Shown here: positions 1-64,000 of the stretch, piece by piece | Position numbering within the stretch: the stretch's first letter is position 1 | How the letters are laid out: each line of letters starts with the position of its first letter | NCBI GenBank assembly: GCA_023205875.1 | Contig: CP060758.1 | Location: 992,001-1,056,000 of the forward strand | Reading direction: 5' to 3' | From: Chloropicon primus | Lineage: Eukaryota | DNA: 64,000 nt | Notes under the pieces: generated by a model | Told to the model about the DNA's origin: nothing | What the model saw: the letters and a program-made list of their open reading frames with translations, nothing else | Databases searched by the model: none | Made by a program: the position numbers and the translations under genes

Positions 1-381
1 GTTGCGGCGGAGGAAGCCGTTTACATGGAGTCGGTCGAGTCCAAGCACAGCGACCACGCCTTTGCGAGAAGGGTCGCGGAGAACTCTGGAATCACGGCGC
101 AGTCCCTCAAGCTGGACTCCCAGGTCAAGTACGGGGTGATCGCCAGCGGCAAAGCCTCGGCCTTCATGAGGTTCCCCGACCTGGACTACAAGGAGTGGAT
201 CTGGGACCACGCCGCGGGCGCCATCATCATGGAGGAGGCCGGGGGCGTGGTTACCGACGCGGCGGGAAAGAAGCTGGACTTCAGCAAGGGCAGGACCCTG
301 AACAACGGCAACGGTATCGTGGCCGCCCCCCCAAAGCTCCACAAGAAGCTCATAGACTCCATCAGGGCCCTGAAGAACTAG
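1..381 (+). CDS. 3'(2'),5'-bisphosphate nucleotidase (SAL1/HAL2-like inositol monophosphatase family), C-terminal part (5' truncated by window)
   Basis: Motifs ESVESKHS, LDSQVKYG, YKEWIWDHAAGAIIMEEAGGVVTDAAG are typical of HAL2/SAL1. Confidence 0.9.
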   Translation, partial: VAAEEAVYMESVESKHSDHAFARRVAENSGITAQSLKLDSQVKYGVIASGKASAFMRFPDLDYKEWIWDHAAGAIIMEEAGGVVTDAAGKKLDFSKGRTLNNGNGIVAAPPKLHKKLIDSIRALKN

Positions 382-734
382 AGATACACCTTATGGATCC
401 ATTATTCTGGATTGATGCCTCACCGTTTGTAAAATTACTGCTTGCAAAATTCCAGTTATTACTTTTGTCTCTCCTGAACACCCCACCCCCCAAAGAGAGT
501 GAGGGACAAGAGGGGACCGCCAAAAGAGGTCGCGTTGCAGGAAACTTGCGCGGGGCTCCTCCTCCTGCTGTCTTTGCCGCCCTGATCCGGGTTTCGGTCC
601 GACGAAAAAGACGCCACCTTGGAGGACGAGCTCAACCGCTTGGCACCACCAACGATGCTGGTGGAGGTGTGCAGCAGTGGAGGGGAGGGAGCAGGCAGGT
701 CGAGAGGATAGAGAATGCGACGACGACCGAGGTG

Positions 735-1542
735 ATGGACTGGAGCAGGCAGAAGAAGAAGACGAAGCCGAGGGTGCCCCAGCCGAGGCCGAGCGCCAAG
801 GCTGTGGTTCCCAAAGCCCGTCCCTTGGGTCGAAGCAGGAGCAACTCCTTTGTGCTGTCCAGAGTATTCGATGAGACGATAGAGAGCGAGTCCAAGAGGA
901 AAGACACGCCCACAAACTTCTTGGCCCGGGATGGTGAAGAAATCATTGAGCTCCAAGACGTGGAGTACGACTTTGGGTCCGAATGGTAAGTTCTCAACGA
1001 GCGTTCTGATTTCTCGAGGAATTCAGACTGACAACCAAGTCTCGAATTGTGCACACCGCAGGTTGGTCAAGTCCCCTCCCGAGAAGAAGCCTGTCCCTCG
1101 CATTGAGGAGAGGGAGATCCCCACGCCGGCCCCGGACGAAGTCGCGAGGCATAAGCTGCCTCCCCTTCCCAGGAAGAACCAGGAGCCGCGGGGCGAGGCT
1201 GCGGGGAAGCCGCCGAGATCGAAGGCTGCCGTTGCCAGGCGGGTGTCCTCGCTCCCCAAGCCAATCCAGCAGATTCCAAAGGGCTCCCCCGAGAATCACG
1301 GCAGCAAGCAGAGGAACGCGGAGACGCAGACCGAGCAGAGCGCGGAGGACGCCCCAGGCAAAGTGAAGGCGAACTCCACCAACAAGGAGTTCTTTGGGGA
1401 CTTTGATATTCTCAAGGAGATCAGGCTCTGCGGCGACCTGCTGCAGGAGATGGTGGAGAGCGCCTGTGATCTGAGCGAGTTGTACCAAAAGGAGCGGAGG
1501 AGGACCTCGAGGAAACAAAAGGCTTGTTGTACTATAATGTAG
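735..1542 (+). CDS. Hypothetical protein, 2 exons (735-985, 1062-1542), with a C-terminal polybasic + CaaX tail
   Basis: GTAAGT donor at 986, CTGAC branch motif, CAG acceptor ending 1061. Splicing joins ORF 195..989 in frame to ORF 931..1542. The protein ends RRRTSRKQKACCTIM*. Confidence 0.7.
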
Positions 1543-1640
1543 AAAAAAGGTCGCTGCAACATTTTGTGCAGCCCCCGGGAATAATATTCTTACAAGCGGA
1601 GAAGCACTTCCTGCCCCCCCGCCTTTTACTCTTTGCCGGT

Positions 1641-2414
1641 TCAACCTTCAAAGTCGCCCCACTGGTCATCCTCAAACCCCTCGCCACCGGCGTTGCTGGC
1701 TTTGGCCACCTCTGGCGCCGCAGGTGCTGCTTCGAAGCTGTCGAAGTCAGCCACCCAGTCCCCCTGAGCTGCCGCCGCTGGTGCGGGCGGTTTCTTCTGG
1801 GCCGCGGCAACTGGCGGTGGCGGAGCAAGCAATCCTCCGCCTGTGATCACCGGCTTCGCCCTGCCGTCTCCCACACTCAAGCGACTCTTGAGCTTGGAGG
1901 GGGACGCCCCCGGGGACTTCTTTATCTGAATCGTTATTTTCTCTCCCTCCTTCAAGCTGTAGTCCTTCTGGGCCTCAGTTGATTGCGCGAACTTCTCCTT
2001 GTAAGCGTCCGCCTCCTTCTTCCGCCTCAGGTACTGCCTGTGCTCGTCAATCGCGGCGTTGAAGTCCGAAGACTGCGTCCTTTCCCTGAATCCCAGTCCG
2101 ATGAAGGCGTGCCTCTTGGACTGCGGGTCCACGATCTTGAGGACGAAGTATCGGCTGCTGTCTACCACTGGCTCCACGGAGGTCAAGAAGTTCTCCGGCT
2201 TGGCCGGTAACGGGCACTCCGCGAAGAGCTCCTCCGTCTCCATATCGTACAGAGATATCACACACTTTTCACCCTCGGACTTCACCTTGAGGCTCACCTC
2301 CTTGAGCCACTTGTCGACGTTCCAGTCGTTCGCGCGGTGACCAGACGCGCTCGACGTCGGAGGGATCTGGTACACGTAGCACTCCCGGCAAGTGAACAGG
2401 CATACGGACGCCAT
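1641..2414 (-). CDS. NECAP: Adaptin ear-binding coat-associated protein (NECAP, PHear domain)
   Basis: YVYQIPP..GHRANDW, FAECP, VEPVVDSSRYFVLKI, AFIGLGFRER; C-terminal WGDF motif. Confidence 0.92.
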   Translation of the reverse strand: MASVCLFTCRECYVYQIPPTSSASGHRANDWNVDKWLKEVSLKVKSEGEKCVISLYDMETEELFAECPLPAKPENFLTSVEPVVDSSRYFVLKIVDPQSKRHAFIGLGFRERTQSSDFNAAIDEHRQYLRRKKEADAYKEKFAQSTEAQKDYSLKEGEKITIQIKKSPGASPSKLKSRLSVGDGRAKPVITGGGLLAPPPPVAAAQKKPPAPAAAAQGDWVADFDSFEAAPAAPEVAKASNAGGEGFEDDQWGDFEG

Positions 2415-2673
2415 GGCGGACACTTCAGCACACTCCTTGCTGTCAACCCCCCTCGCCCCCTTCTCTGGATGTGGGTGGATTGGCCCGCTTTTTCGAATCC
2501 TCAAAACTGAAAACTGAAACTGACGGGGAGGACTTGGCTGAGAGTGAGAGATCGATGGTGTTGGATGGATATGGATGGATGTGTCTTGAAATTACAATGT
2601 GAGAGAGCGACAATGTGACCCCCCGACTCCCTTCCCCCCACCCCTTGCCCCCCACCCCCACACTGGGGTCCCT

Positions 2674-3957
2674 TCACAACTCGATGTCAGCGGCCTTGAG
2701 GGCTCTGGCAACCCACTCGGGCGCGCCGTCGGGGTACAGCTTCTTCATGAAGTCCCGAACAAACTCGGGAAACCGCTGGTCCACGATGGATTCCCTGATG
2801 CCCTTCATCAGCTGCATCATGTAGTGCACGTTGTGGTACGAGACGAGGATGGCGCCGGTGCTGTCCTTGCACACGAGCCGGTGGAGCTGGCTCCTGGTGT
2901 ACTTCCTGCACACCATGCACTCGCAGTCCTCGTCGATGGGCCGGTGGTCCCCCTCCATCCCGGCCAGGGGAAGTCTGATGACCCCCGTCGGCACCAGAGC
3001 CGTCCCGAACCTCGCTGTCCTGGTCGGGTACACGCAGTCGTACATGTCCGCGCCGAGGGCCGAGCAGACCACGATGTCGACCGGGTACCCGATCCCCATG
3101 ACGTACCTTGGCTTCTGCTCCGGGAGGGCCGCCGTGCACCAGTCCACGACGTTCCAGAAGCTCTCCTTGTCCTCCCCCCCCGCGAGGCCGCCGATGGCGT
3201 ACCCGGGAATCCTGGCGTCCCTCTCCATCAGCTGTTTCAGCGAGGTCTGCCTCAAGTCGTAGTCCAAGCCGCCCTGGACGATGGGGAACAGGTTCTGGTC
3301 GTGGGGCCTCTCGTGCGCCTCGAGGCAGCGGTCGAACCACCTCGTCGTGCGGTACGTGGCCTCCTCGAACCTCTCGAGGCTCGGGTTCACGCTGCTGACG
3401 ACGTCGTCCAGGGCCATCATGATGTCGGCGCCCAGCTTGTTCTGGATCCTCATGCTGTGCTCGGGCGTGAGCATCATGCTCTGGCCGTCCGTGGGGTTCT
3501 GGAAGCTCACCCCCTCCTCGGTAATGTCCGCGAGGTGGAGGAGGGAGACCATCTGAAACCCGCCCGAGTCCGTCAGCATGGCACGGTCCCACCTCGAGAA
3601 CTCGTGGAGCCCCCCGAACTCCTCCACGACGTCCGCCCCCGGGCGGCTCTCCAAGTGGTACGTGTTCCCCAGCACCAGGTGGCAGTCCAGCCTCCTGAGC
3701 TGGTCCGGCGTCAACCCCTTGACGGATCCGTTCGTCCCCACCGGCATGAACATGGGCATCCTGCAGTCGTAATGAGGCAGCCTCATGACGCTCGCCCTCG
3801 CCCTCCCCTGCTTGGCGAGTATCCGAAACTCCAGGGCCTTGCCGTGCTGCTGCCCACCCCCCTTAAGCGGGGCGTTGGAAGGGCCGGAAGCCATCCACTT
3901 CCCGTCCCCCCGCTTCGCCTTCTTCGCCTCCGGGACGGGCGGGACCTCCAACGCCAT
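2674..3957 (-). CDS. QTRT1: Queuine tRNA-ribosyltransferase catalytic subunit
   Basis: FMPVGT, NTYHL, LTDSGGFQMVSL, PRYVMGIG, DCVYPTRTAR, CxCxxC Zn site, HN motif. Confidence 0.95.
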   Translation of the reverse strand: MALEVPPVPEAKKAKRGDGKWMASGPSNAPLKGGGQQHGKALEFRILAKQGRARASVMRLPHYDCRMPMFMPVGTNGSVKGLTPDQLRRLDCHLVLGNTYHLESRPGADVVEEFGGLHEFSRWDRAMLTDSGGFQMVSLLHLADITEEGVSFQNPTDGQSMMLTPEHSMRIQNKLGADIMMALDDVVSSVNPSLERFEEATYRTTRWFDRCLEAHERPHDQNLFPIVQGGLDYDLRQTSLKQLMERDARIPGYAIGGLAGGEDKESFWNVVDWCTAALPEQKPRYVMGIGYPVDIVVCSALGADMYDCVYPTRTARFGTALVPTGVIRLPLAGMEGDHRPIDEDCECMVCRKYTRSQLHRLVCKDSTGAILVSYHNVHYMMQLMKGIRESIVDQRFPEFVRDFMKKLYPDGAPEWVARALKAADIEL

Positions 3958-4252
3958 GCCCTCAAACCCTTTTCCGCGGGATCGTCGGAGTCACCGATGA
4001 CAACACCCAGTGACTGGGTGAGACAGACGACGACACAGGGGACAACTGCAACCTGCAAACCCACTGCAGGTGAAGAACAAGAGACAAGTCGAGAGGGCGA
4101 GGAGGAGGACGGACGTCCGCCTTGTTCAGTGAATCCTTTCGTTTCGTTTCGTTTCTCTCGGGTCCCGAGGACTCAAGGTTGCTTCGAACGTTTGCTTTGC
4201 TTTGCTTGTCTCCGTGTGTTTTGATTCGGTTTGGGGTGAGGCGGGCCAGACC

Positions 4253-7219
4253 ATGCCGCCCAATGCAGCAGGTGGGGCAGGAGGGGGAGAGGAGGGGGAG
4301 GTTTCGGTGAGGGAGGGGTGCTACGACGATGCGACGTTCGAGGAGATTAGCCTGGAGGCGATGGCCAGGCCGAGGAACGAGAAGAGTGTGGAGTACAGGC
4401 ACATCAGGCTGAAGAATGGCCTGAGAGCGATGCTCATCTCCGATCCGGAGACGGACAAGAGCGCGGCCGCGGTGGACGTCCGGGTGGGGTTCCTGAGCGA
4501 CCCCGCGGACTTGCCTGGCCTGGCCCACTTCACGGAGCACATGCTGTTCTACTCGAGCGAAAAGTACCCGGAGGAGGACGAGTACTCCAAATTCATCTCG
4601 GAGCACGGTGGGTTTTGCAACGCCTTCACCTCGACCGAGGACACGAACTACCACTTTGATGTGAACAGCGGGGACTTCGAGGCGGCCCTTGACCGGTTCG
4701 CGCAGTTCTTCGTGGCCCCCCTGATCTCCAAGGACGGGGTGGGCAGGGAGATCAAGGCGGTCAACTCTGAGAACAGCAAGAACCTGAACAACGACGTGTG
4801 GAGGAACATGCAGCTGTGGAGGCACCTGGCGAAGAAGGACCACCCTTTCCACAAGTTCGGGACGGGGAACCTCGAGACGCTGAAGAGCGACCCGGAGGCC
4901 AAGGGGATCGACACCCACGAGGAGATGCTCAAGTTCTACTCCGCAAACTACAGCGCCAACCTGATGACGCTGGCGGTGTACTCCAAGTTTCCCATGGACG
5001 ACCTGGAGAGGATGGTGGTGACCAAGTTCAACAAAGTGAAGACGCTGGGGAAGGAGGCCAACGTCTTCGACGACACGCCCTTCGACCCCCGGGAACACCA
5101 GTGCAAGCTGGCCAAGGTGGTGCCCATCAGGAACGTCCACGCGCTGGACTTTCAGTGGCTCACTCCCCCGGACGGGAAGGTCTACAGGCACATGCCCATG
5201 GACTACATGTCTCACCTCATCGGGCACGAGGGGGATGGCAGCATCCTGAAGCGTCTGAAGGACCTCAAGTGGGCGACCTCCCTGTCGGCCGGGCCCTCCC
5301 CGGAGTCTTACTCGTCCCACTCCCTGTTTCTGATCTCGATCGAGCTCACGGACGAGGGGAACAGCCACGTGCCGGAAGTCTCGAAGATCGTGTTTCAGTA
5401 CCTGAACATGCTCAGGGATGAGGGGATCCAGCCCTGGATATTCGAGGAGCTCAAGAGCATCGGCGAGACCAAGTTCAACTTCAGGGACAAGCAGAACGTG
5501 GGCTACTACACGAGGGAGTTGGCGAGCGGGATGCACCTCTACCCCTGCAAGGACTTGCTCCTCGGGCTCCACCACGTGCCGCAGGAGTACAACGAGGACA
5601 CCATCCAGGCCGTCCTGGACTGCATGACGGTGGACAAGGTGAGGATGATGTGGCTGTCGAAGACTCACAAGGGGAAGGTCACGGACGTTGAGCCATGGTA
5701 CGGGACCGAATTCGGGATGGACTCCTTGGAGGAGTCCCTGGTGGAAGACTTGAGGACTTGCGGAAGGAGCGAACATCTCCGGCTGCCCTACCAGAACCAG
5801 TTCATCCCCACGAACTTCGATCTGATCGAGAAGGAGGACTCCGTCAAGGAGGTGCCCGAGATGATCTACGAGTCCGAGATGAGCGAGCTGTGGTACAAGC
5901 CGGACACGCTCTTCGGCACGCCAAAGGGGCAGGTCTACCTTTCGGTGATATCCCCGGAGTGCTACTGCTCGCCGGAGGCGGCTGTCTGCACGAACCTGTA
6001 CACAAAGATGCTGGTGGACTCCATGAACGAGGTCACGTACTACGCGGAGGTCGCTGGCCTGGGGTACTCCATTCAGTCGACCACGGTGGGCATCCAGCTG
6101 GTTTTCGCGGGCTACAGCCACAAGCTGCTTGATCTGGTGGAGGAGGTCATCAAGCGCTTGCTCGCGTTCAAGCCCAAGCTCGAGAGGTACGAGGTCCTCA
6201 AGGAGCTGATGCAGAAGGACTTCGAGAACACCAGGTTCGACCAACCGTACCAGCAAGCCATCTACGCGACCTCGATCTTGTGCCTGCAGAAGAAGTGGCA
6301 CATCAAAGAGTACCTGGAGGTTCTGAAGCACTTGACGTTTCAGGACTTTGAAGTTTTCTTGGGCAGGATCATGCAGAGGGTGTCGAACCAGGTCATGATC
6401 CTGGGGAACCTCACCAAGACCCAGTGCGTTGGATTCGTCAAGACGATGGAAGGGATCCTGGGGTCCAATGGCACGAGAGCGATCTTTGGGTCTCAATTTC
6501 CCGAGAAGAGGGTGGTCCAGTTGGAGGGTGGGAGGGACTATGTGTACTCCCAACCGGTGGGAAACGAGGAGGAGGAGAACGGGGCCGTGAACATCATGTT
6601 TCAGATTGGCAGGGACTCGTTCAAGAGGAACACTCTGATGCAGCTTTGGGTCCAAATTGCCGAGAGAGCGGCGTTCCACACCCTAAGGAGCGTGGAGCAG
6701 ATAGGCTACATCGTCTGTGTGATGGGCTGGGATAGCCACCAGGTGAAAAACGTGTACTTCATTCTGCAGTCTTCCTCTCACCATCCCAGCAGCATAGATG
6801 CGAGCGTGGAGAAGTTCTTGGTCAGCTTCAAGACGAGGCTGGCGGAGATGGAGGAGAAGGAGTTTGAGGACCAGAAGAGCAGCCTGGAGCAAGTGAAGTT
6901 GGAGAAGCTCAAGAGTCTCGGGCAGGAGAGCAAGAGGTACTGGAAGGAAATCGACGAGTCGGCCTTCTCCTTCAAGAGGCAGGAGCTCGAAGTGGAGGAG
7001 CTGAAGAAGCTGACCCGAGAGGAGTTGTTGGAGTTCCACCAGACCTACTTTGAGGTCGGGAGCGCAAACCGGAGAAAGCTCAGCATCCACATGGTCTCCC
7101 ACAAGATGCCAAATCCAGAGGGAGACGGGAAGTCCGACGCCGCGGTCATCGAAGATGTCCACAAGTTCAAGAGAACCATGCACGTGATCCCTTGTGCCTT
7201 CGCTGCTGACAACAGATGA
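4253..7219 (+). CDS. IDE: Insulin-degrading enzyme-like M16A metallopeptidase
   Basis: GLAHFTEHMLF (HxxEH), NAFT, ALDRFAQFFVAPL, FGTGNLETL, HLIGHEGDGS, LRSVEQIGYIV. Confidence 0.93.
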   Translation: MPPNAAGGAGGGEEGEVSVREGCYDDATFEEISLEAMARPRNEKSVEYRHIRLKNGLRAMLISDPETDKSAAAVDVRVGFLSDPADLPGLAHFTEHMLFYSSEKYPEEDEYSKFISEHGGFCNAFTSTEDTNYHFDVNSGDFEAALDRFAQFFVAPLISKDGVGREIKAVNSENSKNLNNDVWRNMQLWRHLAKKDHPFHKFGTGNLETLKSDPEAKGIDTHEEMLKFYSANYSANLMTLAVYSKFPMDDLERMVVTKFNKVKTLGKEANVFDDTPFDPREHQCKLAKVVPIRNVHALDFQWLTPPDGKVYRHMPMDYMSHLIGHEGDGSILKRLKDLKWATSLSAGPSPESYSSHSLFLISIELTDEGNSHVPEVSKIVFQYLNMLRDEGIQPWIFEELKSIGETKFNFRDKQNVGYYTRELASGMHLYPCKDLLLGLHHVPQEYNEDTIQAVLDCMTVDKVRMMWLSKTHKGKVTDVEPWYGTEFGMDSLEESLVEDLRTCGRSEHLRLPYQNQFIPTNFDLIEKEDSVKEVPEMIYESEMSELWYKPDTLFGTPKGQVYLSVISPECYCSPEAAVCTNLYTKMLVDSMNEVTYYAEVAGLGYSIQSTTVGIQLVFAGYSHKLLDLVEEVIKRLLAFKPKLERYEVLKELMQKDFENTRFDQPYQQAIYATSILCLQKKWHIKEYLEVLKHLTFQDFEVFLGRIMQRVSNQVMILGNLTKTQCVGFVKTMEGILGSNGTRAIFGSQFPEKRVVQLEGGRDYVYSQPVGNEEEENGAVNIMFQIGRDSFKRNTLMQLWVQIAERAAFHTLRSVEQIGYIVCVMGWDSHQVKNVYFILQSSSHHPSSIDASVEKFLVSFKTRLAEMEEKEFEDQKSSLEQVKLEKLKSLGQESKRYWKEIDESAFSFKRQELEVEELKKLTREELLEFHQTYFEVGSANRRKLSIHMVSHKMPNPEGDGKSDAAVIEDVHKFKRTMHVIPCAFAADNR

Positions 7220-7460
7220 CAATAATGACAATAATGTAATCGTATCATATATTTTTTACCTCACACTTTTTTATTGTGCGTTTGAAAGCAAAATGCTTCT
7301 CTTTCGCGCGCTCGCGGGAGAGAGTGAGAGAGAGAGAGAGAGAGAACCATGGCGACCATGGCGGTTCCTTTGGAACCCGACGATGAGTGTCTTGGCACGA
7401 AACCAAAGCGAAAGGTGACGGCGAGCTTGACCGACGACCAGAAGTAAGGAAAGATATAAT

Positions 7461-10400
7461 ATGCAAGTGTACGACATCTACGACGCTCATGACGAGGAGC
7501 TTGTGGTGGAGCTCAGGAGGCTCAAGGCCCTGGAAGCTGGTGGAGAGGCTCTCCTCGATAGCTCGAGAAAGATTATTCACCACATCGAGCAAGAGCTCTT
7601 CGAGAGAGGCGTGTCCGGCTCCCTGTCGAACCAACTTGTTGGTATCGCGGGGGAGACACCTCAAGCGAGGGAAGAGGAGGAGGTCGGTGTGCCACCGAGC
7701 ACTCCACCTAGGCCTGAGCCCAGTCCAGTCCCGAGTCCAGTGCCGAGCCCGATGCAGACGCCGAGCCCCGCAGCAGTATTCACTCCTCCGCGCTCGAGCG
7801 AGCCGGAGGCAAATCCTCGCACGCCAGAGAACAGCCGCGCTGACGACGACGACCAAGATGACATCTTGACCCCCCTGAACCAGCCTTCCCCGAGCTCCAG
7901 CAACGCCAGCAGCGTTCAGGGGACGCCCGAGAAGTCGCTGGCTGGGGAGGATTCGGAGGCAGTCCTGGCAGAGAGTCCCTCCGTCCAGGATGCTAGCTTG
8001 ATAGCGTTCCGGGAGGAGAGGAACCGGCTTGCCTCCGCGAGGAAGTTCAACAAGCAAAAGAAGTTCATCCAAGACCGAGAGGCCATGCTCAGCCTCGCGG
8101 AGAGAAGGAAGTCGTACGCTCAACTCCTGGCCAGGAAGACGGAGAAGGCGAGAACCAAAGCCAAAAAGGCGGCGAAGAGAAGGGAGAGGGACAGCGAGCA
8201 GACTCCGACGAAGGCCAATCCATGGAAGGGCGGGAGTTCGGCGAAGGTTTCCGCCAGAAGCAGCACAAGGGAGGCGCAGCCCGTCGAAGGGGATCAGAAG
8301 ACTACTCCCAGAGCACCAAACTCTCCCTCAAAACGGGATTCTCGGCAAGCAGAGAGGAAGGGGAAGGCCAGCAAAGGCAGTAGTGAGATCGCTTCCCAAG
8401 CCGGTGCGAAGAAGGAGCCCAGTGGCGGAGGGCTTGTCAGTGTCAGGAAGCTGAAGAGCCTCAGGAAGGAGCACTCTAGTCCCCAAGCAAAGGAAAATCA
8501 CAAACCTCCAGCTGTCGTGGAGGAAACTGCGGCGGGGAACGATGGCGCCGGTGGCCATACAACGAACGGCGAGATCAAATCAATGCCTCCAGCAGAGTCC
8601 CACATTGGCGTTGGGGAAGAACAGGGGGACGAAGGAACGACGTTGATTGAGGAAGCAGATGCTGGAGGAAATGGGTCTAGCGTGCAGAGCCGCAGCGCGG
8701 GTGGTGACAGTCACCACCCCGACGAAAGCGAAGCGTGTGATTGCACATCAAAGCCTGATGATGATGAAGCGACGCGCGAGCGGGGGCCCCAGGAAGCAAT
8801 AGAATTGGAATCCGAAACCGCCGCTCCGGCGGAAGAAGCAGGTCTTGGGGTGGAGGAGTCGACGCCTCCGGTGGCGTGTGCCAAGACAGTGGCTGGGGAC
8901 AGCAATGAAGCGGCGCGCGAGCAGGAGCCCCAGGAAGCAATAGATTCCCTCCGAGCGGAGAAAGAGAGCAAGGTTGTTGTCGAAGAACCAGGCACCAAAA
9001 TACCTTTGGAGGAGAAGGTTCAGACGGAAGTTGGCGCAAGCCAGGTTCAGGGGAAAGTTGGGTCACCTGCAAGGGGGGAGGAACCTGACAGGGAAGTGGA
9101 GGCTCCGTCTCCCTCGAGCAGCACAACCTCAGATGACTTGGATATCGTACAGGATGATGCCGACGATCTTAGCAGCTCCAGCGATGAGCTGCCGTCTCCT
9201 GTTCTGCAGCTCCTTGCGCAGTCTGATCCACTGATCCACCCGTTTGCAGGTGCAGCAAAATCTTTGACGATCACAGATCTTCCTTCGCTTGAGACGAACA
9301 ACCCGCTCAGCGAGTGGATCAGGCCGATGAGCGCGCACAACGGAGTCTCCGCTTGGGGCGGTACTCCTGATCCTTCGCCACCAAGCTCCCCGAGGTTCAT
9401 GCCATCGAGGGGCAATGGCAGCCAGCTGTTCGAGAGCAAGTCAGAGCCTGGCGGTGCGGGTCAAGGCGCAAAGCAGGAAGCGCCCGCGGAATCGCCGAAG
9501 AAGCAGGACTACAACTATGCTGCCATGTATGAAAAGTTCGAGGAAATCTTTGGAAGGTTCATTGGGGAGGAGAAGCTCAGCCAAGGTCGACCGTTCTCCG
9601 CCCGAAAGAGCCCCAGCTCCAGCAAGCCCCCACCAAAGAAGGTCCAAACGAAAGCGCCTTACACGGACAGCGATCTCCTGTCTTTCTTCGAGAGGTTCAG
9701 GGGAGGGCTGTACGGCTGGCTCAGAGGGTTTCAGAGCAGGTTGAAGGCGACCCAAGAGTCCGGTGCGTTTGTGAACGGCCAGGCGGAGGATCCGGGGCGT
9801 GAGGACGAGGTTGTTGCGGGGGCGCAGATGGTATACAAGGTCACGGATGACAAGCCCGAGGTGTACAAACTCGTCACGGCCTCGTGTCACACCATCGGGG
9901 ACTGGCACGAGGACATGGTCTCGGATGCAGAGAATCCCCATTGGAATATCCTGTGGTCCTGGTCCTCCAAGCCCAAGGTGAATCGCCAGGATCTGAACAT
10001 CTGGCAGCGGGTCAACCACTATCCTGGCGCCAACCAGCTGACCCGGAAGGACATCTTGAAGAAGAACTTGGCCTACTGCAAGTCGCTGTTCAAGCCCGAC
10101 CGCAGCGTCTACAAGCTCTTTGACATCATGCCCCGCACCTTCTCCCTGCCTCAGGAGTACGTGCAGTTCTGCAACGCTTTCAGCGAGAGCATCACGTTTG
10201 AGAAGCCGGACCCCAAGGACAAGAAGGGCAAGAACGCCAAGCCAAAGATCATTTACGGGAGCGAGAACACGTGGATCATGAAGCCGGTCAGCTCTTCCAG
10301 GGGGAGGGGCATCTTTCTCATCAACAGCATCGAGGAAGTCGAGTACGGGGAGGCCTTCGTCGTCCAAAAATACGTCTCGAACCCCTTGCTGATCCACCAG

Positions 10401-11252
10401 CACAAGTTTGACCTGAGGTTGTACGTCTTAGTGACCTGCTTCAACCCCCTCGAGGCTTGGATTTACAAGGAGGGCTTCGCGCGATTCTGCTCGGTCCCTT
10501 ACTCCACCGACAGGGAGAGCATGCAGGACAAGTACGTGCACTTGACCAACTCCTCCGTGCAGCAGAAGCTGTTCAACGACCCCGACTTTGCCTTGCCGGA
10601 CTGCTTGGGGCCCATGATCAGCGACGACCCCTTGCTGTCTCTCCCCGGAGGCTCGAAGCGCAGCTTGGCGTACCTCAAGGCGAAGCTCGAGGACTACGAG
10701 ATCAACTGGGACGGTTTGTGGCAGAAGATAAGAAAGGTCGTGCTCGCCGCCCTCTTCAGCGCCCAGGGCAAAATACCCTTCCAGCCCAACAGCTTTGAGC
10801 TCTTTGGCTTCGATGTCATGCTGGACGCCAACCTCAAGGTGTGGCTCCTCGAGGTCAACGCCTCGCCTTCCCTCGGGATCCAGACGCCCCTGGACCAGCA
10901 CGTGAAGAAGCAGCTCATCTGCGACGTTCTGAGGCTAGTCGACCCGTGCCAATACGACAGAAAAGCGTTGCTGGACATCGTCCAGCGAAAGATAGTCGAG
11001 AGGTCGGAGGCAAGAGGCCAAAAGAGGTCAGAGGTGGTCAGAGGCAAGGGACGTGACTGGAGAGACTGGGTCGCAGATGAGGACCAGAAGAAGAATGCGA
11101 TTAATTCTGACCTCAAGTCCATCCTTGGGGGTCGGAGGCCCCGCCAGTACGGCGAGAAGCCCCGTCACGTGGGGAGCTTCGAGAGAGTGGCTCCCGGGAA
11201 GGACTACAATGTATTCTCAAGGCTGAAGGGATTGGGGAGGGAGGGGAGGTAG
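7461..11252 (+). CDS. Tubulin-tyrosine ligase-like (TTLL) protein, probable polyglutamylase, with a long low-complexity N-terminus
   Basis: QRVNHYPG, WIMKPVSSSRGRGI, VQKYVSNPLLI..KFDLRLYVLV, HLTNSS, FELFGFDVMLD, WLLEVNASPS. Confidence 0.9.
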   Translation: MQVYDIYDAHDEELVVELRRLKALEAGGEALLDSSRKIIHHIEQELFERGVSGSLSNQLVGIAGETPQAREEEEVGVPPSTPPRPEPSPVPSPVPSPMQTPSPAAVFTPPRSSEPEANPRTPENSRADDDDQDDILTPLNQPSPSSSNASSVQGTPEKSLAGEDSEAVLAESPSVQDASLIAFREERNRLASARKFNKQKKFIQDREAMLSLAERRKSYAQLLARKTEKARTKAKKAAKRRERDSEQTPTKANPWKGGSSAKVSARSSTREAQPVEGDQKTTPRAPNSPSKRDSRQAERKGKASKGSSEIASQAGAKKEPSGGGLVSVRKLKSLRKEHSSPQAKENHKPPAVVEETAAGNDGAGGHTTNGEIKSMPPAESHIGVGEEQGDEGTTLIEEADAGGNGSSVQSRSAGGDSHHPDESEACDCTSKPDDDEATRERGPQEAIELESETAAPAEEAGLGVEESTPPVACAKTVAGDSNEAAREQEPQEAIDSLRAEKESKVVVEEPGTKIPLEEKVQTEVGASQVQGKVGSPARGEEPDREVEAPSPSSSTTSDDLDIVQDDADDLSSSSDELPSPVLQLLAQSDPLIHPFAGAAKSLTITDLPSLETNNPLSEWIRPMSAHNGVSAWGGTPDPSPPSSPRFMPSRGNGSQLFESKSEPGGAGQGAKQEAPAESPKKQDYNYAAMYEKFEEIFGRFIGEEKLSQGRPFSARKSPSSSKPPPKKVQTKAPYTDSDLLSFFERFRGGLYGWLRGFQSRLKATQESGAFVNGQAEDPGREDEVVAGAQMVYKVTDDKPEVYKLVTASCHTIGDWHEDMVSDAENPHWNILWSWSSKPKVNRQDLNIWQRVNHYPGANQLTRKDILKKNLAYCKSLFKPDRSVYKLFDIMPRTFSLPQEYVQFCNAFSESITFEKPDPKDKKGKNAKPKIIYGSENTWIMKPVSSSRGRGIFLINSIEEVEYGEAFVVQKYVSNPLLIHQHKFDLRLYVLVTCFNPLEAWIYKEGFARFCSVPYSTDRESMQDKYVHLTNSSVQQKLFNDPDFALPDCLGPMISDDPLLSLPGGSKRSLAYLKAKLEDYEINWDGLWQKIRKVVLAALFSAQGKIPFQPNSFELFGFDVMLDANLKVWLLEVNASPSLGIQTPLDQHVKKQLICDVLRLVDPCQYDRKALLDIVQRKIVERSEARGQKRSEVVRGKGRDWRDWVADEDQKKNAINSDLKSILGGRRPRQYGEKPRHVGSFERVAPGKDYNVFSRLKGLGREGR

Positions 11253-11617
11253 AGGTGATGGCGTTTGGGTTGGATTGGATTGGGATTGTGTAACAATAGT
11301 AGTAACAACAGAAGTAACAATAGTAACGCGGTGTTCTTGCTCATTAGCTCCTGGAATTGCGAGATGCGTCCAGCGGAGACACTCTGCAAGTCCCTCACCG
11401 AATCTTGTCTCTCCCCGAGTTTCGTTTGTTGATGCGAAGTTCCATGATCGTGGAAGGAAGGTCACCTGAACGACGTTTTTAGGATGGAACGAACGAACGA
11501 ACGAACGATGTGCCGGCGGTCAACGGAGACATACATAGTGTGGTGGAGGAGGATAGAATATTTCAGCTTTAGGATTGCTTTTGGGGGATTAGGATTAGGA
11601 TAGTCTTTAGGATCGGC

Positions 11618-12865
11618 TTAGGAGTCCTGTAGCATCATGTTGACGAGCATTGGATGCCGGATCACTACCTCTTTGGCCTTTCTGTTCTCGGACTCCAGCC
11701 GGCCGGAGCCAACGTTCACGCCGCCTCCTTCTGCGTTCTCCTCGTACCCCTTGCCGATTTTGCAATCGTTATGACTGCAGGACAAGCACCTCAAGCCCCT
11801 TGAACCCTTGGTTGGGATCAAGGGGATCGAGGGGATCTTCTCGATCAAGGCTTTCTCGGACTCAGGTTTCTTTGTACACGGAACACAAAACCAGAAGCCA
11901 ATCGTGTTCTTCAGTTGTGTCATGCCAATTTCCTTGCTCATGTCCCAAAGCTCCTTCTTGTCGACAGACTCCGTCGCTTTCAAGAAGCATCCGAACGAAC
12001 ACCACTGGTTAAAGCCGCTTTTGAATATGAAACGATGGCAGTACCAGCACCAGTTCGACAAGAGGTAATTGGGATTGTGCCCAGCTCGATCACGTTCCTC
12101 CCCAGGAACCGGGGTCAGAGCTCCTGTTTTGACCAAGGGGCACTCAGGGCGACGAAAAGCATCACAGCAGATGCAGCGCAGGGTTTGAGTACCGTCTGTA
12201 GTAGGAACTTGAGGAAGCTCCTCCATCAGCTTCCTTTCTTTGGTCTTCTTCTTCCCTTTCGTGTTGGTCTTGGCCTGTGTCTTCCTTTTCGTGCCAGTGC
12301 TCAAGGGACTGCTGCTGCAAGGTCCACAGGGACATGCGGCGGCATCGAATTTGCGAAGCTCTCTCTCCCTCTCCCCGCCGTCCTTGGCGTCGCTGTCCAC
12401 CAGAATGCAAGGACGACTCCTCTTGCACATGTCACAAGCACAAAGGCATCGAGTATGTGCTGGAGCGGTGTTCGCGGTGCCTGTTGTCCTGGACGACTTG
12501 CGAGAGCATTTATCAGCGCAGGAGCATTTGAAGAAATCTTTTTGAGTCACAGAGATCGCCGTGTTTGGGAAACATTCATTCTCAAACACGACATCGACAT
12601 GTTCTCCCTTTAGTGCATCCGCAAAGTACTCAAAGACTCTGCTCAATGCGTCTTCATCCAAGCCGTGTCCATCACGGTTTTCAAACAACTCGTCCCTCAC
12701 GGAGTGAACGTGGCAGTATTGCCTGTAGGTCTCCAGGAACTCCATGTGCTCCTCGCGAAGAATGACGTCGTAGTTCGCTTCCGTGATGGAACAAGCAGCG
12801 ACGAGCACACGAACTGTGGGTTGGTTCTTCCATGCGCGGACGAGATCACTCGCCCGTTGCTCCAC
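11618..12865 (-). CDS. Cys-rich hypothetical protein (several CxC/CxxC clusters, putative Zn fingers); probably the C-terminal part of the upstream recombinase ORF
   Basis: 415-aa ORF that begins at GTG, not ATG. Motifs CSCADKC, CLCACDMC, CPCGPC, CICCDA, WCWYCH..WCSFGC, FCVPC, CLSCSHNDC. The frame stays open upstream to about 12949, overlapping the recombinase ORF. Confidence 0.55.
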   Translation of the reverse strand: MEQRASDLVRAWKNQPTVRVLVAACSITEANYDVILREEHMEFLETYRQYCHVHSVRDELFENRDGHGLDEDALSRVFEYFADALKGEHVDVVFENECFPNTAISVTQKDFFKCSCADKCSRKSSRTTGTANTAPAHTRCLCACDMCKRSRPCILVDSDAKDGGERERELRKFDAAACPCGPCSSSPLSTGTKRKTQAKTNTKGKKKTKERKLMEELPQVPTTDGTQTLRCICCDAFRRPECPLVKTGALTPVPGEERDRAGHNPNYLLSNWCWYCHRFIFKSGFNQWCSFGCFLKATESVDKKELWDMSKEIGMTQLKNTIGFWFCVPCTKKPESEKALIEKIPSIPLIPTKGSRGLRCLSCSHNDCKIGKGYEENAEGGGVNVGSGRLESENRKAKEVVIRHPMLVNMMLQDS

Positions 12866-13763
12866 AAAGCGCTTTCCAAGAAGATACGAGGAGAAGGGGT
12901 TTCCCGTGCTTCTGCTCCCCCGGCTTCTCCAGATTCTCCAGCTTGTGCCTCAGGACGTGCTCGACGTGTTCGACGAGGAGACAAAGTTCCTCAGAAGTGC
13001 GCTGGTCCGATGCTACAGAACAACGGGTGGCGCCGAACTTGAGCACGTAGTGCGACGCCGAGTACACGGCGTGCCCGTCCGAGGTGCTTGCAGCCTTGCT
13101 CATGTACTTTTTGAGCTCCTCTTTCTTTTCCTCCCCAATCAAAGCTGCTGCATGGGACGTCGGGATGCACGCCAGTATAGAGGCCTGCCCTGCGCGCTCA
13201 GCAAGGTAGTCGAGGTCCTTGTAAGCTTGTGGCCGTCTCGACAATCGCGACAAGGCAGCTACAAGAAGCGCGCAAGGCTCGCCCTTCTCCTTCGCAAGGG
13301 CAAGAGCTTTCGTAAGAACTTTGCGGTCCTTGAGGCATCGCGAGCGGCTGGCGGTCCCAAGCTCCACGAAACGAAATGCTTTCACCTGTTTAGGAAGATC
13401 TTTGCCGAGCAACGCGCTTGAGATCGTGGCCGCCTGACCAGCGAGCTTGTTCCCAAGCCCCTCCCGCGCAAGGGACTCGCGGAGGAAGACGATGCAGTGG
13501 GTCAGTTCTTTCAAGCCCTCAACGCGCTCCAGGTGGACTCCGCCACGGCCTCGGACCACGCGGACCAGGGTCAGCTCCTCAGGCTCGCGAGTTCGCTCCG
13601 CCCGTGTACCCTCGCGTGCAAGGGTGGGCGGCGCGCCAGCTAATTCGTCTGCGAAGCGAAGAGAGGCAATAAGTCCATCCGCATTGAGAAGCGTCGTCGG
13701 ATCCACGTTCTCCTCGATGGCGGCCATCTCCCGCTCCCTATGAGGTCCCGCGGAGGTCGCCAT
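12846..13763 (-). CDS. Serine recombinase (resolvase/IS607 TnpA-like) catalytic-domain protein
   Basis: Ordered motifs IVFLRES (YxRxS-like, Ser codon 13475-13473), LAGQAATI (Q), FVELGTAS (ExxSG-like), DRKVLTKAL (R..L), LLVAALSRLSR (lvv..dRLxR). Likely start is ATG 13763 or 13727. Confidence 0.7.
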   Translation of the reverse strand: MATSAGPHREREMAAIEENVDPTTLLNADGLIASLRFADELAGAPPTLAREGTRAERTREPEELTLVRVVRGRGGVHLERVEGLKELTHCIVFLRESLAREGLGNKLAGQAATISSALLGKDLPKQVKAFRFVELGTASRSRCLKDRKVLTKALALAKEKGEPCALLVAALSRLSRRPQAYKDLDYLAERAGQASILACIPTSHAAALIGEEKKEELKKYMSKAASTSDGHAVYSASHYVLKFGATRCSVASDQRTSEELCLLVEHVEHVLRHKLENLEKPGEQKHGKPLLLVSSWKALCGATGE

Positions 13764-14233
13764 GGCCACTGTGCAAGCGTTGGTGTCCAGGCTTGCCGCA
13801 CGGCTGCCCGCTGCCCTGCAAGTGGGTGAAGACAGAGACATTGGCACCACAATCCTTGGGCGCCACCCGCCATCCTTGGGCGCCACCCACCTGGAGAACC
13901 GCGGCCGGGGTGGCGCCACCAGCCCCTTCTTCACATGACGACCCAGTATTCGTCAGTCTCCTCTTCTTCGTCGGCAAGCAACCCGCGGCCGGAGTATTCC
14001 AGGAGGTAACTCATCGCTTTCTCTCTGGTCGTGGTCTTCTCGTCCCCACTCGTCGGCCGCCTCGTTCGCGGCTCTGGCGTTACGGCGGCTCTCTTTCTCT
14101 CTCCAGCTCCGCCAGGTCACACACCTCGCCGTCCTCCGCCGTTACGATCTCGTTGTGATCCTTCTATAACTAACGTCTCTCACCGAACCATTGTCTCGCG
14201 GAGCAAGAGGAGAGGCGGCTGTTGTTTCGCCGC

Positions 14234-14256
14234 CTCCTCGGTGGGGATTCGAACCC
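14234..14256 (-). pseudogene. Isolated tRNA 3' fragment (T-loop + acceptor 3' strand, Asp-like)
   Basis: Minus strand reads GGGTTCGAATCCCCACCGAGGAG: B-box/T-loop, then a 7-nt acceptor strand CCGAGGA and discriminator G. No matching 5' half nearby. Confidence 0.5.
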
Positions 14257-14259
14257 TAG

Positions 14260-14362
14260 TTCCCAACAACAGGATCGAACTGTTGACCTTCACGTATCTC
14301 ATGGATCGATGCTCGATGCATGCATATTAGCGTGACGCTCTAACCTGCTGAGCTAGTCGGGA
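14260..14362 (-). tRNA. tRNA-Ile(AAT) with a 29-nt intron at canonical position 37/38 (intron 14296-14324)
   Basis: Cloverleaf: acceptor TCCCGAC/GTTGGGA, D arm GCTC..GAGC, anticodon stem TCACG/CGTGA with loop CT-AAT-A^A, T arm AACAG-TTCGATC-CTGTT, discriminator A. Confidence 0.88.
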
Positions 14363-14612
14363 TGTCTTTAACTTTTCTGACTATGAAGAACTCCAAGAGG
14401 AGCACCTCCATCCTCGATGGACTGAGGCATATCCCAAGTATGTCTGACGTGAGTAGTAATCCCCGTGTTGGGGTCTCTGTCAGATGGTGAGAAATGAATG
14501 GAAGGCGTACATATATCGTGTCCTGGGACGAGCAGCTGCCCCGGGCCCCGGGCCACGGCGAGGGCAGAGCGTGAGCAGCAGGAGGAGCTTCGCCCCCCCT
14601 GCCCTGGCCCCC

Positions 14613-16079
14613 ATGTTTCTCCGGAGCAACCTCCACCAGCTGGCAGGCAAGGTGACGGACGTTGCCAGCAATGTCACGACTATTGCGAAGGAGCTGGCCA
14701 CGGAGGTCATGGAGAACGAGAGGGAGTACAAAATAGAGAGGAGGAACAAGGGCCCAGGCCCCTCGCTCCCGGGTTCTTCCGCACCGCTGGTGGAACCACC
14801 GGAGCGCGCCACCGCTTCTTCGTCGTCGGCTTCGAAGCTCGACTCCCTGAAGGAGAGGCTGGAGAGGGACAAGAGCCGCGCCACGAGGCAGCACGAGCTC
14901 CTCGAACGCATTCGGGCGGCCAAGAGGGCTCCACCAGCACCTGCACCAGCACCTGCACCTGCACCAGAACCTTCTCCACCACCAGCACCTGAACCACCAG
15001 AACCTTCTCCACCACCAGCACCTGAACCACCAGAACCTTCTTCTCCATCTTCTCCAGAGCCTCCTCCTCCTCCTCCTCCTCCCCATGATAATCATGCTGC
15101 TGCTGCTGCTGAGGACGTCATCCACAAGCTGGAGCGCAGCCTGTTGGACCTGAACGGGAAGATGTCCCTAAGGGAGACGACTTGGAAGAACCTGGTCGCG
15201 GAGAAGGAGGCCGTGATCTCGTCCCTGTCCTCTCAGCTGGCCTCCCAAACCTCTCAGCTGGCGGACCTCCGCCAGCGGCTGCTGGACCTCCAGGACGACC
15301 AGGACGACCAAATTGCCACCCACCTCGAGGAATCGCTCAGCTCTCTGGCGGAGAAGGACCTCCTGGTGGACTCGCTCAGGTCCGACCTTCTGGCCATGAA
15401 AGCCTCCGTGGACTCGAAGAGCTACGAGATCCTGAACCTGCAGGCCGCCCTGGGGCAGCTGACCGCCGACAGCGAGATGTGCGGCAAGTACAGGAGCGAG
15501 ATCCAGAAGCTGGAGTCCCGCGTGGCGGGCCTGGTGGCGGACTTGAAGGCGGCGGCCGAGGAGAGGGCCTCGAGCGCCGACTCGTCCGAGGCCCTCAGGA
15601 GGGAGGCGGAGAGGGCGAGGGAGGGCAAGGAGGCCATGTTCCAGGAGTCCATCGGCCTCAAGCAGGAGAACATGAAGCTGAGGCAGGCCCTGCAAGAGTG
15701 CCTGGAGCAGATCAAGGGGTCCAACTCGTCGCAGGACGAGGACCACCAGATCGACCGGAGGATCGTGGTGAAGCTCCTGACGACTTACCTTGAGAAGGGC
15801 AGGAAGTGGGAGGTGATGGAGGTGATGGGCGGGATCCTCGGCTTCACGGACGAGGAGAAGGCCAAGATACACCAGCTGGCGACGAAGGGGGTCCTCGGGA
15901 CCGTAGCCAACGTCCCCATCTCCATCGTCAAGGCCCCGTTGTCCATGGCCGGCAACGCCATCGGCCAGGCCAAAGTCCCCGAGTCAGAATCCTCCCTCGG
16001 AGAGCTCTGGATCCAGTTCCTCTCCGACTCCATCGACGACCCCCTCAGCCCCATCAAGAGAAGCACTACTCCTCGGTAA
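14613..16079 (+). CDS. Golgin with C-terminal GRAB/GA1 domain (GMAP210/RUD3/GC3-GC4-like)
   Basis: Coiled coil, Pro-rich linker, IDRRIVVKLLTTYL...ILGFTDEEK, GELWIQFL. Confidence 0.8.
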   Translation: MFLRSNLHQLAGKVTDVASNVTTIAKELATEVMENEREYKIERRNKGPGPSLPGSSAPLVEPPERATASSSSASKLDSLKERLERDKSRATRQHELLERIRAAKRAPPAPAPAPAPAPEPSPPPAPEPPEPSPPPAPEPPEPSSPSSPEPPPPPPPPHDNHAAAAAEDVIHKLERSLLDLNGKMSLRETTWKNLVAEKEAVISSLSSQLASQTSQLADLRQRLLDLQDDQDDQIATHLEESLSSLAEKDLLVDSLRSDLLAMKASVDSKSYEILNLQAALGQLTADSEMCGKYRSEIQKLESRVAGLVADLKAAAEERASSADSSEALRREAERAREGKEAMFQESIGLKQENMKLRQALQECLEQIKGSNSSQDEDHQIDRRIVVKLLTTYLEKGRKWEVMEVMGGILGFTDEEKAKIHQLATKGVLGTVANVPISIVKAPLSMAGNAIGQAKVPESESSLGELWIQFLSDSIDDPLSPIKRSTTPR

Positions 16080-16227
16080 ACGACGATCCAACATACACAT
16101 TGTAACATACAACAAAAATACACCCGGAACACCTCCTTCCTCCTCCTCCTTGCTCCTCCTCGTCCGTGTTCCCCCCATCCACATCCACATCCAAATCCAT
16201 CCAAATCCAAATCCATTCGCCTTCGCC

Positions 16228-19200
16228 ATGGCGTCCTCCTCCTCCTCCTCCAAGAAGGAGAAGGAGAAGGCCTTGAAGGAGGCCCTGCGGGCGCTCGCCC
16301 AGGGGGACGCCGCGTCCGCGGCGGACCTTTGCGTCGGGTTCCTCAAGACGAAGGAGGGCAGGGACAACCCGGACGCTCTCATCTACCTCGGGAAGAGTCA
16401 GTTCCTTCTCAACGAAGGCCGAAAGGCCATCAAGGCGTACAAGGAGGCGACCAGGTTCGAGGAGGAGGGATCCCTGCGGGCGTGGAAGGGCATCGTCGAG
16501 GCCTCTTCGATCTTGCCCTCCTCCTCCGACTCCTCCTCCGTCGTCTCGGTCGTCGCCGAGGCGTTTCAGAACGTGCTGAGCTCCCTGTCTCACCACCATG
16601 CCAAGTGGTACTCCCTCCTCGAGTCGTTCTGGTCCTTCCTGGAGAGGGCGAGGGCGCCCGAGGACCTCGTGAGGGAGGCCAGGAGGGCGGCAGTCGTCAA
16701 GACAGATCTCGAGGGGGACCTGCGGCTGAGGGCGCTCAAGGGGTACTGCGACTATTGCGAGGGAGCTGGGCTGGAAGTGGGCCTGGAGGTCCTGGGGGAG
16801 GTGTACGACAGGACGGAGAGCGGGCCGCCGGGGAGCGCTTCCGAGTACCACCGGCGGTACCTCCGCGGACTCCGGCCGGGGGATCGCGCCAAGCGGGTGG
16901 CCGAGACCCTCGTCCGCGACTTTGAGGAGGACCAGTTCACCACGGAGATCTTGGCCGCTTCGCTTTCCGCTGGACCGCCACCCAGCAACCCCATCGACCT
17001 CGTCTCGGAGGGGCGGTACCCGGCCATGCCCGTGAGCCGAGGCCTGAGGAAGCTCCTTCTCAAGCTGGCGCACCGCCGTCCTTGGCTGGACGAGTCGTGG
17101 CTGAACGTCGCGTGGCTGGCGCTGCAGGAAAGGTCGTACACCTCCACGTCGCCCGGAACTCCCAACTTCCTCGCCCGAGTGCTGAGGAGGCGAGTCCAAG
17201 CCATGTGCGCCAAGGCGGACCCCGAAAAGGTCTCCTCGTTGCACTGGATGGCCCTCTCCCAGATTTTGGCGGAGAGGGATCCGGAAAAGGCGCTCAAGTG
17301 CATCGACAAGTCCATCTCCACCCCCAGCAGCGCCTCGTCCTGCTTCTCCCCCTCGTCGCCCCTCGTCCCGGCCTTGCAGAGGGTGCACAGGGGCATGCTC
17401 CTGTGCACCACGGGCAGGTGGGAGGGGGCCGTGGCCCTGCTCCAGGGCTCGTGCACTGCTGCCGGCACTCCCTTTGGCCTTCTGGCGAAGCGGTGCCTGG
17501 CCAAGGCCCTGATGGCCTTGGGGCGGTGGGAGGAGGCCAGCGGGGTCCTCGCGGGCGTGGCCTCCTCCCACCACAGGTCCCTCTCGGACTTGGGCTGGTG
17601 CCTGCACAAGCTCGGGGGGAGGGAAGAGGAGGCTTGCGAGCTCCTGGAGAGGGCGGCCAGGGGGGGCCAGTCCTCCAGCAAGGACAGGTACCGCCTGGGC
17701 AAGGCCTACTGGCGCAGGGGCGGGCGGTTCAGGGAGGATCGCTCCCTCTCCTACACCAGCTTTCTCAAAGCAGCTTCGGGGGCGGAGCTCGGGGCGGGGG
17801 CGCCCCCGAACGACGTCTCGGAGCTCGAGGAGGTGCGCTCTAAGGCCTTTAGGAGGCTGGGGGATTTCTACGGGGCGGTGGCCAAGGACAAGGCGAGAGC
17901 CCTGAGATGCTACAGGAGGGCCTTGAGCGTCTCCCCAAAGCGGGTTGGGGCGGGAAGGCAGGCCTGCCTGCTGATGCACGAGGGGGGGCAGACCTTGGAG
18001 GCCATCGAGCTGTGCAACCAAGCTCTGGACGACAGCAAGTACGACGAGGAAGTGATGCGGTGGGCTCTCAAGCCCCTGGCCCTCGCCCTGGTCGAGACGA
18101 GGCAGTACCAGCAGGCCCTTCCCGTTTTCCAAAAGGCGATTCGAGCGGCTAAGCAAGACCCTTTTTTCGGGGAGGACGCCAAGCAGCAGTGCTGGGAGGG
18201 TCTCGCCCTGTGCTACCAGGAGACCAAGAGGTACCAATCCGCCATCAAGGCTTATGAGCATGTCTTGGAGTCCGTCAATCCCAAGAGCGCTTTTAGTATG
18301 ATCCAGCTGGGGAAGATCTACTCTGAATTCTTGCTGGACCACCAGGTCTCCCTCCGCATGTTTCGCGGGGCCGAGGATCTCCTCTCCCAGGACTCCCTGG
18401 GGGAGACCGTGCCACCGGTTTCCTCCGGAGCCTGCAAGAGCCTGCTGAACCAGTCAAGGAAGCACACGAGGATCGGGGCGAGAGGTTCCGCTGGCAAATT
18501 GGTCGGGGAGGCCCTGCACTTGCTGGAGTCGACCCGCGGGGGGCAGCACTTGAAAGCCGCAGCCAGCTCGACCTACTGGAAGCTCGTGGGCGACCTGAAC
18601 ATCGAGAGGGTGAAGCTCTCGCGGAACCAAAGCAAGTCGGGGTTGGCCAAACGAGCCAGGAGAGCCTACGCCAAGGTTCTCCACTCCACGCCCTTCTCGT
18701 CAAAGTGCTGGCATGACTTGGCCCTGTCGTTCTACCTCGCGGGGGAGGAGGGCGGGTGCGCGGACAAGGCCAGGGCGAACGCGCTCAGGGGGCTCTCTGT
18801 GAACTCGAAGGACGCCGCATTGTGGGCCGCCATGGGCTTGGTCGCCGAGGGCTCGGAGCCCAAGCTGAAGGAGTACTGCTTCGCGAGGTCTCTCCAGCTG
18901 GACCCCTCGAACGCCGATACTTGGGTGGGCCTCGCCTCGCTTTACCTGAGCAAGGGGGCCGCGGACCTCGCTCAGCAGTGCCTGCAGACAGCCAGGATTC
19001 ACAGGCCCAACTGCCCCGCGGCGTGGGAGTGCGAGGGGGTCCTGAGATGCTCCATGGACGGGACCTTCAACGCTTCCGAAACTTTCGAGTACGCCCAACG
19101 CCTGAGCAACACGCCCTTTGCCAACAAGTGCTACGCCTTGGAAGCCTTGGGGAAGAACGGGGGGAAGAATCTTGAGAAGGCCAAGGTTGCCATAAACTTC

Positions 19201-20121
19201 AGCAGGGAATTCGGCTCGGAAGACTCGCGGAGCCACTTGTGCAGTGGTCTGATCTCAGAACACTTTGGGTGCAACGAGGAGGCCTCCTGCAGCTACAGGA
19301 GGGCCTTGGATCTGCAATCCGCAGAGAGCTTGGAGAGCTTGGAGATCAAGAAAAATCTCGCCAGGGTGCTGCTAAAGTTGGGGGAGGCAGAGGAGGCCCT
19401 CGGCCTTTACAACGCGTTGGCAGCAGACCCCAAATTCACTTGGGACGATTCGAGCCGTATCACCTACTTGCAAGCCAAGTTGGAAACGAGCGGATCATCC
19501 CTTTCGGAGGGGGATTTGGATTTCTCCGCGCTCGCTCGCGTGGACGGCAAAAGCAGCGGCAGCCTGCAGCAGTTTCGCGCCAAGATACAGCTTCGCAAAG
19601 TCTTGGAAACTTCGGGAATCGAGGAGGGGACGAGGCATGCGATGCAACTCACAGGCCAATTCGTGGGGGATGATGAGGCAAAGTCTCTCCTCGCGGTGGA
19701 TTGCTGGCTCATGGTCCTCGTGTGGGCTGTGAAGGCCCAGAGCGGAGTCGACGCGGTTCTCGGACACATGAGGGACTCGCCGCTTTGGTACAAGATGAAG
19801 GATGAGGCCATGAGGCTGCTGGCTTTGGCGCACCGCTCGCTCAGCCATTCAAAGCAGGCTTACAGGTGCCTCGCCAAAGCAGTCCACAACGATCCGCAGG
19901 ACTCAGCATCCTATTCCAGCCTTCTCCACCTGTCTTCCCCTTCCAGCACAGTGAACGCGGAGCAGCTTGAGAGCCTCCTTCGTCTTGAGGACACTGCGCT
20001 GGTTTTCCGATTTCTTCATGGCTTGAGGGCAAGGGACTCGGGGAGCCGCGACGTTCTCGCCAAGCTCGTGCATAAGAATCCAGAGGCCCGACACCTGTGG
20101 AAGATGATCCCTTCTCTCTAA
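16228..20121 (+). CDS. SKI3: Large TPR protein, probable Superkiller 3 (SKI3/TTC37)
   Basis: About 1300 aa of TPR repeats; N-terminal KAIKAYKEA...AWKGIVE, ARALRCYRRAL, RSLQLDPSNADTWVGL. Confidence 0.65.
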   Translation: MASSSSSSKKEKEKALKEALRALAQGDAASAADLCVGFLKTKEGRDNPDALIYLGKSQFLLNEGRKAIKAYKEATRFEEEGSLRAWKGIVEASSILPSSSDSSSVVSVVAEAFQNVLSSLSHHHAKWYSLLESFWSFLERARAPEDLVREARRAAVVKTDLEGDLRLRALKGYCDYCEGAGLEVGLEVLGEVYDRTESGPPGSASEYHRRYLRGLRPGDRAKRVAETLVRDFEEDQFTTEILAASLSAGPPPSNPIDLVSEGRYPAMPVSRGLRKLLLKLAHRRPWLDESWLNVAWLALQERSYTSTSPGTPNFLARVLRRRVQAMCAKADPEKVSSLHWMALSQILAERDPEKALKCIDKSISTPSSASSCFSPSSPLVPALQRVHRGMLLCTTGRWEGAVALLQGSCTAAGTPFGLLAKRCLAKALMALGRWEEASGVLAGVASSHHRSLSDLGWCLHKLGGREEEACELLERAARGGQSSSKDRYRLGKAYWRRGGRFREDRSLSYTSFLKAASGAELGAGAPPNDVSELEEVRSKAFRRLGDFYGAVAKDKARALRCYRRALSVSPKRVGAGRQACLLMHEGGQTLEAIELCNQALDDSKYDEEVMRWALKPLALALVETRQYQQALPVFQKAIRAAKQDPFFGEDAKQQCWEGLALCYQETKRYQSAIKAYEHVLESVNPKSAFSMIQLGKIYSEFLLDHQVSLRMFRGAEDLLSQDSLGETVPPVSSGACKSLLNQSRKHTRIGARGSAGKLVGEALHLLESTRGGQHLKAAASSTYWKLVGDLNIERVKLSRNQSKSGLAKRARRAYAKVLHSTPFSSKCWHDLALSFYLAGEEGGCADKARANALRGLSVNSKDAALWAAMGLVAEGSEPKLKEYCFARSLQLDPSNADTWVGLASLYLSKGAADLAQQCLQTARIHRPNCPAAWECEGVLRCSMDGTFNASETFEYAQRLSNTPFANKCYALEALGKNGGKNLEKAKVAINFSREFGSEDSRSHLCSGLISEHFGCNEEASCSYRRALDLQSAESLESLEIKKNLARVLLKLGEAEEALGLYNALAADPKFTWDDSSRITYLQAKLETSGSSLSEGDLDFSALARVDGKSSGSLQQFRAKIQLRKVLETSGIEEGTRHAMQLTGQFVGDDEAKSLLAVDCWLMVLVWAVKAQSGVDAVLGHMRDSPLWYKMKDEAMRLLALAHRSLSHSKQAYRCLAKAVHNDPQDSASYSSLLHLSSPSSTVNAEQLESLLRLEDTALVFRFLHGLRARDSGSRDVLAKLVHKNPEARHLWKMIPSL

Positions 20122-20209
20122 ACGCAAATCATTCATAAGGACAACAAAATGCTTGTTGTTTATTTATTACTTTTGGTTTGTGGTGATTGTTTCGCCCAGC
20201 CAACCCCAC

Positions 20210-23200
20210 TCAAGTGCTCACCCCCGTCCAGAGCCGAAGCGTCTTGCCCGCCTGCTGCCTCACTTCTCTCTTCGAGTCGTCCAGGCACACCTGAAGTCTG
20301 CGTCGGACATCGTGAAAGTAAGGGAAAAGGATGTAGTGAGGCAGGTCCTTGAGGAGGGCCAGGCACTCGAGGGCCCTCCTCCTCAGCAAAATGTCCCTAC
20401 TCGTCGTGCTTGGCGTGCAGCAGGCCGCCACGAGGCCCTCCACAGCGGATTTGATGTGATCCTGGATGACCCTCCTCATGCTGTCGTCAGTCAGAGCAAG
20501 CTTGAGCAGCGCCAAGTTCGCGACCACTGCCCTCTTCTCCGGGAGGTCCTGCTCCAAGAGCAGAGAGATGGAATGGATCAAGTTCACCACGATGTCCTGT
20601 GCAAAGGGCTTGAGAACCGAGAAGTGAACGCTGGTCATGAGACAGGAGAAGATCTGGTGCAGCCCGATCATGACGTTAGGGTTTCCCCGCTTCTCCTCAA
20701 ATTTGGCGAAGACCTTCGTGCTCAGGGTGGAAAAGAGCTTCTGCCTCCACAGCAGCTTGGCCTTCCAGTTCCAAGTGTCGATCAGATTGTCGTACTGCGT
20801 GCATATGACGAGGGAGAAGGTCTCCCCCAGGTCAAGGCAGGTAGACATCTCCCACTCGTAGTCAGGCGAGCAGAGGATCGAGAACATCTCATCCAGGATC
20901 ATCTCCAGCTTGCTGTACTTCTTCATGGCGAGCGCCCTCGTGATCCAGGCCAGGGAATAGAATCCTACCTCCACGGCCGTTTGGTTGTCACAGGTCTTCA
21001 TGTGGTTCAGAAGGACTTCAGTGACCAGGGGGAGGACGATCTCGTCCAGTTGATTCTTTTCCAGTTTGTTGACGATTCCCGAGAGGGATATTGACAGCTC
21101 CCTCGCTACGTTTGGATCGTCCAACGTCATGATGAACTCAAGGATGGAGTGGAGAACGTCCTCCACGTTCTCCACATCTTTCGCCGACTTGAGGGGGTTC
21201 AGCACGGCGCCCACTAGCAGGTACCGCAACTCCTTGGACACTGCCGAGTCCAAGTTGAAGCGCAACAACTTGCCCTCCAGCACGATCTGCTCCTCCGACA
21301 GCAACAGGGCCACAGCCTCTCTCACGTAGCCCTTTTGCATCTCCTCCCCACAGAGCAAGGTCGCGTAACTGATGCTGTGGAGGATGTGCACGAAGAGGCC
21401 GTTCCCCGTCTCTTGCGACTCGAGCACCTTCTCGAGCAGCAAAACCAGGTTCTTCATTATTTTTGATACAGGTTTGGGGATCCCCCCCAACTTGCAGTTG
21501 CACTCGTACAGGTGGGGCATGATGCTCACGCTGACCATGCTAAGGATCGAAGTGGAGACTCTATTGCTTTTCCAGCCCATTTCCCCCTTCCAAGAGTCTA
21601 TCGCCCTCTGCGTGAGTTTCACTACGATGTCCATGGAGAGCTCTGTGCACTCCCCCGTGCACTCCTCTGCGCACTCTGCGATCACCGACAGGAACAGCAG
21701 AGCGCGGTCGCTTTCCACCTCCCCGACAAGAGCATTCAGCGTCTTGGTGATCACCTTGTCCATCACATCTTGCCTCCGGTGAGCCTCATGGAACGACGAG
21801 ATGATCTTGGCGGTATGAATAATGTGGTCCTTGGTGGTCAGACGAGAATCCGACAGAGAGAACGCGAGGAGGCCCATCATGACCTCCTCGATCAGCTCCA
21901 TGGATATCCACTCGCTCTGGAATTTGCAGACGTTGTCGAGCGCTTTAATGCATTCGCTGGTGGTTCTGTAGTTATCCTCCGCGTCCTGGCTGCCTACCGC
22001 CAGGTACGCCAGGAGCTTGCTGCACAGCTCGGGCAAGGTTTCCTTGAACACGCCGAGGCTGTCGGAAAAGACGTCGTTCTTCAGAGGCTCCAGCGCGCAG
22101 GTCATCTTGTACACAAAGTGTATCAGAAGGGTGGGCTGCGTGCTGATGTTCTCCAGGATGCTGGTGTGAGCCGAGGTCCTGTCCACGACCCCCGCGAAAA
22201 CAAAGACAGAGGAGCTGGCGATGGTCGACAGGACATCCAAGGCTCTGCAGTGCATCATGATGTGCGGCTTTGATTCGGCCTCGAGATCCTCCGTCGAGGA
22301 GCACGCCACGAGCGCCTTCTTCACGTCCTCGTCCTCGAAAGCCAAGTCCACCACCTTGAGCGAGCTGATGCTGAAGAGGTCCGCCAGCGACTTGAGAGCC
22401 TCGAGCGCCTTTGGGACTACAGCCCCCGAGGCATTGACCATGTTGAGCATGGGCTCCGATCGAAGTATTTGCCCCCTAAGGAGGTCCCAGACCTGGTCGA
22501 TGAGCGCCTCGAGCTCGGCCTTCTTGGACTCGTCCTCGTAGTCCGCCCTAAGGTCGTTGGCAAACTTCTCCAGGCACATCTGAAGCAGCTGCAGGCCGTC
22601 CACCTTGGTCTCGCTCTTGGGCGAGGGGAACCTGTCCTCCAGTAGCTGCACCACTTGGGGGAACATCTCCGGGGTCGAGGTGTACGCCCTGAAAAGCGCG
22701 AGGAGGAGGTCCGCCCGAGTCACGCTCTTCTTCATGTCCGGGGGCGGCGAGAAAGAGAGGGGAAAGTAGCAGGACAGGACGTCCGCCAGGCCCTCCACGT
22801 TCTTCTTCACCACCTCCACGAGCTCGCTCCTCCCCGACTTTGACAACTCATGCACCGCCCTCTCGATGGAGTCGAACGCCAGCAGTAGGCAACGGGGGTC
22901 CTTCTCCCCGTCCACGAAGCGAACCAGGACCTCGAGAAGGTCCTCCTCCTCCGCGTTCTCCGCCTGCGTCGCCCTGGCGCTCATTCCGAGCACGGTCGCG
23001 AGGTGGGGGTCCCGCAGCAGGAGGTCCACGAGTTCGAAGCTCAGCTGCCTGTTGGGCTGCGAGTGGGACTGCACGTCCACGTGCTCGAACAGGGACTTGG
23101 CCAGGAGCTCCACGTTCGCGGCAGTCAGGCAGGACTTGGACCCCTTGTCCTCCCCCCCCTCCAGGAGCACCTTGCACGCCAGGAGCGTCGCCCTCAGCGT

Positions 23201-23509
23201 GTGCCAGTCCTTGAGCCTCGCGCACAAGAAGGCGAGGACGTGATCCACCTCGTGCCTCGTCAGGACGGCCCTCGTCTTCCTCAACACGTCCACCAGGACC
23301 AGGGTCCCCGTCGTCCGCGCCCTCGTGCTATCTGCGTCCGTGAGGAGCGGCCCGAGCATCTCCACGAGACCCAACAAGGTCGCCTTCCCCTCCATCATCC
23401 CCCTCACCGCATCCTCGCTCACCCTCCTCCTCCTGTCCTCCTCCTCCTCCTCCCCCTGCGTCCCCCCCCCCACCAACCCCTCGATCCTCTCCCTCAGCCC
23501 CTCCTCCAT
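20210..23509 (-). CDS. MMS19: MMS19/MET18 cytosolic Fe-S assembly HEAT protein
   Basis: DGEKDPRCLL, CYFPLSFSPP, C-terminal LDDSKREVRQQA...W. Confidence 0.9.
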   Translation of the reverse strand: MEEGLRERIEGLVGGGTQGEEEEEDRRRRVSEDAVRGMMEGKATLLGLVEMLGPLLTDADSTRARTTGTLVLVDVLRKTRAVLTRHEVDHVLAFLCARLKDWHTLRATLLACKVLLEGGEDKGSKSCLTAANVELLAKSLFEHVDVQSHSQPNRQLSFELVDLLLRDPHLATVLGMSARATQAENAEEEDLLEVLVRFVDGEKDPRCLLLAFDSIERAVHELSKSGRSELVEVVKKNVEGLADVLSCYFPLSFSPPPDMKKSVTRADLLLALFRAYTSTPEMFPQVVQLLEDRFPSPKSETKVDGLQLLQMCLEKFANDLRADYEDESKKAELEALIDQVWDLLRGQILRSEPMLNMVNASGAVVPKALEALKSLADLFSISSLKVVDLAFEDEDVKKALVACSSTEDLEAESKPHIMMHCRALDVLSTIASSSVFVFAGVVDRTSAHTSILENISTQPTLLIHFVYKMTCALEPLKNDVFSDSLGVFKETLPELCSKLLAYLAVGSQDAEDNYRTTSECIKALDNVCKFQSEWISMELIEEVMMGLLAFSLSDSRLTTKDHIIHTAKIISSFHEAHRRQDVMDKVITKTLNALVGEVESDRALLFLSVIAECAEECTGECTELSMDIVVKLTQRAIDSWKGEMGWKSNRVSTSILSMVSVSIMPHLYECNCKLGGIPKPVSKIMKNLVLLLEKVLESQETGNGLFVHILHSISYATLLCGEEMQKGYVREAVALLLSEEQIVLEGKLLRFNLDSAVSKELRYLLVGAVLNPLKSAKDVENVEDVLHSILEFIMTLDDPNVARELSISLSGIVNKLEKNQLDEIVLPLVTEVLLNHMKTCDNQTAVEVGFYSLAWITRALAMKKYSKLEMILDEMFSILCSPDYEWEMSTCLDLGETFSLVICTQYDNLIDTWNWKAKLLWRQKLFSTLSTKVFAKFEEKRGNPNVMIGLHQIFSCLMTSVHFSVLKPFAQDIVVNLIHSISLLLEQDLPEKRAVVANLALLKLALTDDSMRRVIQDHIKSAVEGLVAACCTPSTTSRDILLRRRALECLALLKDLPHYILFPYFHDVRRRLQVCLDDSKREVRQQAGKTLRLWTGVST

Positions 23510-23780
23510 CAGGTCAGGTCAGATCAGATCAGGTCAGATCCAACCCCAGCCCCCGTCCCCCTCGCCCCCCTGTGGTCCTCCACACCTCGCCTCCCCTCCC
23601 CTTCGCCTCGCCCTCGCCCTTGGCCCTTGGCCTTGCCCCTTGGTGCGCTGGCCGCCGATCTCTCTCTCTCTCTGCTGGGTTTGGCGGGAGAACGAGAACG
23701 AGGAGCTTGGCGGGAAGGCAAAGACACAGCAAACGAGGCCTTGGGCCAGGACGGGGCGGAAAGGGGAGGGGCGCCACAAG

Positions 23781-23885
23781 GGATTCCATAGGATTCCATA
23801 GGATTCCATAGGATTCCATAGGATAGGATAGGATAGGATAGGATAGGATAGGATAGGATTTGTTAGATAGGATTGGATAGGATTG
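23781..23885. repeat. Microsatellite (GGATTCCATA)x4 followed by (GGATA)n
   Basis: Directly visible in the divergent intergenic region between MMS19 and the WD40 gene. Confidence 0.9.
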
Positions 23886-23893
23886 ATTGAGGA

Positions 23894-24967
23894 ATGGGGG
23901 GGGAGAAGAGGGTGGTGTGTTTGGGAGGAGGGGAGGAGGAGGAGGTGCTCTGCATAGCGACGCAGAAGAGTAAGGGGAGGAGGGAGGAGCCGGTGTTCGG
24001 AGTCACGACAGAAGGTGGGAAGTTCGTCGTGGTGGACTTGAGGGAGAGCGGTTCGGGCTGGGGGCAGCTGAGGACCTCGGTCGGTGGAGCGGAGGGGGAC
24101 CCAGCGACGAGCGCTTGCTTCGATTACAAGGACGAGAACAAGGTGTACTGCAGCGCGGGGCCGAGGGTGAGGGAGCTCGACCTGAGGAAGCTGGAGGAGA
24201 GGAGCGACCTGACGGAGGACAACGTGGTGTGCAGGGTGGGGGAGGAGGTGAACCAGGTGGTGGTGAGTCACACCGGGGAGTACTTGGCGTGCGGGGACGA
24301 CTCGGGGCAGGTGAGCGTGGTCAAAAGAGACAGAGAGAGGGGGCCCAAAGTGTTCAAGGAGCTCCGCAGAGGTGGGCACGAGAACACCATCTGCAGCTGC
24401 GTGGCCTTCCGGTCCAGGCAGCCTTGGGACGTGGTCTCCGGCGGGCTGGACTGCGCGGCGGTGCTGTGGGACTTCTCCAGGGGGAAAGTGAAGCTGAGGA
24501 TCGAGTCCAAGGGCACGGATCCGAGGTCCAACGAGACCCAGATGTTCAACCCGCCGATGATACACGCCGTGGCGGTGCCGGAGAAGAAGGACCTTGCCAA
24601 CCACATTGCCGTGGCGCGAGGTGACGCGACCGTCGCCGTCTACGACGTCGCGAAGAACGCGATAAAGAGGTCCCTGATCCTCAAGTCTCACAAGCCTGGG
24701 GTGGGTCACACCGCGTCGGTGGGACACGTCTGCTTCACGCAATTCAGCCAGGAGAACCACCTTGTGTCCGGAGGGAATGACGGGAGGGTGAACCTGTGGA
24801 GCTGGAACCTAGACCGCGCCAGCGCAAGCCAAGGGGAGGAGCTGGTCAAGTGGTCCGCCAGGCACGGCAAGAAGGTCAACTGGACCGCAACATTGGGCAC
24901 GGCGTCCGAGAACATCCTCGTGGCCGACACATCGTGCAAGATCTCCGTCTATTCCGCCCCTCCCTAA
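23894..24967 (+). CDS. WD40-repeat protein (WDR53-like)
   Basis: EEVNQV, LACGDDSGQV, GHENTICS, VSGGLDCAAVLWDF, NPPMIH, GHTASV, LVSGGNDGRVNLW. Confidence 0.8.
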   Translation: MGGEKRVVCLGGGEEEEVLCIATQKSKGRREEPVFGVTTEGGKFVVVDLRESGSGWGQLRTSVGGAEGDPATSACFDYKDENKVYCSAGPRVRELDLRKLEERSDLTEDNVVCRVGEEVNQVVVSHTGEYLACGDDSGQVSVVKRDRERGPKVFKELRRGGHENTICSCVAFRSRQPWDVVSGGLDCAAVLWDFSRGKVKLRIESKGTDPRSNETQMFNPPMIHAVAVPEKKDLANHIAVARGDATVAVYDVAKNAIKRSLILKSHKPGVGHTASVGHVCFTQFSQENHLVSGGNDGRVNLWSWNLDRASASQGEELVKWSARHGKKVNWTATLGTASENILVADTSCKISVYSAPP

Positions 24968-25101
24968 ACAATTAGTTGCTGCTGTTGTAAGGAATTTATT
25001 TTTGATACACGTTCGGCTCACCACCGCTGGTTATTTCTAGTCTGCATAGGGTGATTTGCTCTGCCCCTCCCCCTTTGATCAACCCCGGGTCTCAAGCGCC
25101 T

Positions 25102-26178
25102 TCACTGCTTTGGCTCGTGCGCCGACAGGTACGCTCGGAGCAGGTAGAGCTGCTGATCCTCGTTCCTGAACAGAGGACAGTTGTTGGCGCAGAAGTATGT
25201 GTACATAGGATCCAAGGGCGAGGCAGTGTTGTGGCAGCTGCAGATCGGAGGGACCTGAAGGCCAAGCTCTTTGAACTTCTGGTCCATCTGCTGCATGAGG
25301 GCCTCGCGATACCTTTGCCTCTCCAAGAAGGTGAATTTGCTGCTAGCTCTGTTGTTTATTTGCGTCGCGTTCATCGTCGACGATGTCCGGCTCGCCCCGT
25401 GGCTGTTCTTGAACTTTGCGAGGCTCGTCCTTGCCAGCTGGGAGGCGAGGATGTGCTCCTCGATCCTCTCTTTCAGCTTGGAGTTGTCCTGCTGCTGCTT
25501 CTTCTTCTTTGGCGTCTTCTTCACCAACGGTTTTGGAGGTGGTGGCACGGAGAGCCTCTGCTTCTCCGCAAGCCTGTACGCGATGAGCCGCTCCTCGGCC
25601 TTCTTGTTGTTCTCCTCGATCTTCTTCTTCGCTTCAGTCAGGCGCTTCTGCTCCGCAACGACGCGCTTGTGAAGCTTCTCGCGGAAGACGACCAACCGCT
25701 CTTGCTTCCTCTCCCTATCGATTTGTGCCTAGAGGAAAGATGGAAACGTGCGTGCGTGGGATGATCCGGAGAGAGAGAGGTTTCTTGTGTCAGCCAGGGC
25801 TTCCTCGAGAGGGAGGGAAGGGAAGGGTCGCGTCCTCGGCGCCGCTGGAGTTCCAAAGTTCCTACCTTTTCTGTGACCTGGAAGGCCCTCTGTTCTACAG
25901 TGATGTCAGCCGAGTGGTAGGGCTTGTGCCGCTCGACGACCACCTTTACCATGTCCAAGGGGGTGTTGAACTCGTTGTTGAGCTCCTGCACCTGCATCGT
26001 CGGTATGGCCAACGAAACCTGCTGCAAAGAAGAAAGGCGACAGGGTCAGTCCACGCGCCATCCCAATGCCAAGAGATGGGAGGAAGAAGATTCAGGGTTT
26101 GCGTTGGGAAGAAAGTCCACACGCAGCGAAAGTTTTCTGGACGTCGTCTCCAAGATCACGCACCTGCTCCTTCTTCAT
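25102..26178 (-). CDS. CCDC15-like centriolar coiled-coil protein, 3 exons (26178-26164, ~26021-25866, 25728-25102)
   Basis: GT-AG introns join the three exons in frame. The C-terminus QRYREALMQQM..VPPICSC..CANNCPLFRN resembles the CCDC15 C-terminal motif. The 5-codon first exon is less certain. Confidence 0.65.
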
Positions 26179-27051
26179 GACGGGCGAGTCGAGTAAGCAA
26201 CCAGCAGTCTCTGAAGCGTCCTTGCGCGTGTTCGTTCCAAACTACGTTCGCTTCTCTTGGTTCGATACTCCGAATCCTCTCTCCGCTGTTGGTTGTCTTC
26301 TCTTTCGTGGTCTCCCTCCTGAAAAAAAAAATAAAGGTGACGTGGTTCCGACTCTCCTCGTCCGTTCTCTTGTCGTCGTGTCGTCTACCTTGACACGGGA
26401 GGCCTCCACCACTCCATCTCTTTTGAGCAAGCAACACACACCGAGGCGAGGCTCCACTCAAGCACCCGTCCCTCTCCTCGCAAGGATTTTTTTTTTGATT
26501 TTGGCGCCAACGAAAAGAACGAACGAACGAACGAGGCGAGGAGGAAAGTGAGAGGCCATCCAAAATTTCCTCCGAGGCCAGGGACGAACGAGGAAGAGAA
26601 GAAGAGAACCAGGAAAGGACTCGGAGACGAATCCTCGGATGACAATGGCCATGGCATCTTTCGTTTTCTCTTCAATGCCTTCCATAGTCCCAAGAAGGAC
26701 CAAGGAGTTGTAGCAGTTGGAGTTGGCCTCCTCGTCCTCCTCCTCCTGGATTGGGATTGCGTTTGTAAACCAAGAAAAGATGGGTCTAGCCACGGAAACA
26801 CTACACGGTTCTTTCTTCAGAGGTATCTTTCGTCAAACCCAACCCAAACCCAACGGATGAAAGGGGTTTACGACAAAGGTGCGTTTACGACAAAGGGGTT
26901 TACGACTCTAGGACGACACACGTGATTTTTCGAGACGAGGCAGAGGTTTCAAGAGGTTTCAAGGCAAGAGTCGGGAGGGGAAGGGCGCAAAGGGACGAGA
27001 AACAAGGAGCGGGAGAGAGAGAGAGAGGAGAGAAGAAAAGGAACGGGAACC

Positions 27052-28470
27052 ATGAAGGTCGGTCAACGCGTTGCTTTGTTGTTGGTGGTCTTCGTGGCCT
27101 TCTGTGCGACGTCCGCAGTGGCGAAGCAACACGGTCACAAGAAGGGAGGTATGTTCCACAACGCCATGGACAAGGTCTCTGCCTTCACCAGCGGAGCTAT
27201 GGAGAACGTCAACAAGTTCGTCGACGAGCACAAGCCACACAGACACCACGGAGGTGACCACCCACACCACGGAGGTGACCACCCACACCACGGAGGTGAC
27301 CACCCACACCACAGACCACACCCACACCACGGAGGTGACCACCCACACCACGGAGGTGACCACCCACACCACAGACCACACCCACACCACGGAGGTGACC
27401 ACCCTCACCACAGACCACACCCACACCACGGAGGTGACCACCCTCACCACAGACCACTTGACATCGAGTCCAAGGAGATTCCAAAGTTCGTTCCAGGCAT
27501 CATCATGCCAGAGGAGGACAAGCCAGAGCGCTTGATCGACTCCAAGGAGATTCCAAAGTTCGTTCCAGGGACTTCCATCCCAATGATGAACAAGCCAGTT
27601 GACATCGAGTCCAAGGAGATTCCAAAGTTCGTTCCAGGCATCATCATGCCAGAGGAGGACAAGCCAGAGCGCTTGATCGACTCCAAGGAGATTCCAAAGT
27701 TCGTTCCAGGGACTTCCATCCCAATGATGAACAAGCCAGTTGACATCGAGTCCAAGGAGATTCCAAAGTTCGTTCCAGGCATCATCATGCCAGAGGAGGA
27801 CAAGCCAGAGCGCTTGATCGACTCCAAGGAGATTCCAAAGTTCGTTCCAGGGACTTCCATCCCAATGATGAACAAGCCAGTTGACATCGAGTCCAAGGAG
27901 ATTCCAAAGTTCGTTCCAGGCATCATCATGCCAGAGGAGGACAAGCCAGAGCGCTTGATCGACTCCAAGGAGATTCCAAAGTTCGTTCCAGGGACTTCCA
28001 TCCCAATGATGAACAAGCCAGTCGACATCGAGTCCAAGGAGATTCCAAAGTTCGTTCCAGGCATCATCATGCCAGAGGAGGACAAGCCAGAGCGCTTGAT
28101 CGACTCCAAGGAGATTCCAACGTTCAGACCAGGATTCAGAAGGCCTATCGACCCACGCGCCCCTCGCGAGGTTGGAATGACCGAGATGAAGCAGGCCGCC
28201 AAGGATGAGCCGCTAATCAACAACGTTATCTACGACCCAGAGCAGTACGGTGTCAAGCCCGCCGAGGAGGAGACTGTCCCTATGTCCGCCATGGAGGGTG
28301 CTGGGGAGGGAATGATCAACAACGTTGTCAACAACCCAGAGCAGTACGGAGTCAAGAAGGAGTCCCTGAACTTGAACATGCAGCAGAAGCTCGTCACCAA
28401 GGACATCAGTGGCCTGACCAAGCCAAAAATCATGAGAAAGGTCGGCAACTTCCACTACCACGACGAGTAA
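27052..28470 (+). CDS. Secreted repetitive protein (signal peptide, His-rich HGGDHPH repeats, 47-aa tandem repeats)
   Basis: Hydrophobic N-terminus VALLLVVFVAFCATSAVA; His-rich repeats at about 27240-27456; 141-bp unit repeated about 4.7 times at 27460-28120. Confidence 0.8.
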   Translation: MKVGQRVALLLVVFVAFCATSAVAKQHGHKKGGMFHNAMDKVSAFTSGAMENVNKFVDEHKPHRHHGGDHPHHGGDHPHHGGDHPHHRPHPHHGGDHPHHGGDHPHHRPHPHHGGDHPHHRPHPHHGGDHPHHRPLDIESKEIPKFVPGIIMPEEDKPERLIDSKEIPKFVPGTSIPMMNKPVDIESKEIPKFVPGIIMPEEDKPERLIDSKEIPKFVPGTSIPMMNKPVDIESKEIPKFVPGIIMPEEDKPERLIDSKEIPKFVPGTSIPMMNKPVDIESKEIPKFVPGIIMPEEDKPERLIDSKEIPKFVPGTSIPMMNKPVDIESKEIPKFVPGIIMPEEDKPERLIDSKEIPTFRPGFRRPIDPRAPREVGMTEMKQAAKDEPLINNVIYDPEQYGVKPAEEETVPMSAMEGAGEGMINNVVNNPEQYGVKKESLNLNMQQKLVTKDISGLTKPKIMRKVGNFHYHDE

Positions 28471-28826
28471 ACTTTTTTTAATCTAGTGCAGATTAAACCT
28501 ATCGAACGCTTGACTTGACCCCTCTCTCTCTCGCACCTGCCTTCCTCTTCACTTCACCCCCAAGAATGAATTCTTTCCCTTTCCCAACAACAAAAAAAGT
28601 CTTACTTTCGATTTCCCTTTCCCAGCTGGAGGAGGAGCAGGGCGCGAGAAGCAGGTGATCGATCGATCGATCGTTTCGAGAAAGCTTTCCTGCGGTGGGA
28701 GCGGCGCGAGAACCGCTCGAGTCGTGCTCGCTCGGAACGATAGGGCGGAGCACTCCACCAGGACAAACCGCTTGGGGCGACCGACTCGAGCGTTACAAGA
28801 CGACACGGAAGTTTAGTTATAGAGAG

Positions 28827-30587
28827 ATGCTCCGACGAAGGGGCAGGGAAACCGGGTCGACGAGCACAACCCGGGCCGAGGATGCCTGGAGGGGGACGCC
28901 ACGAGGGGCGAAGGAAGTCGAGGCGTACGGCTGGTGGAGCCTGATCCGCGTCCTTGGGATCGCGAGCGGCGTCGCTCTCGTTGGGATCAGTCTCGCCTCG
29001 ATGCTTTTGGGGCCCTTGCTAAGGCTGCTGGTCAAGTCACTGGTGCTCCTCACCGTCGTCCTCGTCGGTCTGAGGCACCATGCCGACAACGGGGGCTTGG
29101 TTTGGAGCGGGGAGCGGTTTTATGCCAGGCGGTGGGCCTTCCCTGATGGCAGGACGGCATCCGCGTTGAAGCCCGTCCTGAAACGGTTGTGTGTCGAGGC
29201 CATTGGCGAGCTCCTTCCCCACCCGGCTCTTCACCACGACTCTCACGAGGATGATTGCCTCGCAGAGTCCGTGGTCACCCTCGTCTTCGACAGAGATCGT
29301 GGTGGCGGTGCACCTGGGGCCAAGCACCCGCCCGTCGCGATGCACCTGGGATTCAAAGCCTCGTGCATGCGCATCGTCATCCACAACGCGATGGCGCTTG
29401 TGACTCGCGACTATCAAGGCACCGAAGCAATGCGCGGGCTGCACCAGCACCTCGCTATTTTGAACCTCCTCCTGACCTTTTTGACCTTGGGAACGATATC
29501 GCTGACGTTCACCGAGATCTCGTCGGGTCCCGCTCGCTGGCAGGCAGACTTTTGTCAGAGCTTGTTCCCGAACCCACGCTTTTGCAACTCGATCGAGTGT
29601 GGTGGCGGGCCTCAACCCTGGCAGCTTGACATCGCAAGATTCATGATGGAAAACCACGGGGCTGAGATGGGAACGTCGCCCGCGGCCGGCCATGAAGGAC
29701 TGCGTCTGAACGAGGAATCCTTTGTTTTGGTTGTCGACGCAGAGGGAGAGATGGTATTTCACGTGGGCCGCTTGAACCTATTTTATTCGCTGTGGAGGCT
29801 CGTCTTGATGACCTTCCCGGTCGCCAGGACGGTTTACACCGTCGTGCTGCTGCTGTGGACGGCACTGGAGCTCATGGCCTTTGCGGTGCTCGGGAGAATC
29901 GACTTGATGCAGACTTGTGCGGCCAAAACAATGGACTGGCTTGGCGTCGAGGTGCAGATAAGCGGGGAGAGCGAATCTGACCTCCACCGCACCAGGTCCT
30001 GCGGAACCCTGTGGGTCAGCAACCACTACACCCTCTTTGACTACACCGTCATGCACCTGGTCTCGCGAAGGGTGTTGAGGACCATTGTGAAGGCTGACAT
30101 CGCGGAGGAGATGCCCGTCCTCGGCCCAATCACCTCGACCTTCCTCTTCGATTACATGGGCTGCGTGCCGTATCAAAGGGGGAGCAGGGAATCGGGGGCG
30201 AGGGTGAGGGAGGCCCTGAAGAGGGCGCTCGTAGAGGACGGAACCCCTGTGCTGGTTTTCCCGGAAGGCACGGGGACGGAAAATGGACCGCCCCTCGAGT
30301 TCCGCCGAGGCTCCCTCGTCAGCGCCCACGAGCTTGGCGTGCCGGTGCAGCCCGTTTCCATCTGGTACTCGGAGGCGATAGGCTTGGCCCCGGAGTCTCC
30401 GACGCTGTCCCAGCTGAGCAAAATGGTCATGCGCCCGATGCAAGTCGTGGTGAAGCTCGGCCCTCTCCTCTCTCCGGCGACGTACCGGGACGCGGATTCG
30501 TTCGCCCAAGCGGTGGAGGACTGCGTCAGGACAAACTTCAGAGAGATCGCTGGGAGCAGAAGGGGTTGGGGCAGGCCGGGATCCTAG
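28827..30587 (+). CDS. Membrane glycerolipid acyltransferase (PlsC/LPLAT family)
   Basis: NHYTLFD (HX4D), VLVFPEGT, FRRG, VPVQPVSI; TM segments upstream. Confidence 0.85.
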   Translation: MLRRRGRETGSTSTTRAEDAWRGTPRGAKEVEAYGWWSLIRVLGIASGVALVGISLASMLLGPLLRLLVKSLVLLTVVLVGLRHHADNGGLVWSGERFYARRWAFPDGRTASALKPVLKRLCVEAIGELLPHPALHHDSHEDDCLAESVVTLVFDRDRGGGAPGAKHPPVAMHLGFKASCMRIVIHNAMALVTRDYQGTEAMRGLHQHLAILNLLLTFLTLGTISLTFTEISSGPARWQADFCQSLFPNPRFCNSIECGGGPQPWQLDIARFMMENHGAEMGTSPAAGHEGLRLNEESFVLVVDAEGEMVFHVGRLNLFYSLWRLVLMTFPVARTVYTVVLLLWTALELMAFAVLGRIDLMQTCAAKTMDWLGVEVQISGESESDLHRTRSCGTLWVSNHYTLFDYTVMHLVSRRVLRTIVKADIAEEMPVLGPITSTFLFDYMGCVPYQRGSRESGARVREALKRALVEDGTPVLVFPEGTGTENGPPLEFRRGSLVSAHELGVPVQPVSIWYSEAIGLAPESPTLSQLSKMVMRPMQVVVKLGPLLSPATYRDADSFAQAVEDCVRTNFREIAGSRRGWGRPGS

Positions 30588-30760
30588 GGGGGACCAAAGC
30601 AACCAGGAAAGCGGAGTTGAGCCCGCCCGCGTGATGTTGTTTGTAAAAGGTGAAAATTACAGAAAGAACATTAAAACGTACAAAATATAAACTTGCCAGG
30701 GATACGTAGTGCAGTCTTGAAGCAACGAGCGGGCGCGCTCACGCCCCCCACCCCGCTGCT

Positions 30761-31310
30761 TTACGCCCTGGGCAGGAACCTCTCCACTTCCACGCCCAAC
30801 TTCTTATATATTTCTACAATTTGCTTGAGGTTTCCATCGAAGTGCTTAATGAGAAGGTTGCTGTGCGTCAGGCTCTCCACCGTGGGCATGTGCTGGTTCA
30901 GAACAATTTCGTACGCCAGGTTCCTGCGTCGTTTCCGTCGAGCCGAGGGAGAAAAAGAAAGAAAGAAAGCGGAACGGAACGGAGCGGAGTGTCAGAGCAG
31001 TCCCCTTCCTCGTCAAGTAATCTTTTCCAGGCAGGCCGAGGACGCCCGCGAGGAAGCGCAAGCTCCCGGAGAGCAAGCCCCGCCGTCCCGCCCTAAACCT
31101 CCTGCTCCCCCGCGTCGCCGTCCCGTCCCTCCTAAAACTCAACACTCACCTGTTCTGCAGCAAAATACTCTGCACCGCTTCCAGAGGTTCTCTCAACTCC
31201 TTGGTCTTGACGCTCTGCAAAAGGCTTTGCATTCTGACGTCCTGGTTGAGGTGCTGGAACTGCACCGCAGGAACGTGTAGCGTGTTCACCGCGCCCACGT
31301 TCATCGCCAT
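30761..31310 (-). CDS. ELF4-like (DUF1313) protein, 107 aa, 2 exons (31310-31150, 30923-30761); not in the ORF track
   Basis: GTGAGT donor at 31149 and CAG acceptor ending 30924. The spliced product LEAVQSILLQNRNLAYEIVLNQ...SNLLIKHFDGNLKQIVEIYKKL matches the ELF4 pattern VQ..L..NR.L...N....N..LI....GN...V..Y..L. Confidence 0.75.
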
Positions 31311-31663
31311 GACTCGTCTCCAGTTCGGTTACGTTCGGTTCAGCGACGACGACGACGACGACGACGACTTCCGTTTCTCTCTCTCCCTTCTGAAAAAAAA
31401 AAGGGTTTCCCCGCTATTGCACTTTTTCGACACGTGTTACATGTGTAACACGTGTATGTCTTCAAACCCGAGGGGAGGAGGGAGAGCGGAAGAGACGAAG
31501 ACGAGGGAGGCGACGACGACAAGGAACCCCAGAGGAAGGTAGGTGTCGAGGAGGGGGGAGGGAGAGGGTGATCTGGGATCTGGGGGGTCCTGAGGTACAG
31601 GTGGAGGTCTTTTGTGGCCGGGGACGCGGGAGTGGAGGGGTTGGTTTTGAGGAGAAGGGAGAT

Positions 31664-33303
31664 ATGCGGGTGGGGATGCTGTGGAGGGACGTGAGGGGGA
31701 AGATGAGGAGGTTTGCGGGGGTGGGCCAGGGCGGCCTGCGGGTGAGGTCCTTCTGGGACGGGAACAGGAAGGGGCACCCGGTCTCCGGAGGTCGGAGGGA
31801 GTACGCCGCGTGCTCGAAGCCTCGGCCAGCTGGCGTGTCGTGGAAGGCCACGATGAGGGACGAGGGGCAGGCCACGGGGACGAGCGACCTCGGGCCGTCG
31901 TCCTTCGAGTCCCTGGGGCTGAACTCCGGGATCATCGACGCTCTGGACGAGATAGGTAAGACCCGTTCGTCGGGAACCCTCGAAAAATCCTCTTCCTCTT
32001 GCGGTGAGAAAAGGAGCTGACAACGACTTTGCTTGCGCTGGCTTGCACCTGCCATCGTGCCGGCTCCGACGCAGGGCTCGACTCCCCCTCTGAGATCCAG
32101 CGGCTCGGGATAGAGAGCATCCTCCGCGGCGGCGGGAAGATGGACGCCCTGGGCCAGAACGGGATCCTCCTGGCTTCCCAGACCGGCTCCGGCAAGACGC
32201 TGGCGTACCTCCTCCCCATCGTCCACCAGCTCAAGCAGTGGGAGGATTTCCAGGGGAGGGGGAAGCCCAAGCGGCCGCGCTGCATCGTGGTGGCCCCGAC
32301 GCAGGAGCTCGTGGAGCAGATCCACGGCGTGGCCAAGAGCCTCGGCCACGTTGTGAAGTTCAGCTCCACGATGGTCAGCGCCAGGGCGAAGATCGGTCAG
32401 CAGAAGAAGAGTATGGAGAAGCCGATGGACGTGCTCATCGGGACTCCCAACAGGATCCTGCGGCTCAACAGGGAGGGCTTCGTCTGGTTCGGGGACGCGA
32501 GGTACCTCGTTCTGGACGAGGCGGACTTGCTGCTCGGGGACGACTACGCCAAGGAAGTCACCGCGCTCGTGACGCCGGTGGTGACCAAGGAGGAGAGGGC
32601 CAAGGTGGTCATGGTCACGGCGTCCGCGACGAAGAGGGTAAGAAAGTTCCTCCAGACCGAGCTGAGTGGGGGGCTGGAGATGGAGACGACCGGCCTGCAC
32701 AAGGCCGTGTCCAGCGCCAAGCACCATTTCATCAACCAGGGCCAGAACGACAAGCTCGAACTCCTTGAGCAGACCATCCTGCCGCACATCTCGGACCTGA
32801 AGAGTGACATGCACGGCTTGGTGTTCTGCAACACCCTGGACAGCTGCCGCGCGGTGGAGCACTACCTGCAGAACAACGATTACCGGGCATTTTGTTTGCA
32901 CGGCAGCGTGCCTTCCGCGACGAGAAAGGGCGTGATCGGATCCTTCCTCGAGTCGGATTCTGGCATCTTGATCACGACGGACTTGGCCGCCAGGGGTCTG
33001 GACTTCGGGGGGAAGGTCAAGTACGTCGTCAACTTCGACTTCCCCCACAACAAGGTGGATTACTTGCATCGGACGGGGAGGACCGCCCGTGCTGGGATGA
33101 AGGGCAAAGTGTACAGCCTCGTGCGAGGAAGGGACCGGAGGCTCGCCAGGGAGATTGAGTTGGCCGTGTCGAAGAGGGAGACGATCGACGAGAAGCCCCT
33201 CCACAGGGCGAGGGTGGAGCGATCCGCTAAGCTCTTCAAGGGGAAAAGGCTTGCAAGCAAATCGGATCCCACGAGGAGGTCAGGGCGGAGAAGGGACTTC
33301 TGA
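31664..33303 (+). CDS. DEAD-box RNA helicase (organellar RH39-like), intron 31956-32074
   Basis: SFESLGL, Q motif PSEIQ, SQTGSGKT, PTQEL, LDEAD, SAT, TDLAARGLD, HRTGRTAR. Start codon uncertain. Confidence 0.88.
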
Positions 33304-33457
33304 CTGAACTAAACTTGCCGCCCTCTCGAAGCTGCTGCTGCTGTGTGAACATATTCAAATACAAATTAAAAAGAGTGCGTGCACATGATTATTCAATACA
33401 AGATATCGTAGTGTCTCTCGCATCGCGCGCGCCAGGCTTGCAGGCTTCCCCTGCTCC

Positions 33458-34459
33458 TCACTTCGAAGTCACCGAGTTTCTCATCGGAGCCTGCCTGTAG
33501 AGGACTCCGGCAAAGAGGCAGATGAAGAGTGCGCCCAGGCCCTCGGTGGAGGCGTGATTGTCCCAAATCATCAGGTTGATCATAACGGTGGCGATCTTGC
33601 ACATGATGCCGACCACAGTGAACGACGTCGCCGACACACTGGACCGAAGCAGGAAGGCGGAGTAACTCATTCCCACGCCCGCCGCGCACGACAAGGCAAG
33701 GAAGAAAACCTGATTGAAGTTCCACTCCATGTTGAGGAGCACCTGGTCCTCCCTGAACAGTATGGAGACGAGGAAGCACAGGGGCATCGACATGGCGTTC
33801 GTGTAGAGAACCCTCCCCCAGTTTGTCATCTCGACGGTGTTGCAAACGTGCTTGATGTAGATCTGGTCGAAGCAGAAGACGCCGTACCAAGCGGTTGCCC
33901 AGCTGTAAGACCGCACCTCGAAGGTCGAGTCGTAGGACATGTAGGCAAACGCGCCCACGAGGATGAAGAAGAGCGAGCCCCAGCTCCTTGGGGACGGAAG
34001 ACACCGCCCGAGGAAGAAAAAGTCTAGGAAGGCCACCAGCAGGGGAGTGCTTGACCTGAATACTATGAAGGTCTCCACGTTCGCGTACTGCAGAGTCTTC
34101 ATGTTCGTGAATATCGCCGCGACGAAGGCGGCCACGACGAAGAAAAAGGCTTTCACCTTTGCCCAATCAAAGGCGTCCGCTTTCACCCAGCCCATGCCCG
34201 AGGCGGTGTACACGGCGAAGGCTGTGGCCGCCACTTGGCAGAACAGCACGAACGATGGCGCCTGGACGTGGTAGACCGCCAGCTTGTTGATCACGAGCAT
34301 GGTGCTCGAGCACGAGGCGTAGAATATTACCGCAAAGGTGATCAAGGCCTTGTTCTGTGCCTGCTTTTTCTCCAGCCCCGTTCCCGAGGAGGACTTTCCT
34401 TGTTCGGGGTCCCCCGACCCGTTCATGCTCATCGGCAGCTTCTGGTACTTGGTCGACAT
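33458..34459 (-). CDS. Golgi GDP-sugar transporter (GONST/GFT family)
   Basis: Multi-TM protein; INKLA, NVETFIVFRSSTPLLVA, SATSFTVVGIMCK. Confidence 0.88.
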   Translation of the reverse strand: MSTKYQKLPMSMNGSGDPEQGKSSSGTGLEKKQAQNKALITFAVIFYASCSSTMLVINKLAVYHVQAPSFVLFCQVAATAFAVYTASGMGWVKADAFDWAKVKAFFFVVAAFVAAIFTNMKTLQYANVETFIVFRSSTPLLVAFLDFFFLGRCLPSPRSWGSLFFILVGAFAYMSYDSTFEVRSYSWATAWYGVFCFDQIYIKHVCNTVEMTNWGRVLYTNAMSMPLCFLVSILFREDQVLLNMEWNFNQVFFLALSCAAGVGMSYSAFLLRSSVSATSFTVVGIMCKIATVMINLMIWDNHASTEGLGALFICLFAGVLYRQAPMRNSVTSK

Positions 34460-34897
34460 CTTGCTTTCGTCCCCAATCACCCCGCCTCGAGTCCTTCCCT
34501 TGGTTCGTTCGGAGTCACGACAAGGCCGAGACCACACCACACAGCACACCACACAGCACACAGCACACCACCCCGTCCAGTCTTCGCCAAGGTCGAAGCC
34601 AAGGTCTAATCTTGGGTGTACCCATTACACTGTGTGATTTGAATCCGGAGACGAGGAGCGGACGAGTCGACGACAGAGCAGAGGCGGAGAGCTGGAGAGA
34701 GGAGAGAGAGAGGGGGTTTTGTAGGCGCGTGGGAGACACGAGGAGGGGGAAGGAGGGACCTCTGCTGTGGGGGAGGAGACGAGGAGATACTTGCGCTGGG
34801 ACGAGTGGGGCGCGCGGGACGGAGAACGACCTCCTTTGGGACCAAACCAAACCAAACCAAACACGAGAGAGAGAGAGAGGGAGACAAGGGAAACAAC

Positions 34898-36256
34898 ATG
34901 GTTCTCGAAGCTACTGTGGTTTGCGTGGACAACTCCGACTTCATGATCAACGGGGACTACAAGCCCACGCGTTTGCAGGCGCAGGCGGAGGCCGTGAACC
35001 TCCTGGCCGGCGCGAAGACGGGATCCAACCCGGAAAACACCGTCGGGGTGCTCTCCCTGGCGGGGGTGAGGGGACCCAAGGTAAGTCCAGATCTTTGCGA
35101 CATCTTTCCGCCCCGTGGACAGATTCTGACTCCGACGCTCTCCCCCCGCCTTCCTCTTCAGGTCTTGGCGACCCCGACCCCCGACCTGGGCAGAGTCCTC
35201 TCCTGCATGCAGAAGATAAAACCCGAAGGCAGCGTGAGTCTGATCCAGGGCGTCCAGATCGCCCAGCTTGCCCTGAAGCACAGACAGAATAAGAACCAGA
35301 GGCAGAGGATCGTGGCGTTCATCGGGTCGCCGCTCGAGGAGGAGGAGAAGGCCCTCGTGAAGGTGGCGAAGAAGCTGAAGAAGAACAACGTGTCCATTGA
35401 TATTGTGAGTTTCGGGGAGGAGGCAGCGGAGAAGAACGCGGAGAAGTTGGACGCCTTCTTGGCGGCGGTGAACTCGAACGACAGCAGCCACCTGGTGACG
35501 GTCCCCCCCGGGACCATCCTGAGCGACATCCTGCTGAGCACTCCGGTCTTCATGGGGGACAACGACGGGGGAAGCAGTGGAATGGGTGGCATGGGAGGCG
35601 GAGGAGGCGGAGGAGGGGCGAGCGACTTTGAGTTTGGAGTGGATCCGAACCTCGACCCCGAGCTCGCCTTGGCCTTGCGCGTTAGCATGGAGGAGGAGAG
35701 AGCGAGGCAGGAGGCCCAGGCCCAGAGGGAGAGAGAGCAGCAGCAGCAGGACGAGGGGGGCGCCACCACCGCCGCCGATGCTCCGAGCGAGGGGGGCAAG
35801 GCCGAGGGGAGCCAGGTTCCCGGAGAGGTGGACATGAAGTCCGCGGAGGGGGCCGGCGCCGGGAAGGAGGCCGAAGCCGCCGCATCAGCCGCGGAAGACG
35901 GGAAAGATGCGGACGGGGACGTGGAGATGACGGACGAGGCCATCTTGCAGCAGGCCTTGGCCATGTCGCTGACCACCGCTGCTGCCGGGGACCCGGATCC
36001 GACGACCCCGGCGCCCACCAAGGAGGAGGAGAAGACGCCCGCGGCGCCCACCAAGACCGATGGTGCGGGGGGAAGCGACCTCGGCGCCATGCTCGAGGAC
36101 CAGTCCTTCGTCACCAGCGTCCTCTCCAACCTTCCCGGGGTCGACGTCTCCGACGCCAACGTCCAGCAGGTCCTTTCCGCCTTGAAGGAGAAGCAGTCCC
36201 CGAAGAGGTCCAGGACGGACGATGGCGACGAGGACCACGAGAAGGACGATAAATAG
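34898..36256 (+). CDS. RPN10: 26S proteasome subunit RPN10, intron 35081-35161
   Basis: MVLEATVVCVDNSDFM.NGDY.PTRL, ALKHRQNK, UIM DPELALALRVSMEE; GTAAGT...TTCAG intron. Confidence 0.95.
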   Translation: MVLEATVVCVDNSDFMINGDYKPTRLQAQAEAVNLLAGAKTGSNPENTVGVLSLAGVRGPKVSPDLCDIFPPRGQILTPTLSPRLPLQVLATPTPDLGRVLSCMQKIKPEGSVSLIQGVQIAQLALKHRQNKNQRQRIVAFIGSPLEEEEKALVKVAKKLKKNNVSIDIVSFGEEAAEKNAEKLDAFLAAVNSNDSSHLVTVPPGTILSDILLSTPVFMGDNDGGSSGMGGMGGGGGGGGASDFEFGVDPNLDPELALALRVSMEEERARQEAQAQREREQQQQDEGGATTAADAPSEGGKAEGSQVPGEVDMKSAEGAGAGKEAEAAASAAEDGKDADGDVEMTDEAILQQALAMSLTTAAAGDPDPTTPAPTKEEEKTPAAPTKTDGAGGSDLGAMLEDQSFVTSVLSNLPGVDVSDANVQQVLSALKEKQSPKRSRTDDGDEDHEKDDK

Positions 36257-36480
36257 AAGAAGAAGACCTAGTCAATAGAACACGTACTTCCAGCGCTCCA
36301 TCTTCCATCTTCCATCTCCATCTTGTTCCATCTTCGTTTTTTTTCTTGGTTTTCTCCTTTCTCCACGTCAGCCAGGCCTCCAGTTCATCAGGGGTCGTGC
36401 GCGCAGTCAGGTCGAGGGCAACTGTTGCGAGGTCGAGGTCAACCAACCCCAAGGAAGGAACGCGGATACGAGGAGGAGCG

Positions 36481-38345
36481 ATGACGTGGCTGACGCAAGG
36501 GTCTCGCGCGCTCAGGAGCACGCACAGGTTTCTCAGGCCTTGGAGCTCCGCCGCTCACGCGGGTTTCGACAATGTTCTCGGTCGTTGCTCTGTGGAGCCT
36601 GGGAGCGGGGAGTTCGCGGAGAACAAGGCGGTGATGGACGGCCTCGTGACGAGAATGAGGGAGGACATGGATAGGATTGCCAAGGGAGGGGGCGAGGACG
36701 CCATCAAGAGAGCTCTCAAGAGGGGAAAGCTTCTCGTTAGGGACAGAATTAACCAACTCCTTGACCCGGGTAAGTGCAAGCTGGAGGAGGAGAACTCCTC
36801 CGCGTAGGAAGAATGCTCTCGCAGGGAGGGTCTCGGCGTACGGGACCGGGACGCTGACTTCGTTCTCGCATTTCGACGATTCCCTCTCTGACCCCGCACG
36901 GGTTGGTTGCGACAGGATCGCCCTTCTTGGAGCTGAGCGCGTACGCAGGAGAGGGTCTCTACGGCAAGGAGCAGGTGCCTTGTGGCGGTCTTGTCACGGG
37001 CCTCGGGCGAGTCCACGGACGCCTCGTGTGCATCGTGGCCAACGATCCGACGGTCAAGGGTGGCACTTACTTCCCGATAACGGTGAAGAAGCACTTGAGG
37101 CTGCAGGAGATCGCGGAGCAGAACAAGTTGCCGAGCATCTACTTGGTGGACAGCGGAGGCGCGAACTTGCCGAGGCAGAAGGACGTGTACCCGGATAGGG
37201 ACCACTTTGGCAGGATCTTCTACAACCAAGCGAGAATGTCCTCCATGGGATTGTCTCAGGTGGCCTGCGTCCTGGGGTCGTGCACGGCGGGCGGGGCTTA
37301 CGTGCCCTGCATGGCGGACGAGACCATCATCGTGAAGGGAATGGGAACCATCTTCCTTGGTGGGCCACCGCTGGTCAAGGCGGCGACGGGAGAGGAAGTG
37401 GATGCCGAGGAGCTCGGTGGGGCCGAAGTTCACTGCAAGGAGTCCGGCGTGGCGGACCACTTGGCGTTGAACGAGAAGCACGCCCTGCAGATGGCGAGGC
37501 AAGTCATTTCCACCCTGAACACCCCAAGCATCGAGGAGGTCGAGAAGAGCTTCAAGGCGGAGTTCGACGAGCCACTGTACCCAGTCGAGGAGCTGCGGGG
37601 GTGCATTCCAGCGGATTCCAGGAAGCCCTTTGACGTGAGAGCGATCATTGCGAGGGTGGTGGACGGCAGCCGCTTCAGCGAGTTCAAAAAGGAGTACGGC
37701 ACGACCCTCGTCACGGGATTTGCGGAGATTCATGGAATGCCGGTGGGCATCGTGGCCAACAACGGCGTCCTGTTCGGCGAGTCCGCCCTGAAGGGAGCCC
37801 ACTTCGTGGAGCTCTGCAACCAGAGGAGAATCCCTCTCATATTCTTGCAGAACATCACGGGCTTCATGGTGGGAAAGAAGTACGAGAGGGGTGGGATCGC
37901 CAAGAACGGGGCCAAGATGGTCACCGCGGTGAGCTGCGCCACCGTGCCAAAGATCACTTTGATTGTCGGAGGTTCCTTTGGTGCCGGAAACTACGGGATG
38001 TGCGGCAGGGCTTACTCCCCGAGGTTCCTGTTCACCTGGCCAAACTCGAGGATCAGCGTGATGGGCGGGGAGCAGGCCGCCAACGTCCTGGCCACCGTCA
38101 AGGACGACCAGAGGAAGCGCAAGGGGGAGCCTGAGTGGCCCGCGGAGGAGAAGAAGAAATTCATGGACGAGGTGCAGTCCAAGTACGACAAGGAGGGGGA
38201 GGCGAGCTTCGCCAGTGCGAGGCTTTGGGACGACGGAGTCATCGACCCCAAGGACACGCGGAGAGTCTTGTCCATGGCCCTCACGGCGAGCGCCCACGAG
38301 CAAGTCGACAAGGTCAACCAGACCTACGGAGTTTTCAGAATGTAG
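36481..38345 (+). CDS. MCCB: Methylcrotonyl-CoA carboxylase beta subunit, intron 36770-36915
   Basis: [52 protein letters not shown], ends YGVFRM. Confidence 0.95.
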
Positions 38346-38415
38346 ACCTATATTCCTAATTTAACGCGTCGTTTAATACACGAGAGAGAGAGAGATAGAG
38401 AGAGAGCGGGAGTCG

Positions 38416-39504
38416 TCAATCTTTGACGAACTTGTACATCGACACGCCCCACTGCTCGCCCCCGTCGAAGGCGAACATCTCTTCCACGGCGATGAAAAAG
38501 ACCCTCCATCTCATCCACCAAGCGTACGCCCCCCGCGGGCCATAAGCTTTCTCGCTCGCAAAGTCAGACAGGATCTCAGCCTTGTTCTCGTCCATCAACT
38601 CCAGCCAGTGCCTCGAAGTCCTCGCGTAGTGCTTCCCGTTCAGGTGCCAGGTCCTCTCGACCCTCAGGTGCTTCTGGAAGTGCAGCAGCAAACCGTGGGC
38701 TGGCATGGTCCCGCCCTCGAAGAAGTACTTGGTCATCCAGTCGCCCTCCCCCTGGACCTCGTAGTGGTACGTGTGCACAACGTGCGAGAAGATGTGGACG
38801 AAGAGCTTCCCCTGGGGCTTGAGCCACCTCGAGAGCTTCTCCAGAAGCAACTCGTAGTTCTTCATGTGCTCGAACATCTCGATCGAGAGGATACGATCGA
38901 AGCTCTCGCTGCCGAAGGAGTCGAACTCCGAGATGTCGCCCGTGTGGACCTGGAGGTTCCCAAGCCCCTCCTCCTTGGCTCTGCCCACAATGTAATTCCT
39001 CTGCGTAGTCGAGTTCGAGAGCGAGGTGATCGAGACCTTGGGGTACTTTTTCGCCAGGTAGAGGGACAGGGAGCCCCAACCGCACCCCAGGTCGAGGATC
39101 GACGCGCCCTCGCGGAGGTCCTCGAGGTCCGCGCGCTCGCAGTACAACTCCAGCATGTTTTCCTCCGCATCGGCGAGCGAGTCGCCCTCCTGCTTGTAGA
39201 GGCAGCAGCTGTACTTGAGGTGGGGACCGAGGACGCGGAGGAAGAACTCGGTCGGCACCTCGTAGTGCTGCTCGTTGGCGTCGCCCGTCTTGATCGCGAT
39301 CGGCATGCTCTTCAGCTGCTTCACCATCGAGTTCAGCTTCTCCTCGCGATCCTCCACCCCGCCTTGATCGCGTTCCGCGAGTGTCTCCCTCAGCAGCAAC
39401 CGGCTGAAGAACCTGACAACGAAATCCGGCACGTACCCTCGGTCCATCAGGGCGTACCCTGCCTTGAGAAAACCTTCCCACAACGAAGACGATACTACCA
39501 CCAT
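38416..39504 (-). CDS. SAM-dependent methyltransferase (cyclopropane fatty-acyl synthase / coclaurine N-methyltransferase-like)
   Basis: ANEQHYEVP, LKYSCCLY, ILDLGCGWGS, SIEMFEHMKNY, GGTMP. Confidence 0.9.
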   Translation of the reverse strand: MVVVSSSLWEGFLKAGYALMDRGYVPDFVVRFFSRLLLRETLAERDQGGVEDREEKLNSMVKQLKSMPIAIKTGDANEQHYEVPTEFFLRVLGPHLKYSCCLYKQEGDSLADAEENMLELYCERADLEDLREGASILDLGCGWGSLSLYLAKKYPKVSITSLSNSTTQRNYIVGRAKEEGLGNLQVHTGDISEFDSFGSESFDRILSIEMFEHMKNYELLLEKLSRWLKPQGKLFVHIFSHVVHTYHYEVQGEGDWMTKYFFEGGTMPAHGLLLHFQKHLRVERTWHLNGKHYARTSRHWLELMDENKAEILSDFASEKAYGPRGAYAWWMRWRVFFIAVEEMFAFDGGEQWGVSMYKFVKD

Positions 39505-39763
39505 CCTCCTCGCGGCGCGCACCCACAACCACGCTCGCACTCCACGAGGCTGCATCACGTGGCTCTCAATGAAGACCAGCAGCAGGTGCAGACCAGGATG
39601 TTGGAGGTTTTCCCCTGTTGGTGGGATTCCAGTGTATACCAGTTTGGTCACACCCAAAGGACAACCCACTAAGCGTTTTTCTCGTGTTCACTTGCTGGAC
39701 AAGGCAAATCTATAGTTACGAGGAGTTACGAGGAGGGCAGCGAGTGAAACCCTAATAACCGTC

Positions 39764-41854
39764 ATGGCGCGATCAGGGAAGCGCCGTAAGAAAAAGGAGA
39801 AGCAGGGGAGTGGCTCGACGAGTTCCACAAGGAGGTCGCACTCTGGCGAGAGTCATGCTCAGGGCGCTTCGAAGTCGGGGCAGGAGTCTCCGACGACGGA
39901 GCGGCCGTTACTTCGCTTCTGGAATCAGGCGTTGAAGTGGCTCTACGCGTTGTGCCTGCTTCCTACCGCGGACGACCCCGCCTCTGCGGGTGAGGGTTCG
40001 AGCACGCCTCGCAAGAAGCGGGGGGGGAAGCGGAAGGGGAAGCCGCCGGAGGCGGACGCCTCTGCGGGTGAGAGTTCGAGCTCGTCAGGCAAGCCTCGCA
40101 AGAAGCCTCGCAAGAAGGGCAAGAAGAAGAACAAGAAGAAGGGTAAGAAGAAGAAGAACAAGAGGGGGAAGAAAGCAGGGAAGCAGCCGGGTGGCTTGGC
40201 GGACGACAGCGTGAAGAACACGTGGTTCTCATCGATCAAGAGAGAACTTGAAGAGGTAAAGTGTCCGAAGACGGGATGGAGGTCGTGCTTGAACGTTCCA
40301 GAAGATTCTGTGGTATCCGTCGAGACATTGCAGCCGCCCGCCAAAAGGAAGAGGGAGCAGAAGCTGAAGACCTCCAAGCTATTGTCGGAGCGAACGGTGA
40401 TACGGACGAGGAAGCTTAGGATGCGCTTGAACCCTGAGCAGGCGAGAACACTTTGCAACTGGATGGGAGCTGCGCGTTTCACATACAACAAGTGTTTGGA
40501 GGCGGTCAAGAAGGAGGGTTTTCCGCTGGTTTGGACCGTCCTGCTGGACAGATTTGTGACGGCCAAACCGCGACGCCCTGAGGTCTTTGAGGGCCTGGAG
40601 AAAGAGCTGAAAGAAATCCAATGCTCTCCACGGCCATGGACAAAACAGGAGGCAGAGCTTTTCGCGGCCAGAGAGAAGAGACTCGAGAGCCAAATTGGAG
40701 GCAGAGCTTTTCGCCTCCAAGTGGCCAAGGACCGGGACTACGTTAGCGGGGCCTTTGTGAATCAGGAGCATCCTTGGCTGAAGGAAACCCCCTGTGCCAT
40801 CAGACAAGCTGCCGTGCGAAGTCTCATCAAGGCATGGGATTCGAACACCGCGAAGCAGGAAGCGATGAAGGAGCGCGGCGAGGAGAAGGGGCACCGCTTC
40901 GTTCTCAAGTATCGTCAACGTCAGCAACCGAGCTCTTGGACCATTGAAATTAATGCAAGAGACTTAAAGAACGTGGAGACGATCGAAAGACCGAGAACGA
41001 GGCACAAGGATGACACGAAGCACAAAAAACGACGCAAGTGGACCAAGCTGGAGGTGTTCAAGGAGAAGATGGCCGGCGGGCCCCTGTACTTGACGGAGGA
41101 GATCCCCGGGGGCAAGATCGAGGGTGCCGTGAAGATCACAAGAAATCGCCTTGGGCAGTTCCACATGCACATTCCCATCGCGACGCCATGGGATCGCCTG
41201 CCACCCCTGAAGCCTGAGAACAAGCGGAAGGTTGTCGCCCTGGATCCGGGAGTCAGGACCTTTCAGACGTCGTACTCGCCGCAAGAAGGCGTCGGGGAGT
41301 ATGCCAAGGGCGAGCGAGGCTTCGCGAGGCTGTTCAACCTCTGCCGGAGGATTGATGAGATCATTTCCGAGCGCAAAGACCCAAAGGTGAAGCTCCCTTA
41401 CCTCGACCGCCGCGACTTGAAGAGACAGCAATACGCCTGCATGGAGAAAATTCGAGGTCTGACTAACGAGCTTCACAAAAAGGTAGCCAACGATCTATGC
41501 AGGAGGTTCGACACAATCCTCCTCCCGGAGTTCAAGTCCCAAGACATGGTGAAGAAGAACAACAACGGGAGACGCCGAGTGATCAGGAAGAAGACGGCTC
41601 GCACGCTCTTGACGTTGAGGCACTATGTGTTCAGAACGTACTTGGCTTCCAAGGTGCTCTTGCACGGCAGTGAGCTGGCGATCGTGACGGAGGAGTACAC
41701 CTCCAAGACCTGTGGCAGGTGCGGACACATCAAGAAGAACCTGGGTGGAGCAGAGGTGTACAAGTGCCAGAAGTGTGGCTTCAAGTGCGGTCGGGATGTG
41801 AACGGGGCACGCAACGTCCTCCTGAAGCACTTGCGTCAACCAAAAAGTGTGTAA
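39764..41854 (+). CDS. Fz2: Fanzor (Fanzor2/IS607-TnpB-like) RNA-guided DNA endonuclease, 696 aa, intronless
   Basis: RTRKLRMRLNPEQ..L..WMGAARFTYNKCL (TnpB N-terminal), WLKETPCAIRQAAV, RuvC-I VALDPGVRTF (D494), ILLPEF (P588), alternative Glu in VTEEYTSKTC (E643/E644), Zn ribbon CGRC..CQKC, RuvC-III RDVNGARN (D678). Lys-rich N-terminal extension. Confidence 0.93.
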   Translation: MARSGKRRKKKEKQGSGSTSSTRRSHSGESHAQGASKSGQESPTTERPLLRFWNQALKWLYALCLLPTADDPASAGEGSSTPRKKRGGKRKGKPPEADASAGESSSSSGKPRKKPRKKGKKKNKKKGKKKKNKRGKKAGKQPGGLADDSVKNTWFSSIKRELEEVKCPKTGWRSCLNVPEDSVVSVETLQPPAKRKREQKLKTSKLLSERTVIRTRKLRMRLNPEQARTLCNWMGAARFTYNKCLEAVKKEGFPLVWTVLLDRFVTAKPRRPEVFEGLEKELKEIQCSPRPWTKQEAELFAAREKRLESQIGGRAFRLQVAKDRDYVSGAFVNQEHPWLKETPCAIRQAAVRSLIKAWDSNTAKQEAMKERGEEKGHRFVLKYRQRQQPSSWTIEINARDLKNVETIERPRTRHKDDTKHKKRRKWTKLEVFKEKMAGGPLYLTEEIPGGKIEGAVKITRNRLGQFHMHIPIATPWDRLPPLKPENKRKVVALDPGVRTFQTSYSPQEGVGEYAKGERGFARLFNLCRRIDEIISERKDPKVKLPYLDRRDLKRQQYACMEKIRGLTNELHKKVANDLCRRFDTILLPEFKSQDMVKKNNNGRRRVIRKKTARTLLTLRHYVFRTYLASKVLLHGSELAIVTEEYTSKTCGRCGHIKKNLGGAEVYKCQKCGFKCGRDVNGARNVLLKHLRQPKSV

Positions 41855-42060
41855 CTCCTCAGGGTTGCACATACGTTTGTTAGTACGGGCTGCCGTGCGT
41901 GGGCGGAAGTATTCGTTCATGTACGGTGGAATGGTCGTGGTAGGGCTGAATTACCCTGCCGAGAAACTTACAAACTCGGTGAAACGACCTTTGCAGAAAA
42001 CTAACAGGTAAGTAGGGGCCGGTTTCTCTCCGTGTTTCTCTCTTTCAGTGGAAAGGAGAA
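41847..42060 (+). ncRNA. Candidate Fanzor omegaRNA scaffold plus adjacent guide region (boundaries uncertain)
   Basis: Nested helices immediately 3' of the ORF: 41847-41872 hairpin, TGTTAGT/ACTAACA, GTACGG/CCGTGC, GGTCGT/ACGACC, GGTAGGG/CCCTGCC, CCGAG/CTCGG. This is the position expected for TnpB/Fanzor omegaRNAs. Confidence 0.6.
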
Positions 42061-42312
42061 CTTGCCTTTGTGCTTCCAGTATTGACTGTGATTTCCCTAC
42101 CGTCCTTTCGTGACTTTTCTGTGTGCTGTTTTTGATCTGATGTCTGAACACCATAACAAGACCTGACCTTGAAACGTGCCCGATGAGCCGCAGAAGGAGA
42201 TGAGAGTGAGAATGAGGAGTCCACGCAACACGCATTCCCGATGCCGGAGCCTCGGTATTATTAAAAAAGGGTTTATCTTTCTCAAGCAGGCTTTCATATT
42301 AATCTCGTTCCC

Positions 42313-45300
42313 TCACCTCTTCCACAGGTTCGGTGGCAGTCCGTAGTACACTGGGCTGCTTCCAGTCAATCGAGTCAGCTTGCAGGCCTTTCGAGCTCGC
42401 ATGATGCTGTTTGCGGTGAGCCTTCCCTCGTCGCCCCCCTCGCTGCTCAAGCAGTTCTCCAATACCTCCTTCGCAAACCTGTCGATGTCCTTGTCGGTCA
42501 CGTCCCACAAGTTTCCGACCGCGATGGGGCTCCCCGCAAGGAGGTAGGAGAGCAGGAACCCCCTTCCGTGACTCATGTGGTTCTTGCTCAGCCTCGCGCT
42601 GCTGCATCCCATGAGAAAGACCGGGGAGCACCTCTTCAGCTTTTCCATGGTGGACTTGGAGATGTACTGCTCGCACGTCCCGTGGCCAAAGTAGAGGAAG
42701 ATGTCCTTGAGCGACAGCATGTCGATCAGGGCGGAGTTGTCCGGGGCCTCGCCGGCCAGCCCAGCCCAGCCCTGCTGCTCGGCAAACCAGCTCTCAAAGC
42801 AAGTTTGGGTGCTCACAAGGTCGCCGCTGGGATTCAGCAGGAAGTACGCGTTGCTCCAGTTGAGGTCGGCCGCGGCTCCTGGCTCTGAGGAGGCCACCCT
42901 GGCGTGCGCTCGGTGGACGTAAGACATGGACGGCACCCTGTAAAACTCTTGGCCGCCCAGGCTGGGCAGCGATTCCCACGGGAAGGGCTGGCACTGGCCA
43001 TCCAGGGCGAGGAGGACGGGCCCAGGACTGAATTCTGCGAGAGGCGGCAGTCCCGAAGCTGCCGCCTTGATGCTCTCAGAGAGGGCCTTCAATTCCTTGT
43101 TGCCCACCGCCTGTGTTGTGGCCGAGGACGCGAGAACAGCCCTGAGCTGCACGCAGATCTGCACCGCCGTGTAGTGCCTGGCATGCAGCACCACAAGCCT
43201 CAGTAGGTCTGCAGTGCGGGGGGTGAGTTCCAAGAGCGAGCAAAGTGATCGCACTTTGCTGTCAAGGGATTCCAAGTTCTTGGTCGCCTCCCCCTGCAGA
43301 AAGACTGTGTACGGGCCCAAAATTTCCTCGTCCACCCTCTGCATGAGAGCTGAGAGCTCCTCGTCGAGGTCGATTCTCTTCTTCCACCACTTCTTCATTT
43401 GCTTCTTGTCGCTAAAGTCCCACGTGTCCTTCATGGAGGCATTGCTCCTGCAGAGGAGATCGCTGAGCTCGCCGAGGAACGTCCCTTCGCCAAGTCTGGA
43501 GCCCCCATCGAGAGGGATTTGGACAGCAACAGATCTTTCGTTCTGAAGCACTCGGGTGAGTGTCACGATGGGCTTGGGGGAGACGCGCAAAATATCTGAT
43601 GGGAGAGTCACGCTGATCGTGCACGCGGCAACTTCCTTTGGTATGATTCCAAAGAGCCTTGCGAAACTCTGAGAATTCTCCCTCAGCCCTGCCGCGTCGA
43701 CCCAACCAATGCCTTCGAATTGGCAAGGTGCCTGCTGGTCGCACTCATCGAGCTGCGTGTCCTTACCCTTGCAGAAGCCATCTCGAAGAAAATTTGTGCG
43801 AAGAATGCAGGTGCTTTGCAGGTGGTACGAAGTGCCGATCGAAGCGTGGAAAAACATCGAGGCCTGATTTGGCAGCTCAGGAGACAGGAGCAGACCCAGC
43901 AGCTGTGCAATCTTGTAGCTCAAAAGCGGAATGCCCTTGCTCTCCTTGTAGGCTTCCAGGAGTGTGTCCACAACGCCATCTCTCGCGTCTCTGTCCGTCT
44001 CGGCGCCGCCGGCGGGGTCTTCAAAGTCCAGATGGCGGACAGCAGAGTCCGTGCTCTCTTGGTGCTGACGAGGTAGAATCATTGAGCATGATGCCTCAGG
44101 CTCTTCGCTGTGTTCAAAAATCTTCAGGATCGCCGACAGGAACAAGTACCTGGATTTGTGCCCTGAGCCAGCCAGCTCTGCCAATTGCAGTAATTTCTGG
44201 CTAGCCTTCAGCAGTGTGCAAGCCTTTCCTTTCTGGCCATCCAAAATCAGTGCTTCTCCCATGAGAAGGTTTACCTCCAACGACAAGACTGAGAAGCGTG
44301 AGGCCAGTATTTTCCCTGCCACACTACTAGATTTCAACCCCACGAATCTTTCCCTCTGCACGGAAAGGGATTGCTGAGCTTGCTTTGCCTGGCACAGGGC
44401 AGATTCACATGTGCTTGCGCCCACGCTCAGAGATCCTTCACAGAGCTCTATCTCGATACCCACGAGCTGGGTGGGCAATTCCTCGAACCCGTTCTCCCTG
44501 AGCACGCCCAAACTTTTTCTTGCATTCCTCAAATGATCCTCTGCTTTGCTCGAGTTGCACCTCATGAAGTACGCTTGGCTCAATCTCAAAGATGCGATGC
44601 AAACGTAAAAGTGGTTGACGTCTGACCCAGCGAGATGGAGTATCTCGTGGTACGTCCTAGACGCGTCTTCTGGGAGGCCACACACGCATTGAAGGTCTCC
44701 GGTATAAAGCAAGCAGAGAACATGAAGATTCCTTGTCAGTGCCTTCTGGAACTCAGTTCCACCGCCCTTCGCTGTGCCAGCTTTAATCATTCCCTGCGTA
44801 AGGCGATTCGCTTCCGCTGCATGAGCCAGAGCTTTCCCGTGCTCCCCGCCCTCGTGGCACGCCGCCGCCAGAACGAGCTGCAGCAGAGTTCTCATCATGC
44901 GTCCATTCTCTTCGTTCCTGATCCAAGTGTCGATTCTGCGAGCTTCTTGCAAGACGTTGCCAGAGCCCACGAGCGAAAGCAGTTTGCCCATGAAAGTCTT
45001 TGTCGTAGGCTCCAACTCACTATGGACGCTCTGCAGCACAGAAAGGTCCTCAACGCAGACCAGCAGCTGCCTTGGGCTTACTTGCTTGGAGTAAAAGTTG
45101 ACCAGGGCGTGGCTCGTGAGCCTGCTTGCGTAGAGCAGAGCAATGCCTCCCTTTTCAAAATCGTGGTGGCTCTGGAAATGCAAGAACCACTCCTGAAGCA
45201 GGCAATTGCCTCGATCAATGAGCTCGGAGTGGCCCGAATAAGCTGCCTCTTGGCACAGGCGCGCCATTGCCTGCACGCAATGTTTTCCCAGGCAAATAAG

Positions 45301-48081
45301 TCTCCCAGGTGCCTCCCCCCGGCCCGGTTCAAGCTGGGTGAGCGTCCCCAGACACTCCTCCCAGTGCGCCATGGATTCTTCTGCAAAGGCAGACCAGTGC
45401 TCTGCATCGCTCTCTGTGCGAGAAGAAAATTTCCGAAGGTGGTTGGTCATGCAAGCCAGATTGTAGCTCATCCTGGCTGCCAGGTCCGTGCAGATGACAT
45501 TTTGGAACAGATCCACATCGTTCTCGAAACCCGCCCGGCTTTCCTGCAACTCTTTGTGCGCTTCTCTCACGAACGCAACGCTGTCCGTCACATAATGTGA
45601 GTTCTGGCAGTGCTTCCCAAAGCAAACAAGATTCTTCGTGACGGTCGAAAGGTGGACGAGCAACGCCAGTTGGTCTGACCCTTGGAATCCGCTCTCCTTC
45701 TCGTCAGCAATCAAGGGAGTGAGCAATTCCAGCAATTCCATCTGAATTCCATCCTCGTGCAGCGTCTCTGAAAGCAGAACGGTGTCCATGAACGTCAGGA
45801 AGAAGCTTGTCTTCCCACCCGCGATCAAAAGCTCGAGCAAGGTCTTGTACAGTCCTTTGTGGCGGTGCCAGACTTCGTTGGCTACCTTGACCACTCTGCA
45901 CAGCACCTTTGGAAACTGAGCGAGAGGGCAGGACATGCTTTTGATCATTTGGGCCCAAGCAACGCAATCCCCGCATTTCAACATCCCCTCAGATATTCTG
46001 ACGCCAAACAGGACAAGATCCTGTAGCTGGCTTCCGTGCAGCACCTCCACCTCTGCTACATTGTGATTCCAGCATTGCATCCCGACGCCTTTGTGGTTCT
46101 CGTCTGGATCAAAGATTGCGGACAGGGCAAGGAATGCGAGCTCGAGCATTTGCGATGCCAGGCCACACCGATTCTTTCCCAGCACTTCTATTGCGGTATT
46201 GTACACTGACTTTGCAAGCCACAGAATTTGTTCGCCGACTAGGTCTCCTCCTACCCTTCTCGTGAGTGAAAGGAACGTTTCCGCCTCGAAAGGGGGGGCT
46301 TCCTTCTCAGTCAGCCAGGATCCCCGGAGCCTGCAAGCAGCGACGAGCGAAGTCGCCATCACTGCGTAGCTCCTTTTCAAGGTATTCTGATCCGCTTCCG
46401 AGTTCTGCAGAGCTTTCACGAGGCACGGCGACGTCTCCAGTAGTGAAGTAGCTGCCCGAGCCTCAGCCTCGCTCCCAACTTTCCTCGCCTGGGAAATCCG
46501 GCTCCGGAAATCGTCCACACCGTGAATGACTGCTTCCCAGAAGATGGCGCCATGCATCGCTTTATCTGTCTTCCCGTGGGCAAGAAGGGACTCAACCTCC
46601 CCCCTGCAGTCGTTCATTGCCGTGGCACCTCCCTCGGCGCACTCTGTGAGCCGGGAGATGGCCCCCACAACCCTGCCCAGGACGTCGGTCCCGTCTAAAT
46701 CAACCGCCCTGCCCAGCGCTCCAGAGTAGTTGATCTCACCATTGTGAGCCTTGCAAACCTTTGCAAACTCCATCGCGCATCTCACGACAAGACGAGGTCT
46801 GAGGGATGCAGACTGGAAGGAGGTCTCAGGCTCCTCGTAGAACGTCCTCAATCCCGCTTCAAAGACTCGCGAGGATCTCTCCGCGCAGAGTTGCTTGCAC
46901 ATGTACGCGAGGAGGACCGGGATCTGAAGCTGCTCCTTGGTGGTCCAGGAGTTGCGCAAGGTTCCGAGAAGCAGGGCCTTGATCGCCCCGTCTTCTCCCC
47001 CTGGGACCGGACTGTTATTCGCCTCGCGCTGGAGGAGTTTGCAGCAGAAGGTTCTGACCGACGCTGCGCCTTTTGCCCCCTCCTCGTCCGGGAGAAGTTT
47101 TGCCCAGGGCCCAATCCCGGAGCAGTACGAGGCAGCCTGGCTGACCGCCACGCGCGCGGGGCTTTGGTCACCCTCCCCCTCCCTCCTGGAGTGCAGGTGG
47201 GTCAGGACGTGAAGCAGGGAGGACACCGCGGCCTCGCCGGCGCCCCTCTCCCCGATTCGATTGGCCTTGAGCGTTTCTCTCGGGTCCGCACCCCCGTGCG
47301 TCCAAGCCAGCTCCAGCACCCTCGTCGCCTGCTCGAGGCTTTGGGGCTTCATCCCCGCCCGGTGGAAGCACAGCACCAAGCTGTACATCGGACTCAAGAA
47401 GCTCAGGGGGTGTCTCCGAAAGAAGGACGACGAGGTCTCCGTTTTCCTGCACAGGGCGCCCAAGGCCGCGCGGGCTGCGTTCCAGGCCGACAGCAGCGCG
47501 CCTCGAGAGATGCTGCTCCTCTGCCTCTCCTCCAGCCCGAGCGCCGCGCTCACGAAGCCTTGGAGCCCCTCGTCCGTCTCCGAGTCCCAGTCCACGAGTC
47601 CAGCCGAGTCCCAGTCCTCGAGTGCCTGGACTACGCTCTCGCACGCTTCGGCCACCTTCTTCTCGCTCAGACCCTTCTTGAGCGCCAGGACCCGCCCCGC
47701 CTGCTCCGCCGCGTCTCTCACCCCATCCGCCGCGCCTCCGCCGCGGCTGGTGCTCGTACCCTCCGCCCCTCCTCTCGCCTCCTCGTCTTGAGAAGGACGA
47801 GGAGGCGAAGAAGAACGAGGAGGAGAAGCAGACTTCTTCGCCTTCCTCGTTCTCGTCCTCGTCTGCCTCCTCGCCCTCGCCCCGGTCCCAATCTCTCCCT
47901 CCTCCCCCACCTTCTCCGTCTTGTTGCTGCCAGAAGGAGAAGGTGGTGCCTCCATCGCCTCGGCCCTCGTCGCCCTCGTCTTCGCCCTCGTCTTCGCCCT
48001 CGTCTTCGTGTTTGTGTTTGTGTTTGTGTTCGTGGCCTCCCCGAGGGGCCCTCTGTCCAGGTCCCTCCTCCTCGTCCTCAT
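42313..48081 (-). CDS. ESP1: Separase
   Basis: C-terminal peptidase C50: WWKKRIDLD, FPWESLP, LLNPSGDL, YFGHG (His), LMGCSS (Cys), GNLWDVTDKDID. Confidence 0.93.
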   Translation of the reverse strand: MRTRRRDLDRGPLGEATNTNTNTNTKTRAKTRAKTRATRAEAMEAPPSPSGSNKTEKVGEEGEIGTGARARRQTRTRTRKAKKSASPPRSSSPPRPSQDEEARGGAEGTSTSRGGGAADGVRDAAEQAGRVLALKKGLSEKKVAEACESVVQALEDWDSAGLVDWDSETDEGLQGFVSAALGLEERQRSSISRGALLSAWNAARAALGALCRKTETSSSFFRRHPLSFLSPMYSLVLCFHRAGMKPQSLEQATRVLELAWTHGGADPRETLKANRIGERGAGEAAVSSLLHVLTHLHSRREGEGDQSPARVAVSQAASYCSGIGPWAKLLPDEEGAKGAASVRTFCCKLLQREANNSPVPGGEDGAIKALLLGTLRNSWTTKEQLQIPVLLAYMCKQLCAERSSRVFEAGLRTFYEEPETSFQSASLRPRLVVRCAMEFAKVCKAHNGEINYSGALGRAVDLDGTDVLGRVVGAISRLTECAEGGATAMNDCRGEVESLLAHGKTDKAMHGAIFWEAVIHGVDDFRSRISQARKVGSEAEARAATSLLETSPCLVKALQNSEADQNTLKRSYAVMATSLVAACRLRGSWLTEKEAPPFEAETFLSLTRRVGGDLVGEQILWLAKSVYNTAIEVLGKNRCGLASQMLELAFLALSAIFDPDENHKGVGMQCWNHNVAEVEVLHGSQLQDLVLFGVRISEGMLKCGDCVAWAQMIKSMSCPLAQFPKVLCRVVKVANEVWHRHKGLYKTLLELLIAGGKTSFFLTFMDTVLLSETLHEDGIQMELLELLTPLIADEKESGFQGSDQLALLVHLSTVTKNLVCFGKHCQNSHYVTDSVAFVREAHKELQESRAGFENDVDLFQNVICTDLAARMSYNLACMTNHLRKFSSRTESDAEHWSAFAEESMAHWEECLGTLTQLEPGRGEAPGRLICLGKHCVQAMARLCQEAAYSGHSELIDRGNCLLQEWFLHFQSHHDFEKGGIALLYASRLTSHALVNFYSKQVSPRQLLVCVEDLSVLQSVHSELEPTTKTFMGKLLSLVGSGNVLQEARRIDTWIRNEENGRMMRTLLQLVLAAACHEGGEHGKALAHAAEANRLTQGMIKAGTAKGGGTEFQKALTRNLHVLCLLYTGDLQCVCGLPEDASRTYHEILHLAGSDVNHFYVCIASLRLSQAYFMRCNSSKAEDHLRNARKSLGVLRENGFEELPTQLVGIEIELCEGSLSVGASTCESALCQAKQAQQSLSVQRERFVGLKSSSVAGKILASRFSVLSLEVNLLMGEALILDGQKGKACTLLKASQKLLQLAELAGSGHKSRYLFLSAILKIFEHSEEPEASCSMILPRQHQESTDSAVRHLDFEDPAGGAETDRDARDGVVDTLLEAYKESKGIPLLSYKIAQLLGLLLSPELPNQASMFFHASIGTSYHLQSTCILRTNFLRDGFCKGKDTQLDECDQQAPCQFEGIGWVDAAGLRENSQSFARLFGIIPKEVAACTISVTLPSDILRVSPKPIVTLTRVLQNERSVAVQIPLDGGSRLGEGTFLGELSDLLCRSNASMKDTWDFSDKKQMKKWWKKRIDLDEELSALMQRVDEEILGPYTVFLQGEATKNLESLDSKVRSLCSLLELTPRTADLLRLVVLHARHYTAVQICVQLRAVLASSATTQAVGNKELKALSESIKAAASGLPPLAEFSPGPVLLALDGQCQPFPWESLPSLGGQEFYRVPSMSYVHRAHARVASSEPGAAADLNWSNAYFLLNPSGDLVSTQTCFESWFAEQQGWAGLAGEAPDNSALIDMLSLKDIFLYFGHGTCEQYISKSTMEKLKRCSPVFLMGCSSARLSKNHMSHGRGFLLSYLLAGSPIAVGNLWDVTDKDIDRFAKEVLENCLSSEGGDEGRLTANSIMRARKACKLTRLTGSSPVYYGLPPNLWKR

Positions 48082-48441
48082 CCTGTGATCGATCGCGATC
48101 GATCAAGCGCGCGATCGCTTGCTCTTCTGTCGGCAGTCCTTTTCAAACGAACGAAAAAGCATCGGATCCCTTCTGGGATCCGAATCAAAAAGCACCGGAC
48201 CGGAGCGACGAGGAGGTGAGTGGGAAAGCCACGACGACCGCGACCGCGACCGCGACCGCGACCACGATAGAGAAGGGAACGAAGAGGTGGGACTGACGGA
48301 CGGACGCCTGGATCGATTGGCTCTTCTTCCAATTTTTTTCTTTTCTTTTCTTTTCGGCTTGGTTTGGTTTGGTTTGGTTTGGTGTGTGGTGTCTTGTGGT
48401 TGGCAGCAAGAAGAGGAAGAGGAGGGAGTGGTTGTGAGAAG

Positions 48442-49616
48442 ATGAACGTGGCGAAGTTGACGAGGGGGTTGGGGATGATTGGAAGGACGAAGGTGGGGAC
48501 GACGGCTTGGATCCAGTGGAAGACCACGGGGTGCAGAGCTGTGGCGACTTCGGCGACTTCGAACATGAGTCCAGGACAGAGGCTGAGGAAGTTGGTGGAG
48601 GAGGCCGCGGCGACGAAGAACCCTTTGCAGATTGTCGGGGCCATCAATGCGTACTCCGCTCTGATGGCGGAGAAGAAGGGGCACAAGGCGCTCTACCTGT
48701 CGGGTGGGGGGGTGGCCCTCTCGAGCTTGGGCGTGCCCGACCTCGGAATCACCACGCTGGATGACGTTCTTGTGAGTACGAGCAGGCGAGGAGGCGGATC
48801 CTTGACCACGGCATTCTCTCTCGGATTCTCCTCCGAACGAGCAGGTCTCGTGGAAGAGTTTCAGGCTGACTGACCGTTCACAAACGGATTACTCTCTCTC
48901 TCTCTTTCTGTCTCTGTTGACAACGACCACGACAGGTGGACGCCAGGAGGATCACCCGAGCCTGCCCAGACACCCCCTTGCTCGTCGACATCGACACTGG
49001 TTTCGGCAGCACCATCTTCAACGTGGGAAGGACGATTGAGGACATGGAAGCCATTGGCGTCGCGGGGGTTCACATGGAGGACCAGGTGGTGGCGAAGAGG
49101 TGCGGCCACAGGCCAAATAAGCAGATTGTGAGCACGCAGGAGATGATCCACAGGATCACCGCCGCCGTGGACGCGAGGAGGGACCCGAACTTCTTCATCA
49201 TGGCGAGGACAGACGCTCTCGCGTCCGAGGGGCTCGAGGCTGCCGTGGAGAGGTGCAAGCAGTACGTCGAGGCCGGCGCGGACGCCTTGTTCGTCGAGGC
49301 CGTCACGGAGCTCTCCCAGTACGAGGCCGTGGCCAAGGCTCTCCCAGGCGTTCCACTCCTCGCGAATTTGACGGAGTTCGGAAAGACGCCGCTCTGGGGG
49401 CTTGACGAGCTCGCCAAGGTCAACGTTGACATCGCCTTGTACCCCCTGAGCGCTTTCCGCGCCATGAGCAAGGCCGCTGACATCGTTTTCGAGACCCTCC
49501 ACAAGGAGGGCTCCTGCGTTCCTTGCATGGAGACGCTCCACACGAGGGAGGACACCTACGCCGTCATCGATTACCACAAGCACGAGCAGATGCTCGACAA
49601 GTTCCAGTCGGAGTAA
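48442..49616 (+). CDS. prpB: 2-methylisocitrate lyase, intron 48772-48935
   Basis: ALYLSGGG, LGVPDLG, LLVDIDTGFG, HMEDQV.AKRCGHRPNK, MARTDA, LANLTEFGKTP; N-terminal targeting-like extension. Confidence 0.92.
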
Positions 49617-49914
49617 GTTCCAGTCGAGAGTGAATAATACAACACGTGTTGAACCCAAGAGTCCTCGGGTGTGTGCGCGCGCTCCCTTCCCGGTGTGAAG
49701 GAGAGCGGTGGTCACGACGAGGCCAGAGCTAGCTCGAAGCTAAATGCTCAATAATAATTTAATCCTATCCTACCCTATCCTATCCTATCGTACCCAATTC
49801 AATTCCATTGCCCAATCTCCAGTTCGTTCTCTTCTCTCCTCCAGGGCCTCGGCCCAGATATTGCCGAAAGCCGCCGGATGGCCAGGTCATCACTTTTCAC
49901 TTTTTTCTTGTGAC

Positions 49915-49950
<36 letters not shown>

Positions 49951-49981
49951 ACGGTTGACGAGCGGAGAGGTGAAGTGAAGG

Positions 49982-51848
49982 ATGAGTAGTACGTTGCTTG
50001 CGAGGAAGACGGGCCTCTTGGCCGGAGCGCGCCTGAGGTTGGGTTTGGCGCCCTTGACCACCCAGGGTCAGACTGCTGCCACGAGACTTTTCTCCACTTC
50101 CGGGGACCATGTGATCCTCCCAGCGGACTCGAACCAGGTGGTTGGCCTGGCCGAGTACGCCAAGGCTTTCCTGGAGGAGGGGAAGGCGAACCCTTCGGAC
50201 GCCGTCCTCAAGAGGACCAACCTCTTCTTCACGGACGCCATGCTCTGTGGTGTCTCTGCTTTGGCCCTCAAGACCAACGCACCCACCGTGTTGAGAAAGG
50301 ACGCCATGGGCTACCCACTCGACAGGCAGAACGGAGGAGTCCCGCTCATTGGTACCTCCGAGACCGCCCATCCAGAGAAGGTTATCGCTGCCAATTGCGC
50401 GTCCACCAGAGAGGTAAGTCAAGCACCGGAGGCACCTCGCGGAGGGTCCCTCAGACGGGACTCAATTCGGTGCAGTTAGAGAAGACAAGGGAACGAAGTT
50501 CTTGCTCGCTTGATTCTTGCGCGCTCGATTTTGACGCGTCTTATGCCTCCTCTCCGCCTCACCCCTTTCTTTCGCGCAACAGTGGGATAGCAACGGAACG
50601 AACTTCGGATACAACCCAAAGTTGGGCCACACCGCCGGTGAGTTCGGGCACCCCGACTTCTTCCCTGTGGCAGTCGCCTCGGCTCAGCTTGCCAACCAGG
50701 ACGGAAAGTACGCCCTCTTGAGTATGCTCCTCTTGGAGGAGATCAGGTGCAGGCTCGGAGAGGTTTTCTCCCTCAAGTCCTACAAGATTGACCACGTCGT
50801 CCACGGAGCTATCGCCTCTGCGGTCGTCTATGGAACCGCCTTGGGAGCCACCGTGGAGCAGATCGAGTCCGCCGTGGGAATGACCGTGGCTCACTACGTG
50901 CCATTCCGCGCCATCAGGGCCGGAAAGCAGCTCAGTGACTCCAAGGGAAGCAGTTCTGCCATCAGCACCGAGGCCGCCATCATGGCCGTCAGAAGGTCCA
51001 TGAACGGCTTCAGGGGTCCAAAGGACATCTTCAGGAACCCTGAGGCCATCTTCAGGCTCTTCGAGGGTCCAGGCCAGATGCTCCAGAAGGTCAACGGCGC
51101 GGCCCCTAACCTGGAGGAGAAGGACGAGGCCCCATTCTACCTGTCTCTCGGAATGGCCGGCGACGACTTCGCCGTCATGGGCGAGCACTTCAAGCTTGGA
51201 TTGTACGAGCACCAGTCTGCTGGCGCCATCCAGGGACTCCTCAACCTCTTGGAGCAGAACCCTGACTTGATGTCCGAGAACGTCGAGGGCCAGAAGATCA
51301 AGAAGATCGCCATCACCGCCTACGAGCCTGCCTTCGGAATCATTGGCGACCCTGCCAAGAAGAACCCAACCACGAGGCAGTCTGCCGACCACTCCATGGC
51401 TTACATCATCTCCACCTTGCTGAGAAAGGCCTTGGAGTCTGGCAAGAGCGGCTGGAAGACGAGCATGTTGATGCCCGAGGACTATAGCGCCGAGTCCTTG
51501 TACCACCCTGTCACCAGGAGCCTCATGGAGAAGGTTGAGTTCAAGTGGGGCGGACCAGAGTACGATGAGAAGTACCCAGACGGAATCCCTACCAGCATGG
51601 TTGTGGCCACTGAGGACGGAAGGGAGCTGGAGTCTGGACTCATCATGTACCCTAAGGGTCACGCCAGGTCCTCCGACTTTGAGGACATCCTGGAACACAA
51701 GTTCGACTTGATGGGCACCCTTGCTTTCGGCGAGGCCGGCAAGGCTGAGGCCATGGCCAAGCTCACCAACTTGGGAGAGAAGTCCGCCCAGGAGGTCAAG
51801 GACATCTTTGACTTCAAGATTGATTATAAGGACTACAACGATGCTTAA
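49982..51848 (+). CDS. prpD: 2-methylcitrate dehydratase (MmgE/PrpD family), intron 50414-50582
   Basis: Spliced REWDSNGTNFGY, GEFGHPDFFPV, KIDHV, QLSDSKG, RQSADHSMAY, PKGHAR. Confidence 0.88.
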
Positions 51849-51943
51849 GGGATCAAGCTTCAGAAGAGAGGAAGAGAGAGTCGATGAGCTAATTTATCAT
51901 CCTAATTTAAATAAGCATTTTTCGTTTATTGTTGTGGATCAAC

Positions 51944-54900
51944 TTAGGCTGTGGGCAAGCAAGCTTCTCGGTCCATCCCGAACTTTTCACAGACGCATGA
52001 AGGACATTTGGCGTAAGAGCTGTGGCCGGCGTAGCCATCTGGCTCCGTGTGACAAAGTCGGCAGCCTGATGCACCCACGCAGCCGACCAGACTGCCTGTT
52101 AAGCACCTCATGTCTATGGTGTAGTACCCTTCTCCCGTGAAAGGATTCGGAGAAGTGGCGAAAAGGCGGTCATCGCATGCGCTCGCTACGTCTCGCTCTT
52201 GAGCAGTAGTTCCGTCACACTTCATGTCTGCTGTTGTTGGAGGATAGTCCTGCTCTTCAGCTGGGGGAGGAGGAGAGCTCGCGTCCCCGCCACCCGCAGC
52301 CTCGACCTTGATGTCGTCGTACATCAAACCCGTTGGGGCGTATTGCGTCGCGGTGTTCATGAACCCAATCTGGTAGATGTGGCCCACAAGGGGCGAGGTG
52401 ATGGTGAAGTCGAAGGAGAACCTCTCCCCGTCCTGGGATGCACTTGTCGTGTCGACCGACTCGAAGAGGAGCAACTCATACGTAGAGGAATGAATCACTT
52501 TCACAAAAGCTGAGCACGTACCCCCAGATGCGCCGTTGTTAGGATTCGTGCTCCCACACTGCAGGGTTTCGGGGGCTCTTGCGGTGAAGCTGGCAGTGTA
52601 ACTGCCAACTTCCTCTGCAGATAAGGTGAATCCGCGGTAGATGTTTGTCTCGATCAGCAAGGACGCGGACGCAGGATCATCGTAATTGGACCAGAAACTC
52701 AGCGCTTGATCGCCGGTCTCGGCATTGACAAGCATTGACATTTGCGGTCCGTGGACGGGGGCGGGCCAGTTCCCGTACCATCCGACCCAGTTTCCAGCCG
52801 TGTTGTATTGGTTGACATACACGTACCATGGACCCAGGCTGGACGAAGAGAAGTCCTCCGTGAAAGCAATTCTCCCTCCTTCTGCTGGGGGATACGTGCA
52901 GCTGTCATCGTCTTGGTTCGCATCAGGGTTGAAGTTGTCAGCGCTCGCGTCCATGCATCCAAGGATGGTGTAAAAGCAGCTGTCATCGTCTTGGTTCGCA
53001 TCAGGGTTGAAGTTGTCAGCGCTCGCGTCCATGCATCCAAGGATGGTGTAAAAGCAGCTGTCATCGTCTTGGTTCGCATCAGGGTTGAAGTTGTCAGCGC
53101 TCGCGTCCATGCATCCAAGGATGGTGTAAAAGCAGCTGTCATCGTCTTGGTTCGCATCAGGGTTGAAGTTGTCAGCGCTCGCGTCCATGCATCCAAGGAT
53201 GGTGTAGAAGCAGCTGTCATCGTCTTCATTCGCATCAGGGTTGAAGTTGTCAGCGCTCGCGTCCATGCAACCAAGGACGGTGTAGAAGCAGCTGTCATCG
53301 TCTTCATTCGCATCAGGGTTGAAGTTGTCAGCGCTCGCGTCCATGCAACCAAGGACGGTGTAGAAGCAGCTGTCATCGTCTTGGTTCGCATCAGGGTTGA
53401 AGTTGTCAGCGCTCGCGTCCATGCAACCAAGGATGGTGGGACTCCCACCAGAAGGAGGAGAGCTCGCGTCCCCGCCACCCGCAGCCTCGACCTTGATGTC
53501 GTCGTACATCAAACCCGTTGGGGCGTATTGCGTCGCGGTGTTCATGAACCCAATCTGGTAGATGTGGCCCACAAGGGGCGAGGTGATGGTGAAGTCGAAG
53601 GAGAACCTCTCCCCGTCCTGGGATGCACTTGTCGTGTCGACCGACTCGAAGAGGAGCAACTCATACGTAGAGGAATGAATCACTTTCACAAAAGCTGAGC
53701 ACGTACCCCCAGATGCGCCGTTGTTAGGATTCGTGCTCCCACACTGCAGGGTTTCGGGGGCTCTTGCGGTGAAGCTGGCAGTGTAACTGCCAACTTCCTC
53801 TGCAGATAAGGTGAATCCGCGGTAGATGTTTGTCTCGATCAGCAAGGACGCGGACGCAGGATCATCGTAATTGGACCAGAAACTCAGCGCTTGATCGCCG
53901 GTCTCGGCATTGACAAGCATTGACATTTGCGGTCCGTGGACGGGGGCGGGCCAGTTCCCGTACCATCCGACCCAGTTTCCAGCCGTGTTGTATTGGTTGA
54001 CATACACGTACCATGGACCCAGGCTGGACGAAGAGAAGTCCTCCGTGAAAGCAATTCTCCCTCCTTCTGCTGGGGGATACGTGCAGCTGTCATCGTCTTG
54101 GTTCGCATCAGGGTTGAAGTTGTCAGCGCTCGCGTCCATGCATCCAAGGATGGTGTAAAAGCAGCTGTCATCGTCTTGGTTCGCATCAGGGTTGAAGTTG
54201 TCAGCGCTCGCGTCCATGCAACCTGCAATTGTGGGACTCCCACCAGGAGGGCTTGCGTCACCTCCGTGTACGGTGCAGGCGCCCAAGCTCCCATCGTCGA
54301 ACAACGGGCCGTCGGAATTGATGAACGCCCTGCTGTGCTGCGAGGACACCACGCACACCCTGTTCGCCGCTGGATTGTCCCTGAAGCGCAGTTCCAATGC
54401 GATCTCTTCCCCTGCGAAGATTGTGTCCGAGAACTCGACCGTGATCGCGTCGTCGTTCGCAAGCTCGACAACATACCGGTGTCCCGGAGCCACCGCAGCA
54501 CCAAACGCTTGCTTTCTGTTGTTGTTGGTTGGGGGCCCGATGAATTCCATGGGCCATCTTTGGCCTCCTGGGGCCACTAGCACTGCCCCTTGATTGCCGT
54601 GCGAGCTCCAGATTTGGAGTCTCCGAAGGGGCAAAGAGCAACCGATGCCTTCGTCCAAGGCAGGATCATTCGTCATTGCGCAACCAGGGAGACCAAGGAG
54701 GTGCGTCTGCGCGCTCGAGGCCACAGACGCGTAGCTCATCAGGGAATCATCGAAAGAAGTGAAGATGGGCAACACCGAATTGCCGTCGGAGAATCCAAAC
54801 TTGATCCGCTTCGTGGAGGGATTGACTTCCCAACGGATATCCTTCAAGAGGTACTCCGGCGTGCAGAGCCCCCCAGTCCCAGTGAGGCCGCAGTGCTGGT

Positions 54901-56695
54901 TCGCGGCAATGGCCGTTCCGAGGTGACCCTTGAACGTCGTGCCCTCGATGATGAAGGCGCCCAAGCCGCCCGGTCCCGCAATCGCAGCGACGCCCGCCTC
55001 CGGGGAACCGAGGATTCTCCTGATTTCCGAGTGGTCCCAACTGCTGATCCACTCGAAAGTGGAGTCTTTGATGTGGGCAGTGACTCCAGGGCTCGCCATC
55101 GCTTTCGTTTCCTTCCAATAGATCCCGTGGAGGTTGTTGATGGCGTGCCACCTGAGGAACTGGACGTCCCCAAGAGCGTACTGCCCGCTAAACGAGTTTC
55201 CGATCTCCAGCTGGTCCTCCACGACGCTGCTCACCCCGTTGTCTTCTCCCGAGGCAGTGAACGCGTCGCAGGAGGAGAAGGTGTGTGGGTTGCCATCAAT
55301 GTGGTGCCAAAAGTCCTCCTCGCTGAGCATGCCGTTGGTCTCAACGCTCCGCGCCAGCTTGCGAGGAAAGTTGTTGTCAAGGTAGAACCCGAAGCGCTCG
55401 TTACTGTGACAGACATTGCCTTGAATACGTCCGAAGGGCGCGTACATCGTGCAGACCCTCCCTGCCGCTTTGCCTCTCCCGTGGGGAAACGCGGAGGTCT
55501 GGGTAAAGAAGCCATTGTAGTGGTTCACGAGGCGATTCCCCACAAAGTCGTTGGAAACGGACAGGGCCCACAGACCGCTCTGCTGGTGGTCGTCCGCCTG
55601 AACGTTGTCGGTATCGGCGATCTTGCACCCATTCTTGATCGGACAGATGGCCACGTTGTACTGGATCTTGTTCTCCATCTCGTTGCCGTCCTCGACGTAA
55701 AGATACGAGCCCATGACGTCGTACAGGACGTTCTCGCTCACCAGGGTCCTGTGGGAGCCGTGGACGATGATCCCGCGCTGGCTGGAGTCCTCAATGGCGT
55801 TGCCGACGAATTGGCAAGATTTACACTCGCCGGCCAGGTGGAAGTGGAGCGGGTACTTGCCCGGGACTTTGTACTGCCCCCCCCGAGTGATTCTGGCATA
55901 GTTCACCACGCCAACCCCCCCGGAGTGCGCCACGCAATGCAAGCCGTGGCGATTGCCGTCGAACGGGTCCCCCGTGATCGTAACGGTCCTGGACAAGTTG
56001 ATGACCTCGGCCTGGACCCTCCTCGAGGGGAACCCCGCCCTGTCCTGGTGGATCGGCCTGTCGATGGACACGTCCGCTCCGTCGATCCGAGTGATGGTGA
56101 ACTCCTCGGCCGACGAGTCGTGCGCGAACTTGGGGTAGGAGGTGGTAGGGGCCACCACGATCCTGTCGCCCACGCGCCACCCCGCGGACGAGGCGTCGCT
56201 GTCCAGGGCGAGGCTGGTCTGACCGTGGTACGCCGGTCGGGACAGGAGCATCCAAGTCCTCCCGAGCCTCCTGCCGTGGACGTGGAAGGATCCGCCGGGC
56301 TGGAAGGACCCGAAGGATCGCTTGCCCAGAGCCCCGTGCGACCTTCCGTTGTCCACAAGGTACACCCCCGAGCCCTCGGGCGCGGGAACCTCGCTGGTCC
56401 CGACCTCGATGAGGCCGCCGGGGCCCTCGGCGACGACGAAGCCCGCGCTGAGGACCGAAGGCCGCCCGGCCCCCCACCTCAGCGCGCCCCTCACGGTGAC
56501 GGACGCGGCCTCGGCGTCGCCCGTGAGCTCCACCTCCTGGCCAGCGGGGATCACCACGTCGCAGTCCCTCGGGTGAAGTCCTGATGGGGCGCACTGCGCG
56601 GCCAGGACGTCCTGCCAGCTCGAGGACGCCGCGGCCGAACCGATCAAGCCGAGGAGCGCGACGACGAGTGCCGCGAGTGAGCAATACTTCTTCAT
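51944..56695 (-). CDS. Secreted G8-domain/parallel beta-helix protein (fibrocystin/CEMIP-like) with GCMD repeats and a duplicated ~210-aa domain
   Basis: Signal peptide, G8-like N-terminus, WRVGDRIVVAPT, AEVINLSR, GKYPLHFH, RGIIVHGSH, VEDGNE; nine 26-aa repeats; internal duplication with a 1185-bp offset. Confidence 0.8.
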   Translation of the reverse strand: MKKYCSLAALVVALLGLIGSAAASSSWQDVLAAQCAPSGLHPRDCDVVIPAGQEVELTGDAEAASVTVRGALRWGAGRPSVLSAGFVVAEGPGGLIEVGTSEVPAPEGSGVYLVDNGRSHGALGKRSFGSFQPGGSFHVHGRRLGRTWMLLSRPAYHGQTSLALDSDASSAGWRVGDRIVVAPTTSYPKFAHDSSAEEFTITRIDGADVSIDRPIHQDRAGFPSRRVQAEVINLSRTVTITGDPFDGNRHGLHCVAHSGGVGVVNYARITRGGQYKVPGKYPLHFHLAGECKSCQFVGNAIEDSSQRGIIVHGSHRTLVSENVLYDVMGSYLYVEDGNEMENKIQYNVAICPIKNGCKIADTDNVQADDHQQSGLWALSVSNDFVGNRLVNHYNGFFTQTSAFPHGRGKAAGRVCTMYAPFGRIQGNVCHSNERFGFYLDNNFPRKLARSVETNGMLSEEDFWHHIDGNPHTFSSCDAFTASGEDNGVSSVVEDQLEIGNSFSGQYALGDVQFLRWHAINNLHGIYWKETKAMASPGVTAHIKDSTFEWISSWDHSEIRRILGSPEAGVAAIAGPGGLGAFIIEGTTFKGHLGTAIAANQHCGLTGTGGLCTPEYLLKDIRWEVNPSTKRIKFGFSDGNSVLPIFTSFDDSLMSYASVASSAQTHLLGLPGCAMTNDPALDEGIGCSLPLRRLQIWSSHGNQGAVLVAPGGQRWPMEFIGPPTNNNRKQAFGAAVAPGHRYVVELANDDAITVEFSDTIFAGEEIALELRFRDNPAANRVCVVSSQHSRAFINSDGPLFDDGSLGACTVHGGDASPPGGSPTIAGCMDASADNFNPDANQDDDSCFYTILGCMDASADNFNPDANQDDDSCTYPPAEGGRIAFTEDFSSSSLGPWYVYVNQYNTAGNWVGWYGNWPAPVHGPQMSMLVNAETGDQALSFWSNYDDPASASLLIETNIYRGFTLSAEEVGSYTASFTARAPETLQCGSTNPNNGASGGTCSAFVKVIHSSTYELLLFESVDTTSASQDGERFSFDFTITSPLVGHIYQIGFMNTATQYAPTGLMYDDIKVEAAGGGDASSPPSGGSPTILGCMDASADNFNPDANQDDDSCFYTVLGCMDASADNFNPDANEDDDSCFYTVLGCMDASADNFNPDANEDDDSCFYTILGCMDASADNFNPDANQDDDSCFYTILGCMDASADNFNPDANQDDDSCFYTILGCMDASADNFNPDANQDDDSCFYTILGCMDASADNFNPDANQDDDSCTYPPAEGGRIAFTEDFSSSSLGPWYVYVNQYNTAGNWVGWYGNWPAPVHGPQMSMLVNAETGDQALSFWSNYDDPASASLLIETNIYRGFTLSAEEVGSYTASFTARAPETLQCGSTNPNNGASGGTCSAFVKVIHSSTYELLLFESVDTTSASQDGERFSFDFTITSPLVGHIYQIGFMNTATQYAPTGLMYDDIKVEAAGGGDASSPPPPAEEQDYPPTTADMKCDGTTAQERDVASACDDRLFATSPNPFTGEGYYTIDMRCLTGSLVGCVGASGCRLCHTEPDGYAGHSSYAKCPSCVCEKFGMDREACLPTA

Positions 56696-57456
56696 GGAGA
56701 AACCAGAAAAAGCAACAAGTTGCTGCTGCTGCTGCTGTTGTTGTTGTTGTTGCGATGCGGTCGCCCACTTGGAGCGAGGGAGTGAGAGTGAGCCCCTCCC
56801 TCCATCGCTGCCGCCGCCGTCGTCGTCGTTTCTCGGAAATTATCGCCTTCGTCGTCCGCTGTGGCTGTGGGGCGTGACCTCGTACGTTATGCTCGAGGGC
56901 CGAGCCCTGGGGCGCGCAGCTCATTCTTTTCTTCAAGGAGGAGGAGGAAAGAGGAGGAGGAAAGAGGAGGAAGGAGCGACTGATTTGCGCACACGGCAGC
57001 AACGCCGAATCGCGAGGAGGACCCGATGCCGACCCCACCGCCCTCGATGACGGGATCCGTGGTCCGAGACTGCCCGGTGGAGGACCCCGGGAAGAATCCA
57101 ATCCAATCCAATCCAAACCAATCCAAACCAATCCTCCGTCGGGAGTCGAGAGTCGAGAGTCGAGAGTCGAGTCATGGTTGGTTCCCTCCTCCTCCTCTTC
57201 CTATTGCATGTGTGATGATGGAGTCATCGTCGCCATGATCCTCTCCTCTGGCTCTTCATCATCCCATCAAGATATTTTCTAGTTTTCGTAACTCCTGGCT
57301 AAGGTCTCAGCAGGGACGAGGGGGAATGACTCCATCATCGTCATCGGCATCGTAACGGTTTGGGGCGTTGTGTGTGGTTGTTGTTCCTGACCAATAGAAA
57401 CCCTAAGCACGGCGGCGACCAACACCAACACCAACACCACGAGGACGACGACGAGG

Positions 57457-58278
57457 ATGAGGAAGATGACGACGATGAAGTCCGCACTGGGGGCGGCGGT
57501 GCTCCTTCTGCTGCTCTCCGCGCAAGCGAGGGCGAGCGAGGACGACCACGACCACGGGCACGACGACCACGGGCACGGGCACGCCCACGAGAAGTGCGCC
57601 TGCCTGGCCAAGAAGAAGGGGTTTACGATCGGGTGCTCGGGGGACACCATGGGCCAGGTCGAGGGCGCCATCGAGACCCTGAAGAACCCCGCGAACGGGT
57701 GCAAGGACGGCAGCTGCGAGACGCAGTACTACATCTTGCAGGCCCACCACGATTTCTGCCCCACAGACATGCTGCCAAGGGAGGCCGAGAAGTTCATTCA
57801 CGACTTCGAGGATAACTACGAGGACTGCTTCATCCCCAGGCTGCTCGATCCCTCCCTGGAGGCTTGCCCGCCCGTGGACTGCAACGCCACGGACGCCTTC
57901 ACGCAGGCCGCCGCGGCGCTGGAGAGCGGGGACTGCAAGACCTCCTGCGACTCGGACGCGTGCAAGGTCGCCATCCAGACCATTCTCATGGGTCACGACA
58001 CTTGCGATGAGGACGACTTGCCCATCGAGGTTGAGAAGGCTCTCCACGATTACGAGATGGCTTGCGCCCCCAACCTGTGCAACACGAGCGACAAGCCGTA
58101 CGAGCCTGGGATGGAGAAATGCGACGACGACCATGACGACGACCATGACGACGACCATGACGATGATCACGGCGACGACGACCATGACGACCATGATGAC
58201 GACCATGATGACGACCATGACCACGACGATGAGGACAAGGCCAAGGAAACCGCCACACCTGTATCCACTTCTGACTGA
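57457..58278 (+). CDS. Secreted His/Asp/Cys-rich putative metal-binding protein, copy 1
   Basis: Signal peptide, His-rich N-terminus, two Cys-rich repeats with H-D-x-C...H-D-F/Y-E, (DDDH)n tail. Confidence 0.8.
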   Translation: MRKMTTMKSALGAAVLLLLLSAQARASEDDHDHGHDDHGHGHAHEKCACLAKKKGFTIGCSGDTMGQVEGAIETLKNPANGCKDGSCETQYYILQAHHDFCPTDMLPREAEKFIHDFEDNYEDCFIPRLLDPSLEACPPVDCNATDAFTQAAAALESGDCKTSCDSDACKVAIQTILMGHDTCDEDDLPIEVEKALHDYEMACAPNLCNTSDKPYEPGMEKCDDDHDDDHDDDHDDDHGDDDHDDHDDDHDDDHDHDDEDKAKETATPVSTSD

Positions 58279-58804
58279 GGCGTCGGCCAATTTTCAGCAA
58301 AGCAGTGCATTGACATGAAATGAATTTTTGGGTGAATGAATGAATGCCCGCCTCCCCCGCCTCCTACTCCGGGCGGAACGACCCGTCCCCCCTGGCTTTC
58401 CACTTTCCTGCGAAGACCTCCGACGGTGATCGACCCCGCGATGATGATGATGATGAGATCGACCGGGGAGGAGGACGCCGGGAAGAATCCAATCCAATCC
58501 CCTGTCGACTTCAATCGAGTCATGGTTGGTTCCCTCCTCCTCCTCTTCCTATTGCATGTGTGATGATGGAGTCATCGTCGCCATGATCCTCTCCTCTGGC
58601 TCTTCATCATCCCATCAAGATATTTTCTAGTTTTCGTAACTCCTGGCTAAGGTCTCAGCAGGGACGAGGGGGAATGACTCCATCATCGTCATCGGCATCG
58701 TAACGGTTTGGGGCGTTGTGTGTGGTTGTTGTTCCTGACCAATAGAAACCCTAAGCACGGCGGCGACCAACACCAACACCAACACCACGAGGACGACGAC
58801 GAGG

Positions 58805-59626
58805 ATGAGGAAGATGACGACGATGAAGTCCGCACTGGGGGCGGCGGTGCTCCTTCTGCTGCTCTCCGCGCAAGCGAGGGCGAGCGAGGACGACCACGAC
58901 CACGGGCACGACGACCACGGGCACGGGCACGCCCACGAGAAGTGCGCCTGCCTGGCCAAGAAGAAGGGGTTTACGATCGGGTGCTCGGGGGACACCATGG
59001 GCCAGGTCGAGGGCGCCATCGAGACCCTGAAGAACCCCGCGAACGGGTGCAAGGACGGCAGCTGCGAGACGCAGTACTACATCTTGCAGGCCCACCACGA
59101 TTTCTGCCCCACAGACATGCTGCCAAGGGAGGCCGAGAAGTTCATTCACGACTTCGAGGATAACTACGAGGACTGCTTCATCCCCAGGCTGCTCGATCCC
59201 TCCCTGGAGGCTTGCCCGCCCGTGGACTGCAACGCCACGGACGCCTTCACGCAGGCCGCCGCGGCGCTGGAGAGCGGGGACTGCAAGACCTCCTGCGACT
59301 CGGACGCGTGCAAGGTCGCCATCCAGACCATTCTCATGGGTCACGACACTTGCGATGAGGACGACTTGCCCATCGAGGTTGAGAAGGCTCTCCACGATTA
59401 CGAGATGGCTTGCGCCCCCAACCTGTGCAACACGAGCGACAAGCCGTACGAGCCTGGGATGGAGAAATGCGACGACGACCATGACGACGACCATGACGAC
59501 GACCATGACGATGATCACGGCGACGACGACCATGACGACCATGATGACGACCATGATGACGACCATGACCACGACGATGAGGACAAGGCCAAGGAAACCG
59601 CCACACCTGTATCCACTTCTGACTGA
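58805..59626 (+). CDS. Secreted His/Asp/Cys-rich putative metal-binding protein, copy 2
   Basis: Identical protein to copy 1. Confidence 0.8.
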   Translation: MRKMTTMKSALGAAVLLLLLSAQARASEDDHDHGHDDHGHGHAHEKCACLAKKKGFTIGCSGDTMGQVEGAIETLKNPANGCKDGSCETQYYILQAHHDFCPTDMLPREAEKFIHDFEDNYEDCFIPRLLDPSLEACPPVDCNATDAFTQAAAALESGDCKTSCDSDACKVAIQTILMGHDTCDEDDLPIEVEKALHDYEMACAPNLCNTSDKPYEPGMEKCDDDHDDDHDDDHDDDHGDDDHDDHDDDHDDDHDHDDEDKAKETATPVSTSD

Positions 59627-60152
59627 GGCGTCGGCCAATTTTCAGCAAAGCAGTGCATTGACATGAAATGAATTTTTGGGTGAATGAATGAATGCCCGCC
59701 TCCCCCGCCTCCTACTCCGGGCGGAACGACCCGTCCCCCCTGGCTTTCCACTTTCCTGCGAAGACCTCCGACGGTGATCGACCCCGCGATGATGATGATG
59801 ATGAGATCGACCGGGGAGGAGGACGCCGGGAAGAATCCAATCCAATCCCCTGTCGACTTCAATCGAGTCATGGTTGGTTCCCTCCTCCTCCTCTTCCTAT
59901 TGCATGTGTGATGATGGAGTCATCGTCGCCATGATCCTCTCCTCTGGCTCTTCATCATCCCATCAAGATATTTTCTAGTTTTCGTAACTCCTGGCTAAGG
60001 TCTCAGCAGGGACGAGGGGGAATGACTCCATCATCGTCATCGGCATCGTAACGGTTTGGGGCGTTGTGTGTGGTTGTTGTTCCTGACCAATAGAAACCCT
60101 AAGCACGGCGGCGACCAACACCAACACCAACACCACGAGGACGACGACGAGG

Positions 60153-60974
60153 ATGAGGAAGATGACGACGATGAAGTCCGCACTGGGGGCGGCGGTGCTC
60201 CTTCTGCTGCTCTCCGCGCAAGCGAGGGCGAGCGAGGACGACCACGACCACGGGCACGACGACCACGGGCACGGGCACGCCCACGAGAAGTGCGCCTGCC
60301 TGGCCAAGAAGAAGGGGTTTACGATCGGGTGCTCGGGGGACACCATGGGCCAGGTCGAGGGCGCCATCGAGACCCTGAAGAACCCCGCGAACGGGTGCAA
60401 GGACGGCAGCTGCGAGACGCAGTACTACATCTTGCAGGCCCACCACGATTTCTGCCCCACAGACATGCTGCCAAGGGAGGCCGAGAAGTTCATTCACGAC
60501 TTCGAGGATAACTACGAGGACTGCTTCATCCCCAGGCTGCTCGATCCCTCCCTGGAGGCTTGCCCGCCCGTGGACTGCAACGCCACGGACGCCTTCACGC
60601 AGGCCGCCGCGGCGCTGGAGAGCGGGGACTGCAAGACCTCCTGCGACTCGGACGCGTGCAAGGTCGCCATCCAGACCATTCTCATGGGTCACGACACTTG
60701 CGATGAGGACGACTTGCCCATCGAGGTTGAGAAGGCTCTCCACGATTACGAGATGGCTTGCGCCCCCAACCTGTGCAACACGAGCGACAAGCCGTACGAG
60801 CCTGGGATGGAGAAATGCGACGACGACCATGACGACGACCATGACGACGACCATGATGATGATCACGGCGACGACGACCATGACGACCATGATGACGACC
60901 ATGATGACGACCATGACCACGACGATGAGGACAAGGCCAAGGAAACCGCCACACCTGTATCCACTTCTGACTGA
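60153..60974 (+). CDS. Secreted His/Asp/Cys-rich putative metal-binding protein, copy 3
   Basis: Identical protein; a synonymous C>T in the Asp/His tail. Confidence 0.8.
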   Translation: MRKMTTMKSALGAAVLLLLLSAQARASEDDHDHGHDDHGHGHAHEKCACLAKKKGFTIGCSGDTMGQVEGAIETLKNPANGCKDGSCETQYYILQAHHDFCPTDMLPREAEKFIHDFEDNYEDCFIPRLLDPSLEACPPVDCNATDAFTQAAAALESGDCKTSCDSDACKVAIQTILMGHDTCDEDDLPIEVEKALHDYEMACAPNLCNTSDKPYEPGMEKCDDDHDDDHDDDHDDDHGDDDHDDHDDDHDDDHDHDDEDKAKETATPVSTSD

Positions 60975-61076
60975 GGCGTCGGCCAATTTTCAGCAAAGCA
61001 GTGTATTGACATGAAATGAATTTTTAGCGTGAACCAATGAATGAAAGAATGAATGAATGCCCGCCTCCCCCACCTC

Positions 61077-62816
61077 CTACTCCGGGCGGAACGACCCGTC
61101 CCCCCTGGCTTTCCACTTTCCTGCGAAGACCTCGCTGGTCTCGCCCCCCGTGACCTCGGACGAGGAGCCCCTCGCCAAAAACTTCCTGAGCTCCGCTCCA
61201 GGCAGCCTGAGGAACTTTGCCCGTCCCCCCCTCGCTTCCCTGAAGTTGGCCACACCCTCCTCGGCGTCCTTGGCTCGGGCGGTCTCCCTGGCCCTGGACT
61301 CCCAGTAGTGCCTGTCCGCCAGGGCCGCCTCCATCACGCCCCTCGAGAGGGAGTGCCTCCTCTCCTGCCTCTCCAGGGACGCCGAGTGCTGCAGCTGGAT
61401 CGTCTCCAGGAGCTTCTTCTGGGCCCTCAGGGCCTCCTGGGACGCCTCGGCCTTGGCCTCCGACGCGACTTCGGCCTCGCTCTTCTTGTAAGCCAGGACG
61501 CTCGCCTCGATCTTCTCGTCGATGAACCTCCTCTCCTCCTCCATGTTCTGCTCCAGGGTCTCGCACTTGGCCTCGAACTCGGCCGCCCTGTTGGTCTGGA
61601 CTCCCAGAGCCTTCCTCACCTGGGCCAGCTCCTCGAGGACCTCCTCGACCCTGCGCTGGCTCTCCCTGCTTAGCTCGTGGCTGGCCTCGATCCTCTCCTC
61701 CATGCTCCTGCTCATCTCCTCCAGCCTGCGCTCGGTCTGCTTGATGCACTCGAGGGACTCCCTCTCCGCCCTGCAGGCCCTCTCCTCGGCCTCCTTCTCC
61801 CGACTCGATCTCTCCAGCGTGCTGCTGTAAAGCTCCTCCTCCTTGGCCTTGACGGCGTCCTGCAAGCTCGCGTTCTCGTGGTGCAGGGTCTCGATCTGCT
61901 TCTTCATCTCGTGGACTACCTTCTCCGCGGCCTGGGCCTGGGTCCTGATCTCCGCCGCCGCGCTCCTCACCCTGGTCTGCTCAGACACCACCCGGATCAC
62001 GGCGTGGGCGCTCTCGGAAGCCGCCTTGGACGCCATCTCGCTCGTGGTCTTGGCACTCGCGCACTCCAGCTCGAGCTCCTTGCTCACGGACGCCGTGTTC
62101 TCCTCCACGAGCCTCAGGGCCTCCTCCTTGTGGCTCCTTCGAGTCTCCACGAGCTGCCTCTCCAGCTCGGCGAGGCGGGCCTCCGCGGCGCGGACCTGGT
62201 CCCTCAGATCCCTCCTCTCCTCCTGCCACTCCCTCCTCACCAGGTCCTGCATCTTGGACTCCACCTCGGTCCTGACGCCGAGGTACGTCTTGTCGAACTT
62301 CCTCTCCAGCTGGGCCGCGCTGCGCACCGCCGCGTCCTTCTCGGCCTCCAGGTCCGCGACCTCCTTGGCCAGTCGCTCGATCCTCTCGTCCTTGCTCGCG
62401 GCCGCCGCCCCCGACTCCTGCTGCCTCTCCGCCAACCTCGTGTTCTCCTCCTCGAGGGCGTCCACCAGGACCCTCGCCTCCTCCAGATCCCTTTCCAGCT
62501 GCTTGGCCCTGGCCTCCGCCTCCCTTCGGCGCTTCAGCTGACCCCCCAGAAGGTCCTGAGGCGAAAGCACCGCATCGCTCAGGCCCTCCACCTCGGGCAT
62601 CGAGGGCGACCTCGACGACGACGACGACCCCGTCTCCGCCCCCACCCTCACGTGCACCATCCGGTGATCCACGTCCCCATCCTCCAAAAAAAACAGCGAA
62701 GACCCCTTCCCTCGGTTCCTCCTCGCCACGAGCACCCCCCTCCTCCAACCCGCCCTCCTCCCCCCGCTCCCCCTCTCCTGCCCCCCCCGCGACGCCCTCC
62801 TCGCCCTGCACAACAT
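61077..62816 (-). CDS. Coiled-coil hypothetical protein with an Arg/Ser-rich N-terminus (possible transit peptide)
   Basis: Long ORF with host-like codon bias and E/A/R/L heptad composition. Confidence 0.7.
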   Translation of the reverse strand: MLCRARRASRGGQERGSGGRRAGWRRGVLVARRNRGKGSSLFFLEDGDVDHRMVHVRVGAETGSSSSSRSPSMPEVEGLSDAVLSPQDLLGGQLKRRREAEARAKQLERDLEEARVLVDALEEENTRLAERQQESGAAAASKDERIERLAKEVADLEAEKDAAVRSAAQLERKFDKTYLGVRTEVESKMQDLVRREWQEERRDLRDQVRAAEARLAELERQLVETRRSHKEEALRLVEENTASVSKELELECASAKTTSEMASKAASESAHAVIRVVSEQTRVRSAAAEIRTQAQAAEKVVHEMKKQIETLHHENASLQDAVKAKEEELYSSTLERSSREKEAEERACRAERESLECIKQTERRLEEMSRSMEERIEASHELSRESQRRVEEVLEELAQVRKALGVQTNRAAEFEAKCETLEQNMEEERRFIDEKIEASVLAYKKSEAEVASEAKAEASQEALRAQKKLLETIQLQHSASLERQERRHSLSRGVMEAALADRHYWESRARETARAKDAEEGVANFREARGGRAKFLRLPGAELRKFLARGSSSEVTGGETSEVFAGKWKARGDGSFRPE

Positions 62817-63196
62817 CTCACCCCTCTCGTCCGCCCTCGCGCACGCGCTCTCTCGTCCGTCCAGCTGGATCGATCTGGCCCACCCGACAGATCTCCTCTC
62901 GCTTTTTTTCGCTCCAACCTGACGATGCACCCGATGATGGGGCGGCCTTGGGCTTGAGGCTTTGGATGGAAGGAAGGGAACGCACAAACGGACGCAATGG
63001 CAAAGGGGGGGAGGAGGATCACGGCCCGGACTCTGTCTGGGTCGAAGCTCTCGGCATCGACGACAAGGTGTGTGTGTGTGTGAGGGGGGTCACCCTGGTG
63101 TGCACGAGCGAGCCAGGAGGCGCTCCTGTTGTGTGGGTTACACGTTTACAATAATACGTACATTACACGAGGGGGAGGGGGACCCCAAACCCGAGC

Positions 63197-63766
63197 TCAA
63201 GCCAGGTGCAGCCAAGCCCTGTCCCTCAGGTTGGTCTTGTTCGAGCCCACGAGCTGGTCCACCTTGACGCCCCTGTCGTAGACCCAGAACGTGGGGGTAT
63301 ACACCACGCTCTTGGACAAGACGGGCGTCCGGAACACGTCCGCGACGGCGAAGGTGTGCCTCGGGTGCTCCTTCCCCAGCGCGACCATGGAGGAGACCAT
63401 GCCCTTGCAGTGGTCGCACCACGCCGTGCCGAACTCCACGAAGAGTTTCGTGCCCTTCCGCCTGCTCTCCTCAATCAGGTGCTCCAAGTCTTCGTCAGAA
63501 TTTACGAAACTCACGCCCTCCATCGCGTCGTTCCCCCTGTAGGGCTTGGCCCTCGGCCTCGCCAGCTCCCTCGGCGCTGGCCTGAACCTCTCCCTCGGCC
63601 GCTGCACGACCACGTCCTTCTGGCTGCCATCCTCCAACGACGCCGCTCCTCCTGGAACTTTGAACCACGACGACGACGACGACGACGAGGAGGAGGAGGA
63701 GGAGGAGGAGGAGGAGGTCGACCCCGGCTTCCGTTCCCTTCTCCCCTGCGTGAACTTGGCCACCAT
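63197..63766 (-). CDS. Thioredoxin-like protein (WCDHC)
   Basis: FVEFGTAWCDHCKGM, TPTFWVY..G.KVDQLVG. Confidence 0.85.
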   Translation of the reverse strand: MVAKFTQGRRERKPGSTSSSSSSSSSSSSSSSSWFKVPGGAASLEDGSQKDVVVQRPRERFRPAPRELARPRAKPYRGNDAMEGVSFVNSDEDLEHLIEESRRKGTKLFVEFGTAWCDHCKGMVSSMVALGKEHPRHTFAVADVFRTPVLSKSVVYTPTFWVYDRGVKVDQLVGSNKTNLRDRAWLHLA

Positions 63767-63790
63767 CACCAACAACAAACAAACGAGAGG

Positions 63791-63830
<40 letters not shown>

Positions 63831-63902
63831 CCTTGCTCCCGTTCCCGCGTTTTTTCGTGTTTTTTTCTTGGCGGGAACAGAGTAGAGAGCGACAGAGGAA
63901 GG

Positions 63903-64000
63903 ATGGGGAGGGGGAGGGGGAGTGCGCCCGGGAGGTTGGACTTCTTGGGAGGGGTGAGCGACTACAGCGGGGCGCTCGTGCTGGAGGCGGCGATACAATT
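63903..64000 (+). CDS. GHMP kinase (galactokinase/L-arabinokinase-like), N-terminal fragment (3' truncated by window)
   Basis: ATG 63903 reads MGRGRGSAPGRLDFLGGVSDYSGALVLEAAIQ, matching the APGRxxxxGxxxDY signature. Confidence 0.75.
   Translation, partial: MGRGRGSAPGRLDFLGGVSDYSGALVLEAAIQ

Follow-up and report, generated by a model that had tools for sequence, protein, structure and literature searches.

What kind of serine recombinase is encoded by an open reading frame (ORF) of 305 open codons (305 aa; 12846..13763, minus strand) in the DNA of the marine green alga Chloropicon primus, and does this protein move the DNA in which it lies? The eukaryotic serine recombinases described in PMC3627910, PMC2715888 and PMC3673617 are derived from IS607. 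A sequence-only reading of the window, the whole 64,000-nt stretch of DNA analysed here, had seen in this ORF a serine recombinase with a possible IS607-TnpA-like N-terminal wHTH.

A serine recombinase gene broken by a deletion

On one side the ORF is neighboured by a tubulin-tyrosine-ligase-family (TTL) gene, on the other by an intron-bearing tRNA-Ile and a GRAB-domain gene. Given these neighbours, and given that the closest relatives of the ORF are C. primus proteins, the window is nuclear DNA of C. primus, and the eukaryotic nuclear setting that had been claimed, with a TPR gene also in the flanks, holds. GC3 is lower in the gene studied here (0.69/0.64) than in four neighbouring host genes (0.73–0.88). 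The resolvase motifs pointed out earlier (IVFLRES, FVELGTAS, DRKVL and LLVAALSRLSR) are all where they had been placed, and the codon of the predicted catalytic serine, Ser97 of F-L-R-E-S, lies at 13473..13475 (minus strand). This motif is retained in 17 of the 18 records examined, the sole exception being a fragment without that region. Alone, the ORF scores below the 23.3-bit cut-off of the Pfam Resolvase model (19.1 bits, E = 0.0015). When the ORF and its relatives were combined in a profile, this aligned to serine-recombinase profiles with a score of 40.3, where the best of 40 shuffles reached 14.6.

The ORF amounts to the broken front half of a larger gene, a point that the earlier reading missed. 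It holds a first serine-recombinase domain (domain 1, with Ser97 and S-R-L-S-R), helix E and a linker, and it closes with a frameshifted tail of 12 residues. An 813-aa C. primus record, taken from the 50%-identity representatives, matches both the ORF (95% over 334 aa) and the downstream Cys-rich ORF 11618–12865 (92% over 415 aa). The latter belongs to the C-terminal half of the same gene (11618..12886, minus strand), which comprises the end of helix E2, a helical region and a Cys-rich tail and has no Pfam family. The longest record, P0038 (950 aa), maps to the window in three frames, with only residues 383–528 unmatched.

Between the two halves, at 12885..12887 (minus strand), is the scar of a 440-bp deletion with a 3-nt microhomology. 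A 1279-nt contig of run X4 (contig 12) aligns to 12885–13186 and to 12348–12887 with 437 nt in between, and contigs with loose ends at 12885/12887 continue into a second recombinase domain (domain 2). The deletion removed residues 383–528 of the 950-aa protein, which are all of domain 2 (V-G-I-A-R-T-S ... E-K-C-G-G ... R-A-D-R-L-T-R), and shifted the frame. Two further frameshifts lie upstream of the ORF, in the broken N-terminus (13795..14014, minus strand; MSYLLEY..., with a basic PTKKRRL stretch): in contigs of several runs and in indel tables, the window has four extra bases at 13974 and lacks 17 at 13794 relative to other copies. Four records on chromosomes 5 and 6 end in the deletion-derived frameshifted tail; therefore the deleted form is present at more than one locus. 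The flagged ORF is thus a non-autonomous remnant.

A dispersed repeat carries the gene

The broken gene lies in an internally deleted copy, about 2.9 kb long, of a dispersed repeat element (11332..14242), intact copies of which are at least 440 bp longer. Copies were studied as protein records and via contigs aligned on the window, and the element boundaries are the outermost bases common to other copies, which may be off by a few bases. In DNA runs X1 and X2, contigs of the single-copy flanks stop at 11361 and resume at 14204–14213, and contigs with loose ends at 11332 and 14242 lead into other flanks. Summed contig depth in these runs is 112–132 outside the element versus about 700–5000 inside, a figure that is not a copy number. 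The repeat boundaries in the contigs are sharp and the flanks differ between copies.

The searches yielded 17 protein records of the family, and its named loci are on chromosomes 2, 3, 5, 6, 9, 15, 16 and 17 (two annotation sets). Copies are 94–96% identical over domain 1, and many are deleted or frameshifted. In P0031 and P0032, pieces of the element were fused by annotators to unrelated host genes; some copies are already labelled automatically as resolvase-domain proteins in UniProt. The element in the window holds this one broken gene only, and no other ORF in it qualifies as a transposase; in particular, there is no TnpB or Fanzor gene inside it.

Runs X3, X4 and X7, guessed to be RNA, have coverage across the intact form of the gene, while depth in X4 and X7 is zero at 11180–11395, a weak hint that the intact form is transcribed. 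As for present-day movement, none of the ten long indels in the published table of heterozygous indels (PMC6731263, Supplementary Data 8) matches the element ends when the first 400 nt of each are compared, and three of these ten are Fanzor elements.

The intact protein has two catalytic domains

Six of the 18 records examined (781–950 aa) carry both R-x-S and both R-L-x-R motifs, and so have two complete catalytic domains, one directly after the other, ahead of a Cys-rich tail. Among the intact copies is A3770_09p56710 (950 aa). Two stretches matching Pfam Resolvase (PF00239) were found in seven of 12 records scanned, with whole-protein values above the curated cut-off (E = 4.5e-11 to 4.6e-10; 40–43.5 bits). 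The nucleophile serine of motif A lies in FLRES in the window (Ser97) and in IARTS in domain 2 (Ser361 of P0027), with YLRQS, HLRTS and IGRTS in relatives; motif C, (D/S)-R-L-x-R, is SRLSR in domain 1 and DRLTR in domain 2. Insertions lengthen the spacing from serine to arginine to 76 and 88 residues, against medians of 63–70. When domain 1 is compared with domain 2, hhalign gives no sign of similarity (probability 0.2%). The tail of P0038 has 26 Cys in its last 350 aa and eight CxxC-type clusters, and matches no family in Pfam scans.

In the ESM Atlas, residues 120–570 are nearest to Resolvase clusters (28 of 30 matches, best 0.92). AlphaFold models have a mean pLDDT of 37 and 42, the latter being a low-confidence model built from five sequences, in which domain 1 appears to follow the alternating strand/helix order of resolvase and domain 2 (pLDDT 30–50) is without a recognisable resolvase fold. 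Foldseek searches with this model gave serine recombinases in seven of the first nine PDB rows, all at E > 0.001 (best 6e-3), and in many BFVD rows, including some of the top ones; VIA-align matches of the same model were limited to long helices.

Two unnamed ENA proteins, P0008 and P0009, are distant relatives (31–38% identity). In both, the motifs of domain 1 are retained and so is the beginning of domain 2 (I-G-R-T-S-P), hence both catalytic serine motifs; beyond this point the records diverge or end. Pattern- and BLAST-based searches, which distant relatives escape, gave no relatives in viral contigs, JGI metagenome contigs, GTDB genome contigs or plasmids, and in phages a single match with 8% coverage (E = 0.7). 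Eight profile matches across 802 bacterial genomes (E = 0.004–0.01) were judged by eye, from their frames, to be unrelated enzymes, and were taken as chance. A profile search of a protein collection, with sequence lengths up to 786 aa, returned no further family member, and PDB sequence searches nothing significant.

No description of tandem serine-recombinase domains or of this element was found in full-text searches of the literature outside subscription journals and Repbase; the literature base also takes in PMC10711439. The words 'recombinase', 'resolvase' and 'Helitron' have no matches in the main text of the C. primus genome paper (PMC6731263), and six locus tags of the family are absent from 13 of its 20 supplementary files. 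This eukaryotic repeat, with its gene for a double serine recombinase arranged in tandem, is real and, apparently, undescribed.

Both domains are placed away from IS607 TnpA

The N-terminal wHTH suggested earlier did not survive comparison with profiles. Against the IS607 HTH profile the window protein scores -1.4 bits, where the 95th percentile of shuffled sequences is 0.4, and the hhalign probability is 0.3%; no HTH family was found in Pfam scans of the window ORF and family records at E ≤ 1. The 'wing' of the earlier reading is a predicted beta-hairpin before domain 1 (13530..13565, minus strand), conserved in relatives and with no helix-turn-helix ahead of it. This hairpin, with its GG turn, is the sole N-terminal likeness to the IS607 wHTH.

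We compared each domain with class profiles built from bacterial loci (15 IS607 TnpA, 38 small resolvases and 27 large serine recombinases), of which the TnpA set is the less diverse; loci from unpublished genomes (L179, L209, L211 and L223) were excluded. Domain 1 obtained hhalign scores of 43 with small resolvases, 47 with large serine recombinases and 23 with IS607 TnpA, and domain 2 obtained 34, 34 and 15, respectively. Above 5 bits, domain 1 matched none of the 15 TnpAs versus 15 of 38 small and eight of 27 large recombinases, and no TnpA sequence exceeded 5 bits with domain 2 either. NCBIfam gave no match to an IS607 model at E ≤ 5, and no Recombinase (PF07508) or zinc-ribbon domain was matched behind the catalytic domain in Pfam at E ≤ 1. 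A contrary hint comes from the pLDDT-42 model, for which Foldseek lists the catalytic domain of ISC1926 TnpA at the top (E = 6e-3), with integrases at 1e-2, a difference within noise. Judged from sequence comparison, both domains are nearer to resolvases and large serine recombinases than to IS607 TnpA, and the protein falls outside the IS607 kind that eukaryotes are known to have. Of the proposed divergent eukaryotic serine-recombinase element, then, the fold and the mobile-element origin are supported; the identity with IS607 TnpA, with no wHTH and with both domains lowest against TnpA, is not.

Ends and junctions of the element

Junctions were compared at two left ends (window and X5) and in three right rows (window, X2 and X3), the X2 row being a consensus of two contigs with an agreement of 0.68. 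The pentamer CGGTG at the left junction (11329..11333, plus strand) recurs in register at the right one (14239..14243, plus strand), a context found at 83 of the 12,535 T sites of the window (0.7%). It flanks both sides, yet overlaps bases common to other copies; as contig branch points give only the outermost shared base, it may be a recombination core, a TSD or chance. Neither TG nor GT is common to all junctions compared, and T alone is constant. The two junctions of the window both have GG, which the X5 left flank lacks; the junctions are few, and no empty site was observed among them. Just outside the right end are a B-box-like GGTTCGAATCC and the host tRNA-Ile(AAT) gene, which has a 29-nt intron (14259..14362, minus strand; 16 nt from the right end, in the flank and outside the element). 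Targeting of tRNA genes by the element was considered and rejected, as the other flanks are not tRNA-like.

Terminal inverted repeats (TIRs) are lacking: the inverted alignment of the two ends was equalled in 160 of 1000 shuffles. The ends share, instead, an 8-bp asymmetric inverted repeat, with a left copy (TCTTGCTC; 11335..11342, plus strand) 3 nt from the left end and a right copy (14201..14208, plus strand) 34 nt from the right end; it was chosen post hoc and equalled in six of 2000 shuffles. A 22-bp subterminal direct repeat (11390..11411 and 14175..14197, both plus strand) is identical between the ends in 20 of 23 columns, a score reached by three of 1000 shuffles, and is a candidate binding site. 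The right copy of the 8-bp repeat stands directly before an 11-bp hairpin (14207..14239, plus strand; -10.9 kcal/mol, 28 of 500 shuffles as stable) that ends 3 nt inside the right end. A 5' terminal hairpin formed with the 5' repeat was not significant (70 of 500 shuffles as stable). No end-to-end circle joint was found in the contigs of eight runs, and contigs drop rare molecules.

What moves the element

Serine recombinases cleave a pair of duplexes with four active sites, and once two of the subunits have rotated, the strands are ligated again across a 2-bp core. We think it probable that the C. primus protein is the element's own transposase, and that this eukaryotic transposon is thus mobilised by a serine recombinase that unites two active sites in a single chain. 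This reading is supported by the absence of any other ORF in the element that could be a transposase, by its being multicopy and dispersed, with sharp boundaries and different flanks, and by the unrelated ends with their subterminal direct and asymmetric inverted repeats, as in the IS607 ends described in PMC6188088. The protein of about 950 aa is predicted to excise the element and reinsert it by serine-recombinase strand exchange. Its Cys-rich tail would bind the subterminal repeats, and a recombinase tetramer would draw its four active sites from two polypeptides. Excision may yield a circle that inserts at targets loosely like the end junction (CGG-T-G here), and deleted copies such as that in the window could be mobilised in trans by intact ones. 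Most speculatively, the linked domains may form the rotating half of the tetramer, one on element DNA and the other on target DNA, since rotation is most readily squared with a covalent linkage when the two joined domains turn as a unit.

Several observations stand against the own-transposase reading. Serine recombinases normally require an identical 2-bp core at both junctions, which is GG for IS607 (PMC6188088), and no dinucleotide is constant at the junctions here. Added to this are the want of a circle joint, the want of a match among the ten long indels, the failure of domain 2 to fold as a resolvase in the model, the dissimilarity of the two domains in hhalign, and a partial fit of the ends to Helitron2. 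The element might instead be non-autonomous, a Helitron2-like (or other) transposon whose movement depends on an enzyme from another locus, with the double recombinase as cargo, possibly resolving multimeric rolling-circle products. With Helitron2 as described in PMC3627910, including CRe-1, CRe-2 and CRe-3 of Chlamydomonas, the element shares a 5' T, a short asymmetric inverted repeat (8 bp, against 8–15 bp in Helitron2) with its 3' copy directly before a 3' hairpin, and a cargo gene, likewise on the opposite strand. The T is present at every junction compared, a parallel for the cargo exists in Fanzor1, carried by Helitron2 elements in Chlamydomonas, and the summed depth of 3600–5000 at the hairpin end versus 500–840 at the left end (X1, X2) recalls the 3' excess reported for CRe-1. 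We regard this as the main rival to the own-transposase reading, and as the less likely of the two. The defining 5' hairpin is not significant, the distances of the asymmetric repeats from the ends are 3 and 34 nt against the 0–2 and 20–30 nt described for Helitron2, and the flanks are not the T-runs that Helitron2 targets. Under a rule requiring only T, CGGTG in register at both junctions would have a chance of about 0.7%, and the element contains no RepHel; nor, as noted, is Helitron mentioned in the main text of the genome paper.

A far less probable explanation keeps the link to Fanzor. The sequence-only reading had speculated that the recombinase supplies transposase in trans to the Fanzor2 at 39764–41854, and in a fuller form of this idea the protein would be a divergent IS607 TnpA whose TnpB was lost and which mobilises Fanzor2* elements. 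The describers of the C. primus Fanzor2* element found no autonomous partner for it (10.1101/2023.08.09.552727). The left end of the recombinase element and both Fanzor ends, the latter placed from the published indel rows (PMC6731263, Supplementary Data 8), a TIR and TSD scan around the Fanzor gene having given no clean pair, start with TGTT. The first Foldseek rank of ISC1926 TnpA and a GG[EQ]RR stretch in P0008 and P0009, which resembles the TnpA wing (0.9 and 0.3 bits), would also agree. Set against this, the protein has 950 aa versus about 200 for TnpA, lacks a wHTH and scores lowest with IS607 TnpA. Fanzor2* is moreover published, in the same description, as a cut-and-paste element with TIRs and 5-nt TSDs, which are not products of serine recombinases. 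By blastn the recombinase-element ends have no match to the Fanzor region among the matches listed, and the recombinase copy in the window is itself broken. Action in trans on Fanzor2 is not supported.

That the gene was horizontally acquired and then spread by segmental duplication or was domesticated, never having transposed, is the least credible explanation, given the sharp repeat boundaries, the unrelated flanks and the many deleted or frameshifted copies, even though histories of this sort have been reported for yeast serine recombinases (PMC2715888) and for many of the IS607-like fragments in eukaryotes (PMC3673617).

Relation to known systems and significance

Within the resolvase/invertase family (PF00239), both domains of the C. 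primus protein match the Pfam model and have motifs A and C, but the spacing from serine to arginine is longer and no C-terminal HTH was found. Among bacterial elements, Tn4451 with TnpX and Tn5397 with TndX have one catalytic domain in front and a cysteine-bearing C-terminal region, and a single gene serves excision and insertion. The C. primus protein resembles TnpX and TndX in having its catalytic region in front and a cysteine-bearing C-terminus behind; it differs in having two catalytic domains and in matching no Pfam Recombinase or zinc-ribbon model. From cut-and-paste (DDE) elements, Fanzor2* included, the recombinase element is set apart by its lack of TIRs.

With the IS607 family, including eukaryotic and giant-virus copies, the element has in common a serine-recombinase fold as the only candidate transposase, and ends that, as described for IS607 (PMC6188088), are unrelated, without TIRs, and bear subterminal direct and asymmetric inverted repeats. 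Unlike IS607, it encodes two catalytic domains in a 950-aa chain with a Cys-rich C-terminal tail, and it has no N-terminal wHTH, TnpB/Fanzor or constant GG core among the junctions compared. The IS607-type family of Lachancea (Saccharomyces) kluyveri, as described in PMC2715888, likewise places multiple copies of a serine recombinase gene, unaccompanied by TnpB, in the nucleus of a eukaryote, but its proteins are short and of IS607 type, each with a single catalytic domain behind an N-terminal DNA-binding one.

We tentatively suggest that the element could represent a hitherto unclassified set of eukaryotic DNA transposons found across more than one lineage of algae or protists. Their transposase would be a natural single-chain serine recombinase whose two active sites differ, one serving the element DNA and the other the target DNA, and it would work in chromatin, without TIRs or a strict att site. 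For the Fanzor field, the result means that what looked like a candidate for the missing Fanzor2* transposase drops out. A natural tandem of divergent catalytic domains makes discrimination between element and target, and the co-rotation of subunits, testable, because each serine can be mutated separately, and an integrase adapted to the eukaryotic nucleus would be of interest as a scaffold for genome engineering. A multicopy nuclear element that depends on an enzyme of the resolvase/large-recombinase type would add a type of transposase to the classification of eukaryotic transposons.

Fanzor2* element and tandem reading frames in the window

The published C. primus Fanzor2* element, which is separate from the recombinase element, occupies window positions 39599-42158 with its ORF at 39764-41854 on the plus strand, and its ends read TGTTGGAGG...CACCATAACA. 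The motif AGACC lies 4 nt beyond the left end and recurs immediately after the right end. The cluster to which its protein belongs has 46 members. According to the indel table of the genome paper, three insertions of this element, 2.66-2.71 kb long, are heterozygous, and two of the three rows run 25-26 unrelated bases past the right end (PMC6731263, Supplementary Data 8).

Elsewhere in the window (57457-60974), three near-identical ORFs of 273 aa each are arrayed in tandem with a spacing of 1348 bp. Their start resembles a signal peptide and they carry His/Asp-rich tracts; metal-binding secreted proteins are a possible identity.

Flank, copies and gene models of the recombinase element

Next to the right end of the recombinase element lies an intron-bearing tRNA-Ile(AAT) at 14259-14362 that the default tRNA scan missed; after it comes a second perfect B-box-like T-arm sequence (14245-14255), which directly adjoins that end. 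On the 3' side of the recombinase gene the copies of the element are not alike: at least three alternative sequences diverge there (11399-11471, 11631-11634), one of which has the left end's first 68 bp in common. Because short tandem-like motifs at 14040-14183 vary among copies and summed depth peaks there, the data suggest shorter non-coding derivatives that retain the right end.

In P0004, an ENA relative with 68% identity, the N-terminus is extended by a long, different segment (residues 1-210) that contains an internal repeat and an RRWTPPE stretch; the latter is reminiscent of a Myb-type repeat, although Pfam gave no match. In the public gene models P0003, P0006, P0028, P0030, P0031 and P0032, either parts of the recombinase domains are spliced out or pieces of the element are fused to host genes (ferrochelatase, FAD oxidoreductase), and the family is therefore hidden.

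Follow-up and report, generated by a model that had tools for sequence, protein, structure and literature searches.

When an IS607-type Fanzor is captured in a eukaryotic transposon, its RNA scaffold no longer lies at the mobile boundary, and its guide should freeze. The published way out, according to the text available of PMC10711439, is that the ends of the element are absorbed into the scaffold. In the tiny marine green alga Chloropicon primus, the family of the locus presented here seems to keep the ancestral scaffold, the last base of which adjoins a splice donor. From where would such a nuclease take its guide? We examined one copy of the family in a 64-kb stretch of C. primus DNA (referred to here as the window), and the features recognized at this locus are collected in Table 1. 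The gene alone adds little, because the family has been catalogued; what matters is the anatomy of the RNA.

Table 1. Features of the Fanzor2 locus and its surroundings, in coordinates of the window
Feature	Position	Strand	Basis
SAM methyltransferase gene, adjoining the Fanzor2 ORF	38416-39555	-	Pfam CMAS
Candidate target duplication AGACC, left copy, imperfect, 4 nt off the left end	39590-39594	+	Proposed; at chance level among several candidates before the ends were known
Non-autonomous mobile unit of 2,560 bp whose short inverted ends, TGTT...AACA, are degenerate	39599-42158	+	Published heterozygous insertions and an X5 contig
Probable left-hand edge of the IS607 remnant inside the carrier; AG followed by TGAAACCC	39743-39745	+	Sequence; an X5 contig with other upstream sequence joins here
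Fanzor2 ORF: basic low-complexity N-terminal extension, HTH (residues 213-249), RuvC, Zn finger	39764-41854	+	Domain, PDB, and fold searches
Relic of a serine recombinase, IS607 TnpA, in a frame other than that of Fanzor and overlapping its N-terminal part; two pieces (39820-40002, 40192-40362) interrupted by stop codons	39820-40362	+	Near-clade profile, tblastn
RuvC triad D494 (41243), E643 (41690), and D678 (41795), with P588 where the canonical Glu would be; Zn finger at 41711-41776	41243-41797	+	Motif positions, 9b0l alignment, published Fanzor pattern
Predicted scaffold of the omegaRNA, with a 5' hairpin that spans the stop codon, a short stem (41874-41876/41885-41887, 8-nt loop), and long inner stems	41847-42007	+	Folding, five-homologue comparison
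Predicted pseudoknot, GTTAGT 41879-41884 with ACTAAC 42000-42005	within 41847-42007	+	Covariation in five homologues
Proposed spliceosomal intron of 153 nt, rich in T (38%); GTAAGT as donor (42008), and CTGAT, resembling a branch site, 20 nt upstream of the AG	42008-42160	+	Sequence signals, contig hints
Candidate target duplication AGACC, right copy; first two bases form the proposed 3' splice acceptor	42159-42163	+	Proposed
Proposed post-splicing guide, the right flank of the insertion	42161-42176	+	Proposed from scaffold and intron
Separase gene, adjoining the Fanzor2 ORF	42313-48081	-	Peptidase_C50

The protein is almost certainly a member of the Fanzor2* family. Its 696-aa ORF runs without interruption between the methyltransferase and separase genes, as a first-pass annotation of the sequence had described and as ORF and Pfam calls confirm. 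Pfam models TNB (E value, 3.6e-17) and HTH_OrfB_IS605 (8.6e-8) match the protein, the NCBIfam model guided_TnpB matches it at 6.4e-28, narrowly below the family cut-off, and the top PDB sequence match is the Fanzor2 9b0l (1.5e-19). When an AlphaFold2 model of residues 200 to 696 (built on 24 sequences; pLDDT, 77.6) was used for a fold search, 9b0l again ranked first (1.9e-15), and the Fanzor1 9cey came at rank 44 (1.6e-5). All four kinds of search place the protein with TnpB/Fanzor, and the Fanzor2 identity given in the annotation is supported. The TnpB-type helix motif reported at the N terminus is present; it sits behind an extension of about 200 aa, and this basic, low-complexity extension may include a nuclear localization signal.

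The catalytic residues look intact, as the first-pass annotation had proposed. D494 (ALDPG), P588 (ILLPEF), the two CxxC pairs of the Zn finger (residues 650 to 653 and 668 to 671), and D678 all lie where they had been placed, and the downstream glutamate sought in VTEEYTSKTC is indeed found there, as E643 and not as E644. Counted by hand on the PDB sequence alignment, D494, E643, and D678 align with D324, E467, and D501 of 9b0l, the residues named as the catalytic triad of ApmFz2 in the available text of PMC11832414. E643 is the alternative Glu, six residues ahead of the Zn finger, and the canonical site, P588, holds no Glu. The Fanzor pattern published in PMC10711439 matches residues 494 to 678 of the window protein with E643 as its Glu, and the Fanzor2 definition given there has the DPG at RuvC1 that is found here as D494-P495-G496. 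Of 23 C. primus proteins compared, a set that includes the window's own protein and excludes seven short metagenomic fragments, 21 have all ten key residues, and the remaining two stop short of the RuvC region. The enzyme is probably active.

The window locus is one copy of a C. primus family of about 25. A homologue search with residues 200 to 696 gave 882 matches among 7,998 scored candidates, and the top homologues were C. primus proteins named "putative IS605 transposase," 88 to 97% identical to the query. The window protein belongs to a cluster of 46, whose 14 other members listed are all from C. primus, and 25 such genes are given for the published C. primus genome (PMC6731263, Supplementary Data 6). 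An exact-peptide search of viral contigs gave no match. The novelty that the annotation implied for the locus does not hold, because the family has been annotated (PMC6731263) and, in the available parts of PMC10711439 and bioRxiv 10.1101/2023.08.09.552727, described as Fanzor2*: non-autonomous, with degenerate inverted ends, a variable 5-nt target duplication, and no partner found. A curated Fanzor2* entry, UPR03652.1 (P0002 in our set), is 97% identical to the window protein. Three further points, the ends of the mobile unit, the TnpA relic, and the scaffold border at a splice donor, were not found described in the texts searched. No account of the RNA border, the splice donor, or the TnpA relic of this family was found in the literature searched, which consisted mostly of openly accessible papers, and the strings "splic," "intron," and "overlap" do not occur in the main text of PMC10711439 as available.

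The ends of the mobile unit are fixed by published insertions. In the available part of PMC6731263 Supplementary Data 8, three insertions of the element, 2.66 to 2.71 kb long, are heterozygous, with read support of 5/12, 5/13, and 5/24. Compared by eye, one of them starts with TGTTGGAGG (forward) and two start with the complement of CCATAACA (reverse); read in this way from the insertions, the left end of the window copy is TGTTGGAGG at 39599 and the right end CCATAACA at 42158. Among the rows listed from the same data set, at least 10 exceed 400 letters; three of these are insertions of the element and none is a deletion. A de novo enumeration of inverted repeats and target duplications had been ambiguous, and three of its end pairs (39547-42220, 39578-42158, and 39562-42173) could be discarded in the light of the published insertions, which fixed the ends. 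The boundary at 42060 in the first-pass annotation was not borne out. Its option of a non-autonomous element is supported: a scan of 35 of the 75 long frames gave no intact transposase. In run X5, a contig departs from the window after 42161, in agreement with the right end, and the two ends match each other at 8 of 20 positions. With TG...CA ends and a candidate 5-bp duplication, the carrier may be LTR or Ginger-like.

Target duplications were less regular. The Chr17 insertion fits 5 nt if one read error is allowed, and the Chr3 and Chr6 insertions have 25 to 26 further, unexplained nucleotides at the right end (again from the available part of Supplementary Data 8), which may be a long duplication or an artefact of the caller. 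In DNA run X1, summed contig depth, which gives no copy number, is 4,200 to 10,800 inside the element and 109 to 126 in the flanks. The flanks in X1 are identical to the window, and X1 may be its source; thus, they are not independent evidence.

Because the unit is polymorphic, domestication is excluded. The wider suspicion that the locus is a domesticated host gene, a contaminant, or a misassembly could draw on its place between ordinary genes and on junctions that are bridged by none of the contigs listed. It is largely refuted by the dispersal of copies over many contigs, by the published insertions, which are in long reads, and by a GC content (55.6%) resembling that of the host (52 to 68%). 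A fixed single locus under purifying selection was likewise not borne out by the cluster of 46, the 25 published genes, the heterozygous insertions, and the variants of the ORF. Among 36 variants (from the 40 of 82 rows listed), 9 are synonymous and 27 non-synonymous, a neutral-looking ratio that suggests no sign of selection on the protein.

How the Fanzor came to lie inside this unit is suggested by its relatives. In a midpoint-rooted FastTree phylogeny built from 154 rows of the RuvC half, the window falls in a 31-row clade (support, 0.995) together with L005, L006, L001, L002, and L004. L005 and L006 carry an intact IS607-type TnpA (Resolvase and MerR) and a Fanzor2 about 40% identical to that of the window, and TnpA is partial or broken in L001, L002, and L004. 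A TnpA match was found in 100 of 158 related loci. The TnpA frame of L005 (220 to 1011) overlaps its Fanzor frame (344 to 2245), and TnpA overlaps the Fanzor N terminus in L006 as it does in the window. In contrast to the intact TnpA of L005 and L006, that of the window is a relic inside a larger carrier. With a profile of six near-clade sequences, its two pieces were ranks 1 and 2 of 1,164 window tiles (E values, 4.4e-5 and 2.4e-3), and they were also the top two tblastn matches in the 64 kb, in collinear order. The annotation's statement that no transposase is adjacent therefore stands for intact genes and fails for this decayed copy, which overlaps the ORF. A broad profile of 75 sequences (E value, 4; not significant) and Pfam both missed the relic. 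The similarity of the relic is not independent of the conservation of the Fanzor frame, as both lie in the same DNA.

Because the window keeps two collinear pieces of the TnpA frame with stops, the N-terminal extension of about 200 aa is partly overprinted on a dead transposase. Two features of a canonical IS607 element are absent from the locus: TnpA is present only as a relic with stops, and insertions extend 151 nt past the scaffold end. The AG at the inner left border recurs at the scaffold end (42006-42007). We propose that an IS607 element carrying TnpA and Fanzor2 once landed in a eukaryotic element of about 300 bp with TG...CA ends; TnpA would then have been lost, and the cassette would now move with its carrier by means of an enzyme encoded elsewhere.

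The structured RNA-like tract noticed earlier downstream of the ORF does fold (41852-42007; z, -4.23; 0 of 200 shuffles as good), and it stops at 42007 rather than at 42060. In the window, L001, L002, L004, and L005 alike, the predicted fold has a 5' hairpin located at the stop codon, and a long-range helix closes its 3' end. Across these five homologues, 49 of 50 cells of the stem and pseudoknot pair, and 7 of the 10 pairs show changes in both partners; L003, L006, and L007, which lack a motif match or meet contig ends, were excluded from this count. Slid controls reached 20 to 49%, and 0 of 500 shuffles did as well, a count that is not a probability, the five sequences having been picked by eye and the structure derived from them. 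A generic scan for structure was near background (19 of 134 loci, compared with 117 of 1,340 shuffles), and an Rfam search of the locus gave two chance-level matches only and no group I intron.

The conserved terminal G of the homologues aligns to 42007. In solved Fanzor2 (PMC11832414) and TnpB (10.1101/2023.08.09.552727), as far as these sources were available, the pseudoknot lies at the last few scaffold bases. Further, the 151 nt past 42007 to the end of the element are unstructured (z, -0.60). The scaffold very probably ends at 42007, so that 151 nt of the element lie beyond it. The mimivirus Fanzor2 ApmFz2 (9b0l; available text of PMC11832414) shares with the window locus the alignment of the triad, an N-terminal extension, and a pseudoknot at the 3' end of the scaffold; it differs in being viral, is 18% identical in the fold alignment, and has a measured TAM, GGG. 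The architecture of the RNA in L005 is the same as in the window.

These observations bear on the published proposal for the family. According to the available text of PMC10711439, the inverted repeat and the target duplication appear to be part of the Fanzor2* scaffold, in which case the scaffold would extend to the end of the element and the guide would begin after 42163. For the window copy we regard this as very improbable: the predicted pseudoknot closes at 42000-42005, at the position of the last scaffold bases in the solved complexes, and the tail is without a fold. At the window locus, unlike in that proposal, the predicted scaffold is followed by another 151 nt of the element and borders on a splice donor; a TnpA relic lies at the same locus. 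From a scaffold ending at 42007, the guide would be expected to start at 42008, yet 151 bases of the element remain at that point.

A splice signal coincides with this border. CAG/GTAAGT falls exactly on 42007/42008, and the donor resembles those of native introns in the window; in relatives and in one variant, the scaffold ends in CGG or CCG and not in CAG. GTAAGT is retained in both published copies that show the right end (Chr3 and Chr6, in the available data), with the next bases differing in one of them. The first AG past the element (42159-42160) would give an intron of 153 nt, and the mean intron in the published C. primus genome is 152 (available part of PMC6731263). An AG directly follows the right end in the window, in the X5 contig, in Chr3, and, by inference, in Chr17, and Chr6 has ACAG; the background frequency of AG is 7.6% per position. 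The signals at the locus, an AAG acceptor and a branch-like CTGAT, are weaker than those of native introns in the window, which, read by eye, end in CAG and have CTGAC. We give slightly less than even odds to a guide supplied by spliceosomal splicing.

Assembled contigs are consistent with more than one course of events. Contigs of the RNA-like runs X2 and X5, which come from different studies and, like X7, are presumed to be RNA by guess only, stop at 42007, which we rate as a weak hint. One X7 contig runs from 42008 into 46 foreign letters; a DNA copy that stops at the former IS607 border could account for this junction as well. Among the contig joints listed, none links 42007 to 42161. The donor is read through in X2 (41978-42132), in X5 (to 42161), and in a deletion derivative seen in both. 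Depth drops after 41907-42073 in X5 (1,994 to 108), X2 (235 to 48.5), and X7 (17 to 0), and X1 goes from 10,070 to 7,451; neither the ends nor the level of an RNA can be read from contig depth, so we did not use this drop as evidence.

The read-through contigs would fit a fixed internal guide, in which the omegaRNA stays unspliced and 42008-42022 serves in every copy. Its targets would be carriers without Fanzor (39599-39744 joined to 42008-42158) or copies without the cassette, so that the cassette would home within the carrier family and the splice donor would be the old target site. It is consistent with this that the bases past the scaffold belong to the element in each of the three copies for which they could be read, that one X5 loose end has an A run about 14 nt after the scaffold, and that an identical AG flanks the inner remnant on either side, the pattern expected of an IS607 insertion. 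However, the joint 39744-42008 is absent among the joints listed for DNA run X1, the bases after GTAAGT vary among copies, and the sole other match of such a guide in the window has three mismatches, which is chance level. We consider a fixed guide rather unlikely, yet of all the alternatives to splicing it is the strongest.

The reading that we prefer, with a probability of roughly 0.45, is that the locus is a 2.56-kb non-autonomous transposon that maintains itself by an RNA-guided nuclease, its guide being attached by splicing off the last 151 bases and directing cuts to the empty allele. A single transcript would carry both the Fanzor2 ORF and the scaffold, and an intron at 42008-42160 would take the AG of the target site as its acceptor. 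Splicing would leave an RNA made of the scaffold with the flank as guide, the RNP would cut vacant sites lying behind an AG-ending motif, and repair from the filled homologue or sister would restore the element. With the flank as guide, the target would be the empty allele, which is present in diploid C. primus. Bacterial TnpB preserves its element through cutting vacant sites (10.1101/2023.11.20.567912), and a similar role has been suggested for Fanzors (PMC10432273), according to the parts of these sources that were available.

A bolder form of the splicing model, a spliceosome-programmed nuclease, is somewhat less likely. The element would carry the 5' splice site and use the AG of the insertion site as the 3' site, so that each insertion, or each alternatively spliced downstream host exon, would write its own guide. 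A single AG would then have three roles, in the choice of the insertion site, as splice acceptor, and within the target motif, and homing of the element would be into empty alleles of the diploid alga. It is important to note that AG precedes the target at the filled site too, so the motif must discriminate further upstream. The persistence of heterozygous copies counts against the splicing model. So does the lack of a clean duplication around the window copy, and so do the 25 to 26 extra bases of two of the published insertions (again as seen in the available data).

The same persistence would fit a passenger, that is, a cassette carried by a recently active carrier, with the position of the guide and the donor accidental and the nuclease doing little or nothing for the element. 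Empty alleles survive at the heterozygous sites in the available data, the ratio of 9 to 27 looks neutral, and copies are 91 to 97% identical, so that intact triads may reflect youth. Against this stand the ten key residues kept in 21 of 21 proteins that reach the RuvC region, the kept fold of the scaffold, and the decay of TnpA while the overlapping Fanzor frame stayed open. We regard the passenger reading as improbable.

Splicing as the source of the guide has partial parallels. In IStrons, likewise, the guide RNA of TnpB adjoins an intron at the end of a transposon (10.1101/2023.11.20.567912, available portion); these are bacterial self-splicing group I introns whose splicing conflicts with the guide, whereas the window has spliceosomal signals and splicing would create the guide. 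Co-option of splice sites from target duplications is known from Introners (10.1101/2022.06.06.494994, available portion). Introners are removed whole, and a nuclease is not mentioned in that portion; in the window, only the 151-nt tail would go.

A step in the passage from IS607 to Fanzor2* can still be seen at the locus, where the relic of the transposase underlies the Fanzor N terminus. If splicing supplies the guide, the spliceosome would be tied to guide biogenesis, an undescribed way of aiming such enzymes. If this is true, about 25 natural guides, together with heterozygous sites, would be available in one culturable alga, a test bed for the role of Fanzors in their native hosts.

In the available entries of the published variant table (PMC6731263 Supplementary Data 8), a 31.7-kb heterozygous deletion begins 2 bases from the heterozygous element insertion on Chromosome_17 (327257-327259); this deletion could be a rearrangement linked to the element. 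The same entries place 25 to 26 extra bases past the right end of the element in both reverse-oriented insertions (Chromosome_3:123680 and Chromosome_6:369520). Their length is approximately that of a duplication plus a guide, and the extra bases are possibly a caller artifact.

The RNA-like sequencing runs contained an internally deleted element derivative, in which window:40286 was fused to a variant right end terminating in ACTAACGG immediately before GTAAGT. Also present were 5′-truncated element pieces starting near window:41712-41727 and an element copy with a differing inner RNA stem. A possible reading of the deleted, truncated, and stem-variant copies is that they are RNA-only or older subfamily copies. 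Within the Fanzor N-terminus, a 37-nt duplication also doubles part of the TnpA relic, and many copies carried a further 27-aa duplication at this site, giving 723 aa.

On the separase side, contigs of the RNA-like runs X2 and X5 both ceased matching the window at one point, 25 bases from the element end, which is perhaps the separase poly(A) site. Elsewhere in the window, a 1348-bp unit occurred in three near-identical tandem copies, each comprising a frame of ∼295 aa, without a Pfam match, and a 12-bp minisatellite.

Feature positions in the window and at L003
Feature	Position	Source
Loose contig ends of variant copies	window:40286 and 41712-41894	contigs of RNA-like runs
37-nt duplication	window:39979-40093	
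End of separase-side matches	window:42183	X2 and X5
1348-bp tandem units	window:57167-61000	
Region around the Fanzor2	L003:1047-3638	
78-nt inverted repeats	L003:1335-1412 and 3316-3393	

Among the protein homologues, P0027 and P0075 (921 to 947 aa) have XPG nuclease domains fused to a TnpB Zn-finger/RuvC end that is ∼51% identical to the C-terminal quarter of the window Fanzor2. The Fanzor2 of the related locus L003 is 53% identical to the window protein and lies on a virus-like contig with genes for a viral-type poly(A) polymerase, a WLM peptidase, and an ABC1 kinase. No TnpA match was found at this locus. The L003 Fanzor2 is flanked by 78-nt inverted repeats (99% identity), which span the downstream RNA region, and is also bounded by a 247-nt direct repeat (96% identity). 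L003 may represent an independent switch from IS607 ends to inverted ends.

Follow-up and report, generated by a model that had tools for sequence, protein, structure and literature searches.

In the window, by which we mean the whole 64-kb stretch of DNA analysed here, an intact Fanzor2 gene is followed by a predicted folded RNA scaffold and then by the right end of a transposon bearing the signals of a spliceosomal intron, and the best explanation, which we regard as rather probable, is that the spliceosome joins the scaffold to the host flank so that this flank serves as the guide. It is already known that the nuclease belongs to the Fanzor2* family, and an omegaRNA is hence to be expected; what is probably new here is a guide made by splicing within this known family. 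The coordinates of the features are collected in Table 1.

Table 1. Features of the Fanzor2* element and its putative guide RNA, in positions of the window.
Feature	Position	Strand	Basis or remark
Non-autonomous Fanzor2* transposon, ~2560 bp, TGTT...AACA	39599..42158	+	PacBio insertions and contig exits
Left end, degenerate TIR	39599..39613	+	aligns over 15 nt with the right end in reverse complement; boundary from 1 insertion
Fanzor2 ORF, 696 aa	39764..41854	+	intact; basic N-terminal arm
Predicted omegaRNA scaffold	41847..42007	+	z -4.68; 3' end homologous to IS607-linked relatives; 5' end approximate
5' hairpin across the stop codon	41847..41872	+	pair probability 0.90-1.0
Closing long-range helix, 5' arm	41879..41884	+	59/60 cells paired, 10 sequences
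18-bp G-U-rich hairpin, differs between subfamilies	41890..41929	+	pair probability 0.75-1.0; z -7.5
7-bp hairpin	41939..41960	+	41939-41945/41954-41960, pair probability 0.92-0.99
Closing helix, 3' arm, and terminal AG; scaffold end, likely exon end	42000..42007	+	homology
153-nt tail: transposon right arm, likely spliceosomal intron	42008..42160	+	signals, contig exits, insertions
Donor GTAAGT	42008..42013	+	AG/GTAAGT
Candidate branch CTGAT	42137..42141	+	~20 nt upstream of the acceptor
Right TIR, within the likely intron	42144..42158	+	PacBio insertions, TIR alignment
Acceptor AAG	42158..42160	+	end of the 153-nt tail
Predicted guide in the spliced RNA of this copy	42161..42180	+	in the host flank and antisense to the 3' UTR of separase; from the junction of another locus

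The ORF lies between two minus-strand genes, one for a methyltransferase and one for a separase. Its RuvC triad consists of D494 (in DPG), E643 and D678, with a zinc finger starting from C650; E643 lies six residues before C650, is conserved in the protein alignment as judged by eye, and aligns with the Glu of ApmFz2. Such a RuvC-I DPG with the Glu shifted beside the zinc finger and an Asp in RuvC-III is the arrangement of Fanzor2, as are the TnpB-like size and domains together with a basic N-terminal extension rich in Lys and Arg. In fact both PF12323 (OrfB HTH) and PF07282 (TnpB C-terminal domain) exceed the cut-off in the ORF, the NF040570 match of 98.1 bits falls slightly under its cut-off of 100, and the best PDB match is the mimivirus ApmFz2 (PDB 9B0L, E 1.5e-19). 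The nearest database relatives are Chloropicon primus 'IS605 transposases' with 88-97% identity, whose names point to this marine green alga as the host, and the protein belongs to a 46-member cluster. The available text of Yoon et al. 2023 (PMC10711439; preprint 10.1101/2023.08.09.552727) describes the C. primus family as Fanzor2* in a TIR/TSD element, and about 25 C. primus copies, annotated as IS605 transposases, are reported in the text of PMC6731263. No second copy of the element was found within the window, and protein and DNA scans for the Fanzor family gave no match in metagenome contigs or viral contigs; the 12 exact 19-mer matches in bacterial or viral contigs, the longest of which extends to at most 29 nt, were treated as chance. 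Moreover, three database gene models (P0005, P0146 and P0135) fuse the Fanzor, around 41830-41854, to other coding sequence, which in P0135 is that of a SET-domain protein; because these models are fusions, Fanzor copies can be seen to adjoin host genes.

Downstream of the protein, the original prediction had proposed a candidate omegaRNA at 41847-42110, and the motifs it quoted are all found at their positions or within 1 nt of them. The 264-nt tract does fold better than shuffled controls (z -3.86; 0/200 shuffles fold as well). The folded tract is real yet shorter than first claimed, covering 41847-42007; the signal is confined to 41847-42008 (z -4.68 for the sense strand, -1.08 for the antisense), and the tail folds in an ordinary way, with z -0.43 for 42008-42160 and -0.57 for 42008-42157. 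We hold with great confidence that 41847-42007 is the scaffold of a Fanzor2 guide RNA. According to the pair probabilities, taken from the fold of 41840-42008, the dominant structure has three hairpins (41847-41872, 41890-41929 and 41939-41960) and a closing long-range helix between 41877 and 42007. Among the helices proposed earlier, the hairpin spanning the TAA and GGTAGGG/CCCTGCC form at the probabilities of Table 1, and the long-range helix TGTTAGT/ACTAACA at 0.70-0.93. The proposed junction holds in part: GGTCGT/ACGACC reaches about 0.45, and CCGAG/CTCGG stays at 0.06-0.26 because it has 2 nt in common with the better helix 41939-41945/41954-41960. The hairpin GTACGG/CCGTGC (41883-41898) falls to probability 0.0, displaced by the previously missed 18-bp hairpin at 41890-41929, and the alternative pairing of CCCTACC with 41939-41945 attains at most 0.05. 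The hairpin CTTTC/GAAAG forms as described (0.74-0.96), but it sits in the tail, outside the scaffold. Such a structured RNA at the 3' end of the ORF, with its last bases modelled as paired back, is typical of Fanzor2, and the hairpin over the stop codon is likewise present in the related loci L081 and L082. The Rfam scan of 39400-42500 yielded no family, and its 2 sub-threshold matches were taken as chance.

A second subfamily, covered over 41723-41894 in runs X1, X2 and X4, diverges from the window at 41894 in 3/3 runs with cover. Two of the three listed changes in its 5' hairpin turn G-U into Watson-Crick pairs and one breaks a pair; in the X2 copy, one change in this hairpin removes the stop codon.

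The 3' end of the scaffold was approached through relatives. 160 related loci were fetched, 125 of which were distinct with enough downstream DNA. A 3' motif like that of window 41998-42007 is present in 9/125 loci, and a fully pairing upstream arm in 8 of these 9, compared with 2.3 motif loci and 0.2 (at most 2) with the arm in base shuffles; since the end motif was drawn from the same sequences, only the conditional pairing is informative. The set for covariation comprised the window, 8 motif loci and L084, which came from the protein ranking, namely 10 sequences cut down to the arms; the motif by which 8 of its 9 relatives were chosen was itself derived from them. In this set 59/60 cells of the 6-bp closing helix are paired, with two-sided change in 5/6 pairs and 11 two-sided changes altogether, so that covariation supports the long-range helix first proposed; 0/500 shuffles reach the observed level, and slid positions are 20-48% paired. 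An unanchored alignment did not line up the helix arms, and L083, rank three by protein score, is without the closing-helix architecture. In the four relatives with flank, a common end motif is followed directly by divergence, and the dinucleotide after the helix is CG or GG in the relatives and AG (42006-42007) in the window. A serine-recombinase-like ORF is located upstream in 7/9 relatives (7/10 loci checked). Judged by comparison of sequences, the covarying closing helix in related Fanzor2 loci puts the predicted scaffold end at 42007, which agrees with the earlier proposal of a scaffold that starts at the stop codon and ends near 42008.

The element itself extends further. Supplementary Data 8 of PMC6731263 lists three heterozygous PacBio insertions of it, with 2707, 2664 and 2664 bp, and each row was read over its first 400 letters, so from one end. 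Both reverse-oriented insertions (2/2) start at the equivalents of 42160/42159 and then run through all of 42008-42158 into the scaffold, and the forward insertion matches from 39599 onward. Moreover, the contigs of X1, X2 and X4 show several variants of the tail and 3 distinct exits between 42158 and 42161. The stretch 42008-42160 hence belongs to the element, and the mobile unit reaches about 42158. The original prediction had considered that, if the scaffold ends near 42008, the element ends there and TAAGTAGG... is a guide read from the flank; this does not survive, as the tract is carried in 2/2 DNA insertions to 42159/42160 and several copies stay alike in their contigs until 42158-42161. 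Eight loose-end motifs were tested and none is present in the window.

The terminal inverted repeats, as expected of Fanzor2*, are degenerate over 15 nt, and 1.1% of 5000 random window pieces score equally high in this alignment. No exact 5-nt TSD is seen at 39599/42158, AGACC opening the right flank and recurring at distances of 9 and 26 nt outside the left end; the legend in the Yoon preprint mentions a variable 5-nt TSD for the Fanzor2* element. A 26-nt TSD in this copy was set aside as its match is not significant (p 0.136 uncorrected), and the left ends 39614, 39676 and 39578 were considered and dropped given the insertion that starts at 39599. Rows 49 and 94 of the same Supplementary Data 8 (PMC6731263), the two reverse-oriented insertions, show, in the part read, 25-26 non-element letters beyond the right end, about one guide length, and these could be a long duplication, a scar of Fanzor cutting and deletion on the empty allele, or an artefact or shift of the caller. 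The serine recombinase TnpA that marks an IS607 element is lacking: 165 nt separate the left end from the Fanzor ORF, and the plus strand there has no ORF above 83 aa.

Near the left end, an inverted 8/9 copy of the scaffold end (42000-42008) is located at 39614-39622, 15 nt inside the end, and is perhaps an older inner terminal repeat; a similar upstream match to the scaffold end is found in L082. The end motif of the IS607-linked relatives, ACTAAGCG (39665-39675), also sits upstream of the ORF in a region that folds at chance, and a second omegaRNA-like fold at 39600-39680 was rejected (z -0.36). In L083, a related Fanzor2 locus with 51% identity, a near-perfect 83-bp TIR (L083:1335-1417 and L083:3311-3393) has TA at both outer edges; this element is Tc1/mariner-like, and its right TIR begins about 10 nt past the stop codon.

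As the segment between the scaffold and the host flank, the tail merits particular attention. It is unstructured and contains 38% T versus 20% in the window, and its 153 nt compare with a mean host intron of 152-154 bp as given in the texts of PMC6731263 and PMC12301720. It has the GT donor, branch candidate and AG acceptor of a U2 intron, and its removal appears in one matched contig junction; judged by eye, further GTAAGT sites in the window likewise begin stretches that resemble introns. The donor GTAAGT is kept in 4/4 copies read (the window, both reverse insertions and a deleted copy in X1), and the letters after it occur in 3 versions among these 4 copies, to which PacBio error may contribute. 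The splicing data are assembled transcript-like contigs rather than raw reads or small RNA. These contigs mostly leave the element at 42007, with 4 distinct exits at 42007-42009 in those of X2, X3 and X4, and in three runs the contig depth across the donor falls from 282 to 34, from 1888 to 105 and from 1280 to 170, an 8- to 18-fold drop in what is a weak measure. Furthermore, the same flank of about 30 letters stands after 42160 in X1 and directly after 42007 in X3, the difference between the two being an exact GT-AG removal. Among 6 right ends, an AG follows at once in 4, two bases later in 1 and nowhere nearby in 1. None of the contigs links 42007 to 42161 at this locus, and none shows a joint at the internal acceptors 42047 and 42078; run X5 gave 0 contigs, and X10 and X11 only short low-depth pieces. 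One contig of X4 quits the tail (42065-42124) at 42124 into sequence starting with AG, and this truncated tail again has a pyrimidine tract and AG. Altogether it is very likely that the 153-nt tail is removed by splicing.

The same exits might instead reflect the DNA, if many copies simply stop at 42007/42008, the tail being an insert of its own or lost from some copies, with no splicing at all. The matched junction is the only exit matched to its acceptor and comes from runs with different organism labels (X1 and X3) whose RNA status is guessed, and the inverted copy at 39614-39622 looks like an older inner TIR, as this account would have it. However, the tail is present in 2/2 DNA insertions read from the right end, no tail-only indel matching the searched tail motifs occurs in the 225-row table of PMC6731263, the skip obeys GT-AG exactly, and silent DNA is without cover in X3; both X1 and X3 lack cover over 39514-39727, as expected of RNA. 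We consider it quite improbable that the skip lies in the DNA.

It is a further matter whether the spliced form acts. Splicing may be incidental, serving to process read-through transcripts and no more, and any working omegaRNA may keep the tail and TIR and take its guide after 42160. In fact the available text of Yoon et al. (PMC10711439) proposes that the scaffolds of Fanzor1 and Fanzor2* include TIR and TSD, tail-retaining contigs occur in X1, X2 and X4, and ApmFz2 tolerates a 247-nt RNA, as stated in the text of PMC11832414. Against such a long scaffold, and against the earlier suggestion of one extending past 42100, shuffles fold as well as the tail does, the closing helix with its terminal dinucleotide at 42007 matches the ends of the relatives, and in ApmFz2 the guide directly follows the pseudoknot core (same text of PMC11832414). 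We judge the long scaffold unlikely. Alternatively, the unspliced RNA could be the active one, with a fixed guide encoded by the element from the GTAAGT at 42008, which is the guide of the original prediction shifted by one, and aimed at other copies or at nothing; the GTAAGT tract adjoins the scaffold in the DNA, and unspliced contigs exist. A guide tract inside the element, however, has no match to the empty site, it varies past position +6 with the donor hexamer invariant, and its 5' end has no second match of at least 9 nt in the window, so that we would give this fixed guide little chance. We favour, as reasonably likely, the spliced form as the working guide.

The mechanism proposed for this spliced guide would run as follows. 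The spliceosome would remove the transposon right end (42008-42160), joining scaffold position 42007 to flank position 42161, and trimming of the spliced 3' UTR would leave an omegaRNA of about 160 nt with a further 20 nt or so of guide. Fanzor would then cut the empty allele beside a TAM that, going by the terminal dinucleotide of the scaffold, probably ends in AG, and repair from the filled homolog would keep or restore the element. In such a scheme the intron would let a transposase-binding right end exist in the DNA and be left out of the RNA scaffold. The scaffold of ApmFz2 pairs its last bases with the 5' region, and the guide begins immediately behind them (PMC11832414, as far as its available text goes). 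In the DNA here, scaffold and flank are kept apart by about 150 nt of transposon end. Splicing would bring back their ancestral junction, and the restored junction would give a guide matching the empty allele, as restorative homing needs according to the text of a review (PMC13565253). The modelled effect on the fold gives mixed support: for guides of 15, 20, 25 and 40 nt, the probability of the closing helix is 0.98, 0.31, 0.39 and 0.98 in the spliced RNA and 0.01, 0.0, 0.0 and 0.54 in the unspliced RNA, with random flanks giving 0.31-0.45, and the in silico rescue of the helix by the spliced guide is thus not consistent. With regard to the flank itself, three runs that are identical to the window over 42183-42330 depart from it in 42161-42182, which includes the predicted guide, and the contigs on the separase side break off no more than a few bases from the element end.

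From an evolutionary point of view, we lean slightly towards a history in which a TIR transposon captured the Fanzor, the old IS607 end becoming the 5' splice site, the new end the intron, and the AG of the insertion site both acceptor and TAM. Once a eukaryotic transposon with fixed ends has captured a TnpB-family nuclease, the question arises how the nuclease can remain programmable. In the published view the transposon ends become part of the scaffold; this family, if our reading is true, splices the end out instead, which would be a eukaryote-specific solution and the reverse of the IStron conflict. A DNA-contiguous RNA would then carry the wrong guide, and the reconstitution of this Fanzor2 would have to change accordingly. 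If true, splicing efficiency and acceptor choice would control how active the nuclease is, and transcripts spliced to host exons further downstream could reprogramme it to target host genes; the same arrangement suggests splice-gated guide designs. In the published Fanzor and IStron work covered, which is incomplete and excludes the figures of Yoon et al., no spliceosomal intron between scaffold and guide was found; the introns described in the available texts lie inside Fanzor ORFs or are the group I introns of IStrons (PMC10690162, PMC10312701, PMC12633428, PMC11423790).

Compared with known systems, the window element is closest to the C. primus Fanzor2* of Yoon et al., being of the same family, a Fanzor-only element with a degenerate TIR; it differs in that the available text (PMC10711439) proposes TIR/TSD as scaffold part and contains neither RNA data for this family nor an intron, and in that the published 5-nt TSD is not found at this copy. 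The IS607-linked Fanzor2 ApmFz2 has in common with it the DPG, the shifted Glu, a scaffold starting from the ORF end and the long-range pairing to the last bases. Unlike the IS607-linked elements, however, that of the window is without a serine recombinase, its terminal dinucleotide is AG where theirs is GG or CG, and about 150 nt separate the end of its scaffold from the more distant end of the element, whereas in the ApmFz2 type the two coincide. Such an intron was seen in no relative outside the C. primus family; in L082, coding-like host sequence comes directly after the scaffold. With IStrons, as described in the available text of PMC10690162, the element would have in common a single transposon-end transcript with both splicing and guide-RNA roles. 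The likeness does not extend to the intron type, since the Rfam scan of 39400-42500 gave no group I intron. Introners consist of transposon DNA whose ends bring along or co-opt spliceosomal sites, in some cases with an AG from the target site. The contigs hold no joint across the entire element as an introner would produce; unlike in introners, what is removed here would be the terminal 153 nt and not the entire element, with the donor at 42008 lying inside the element.
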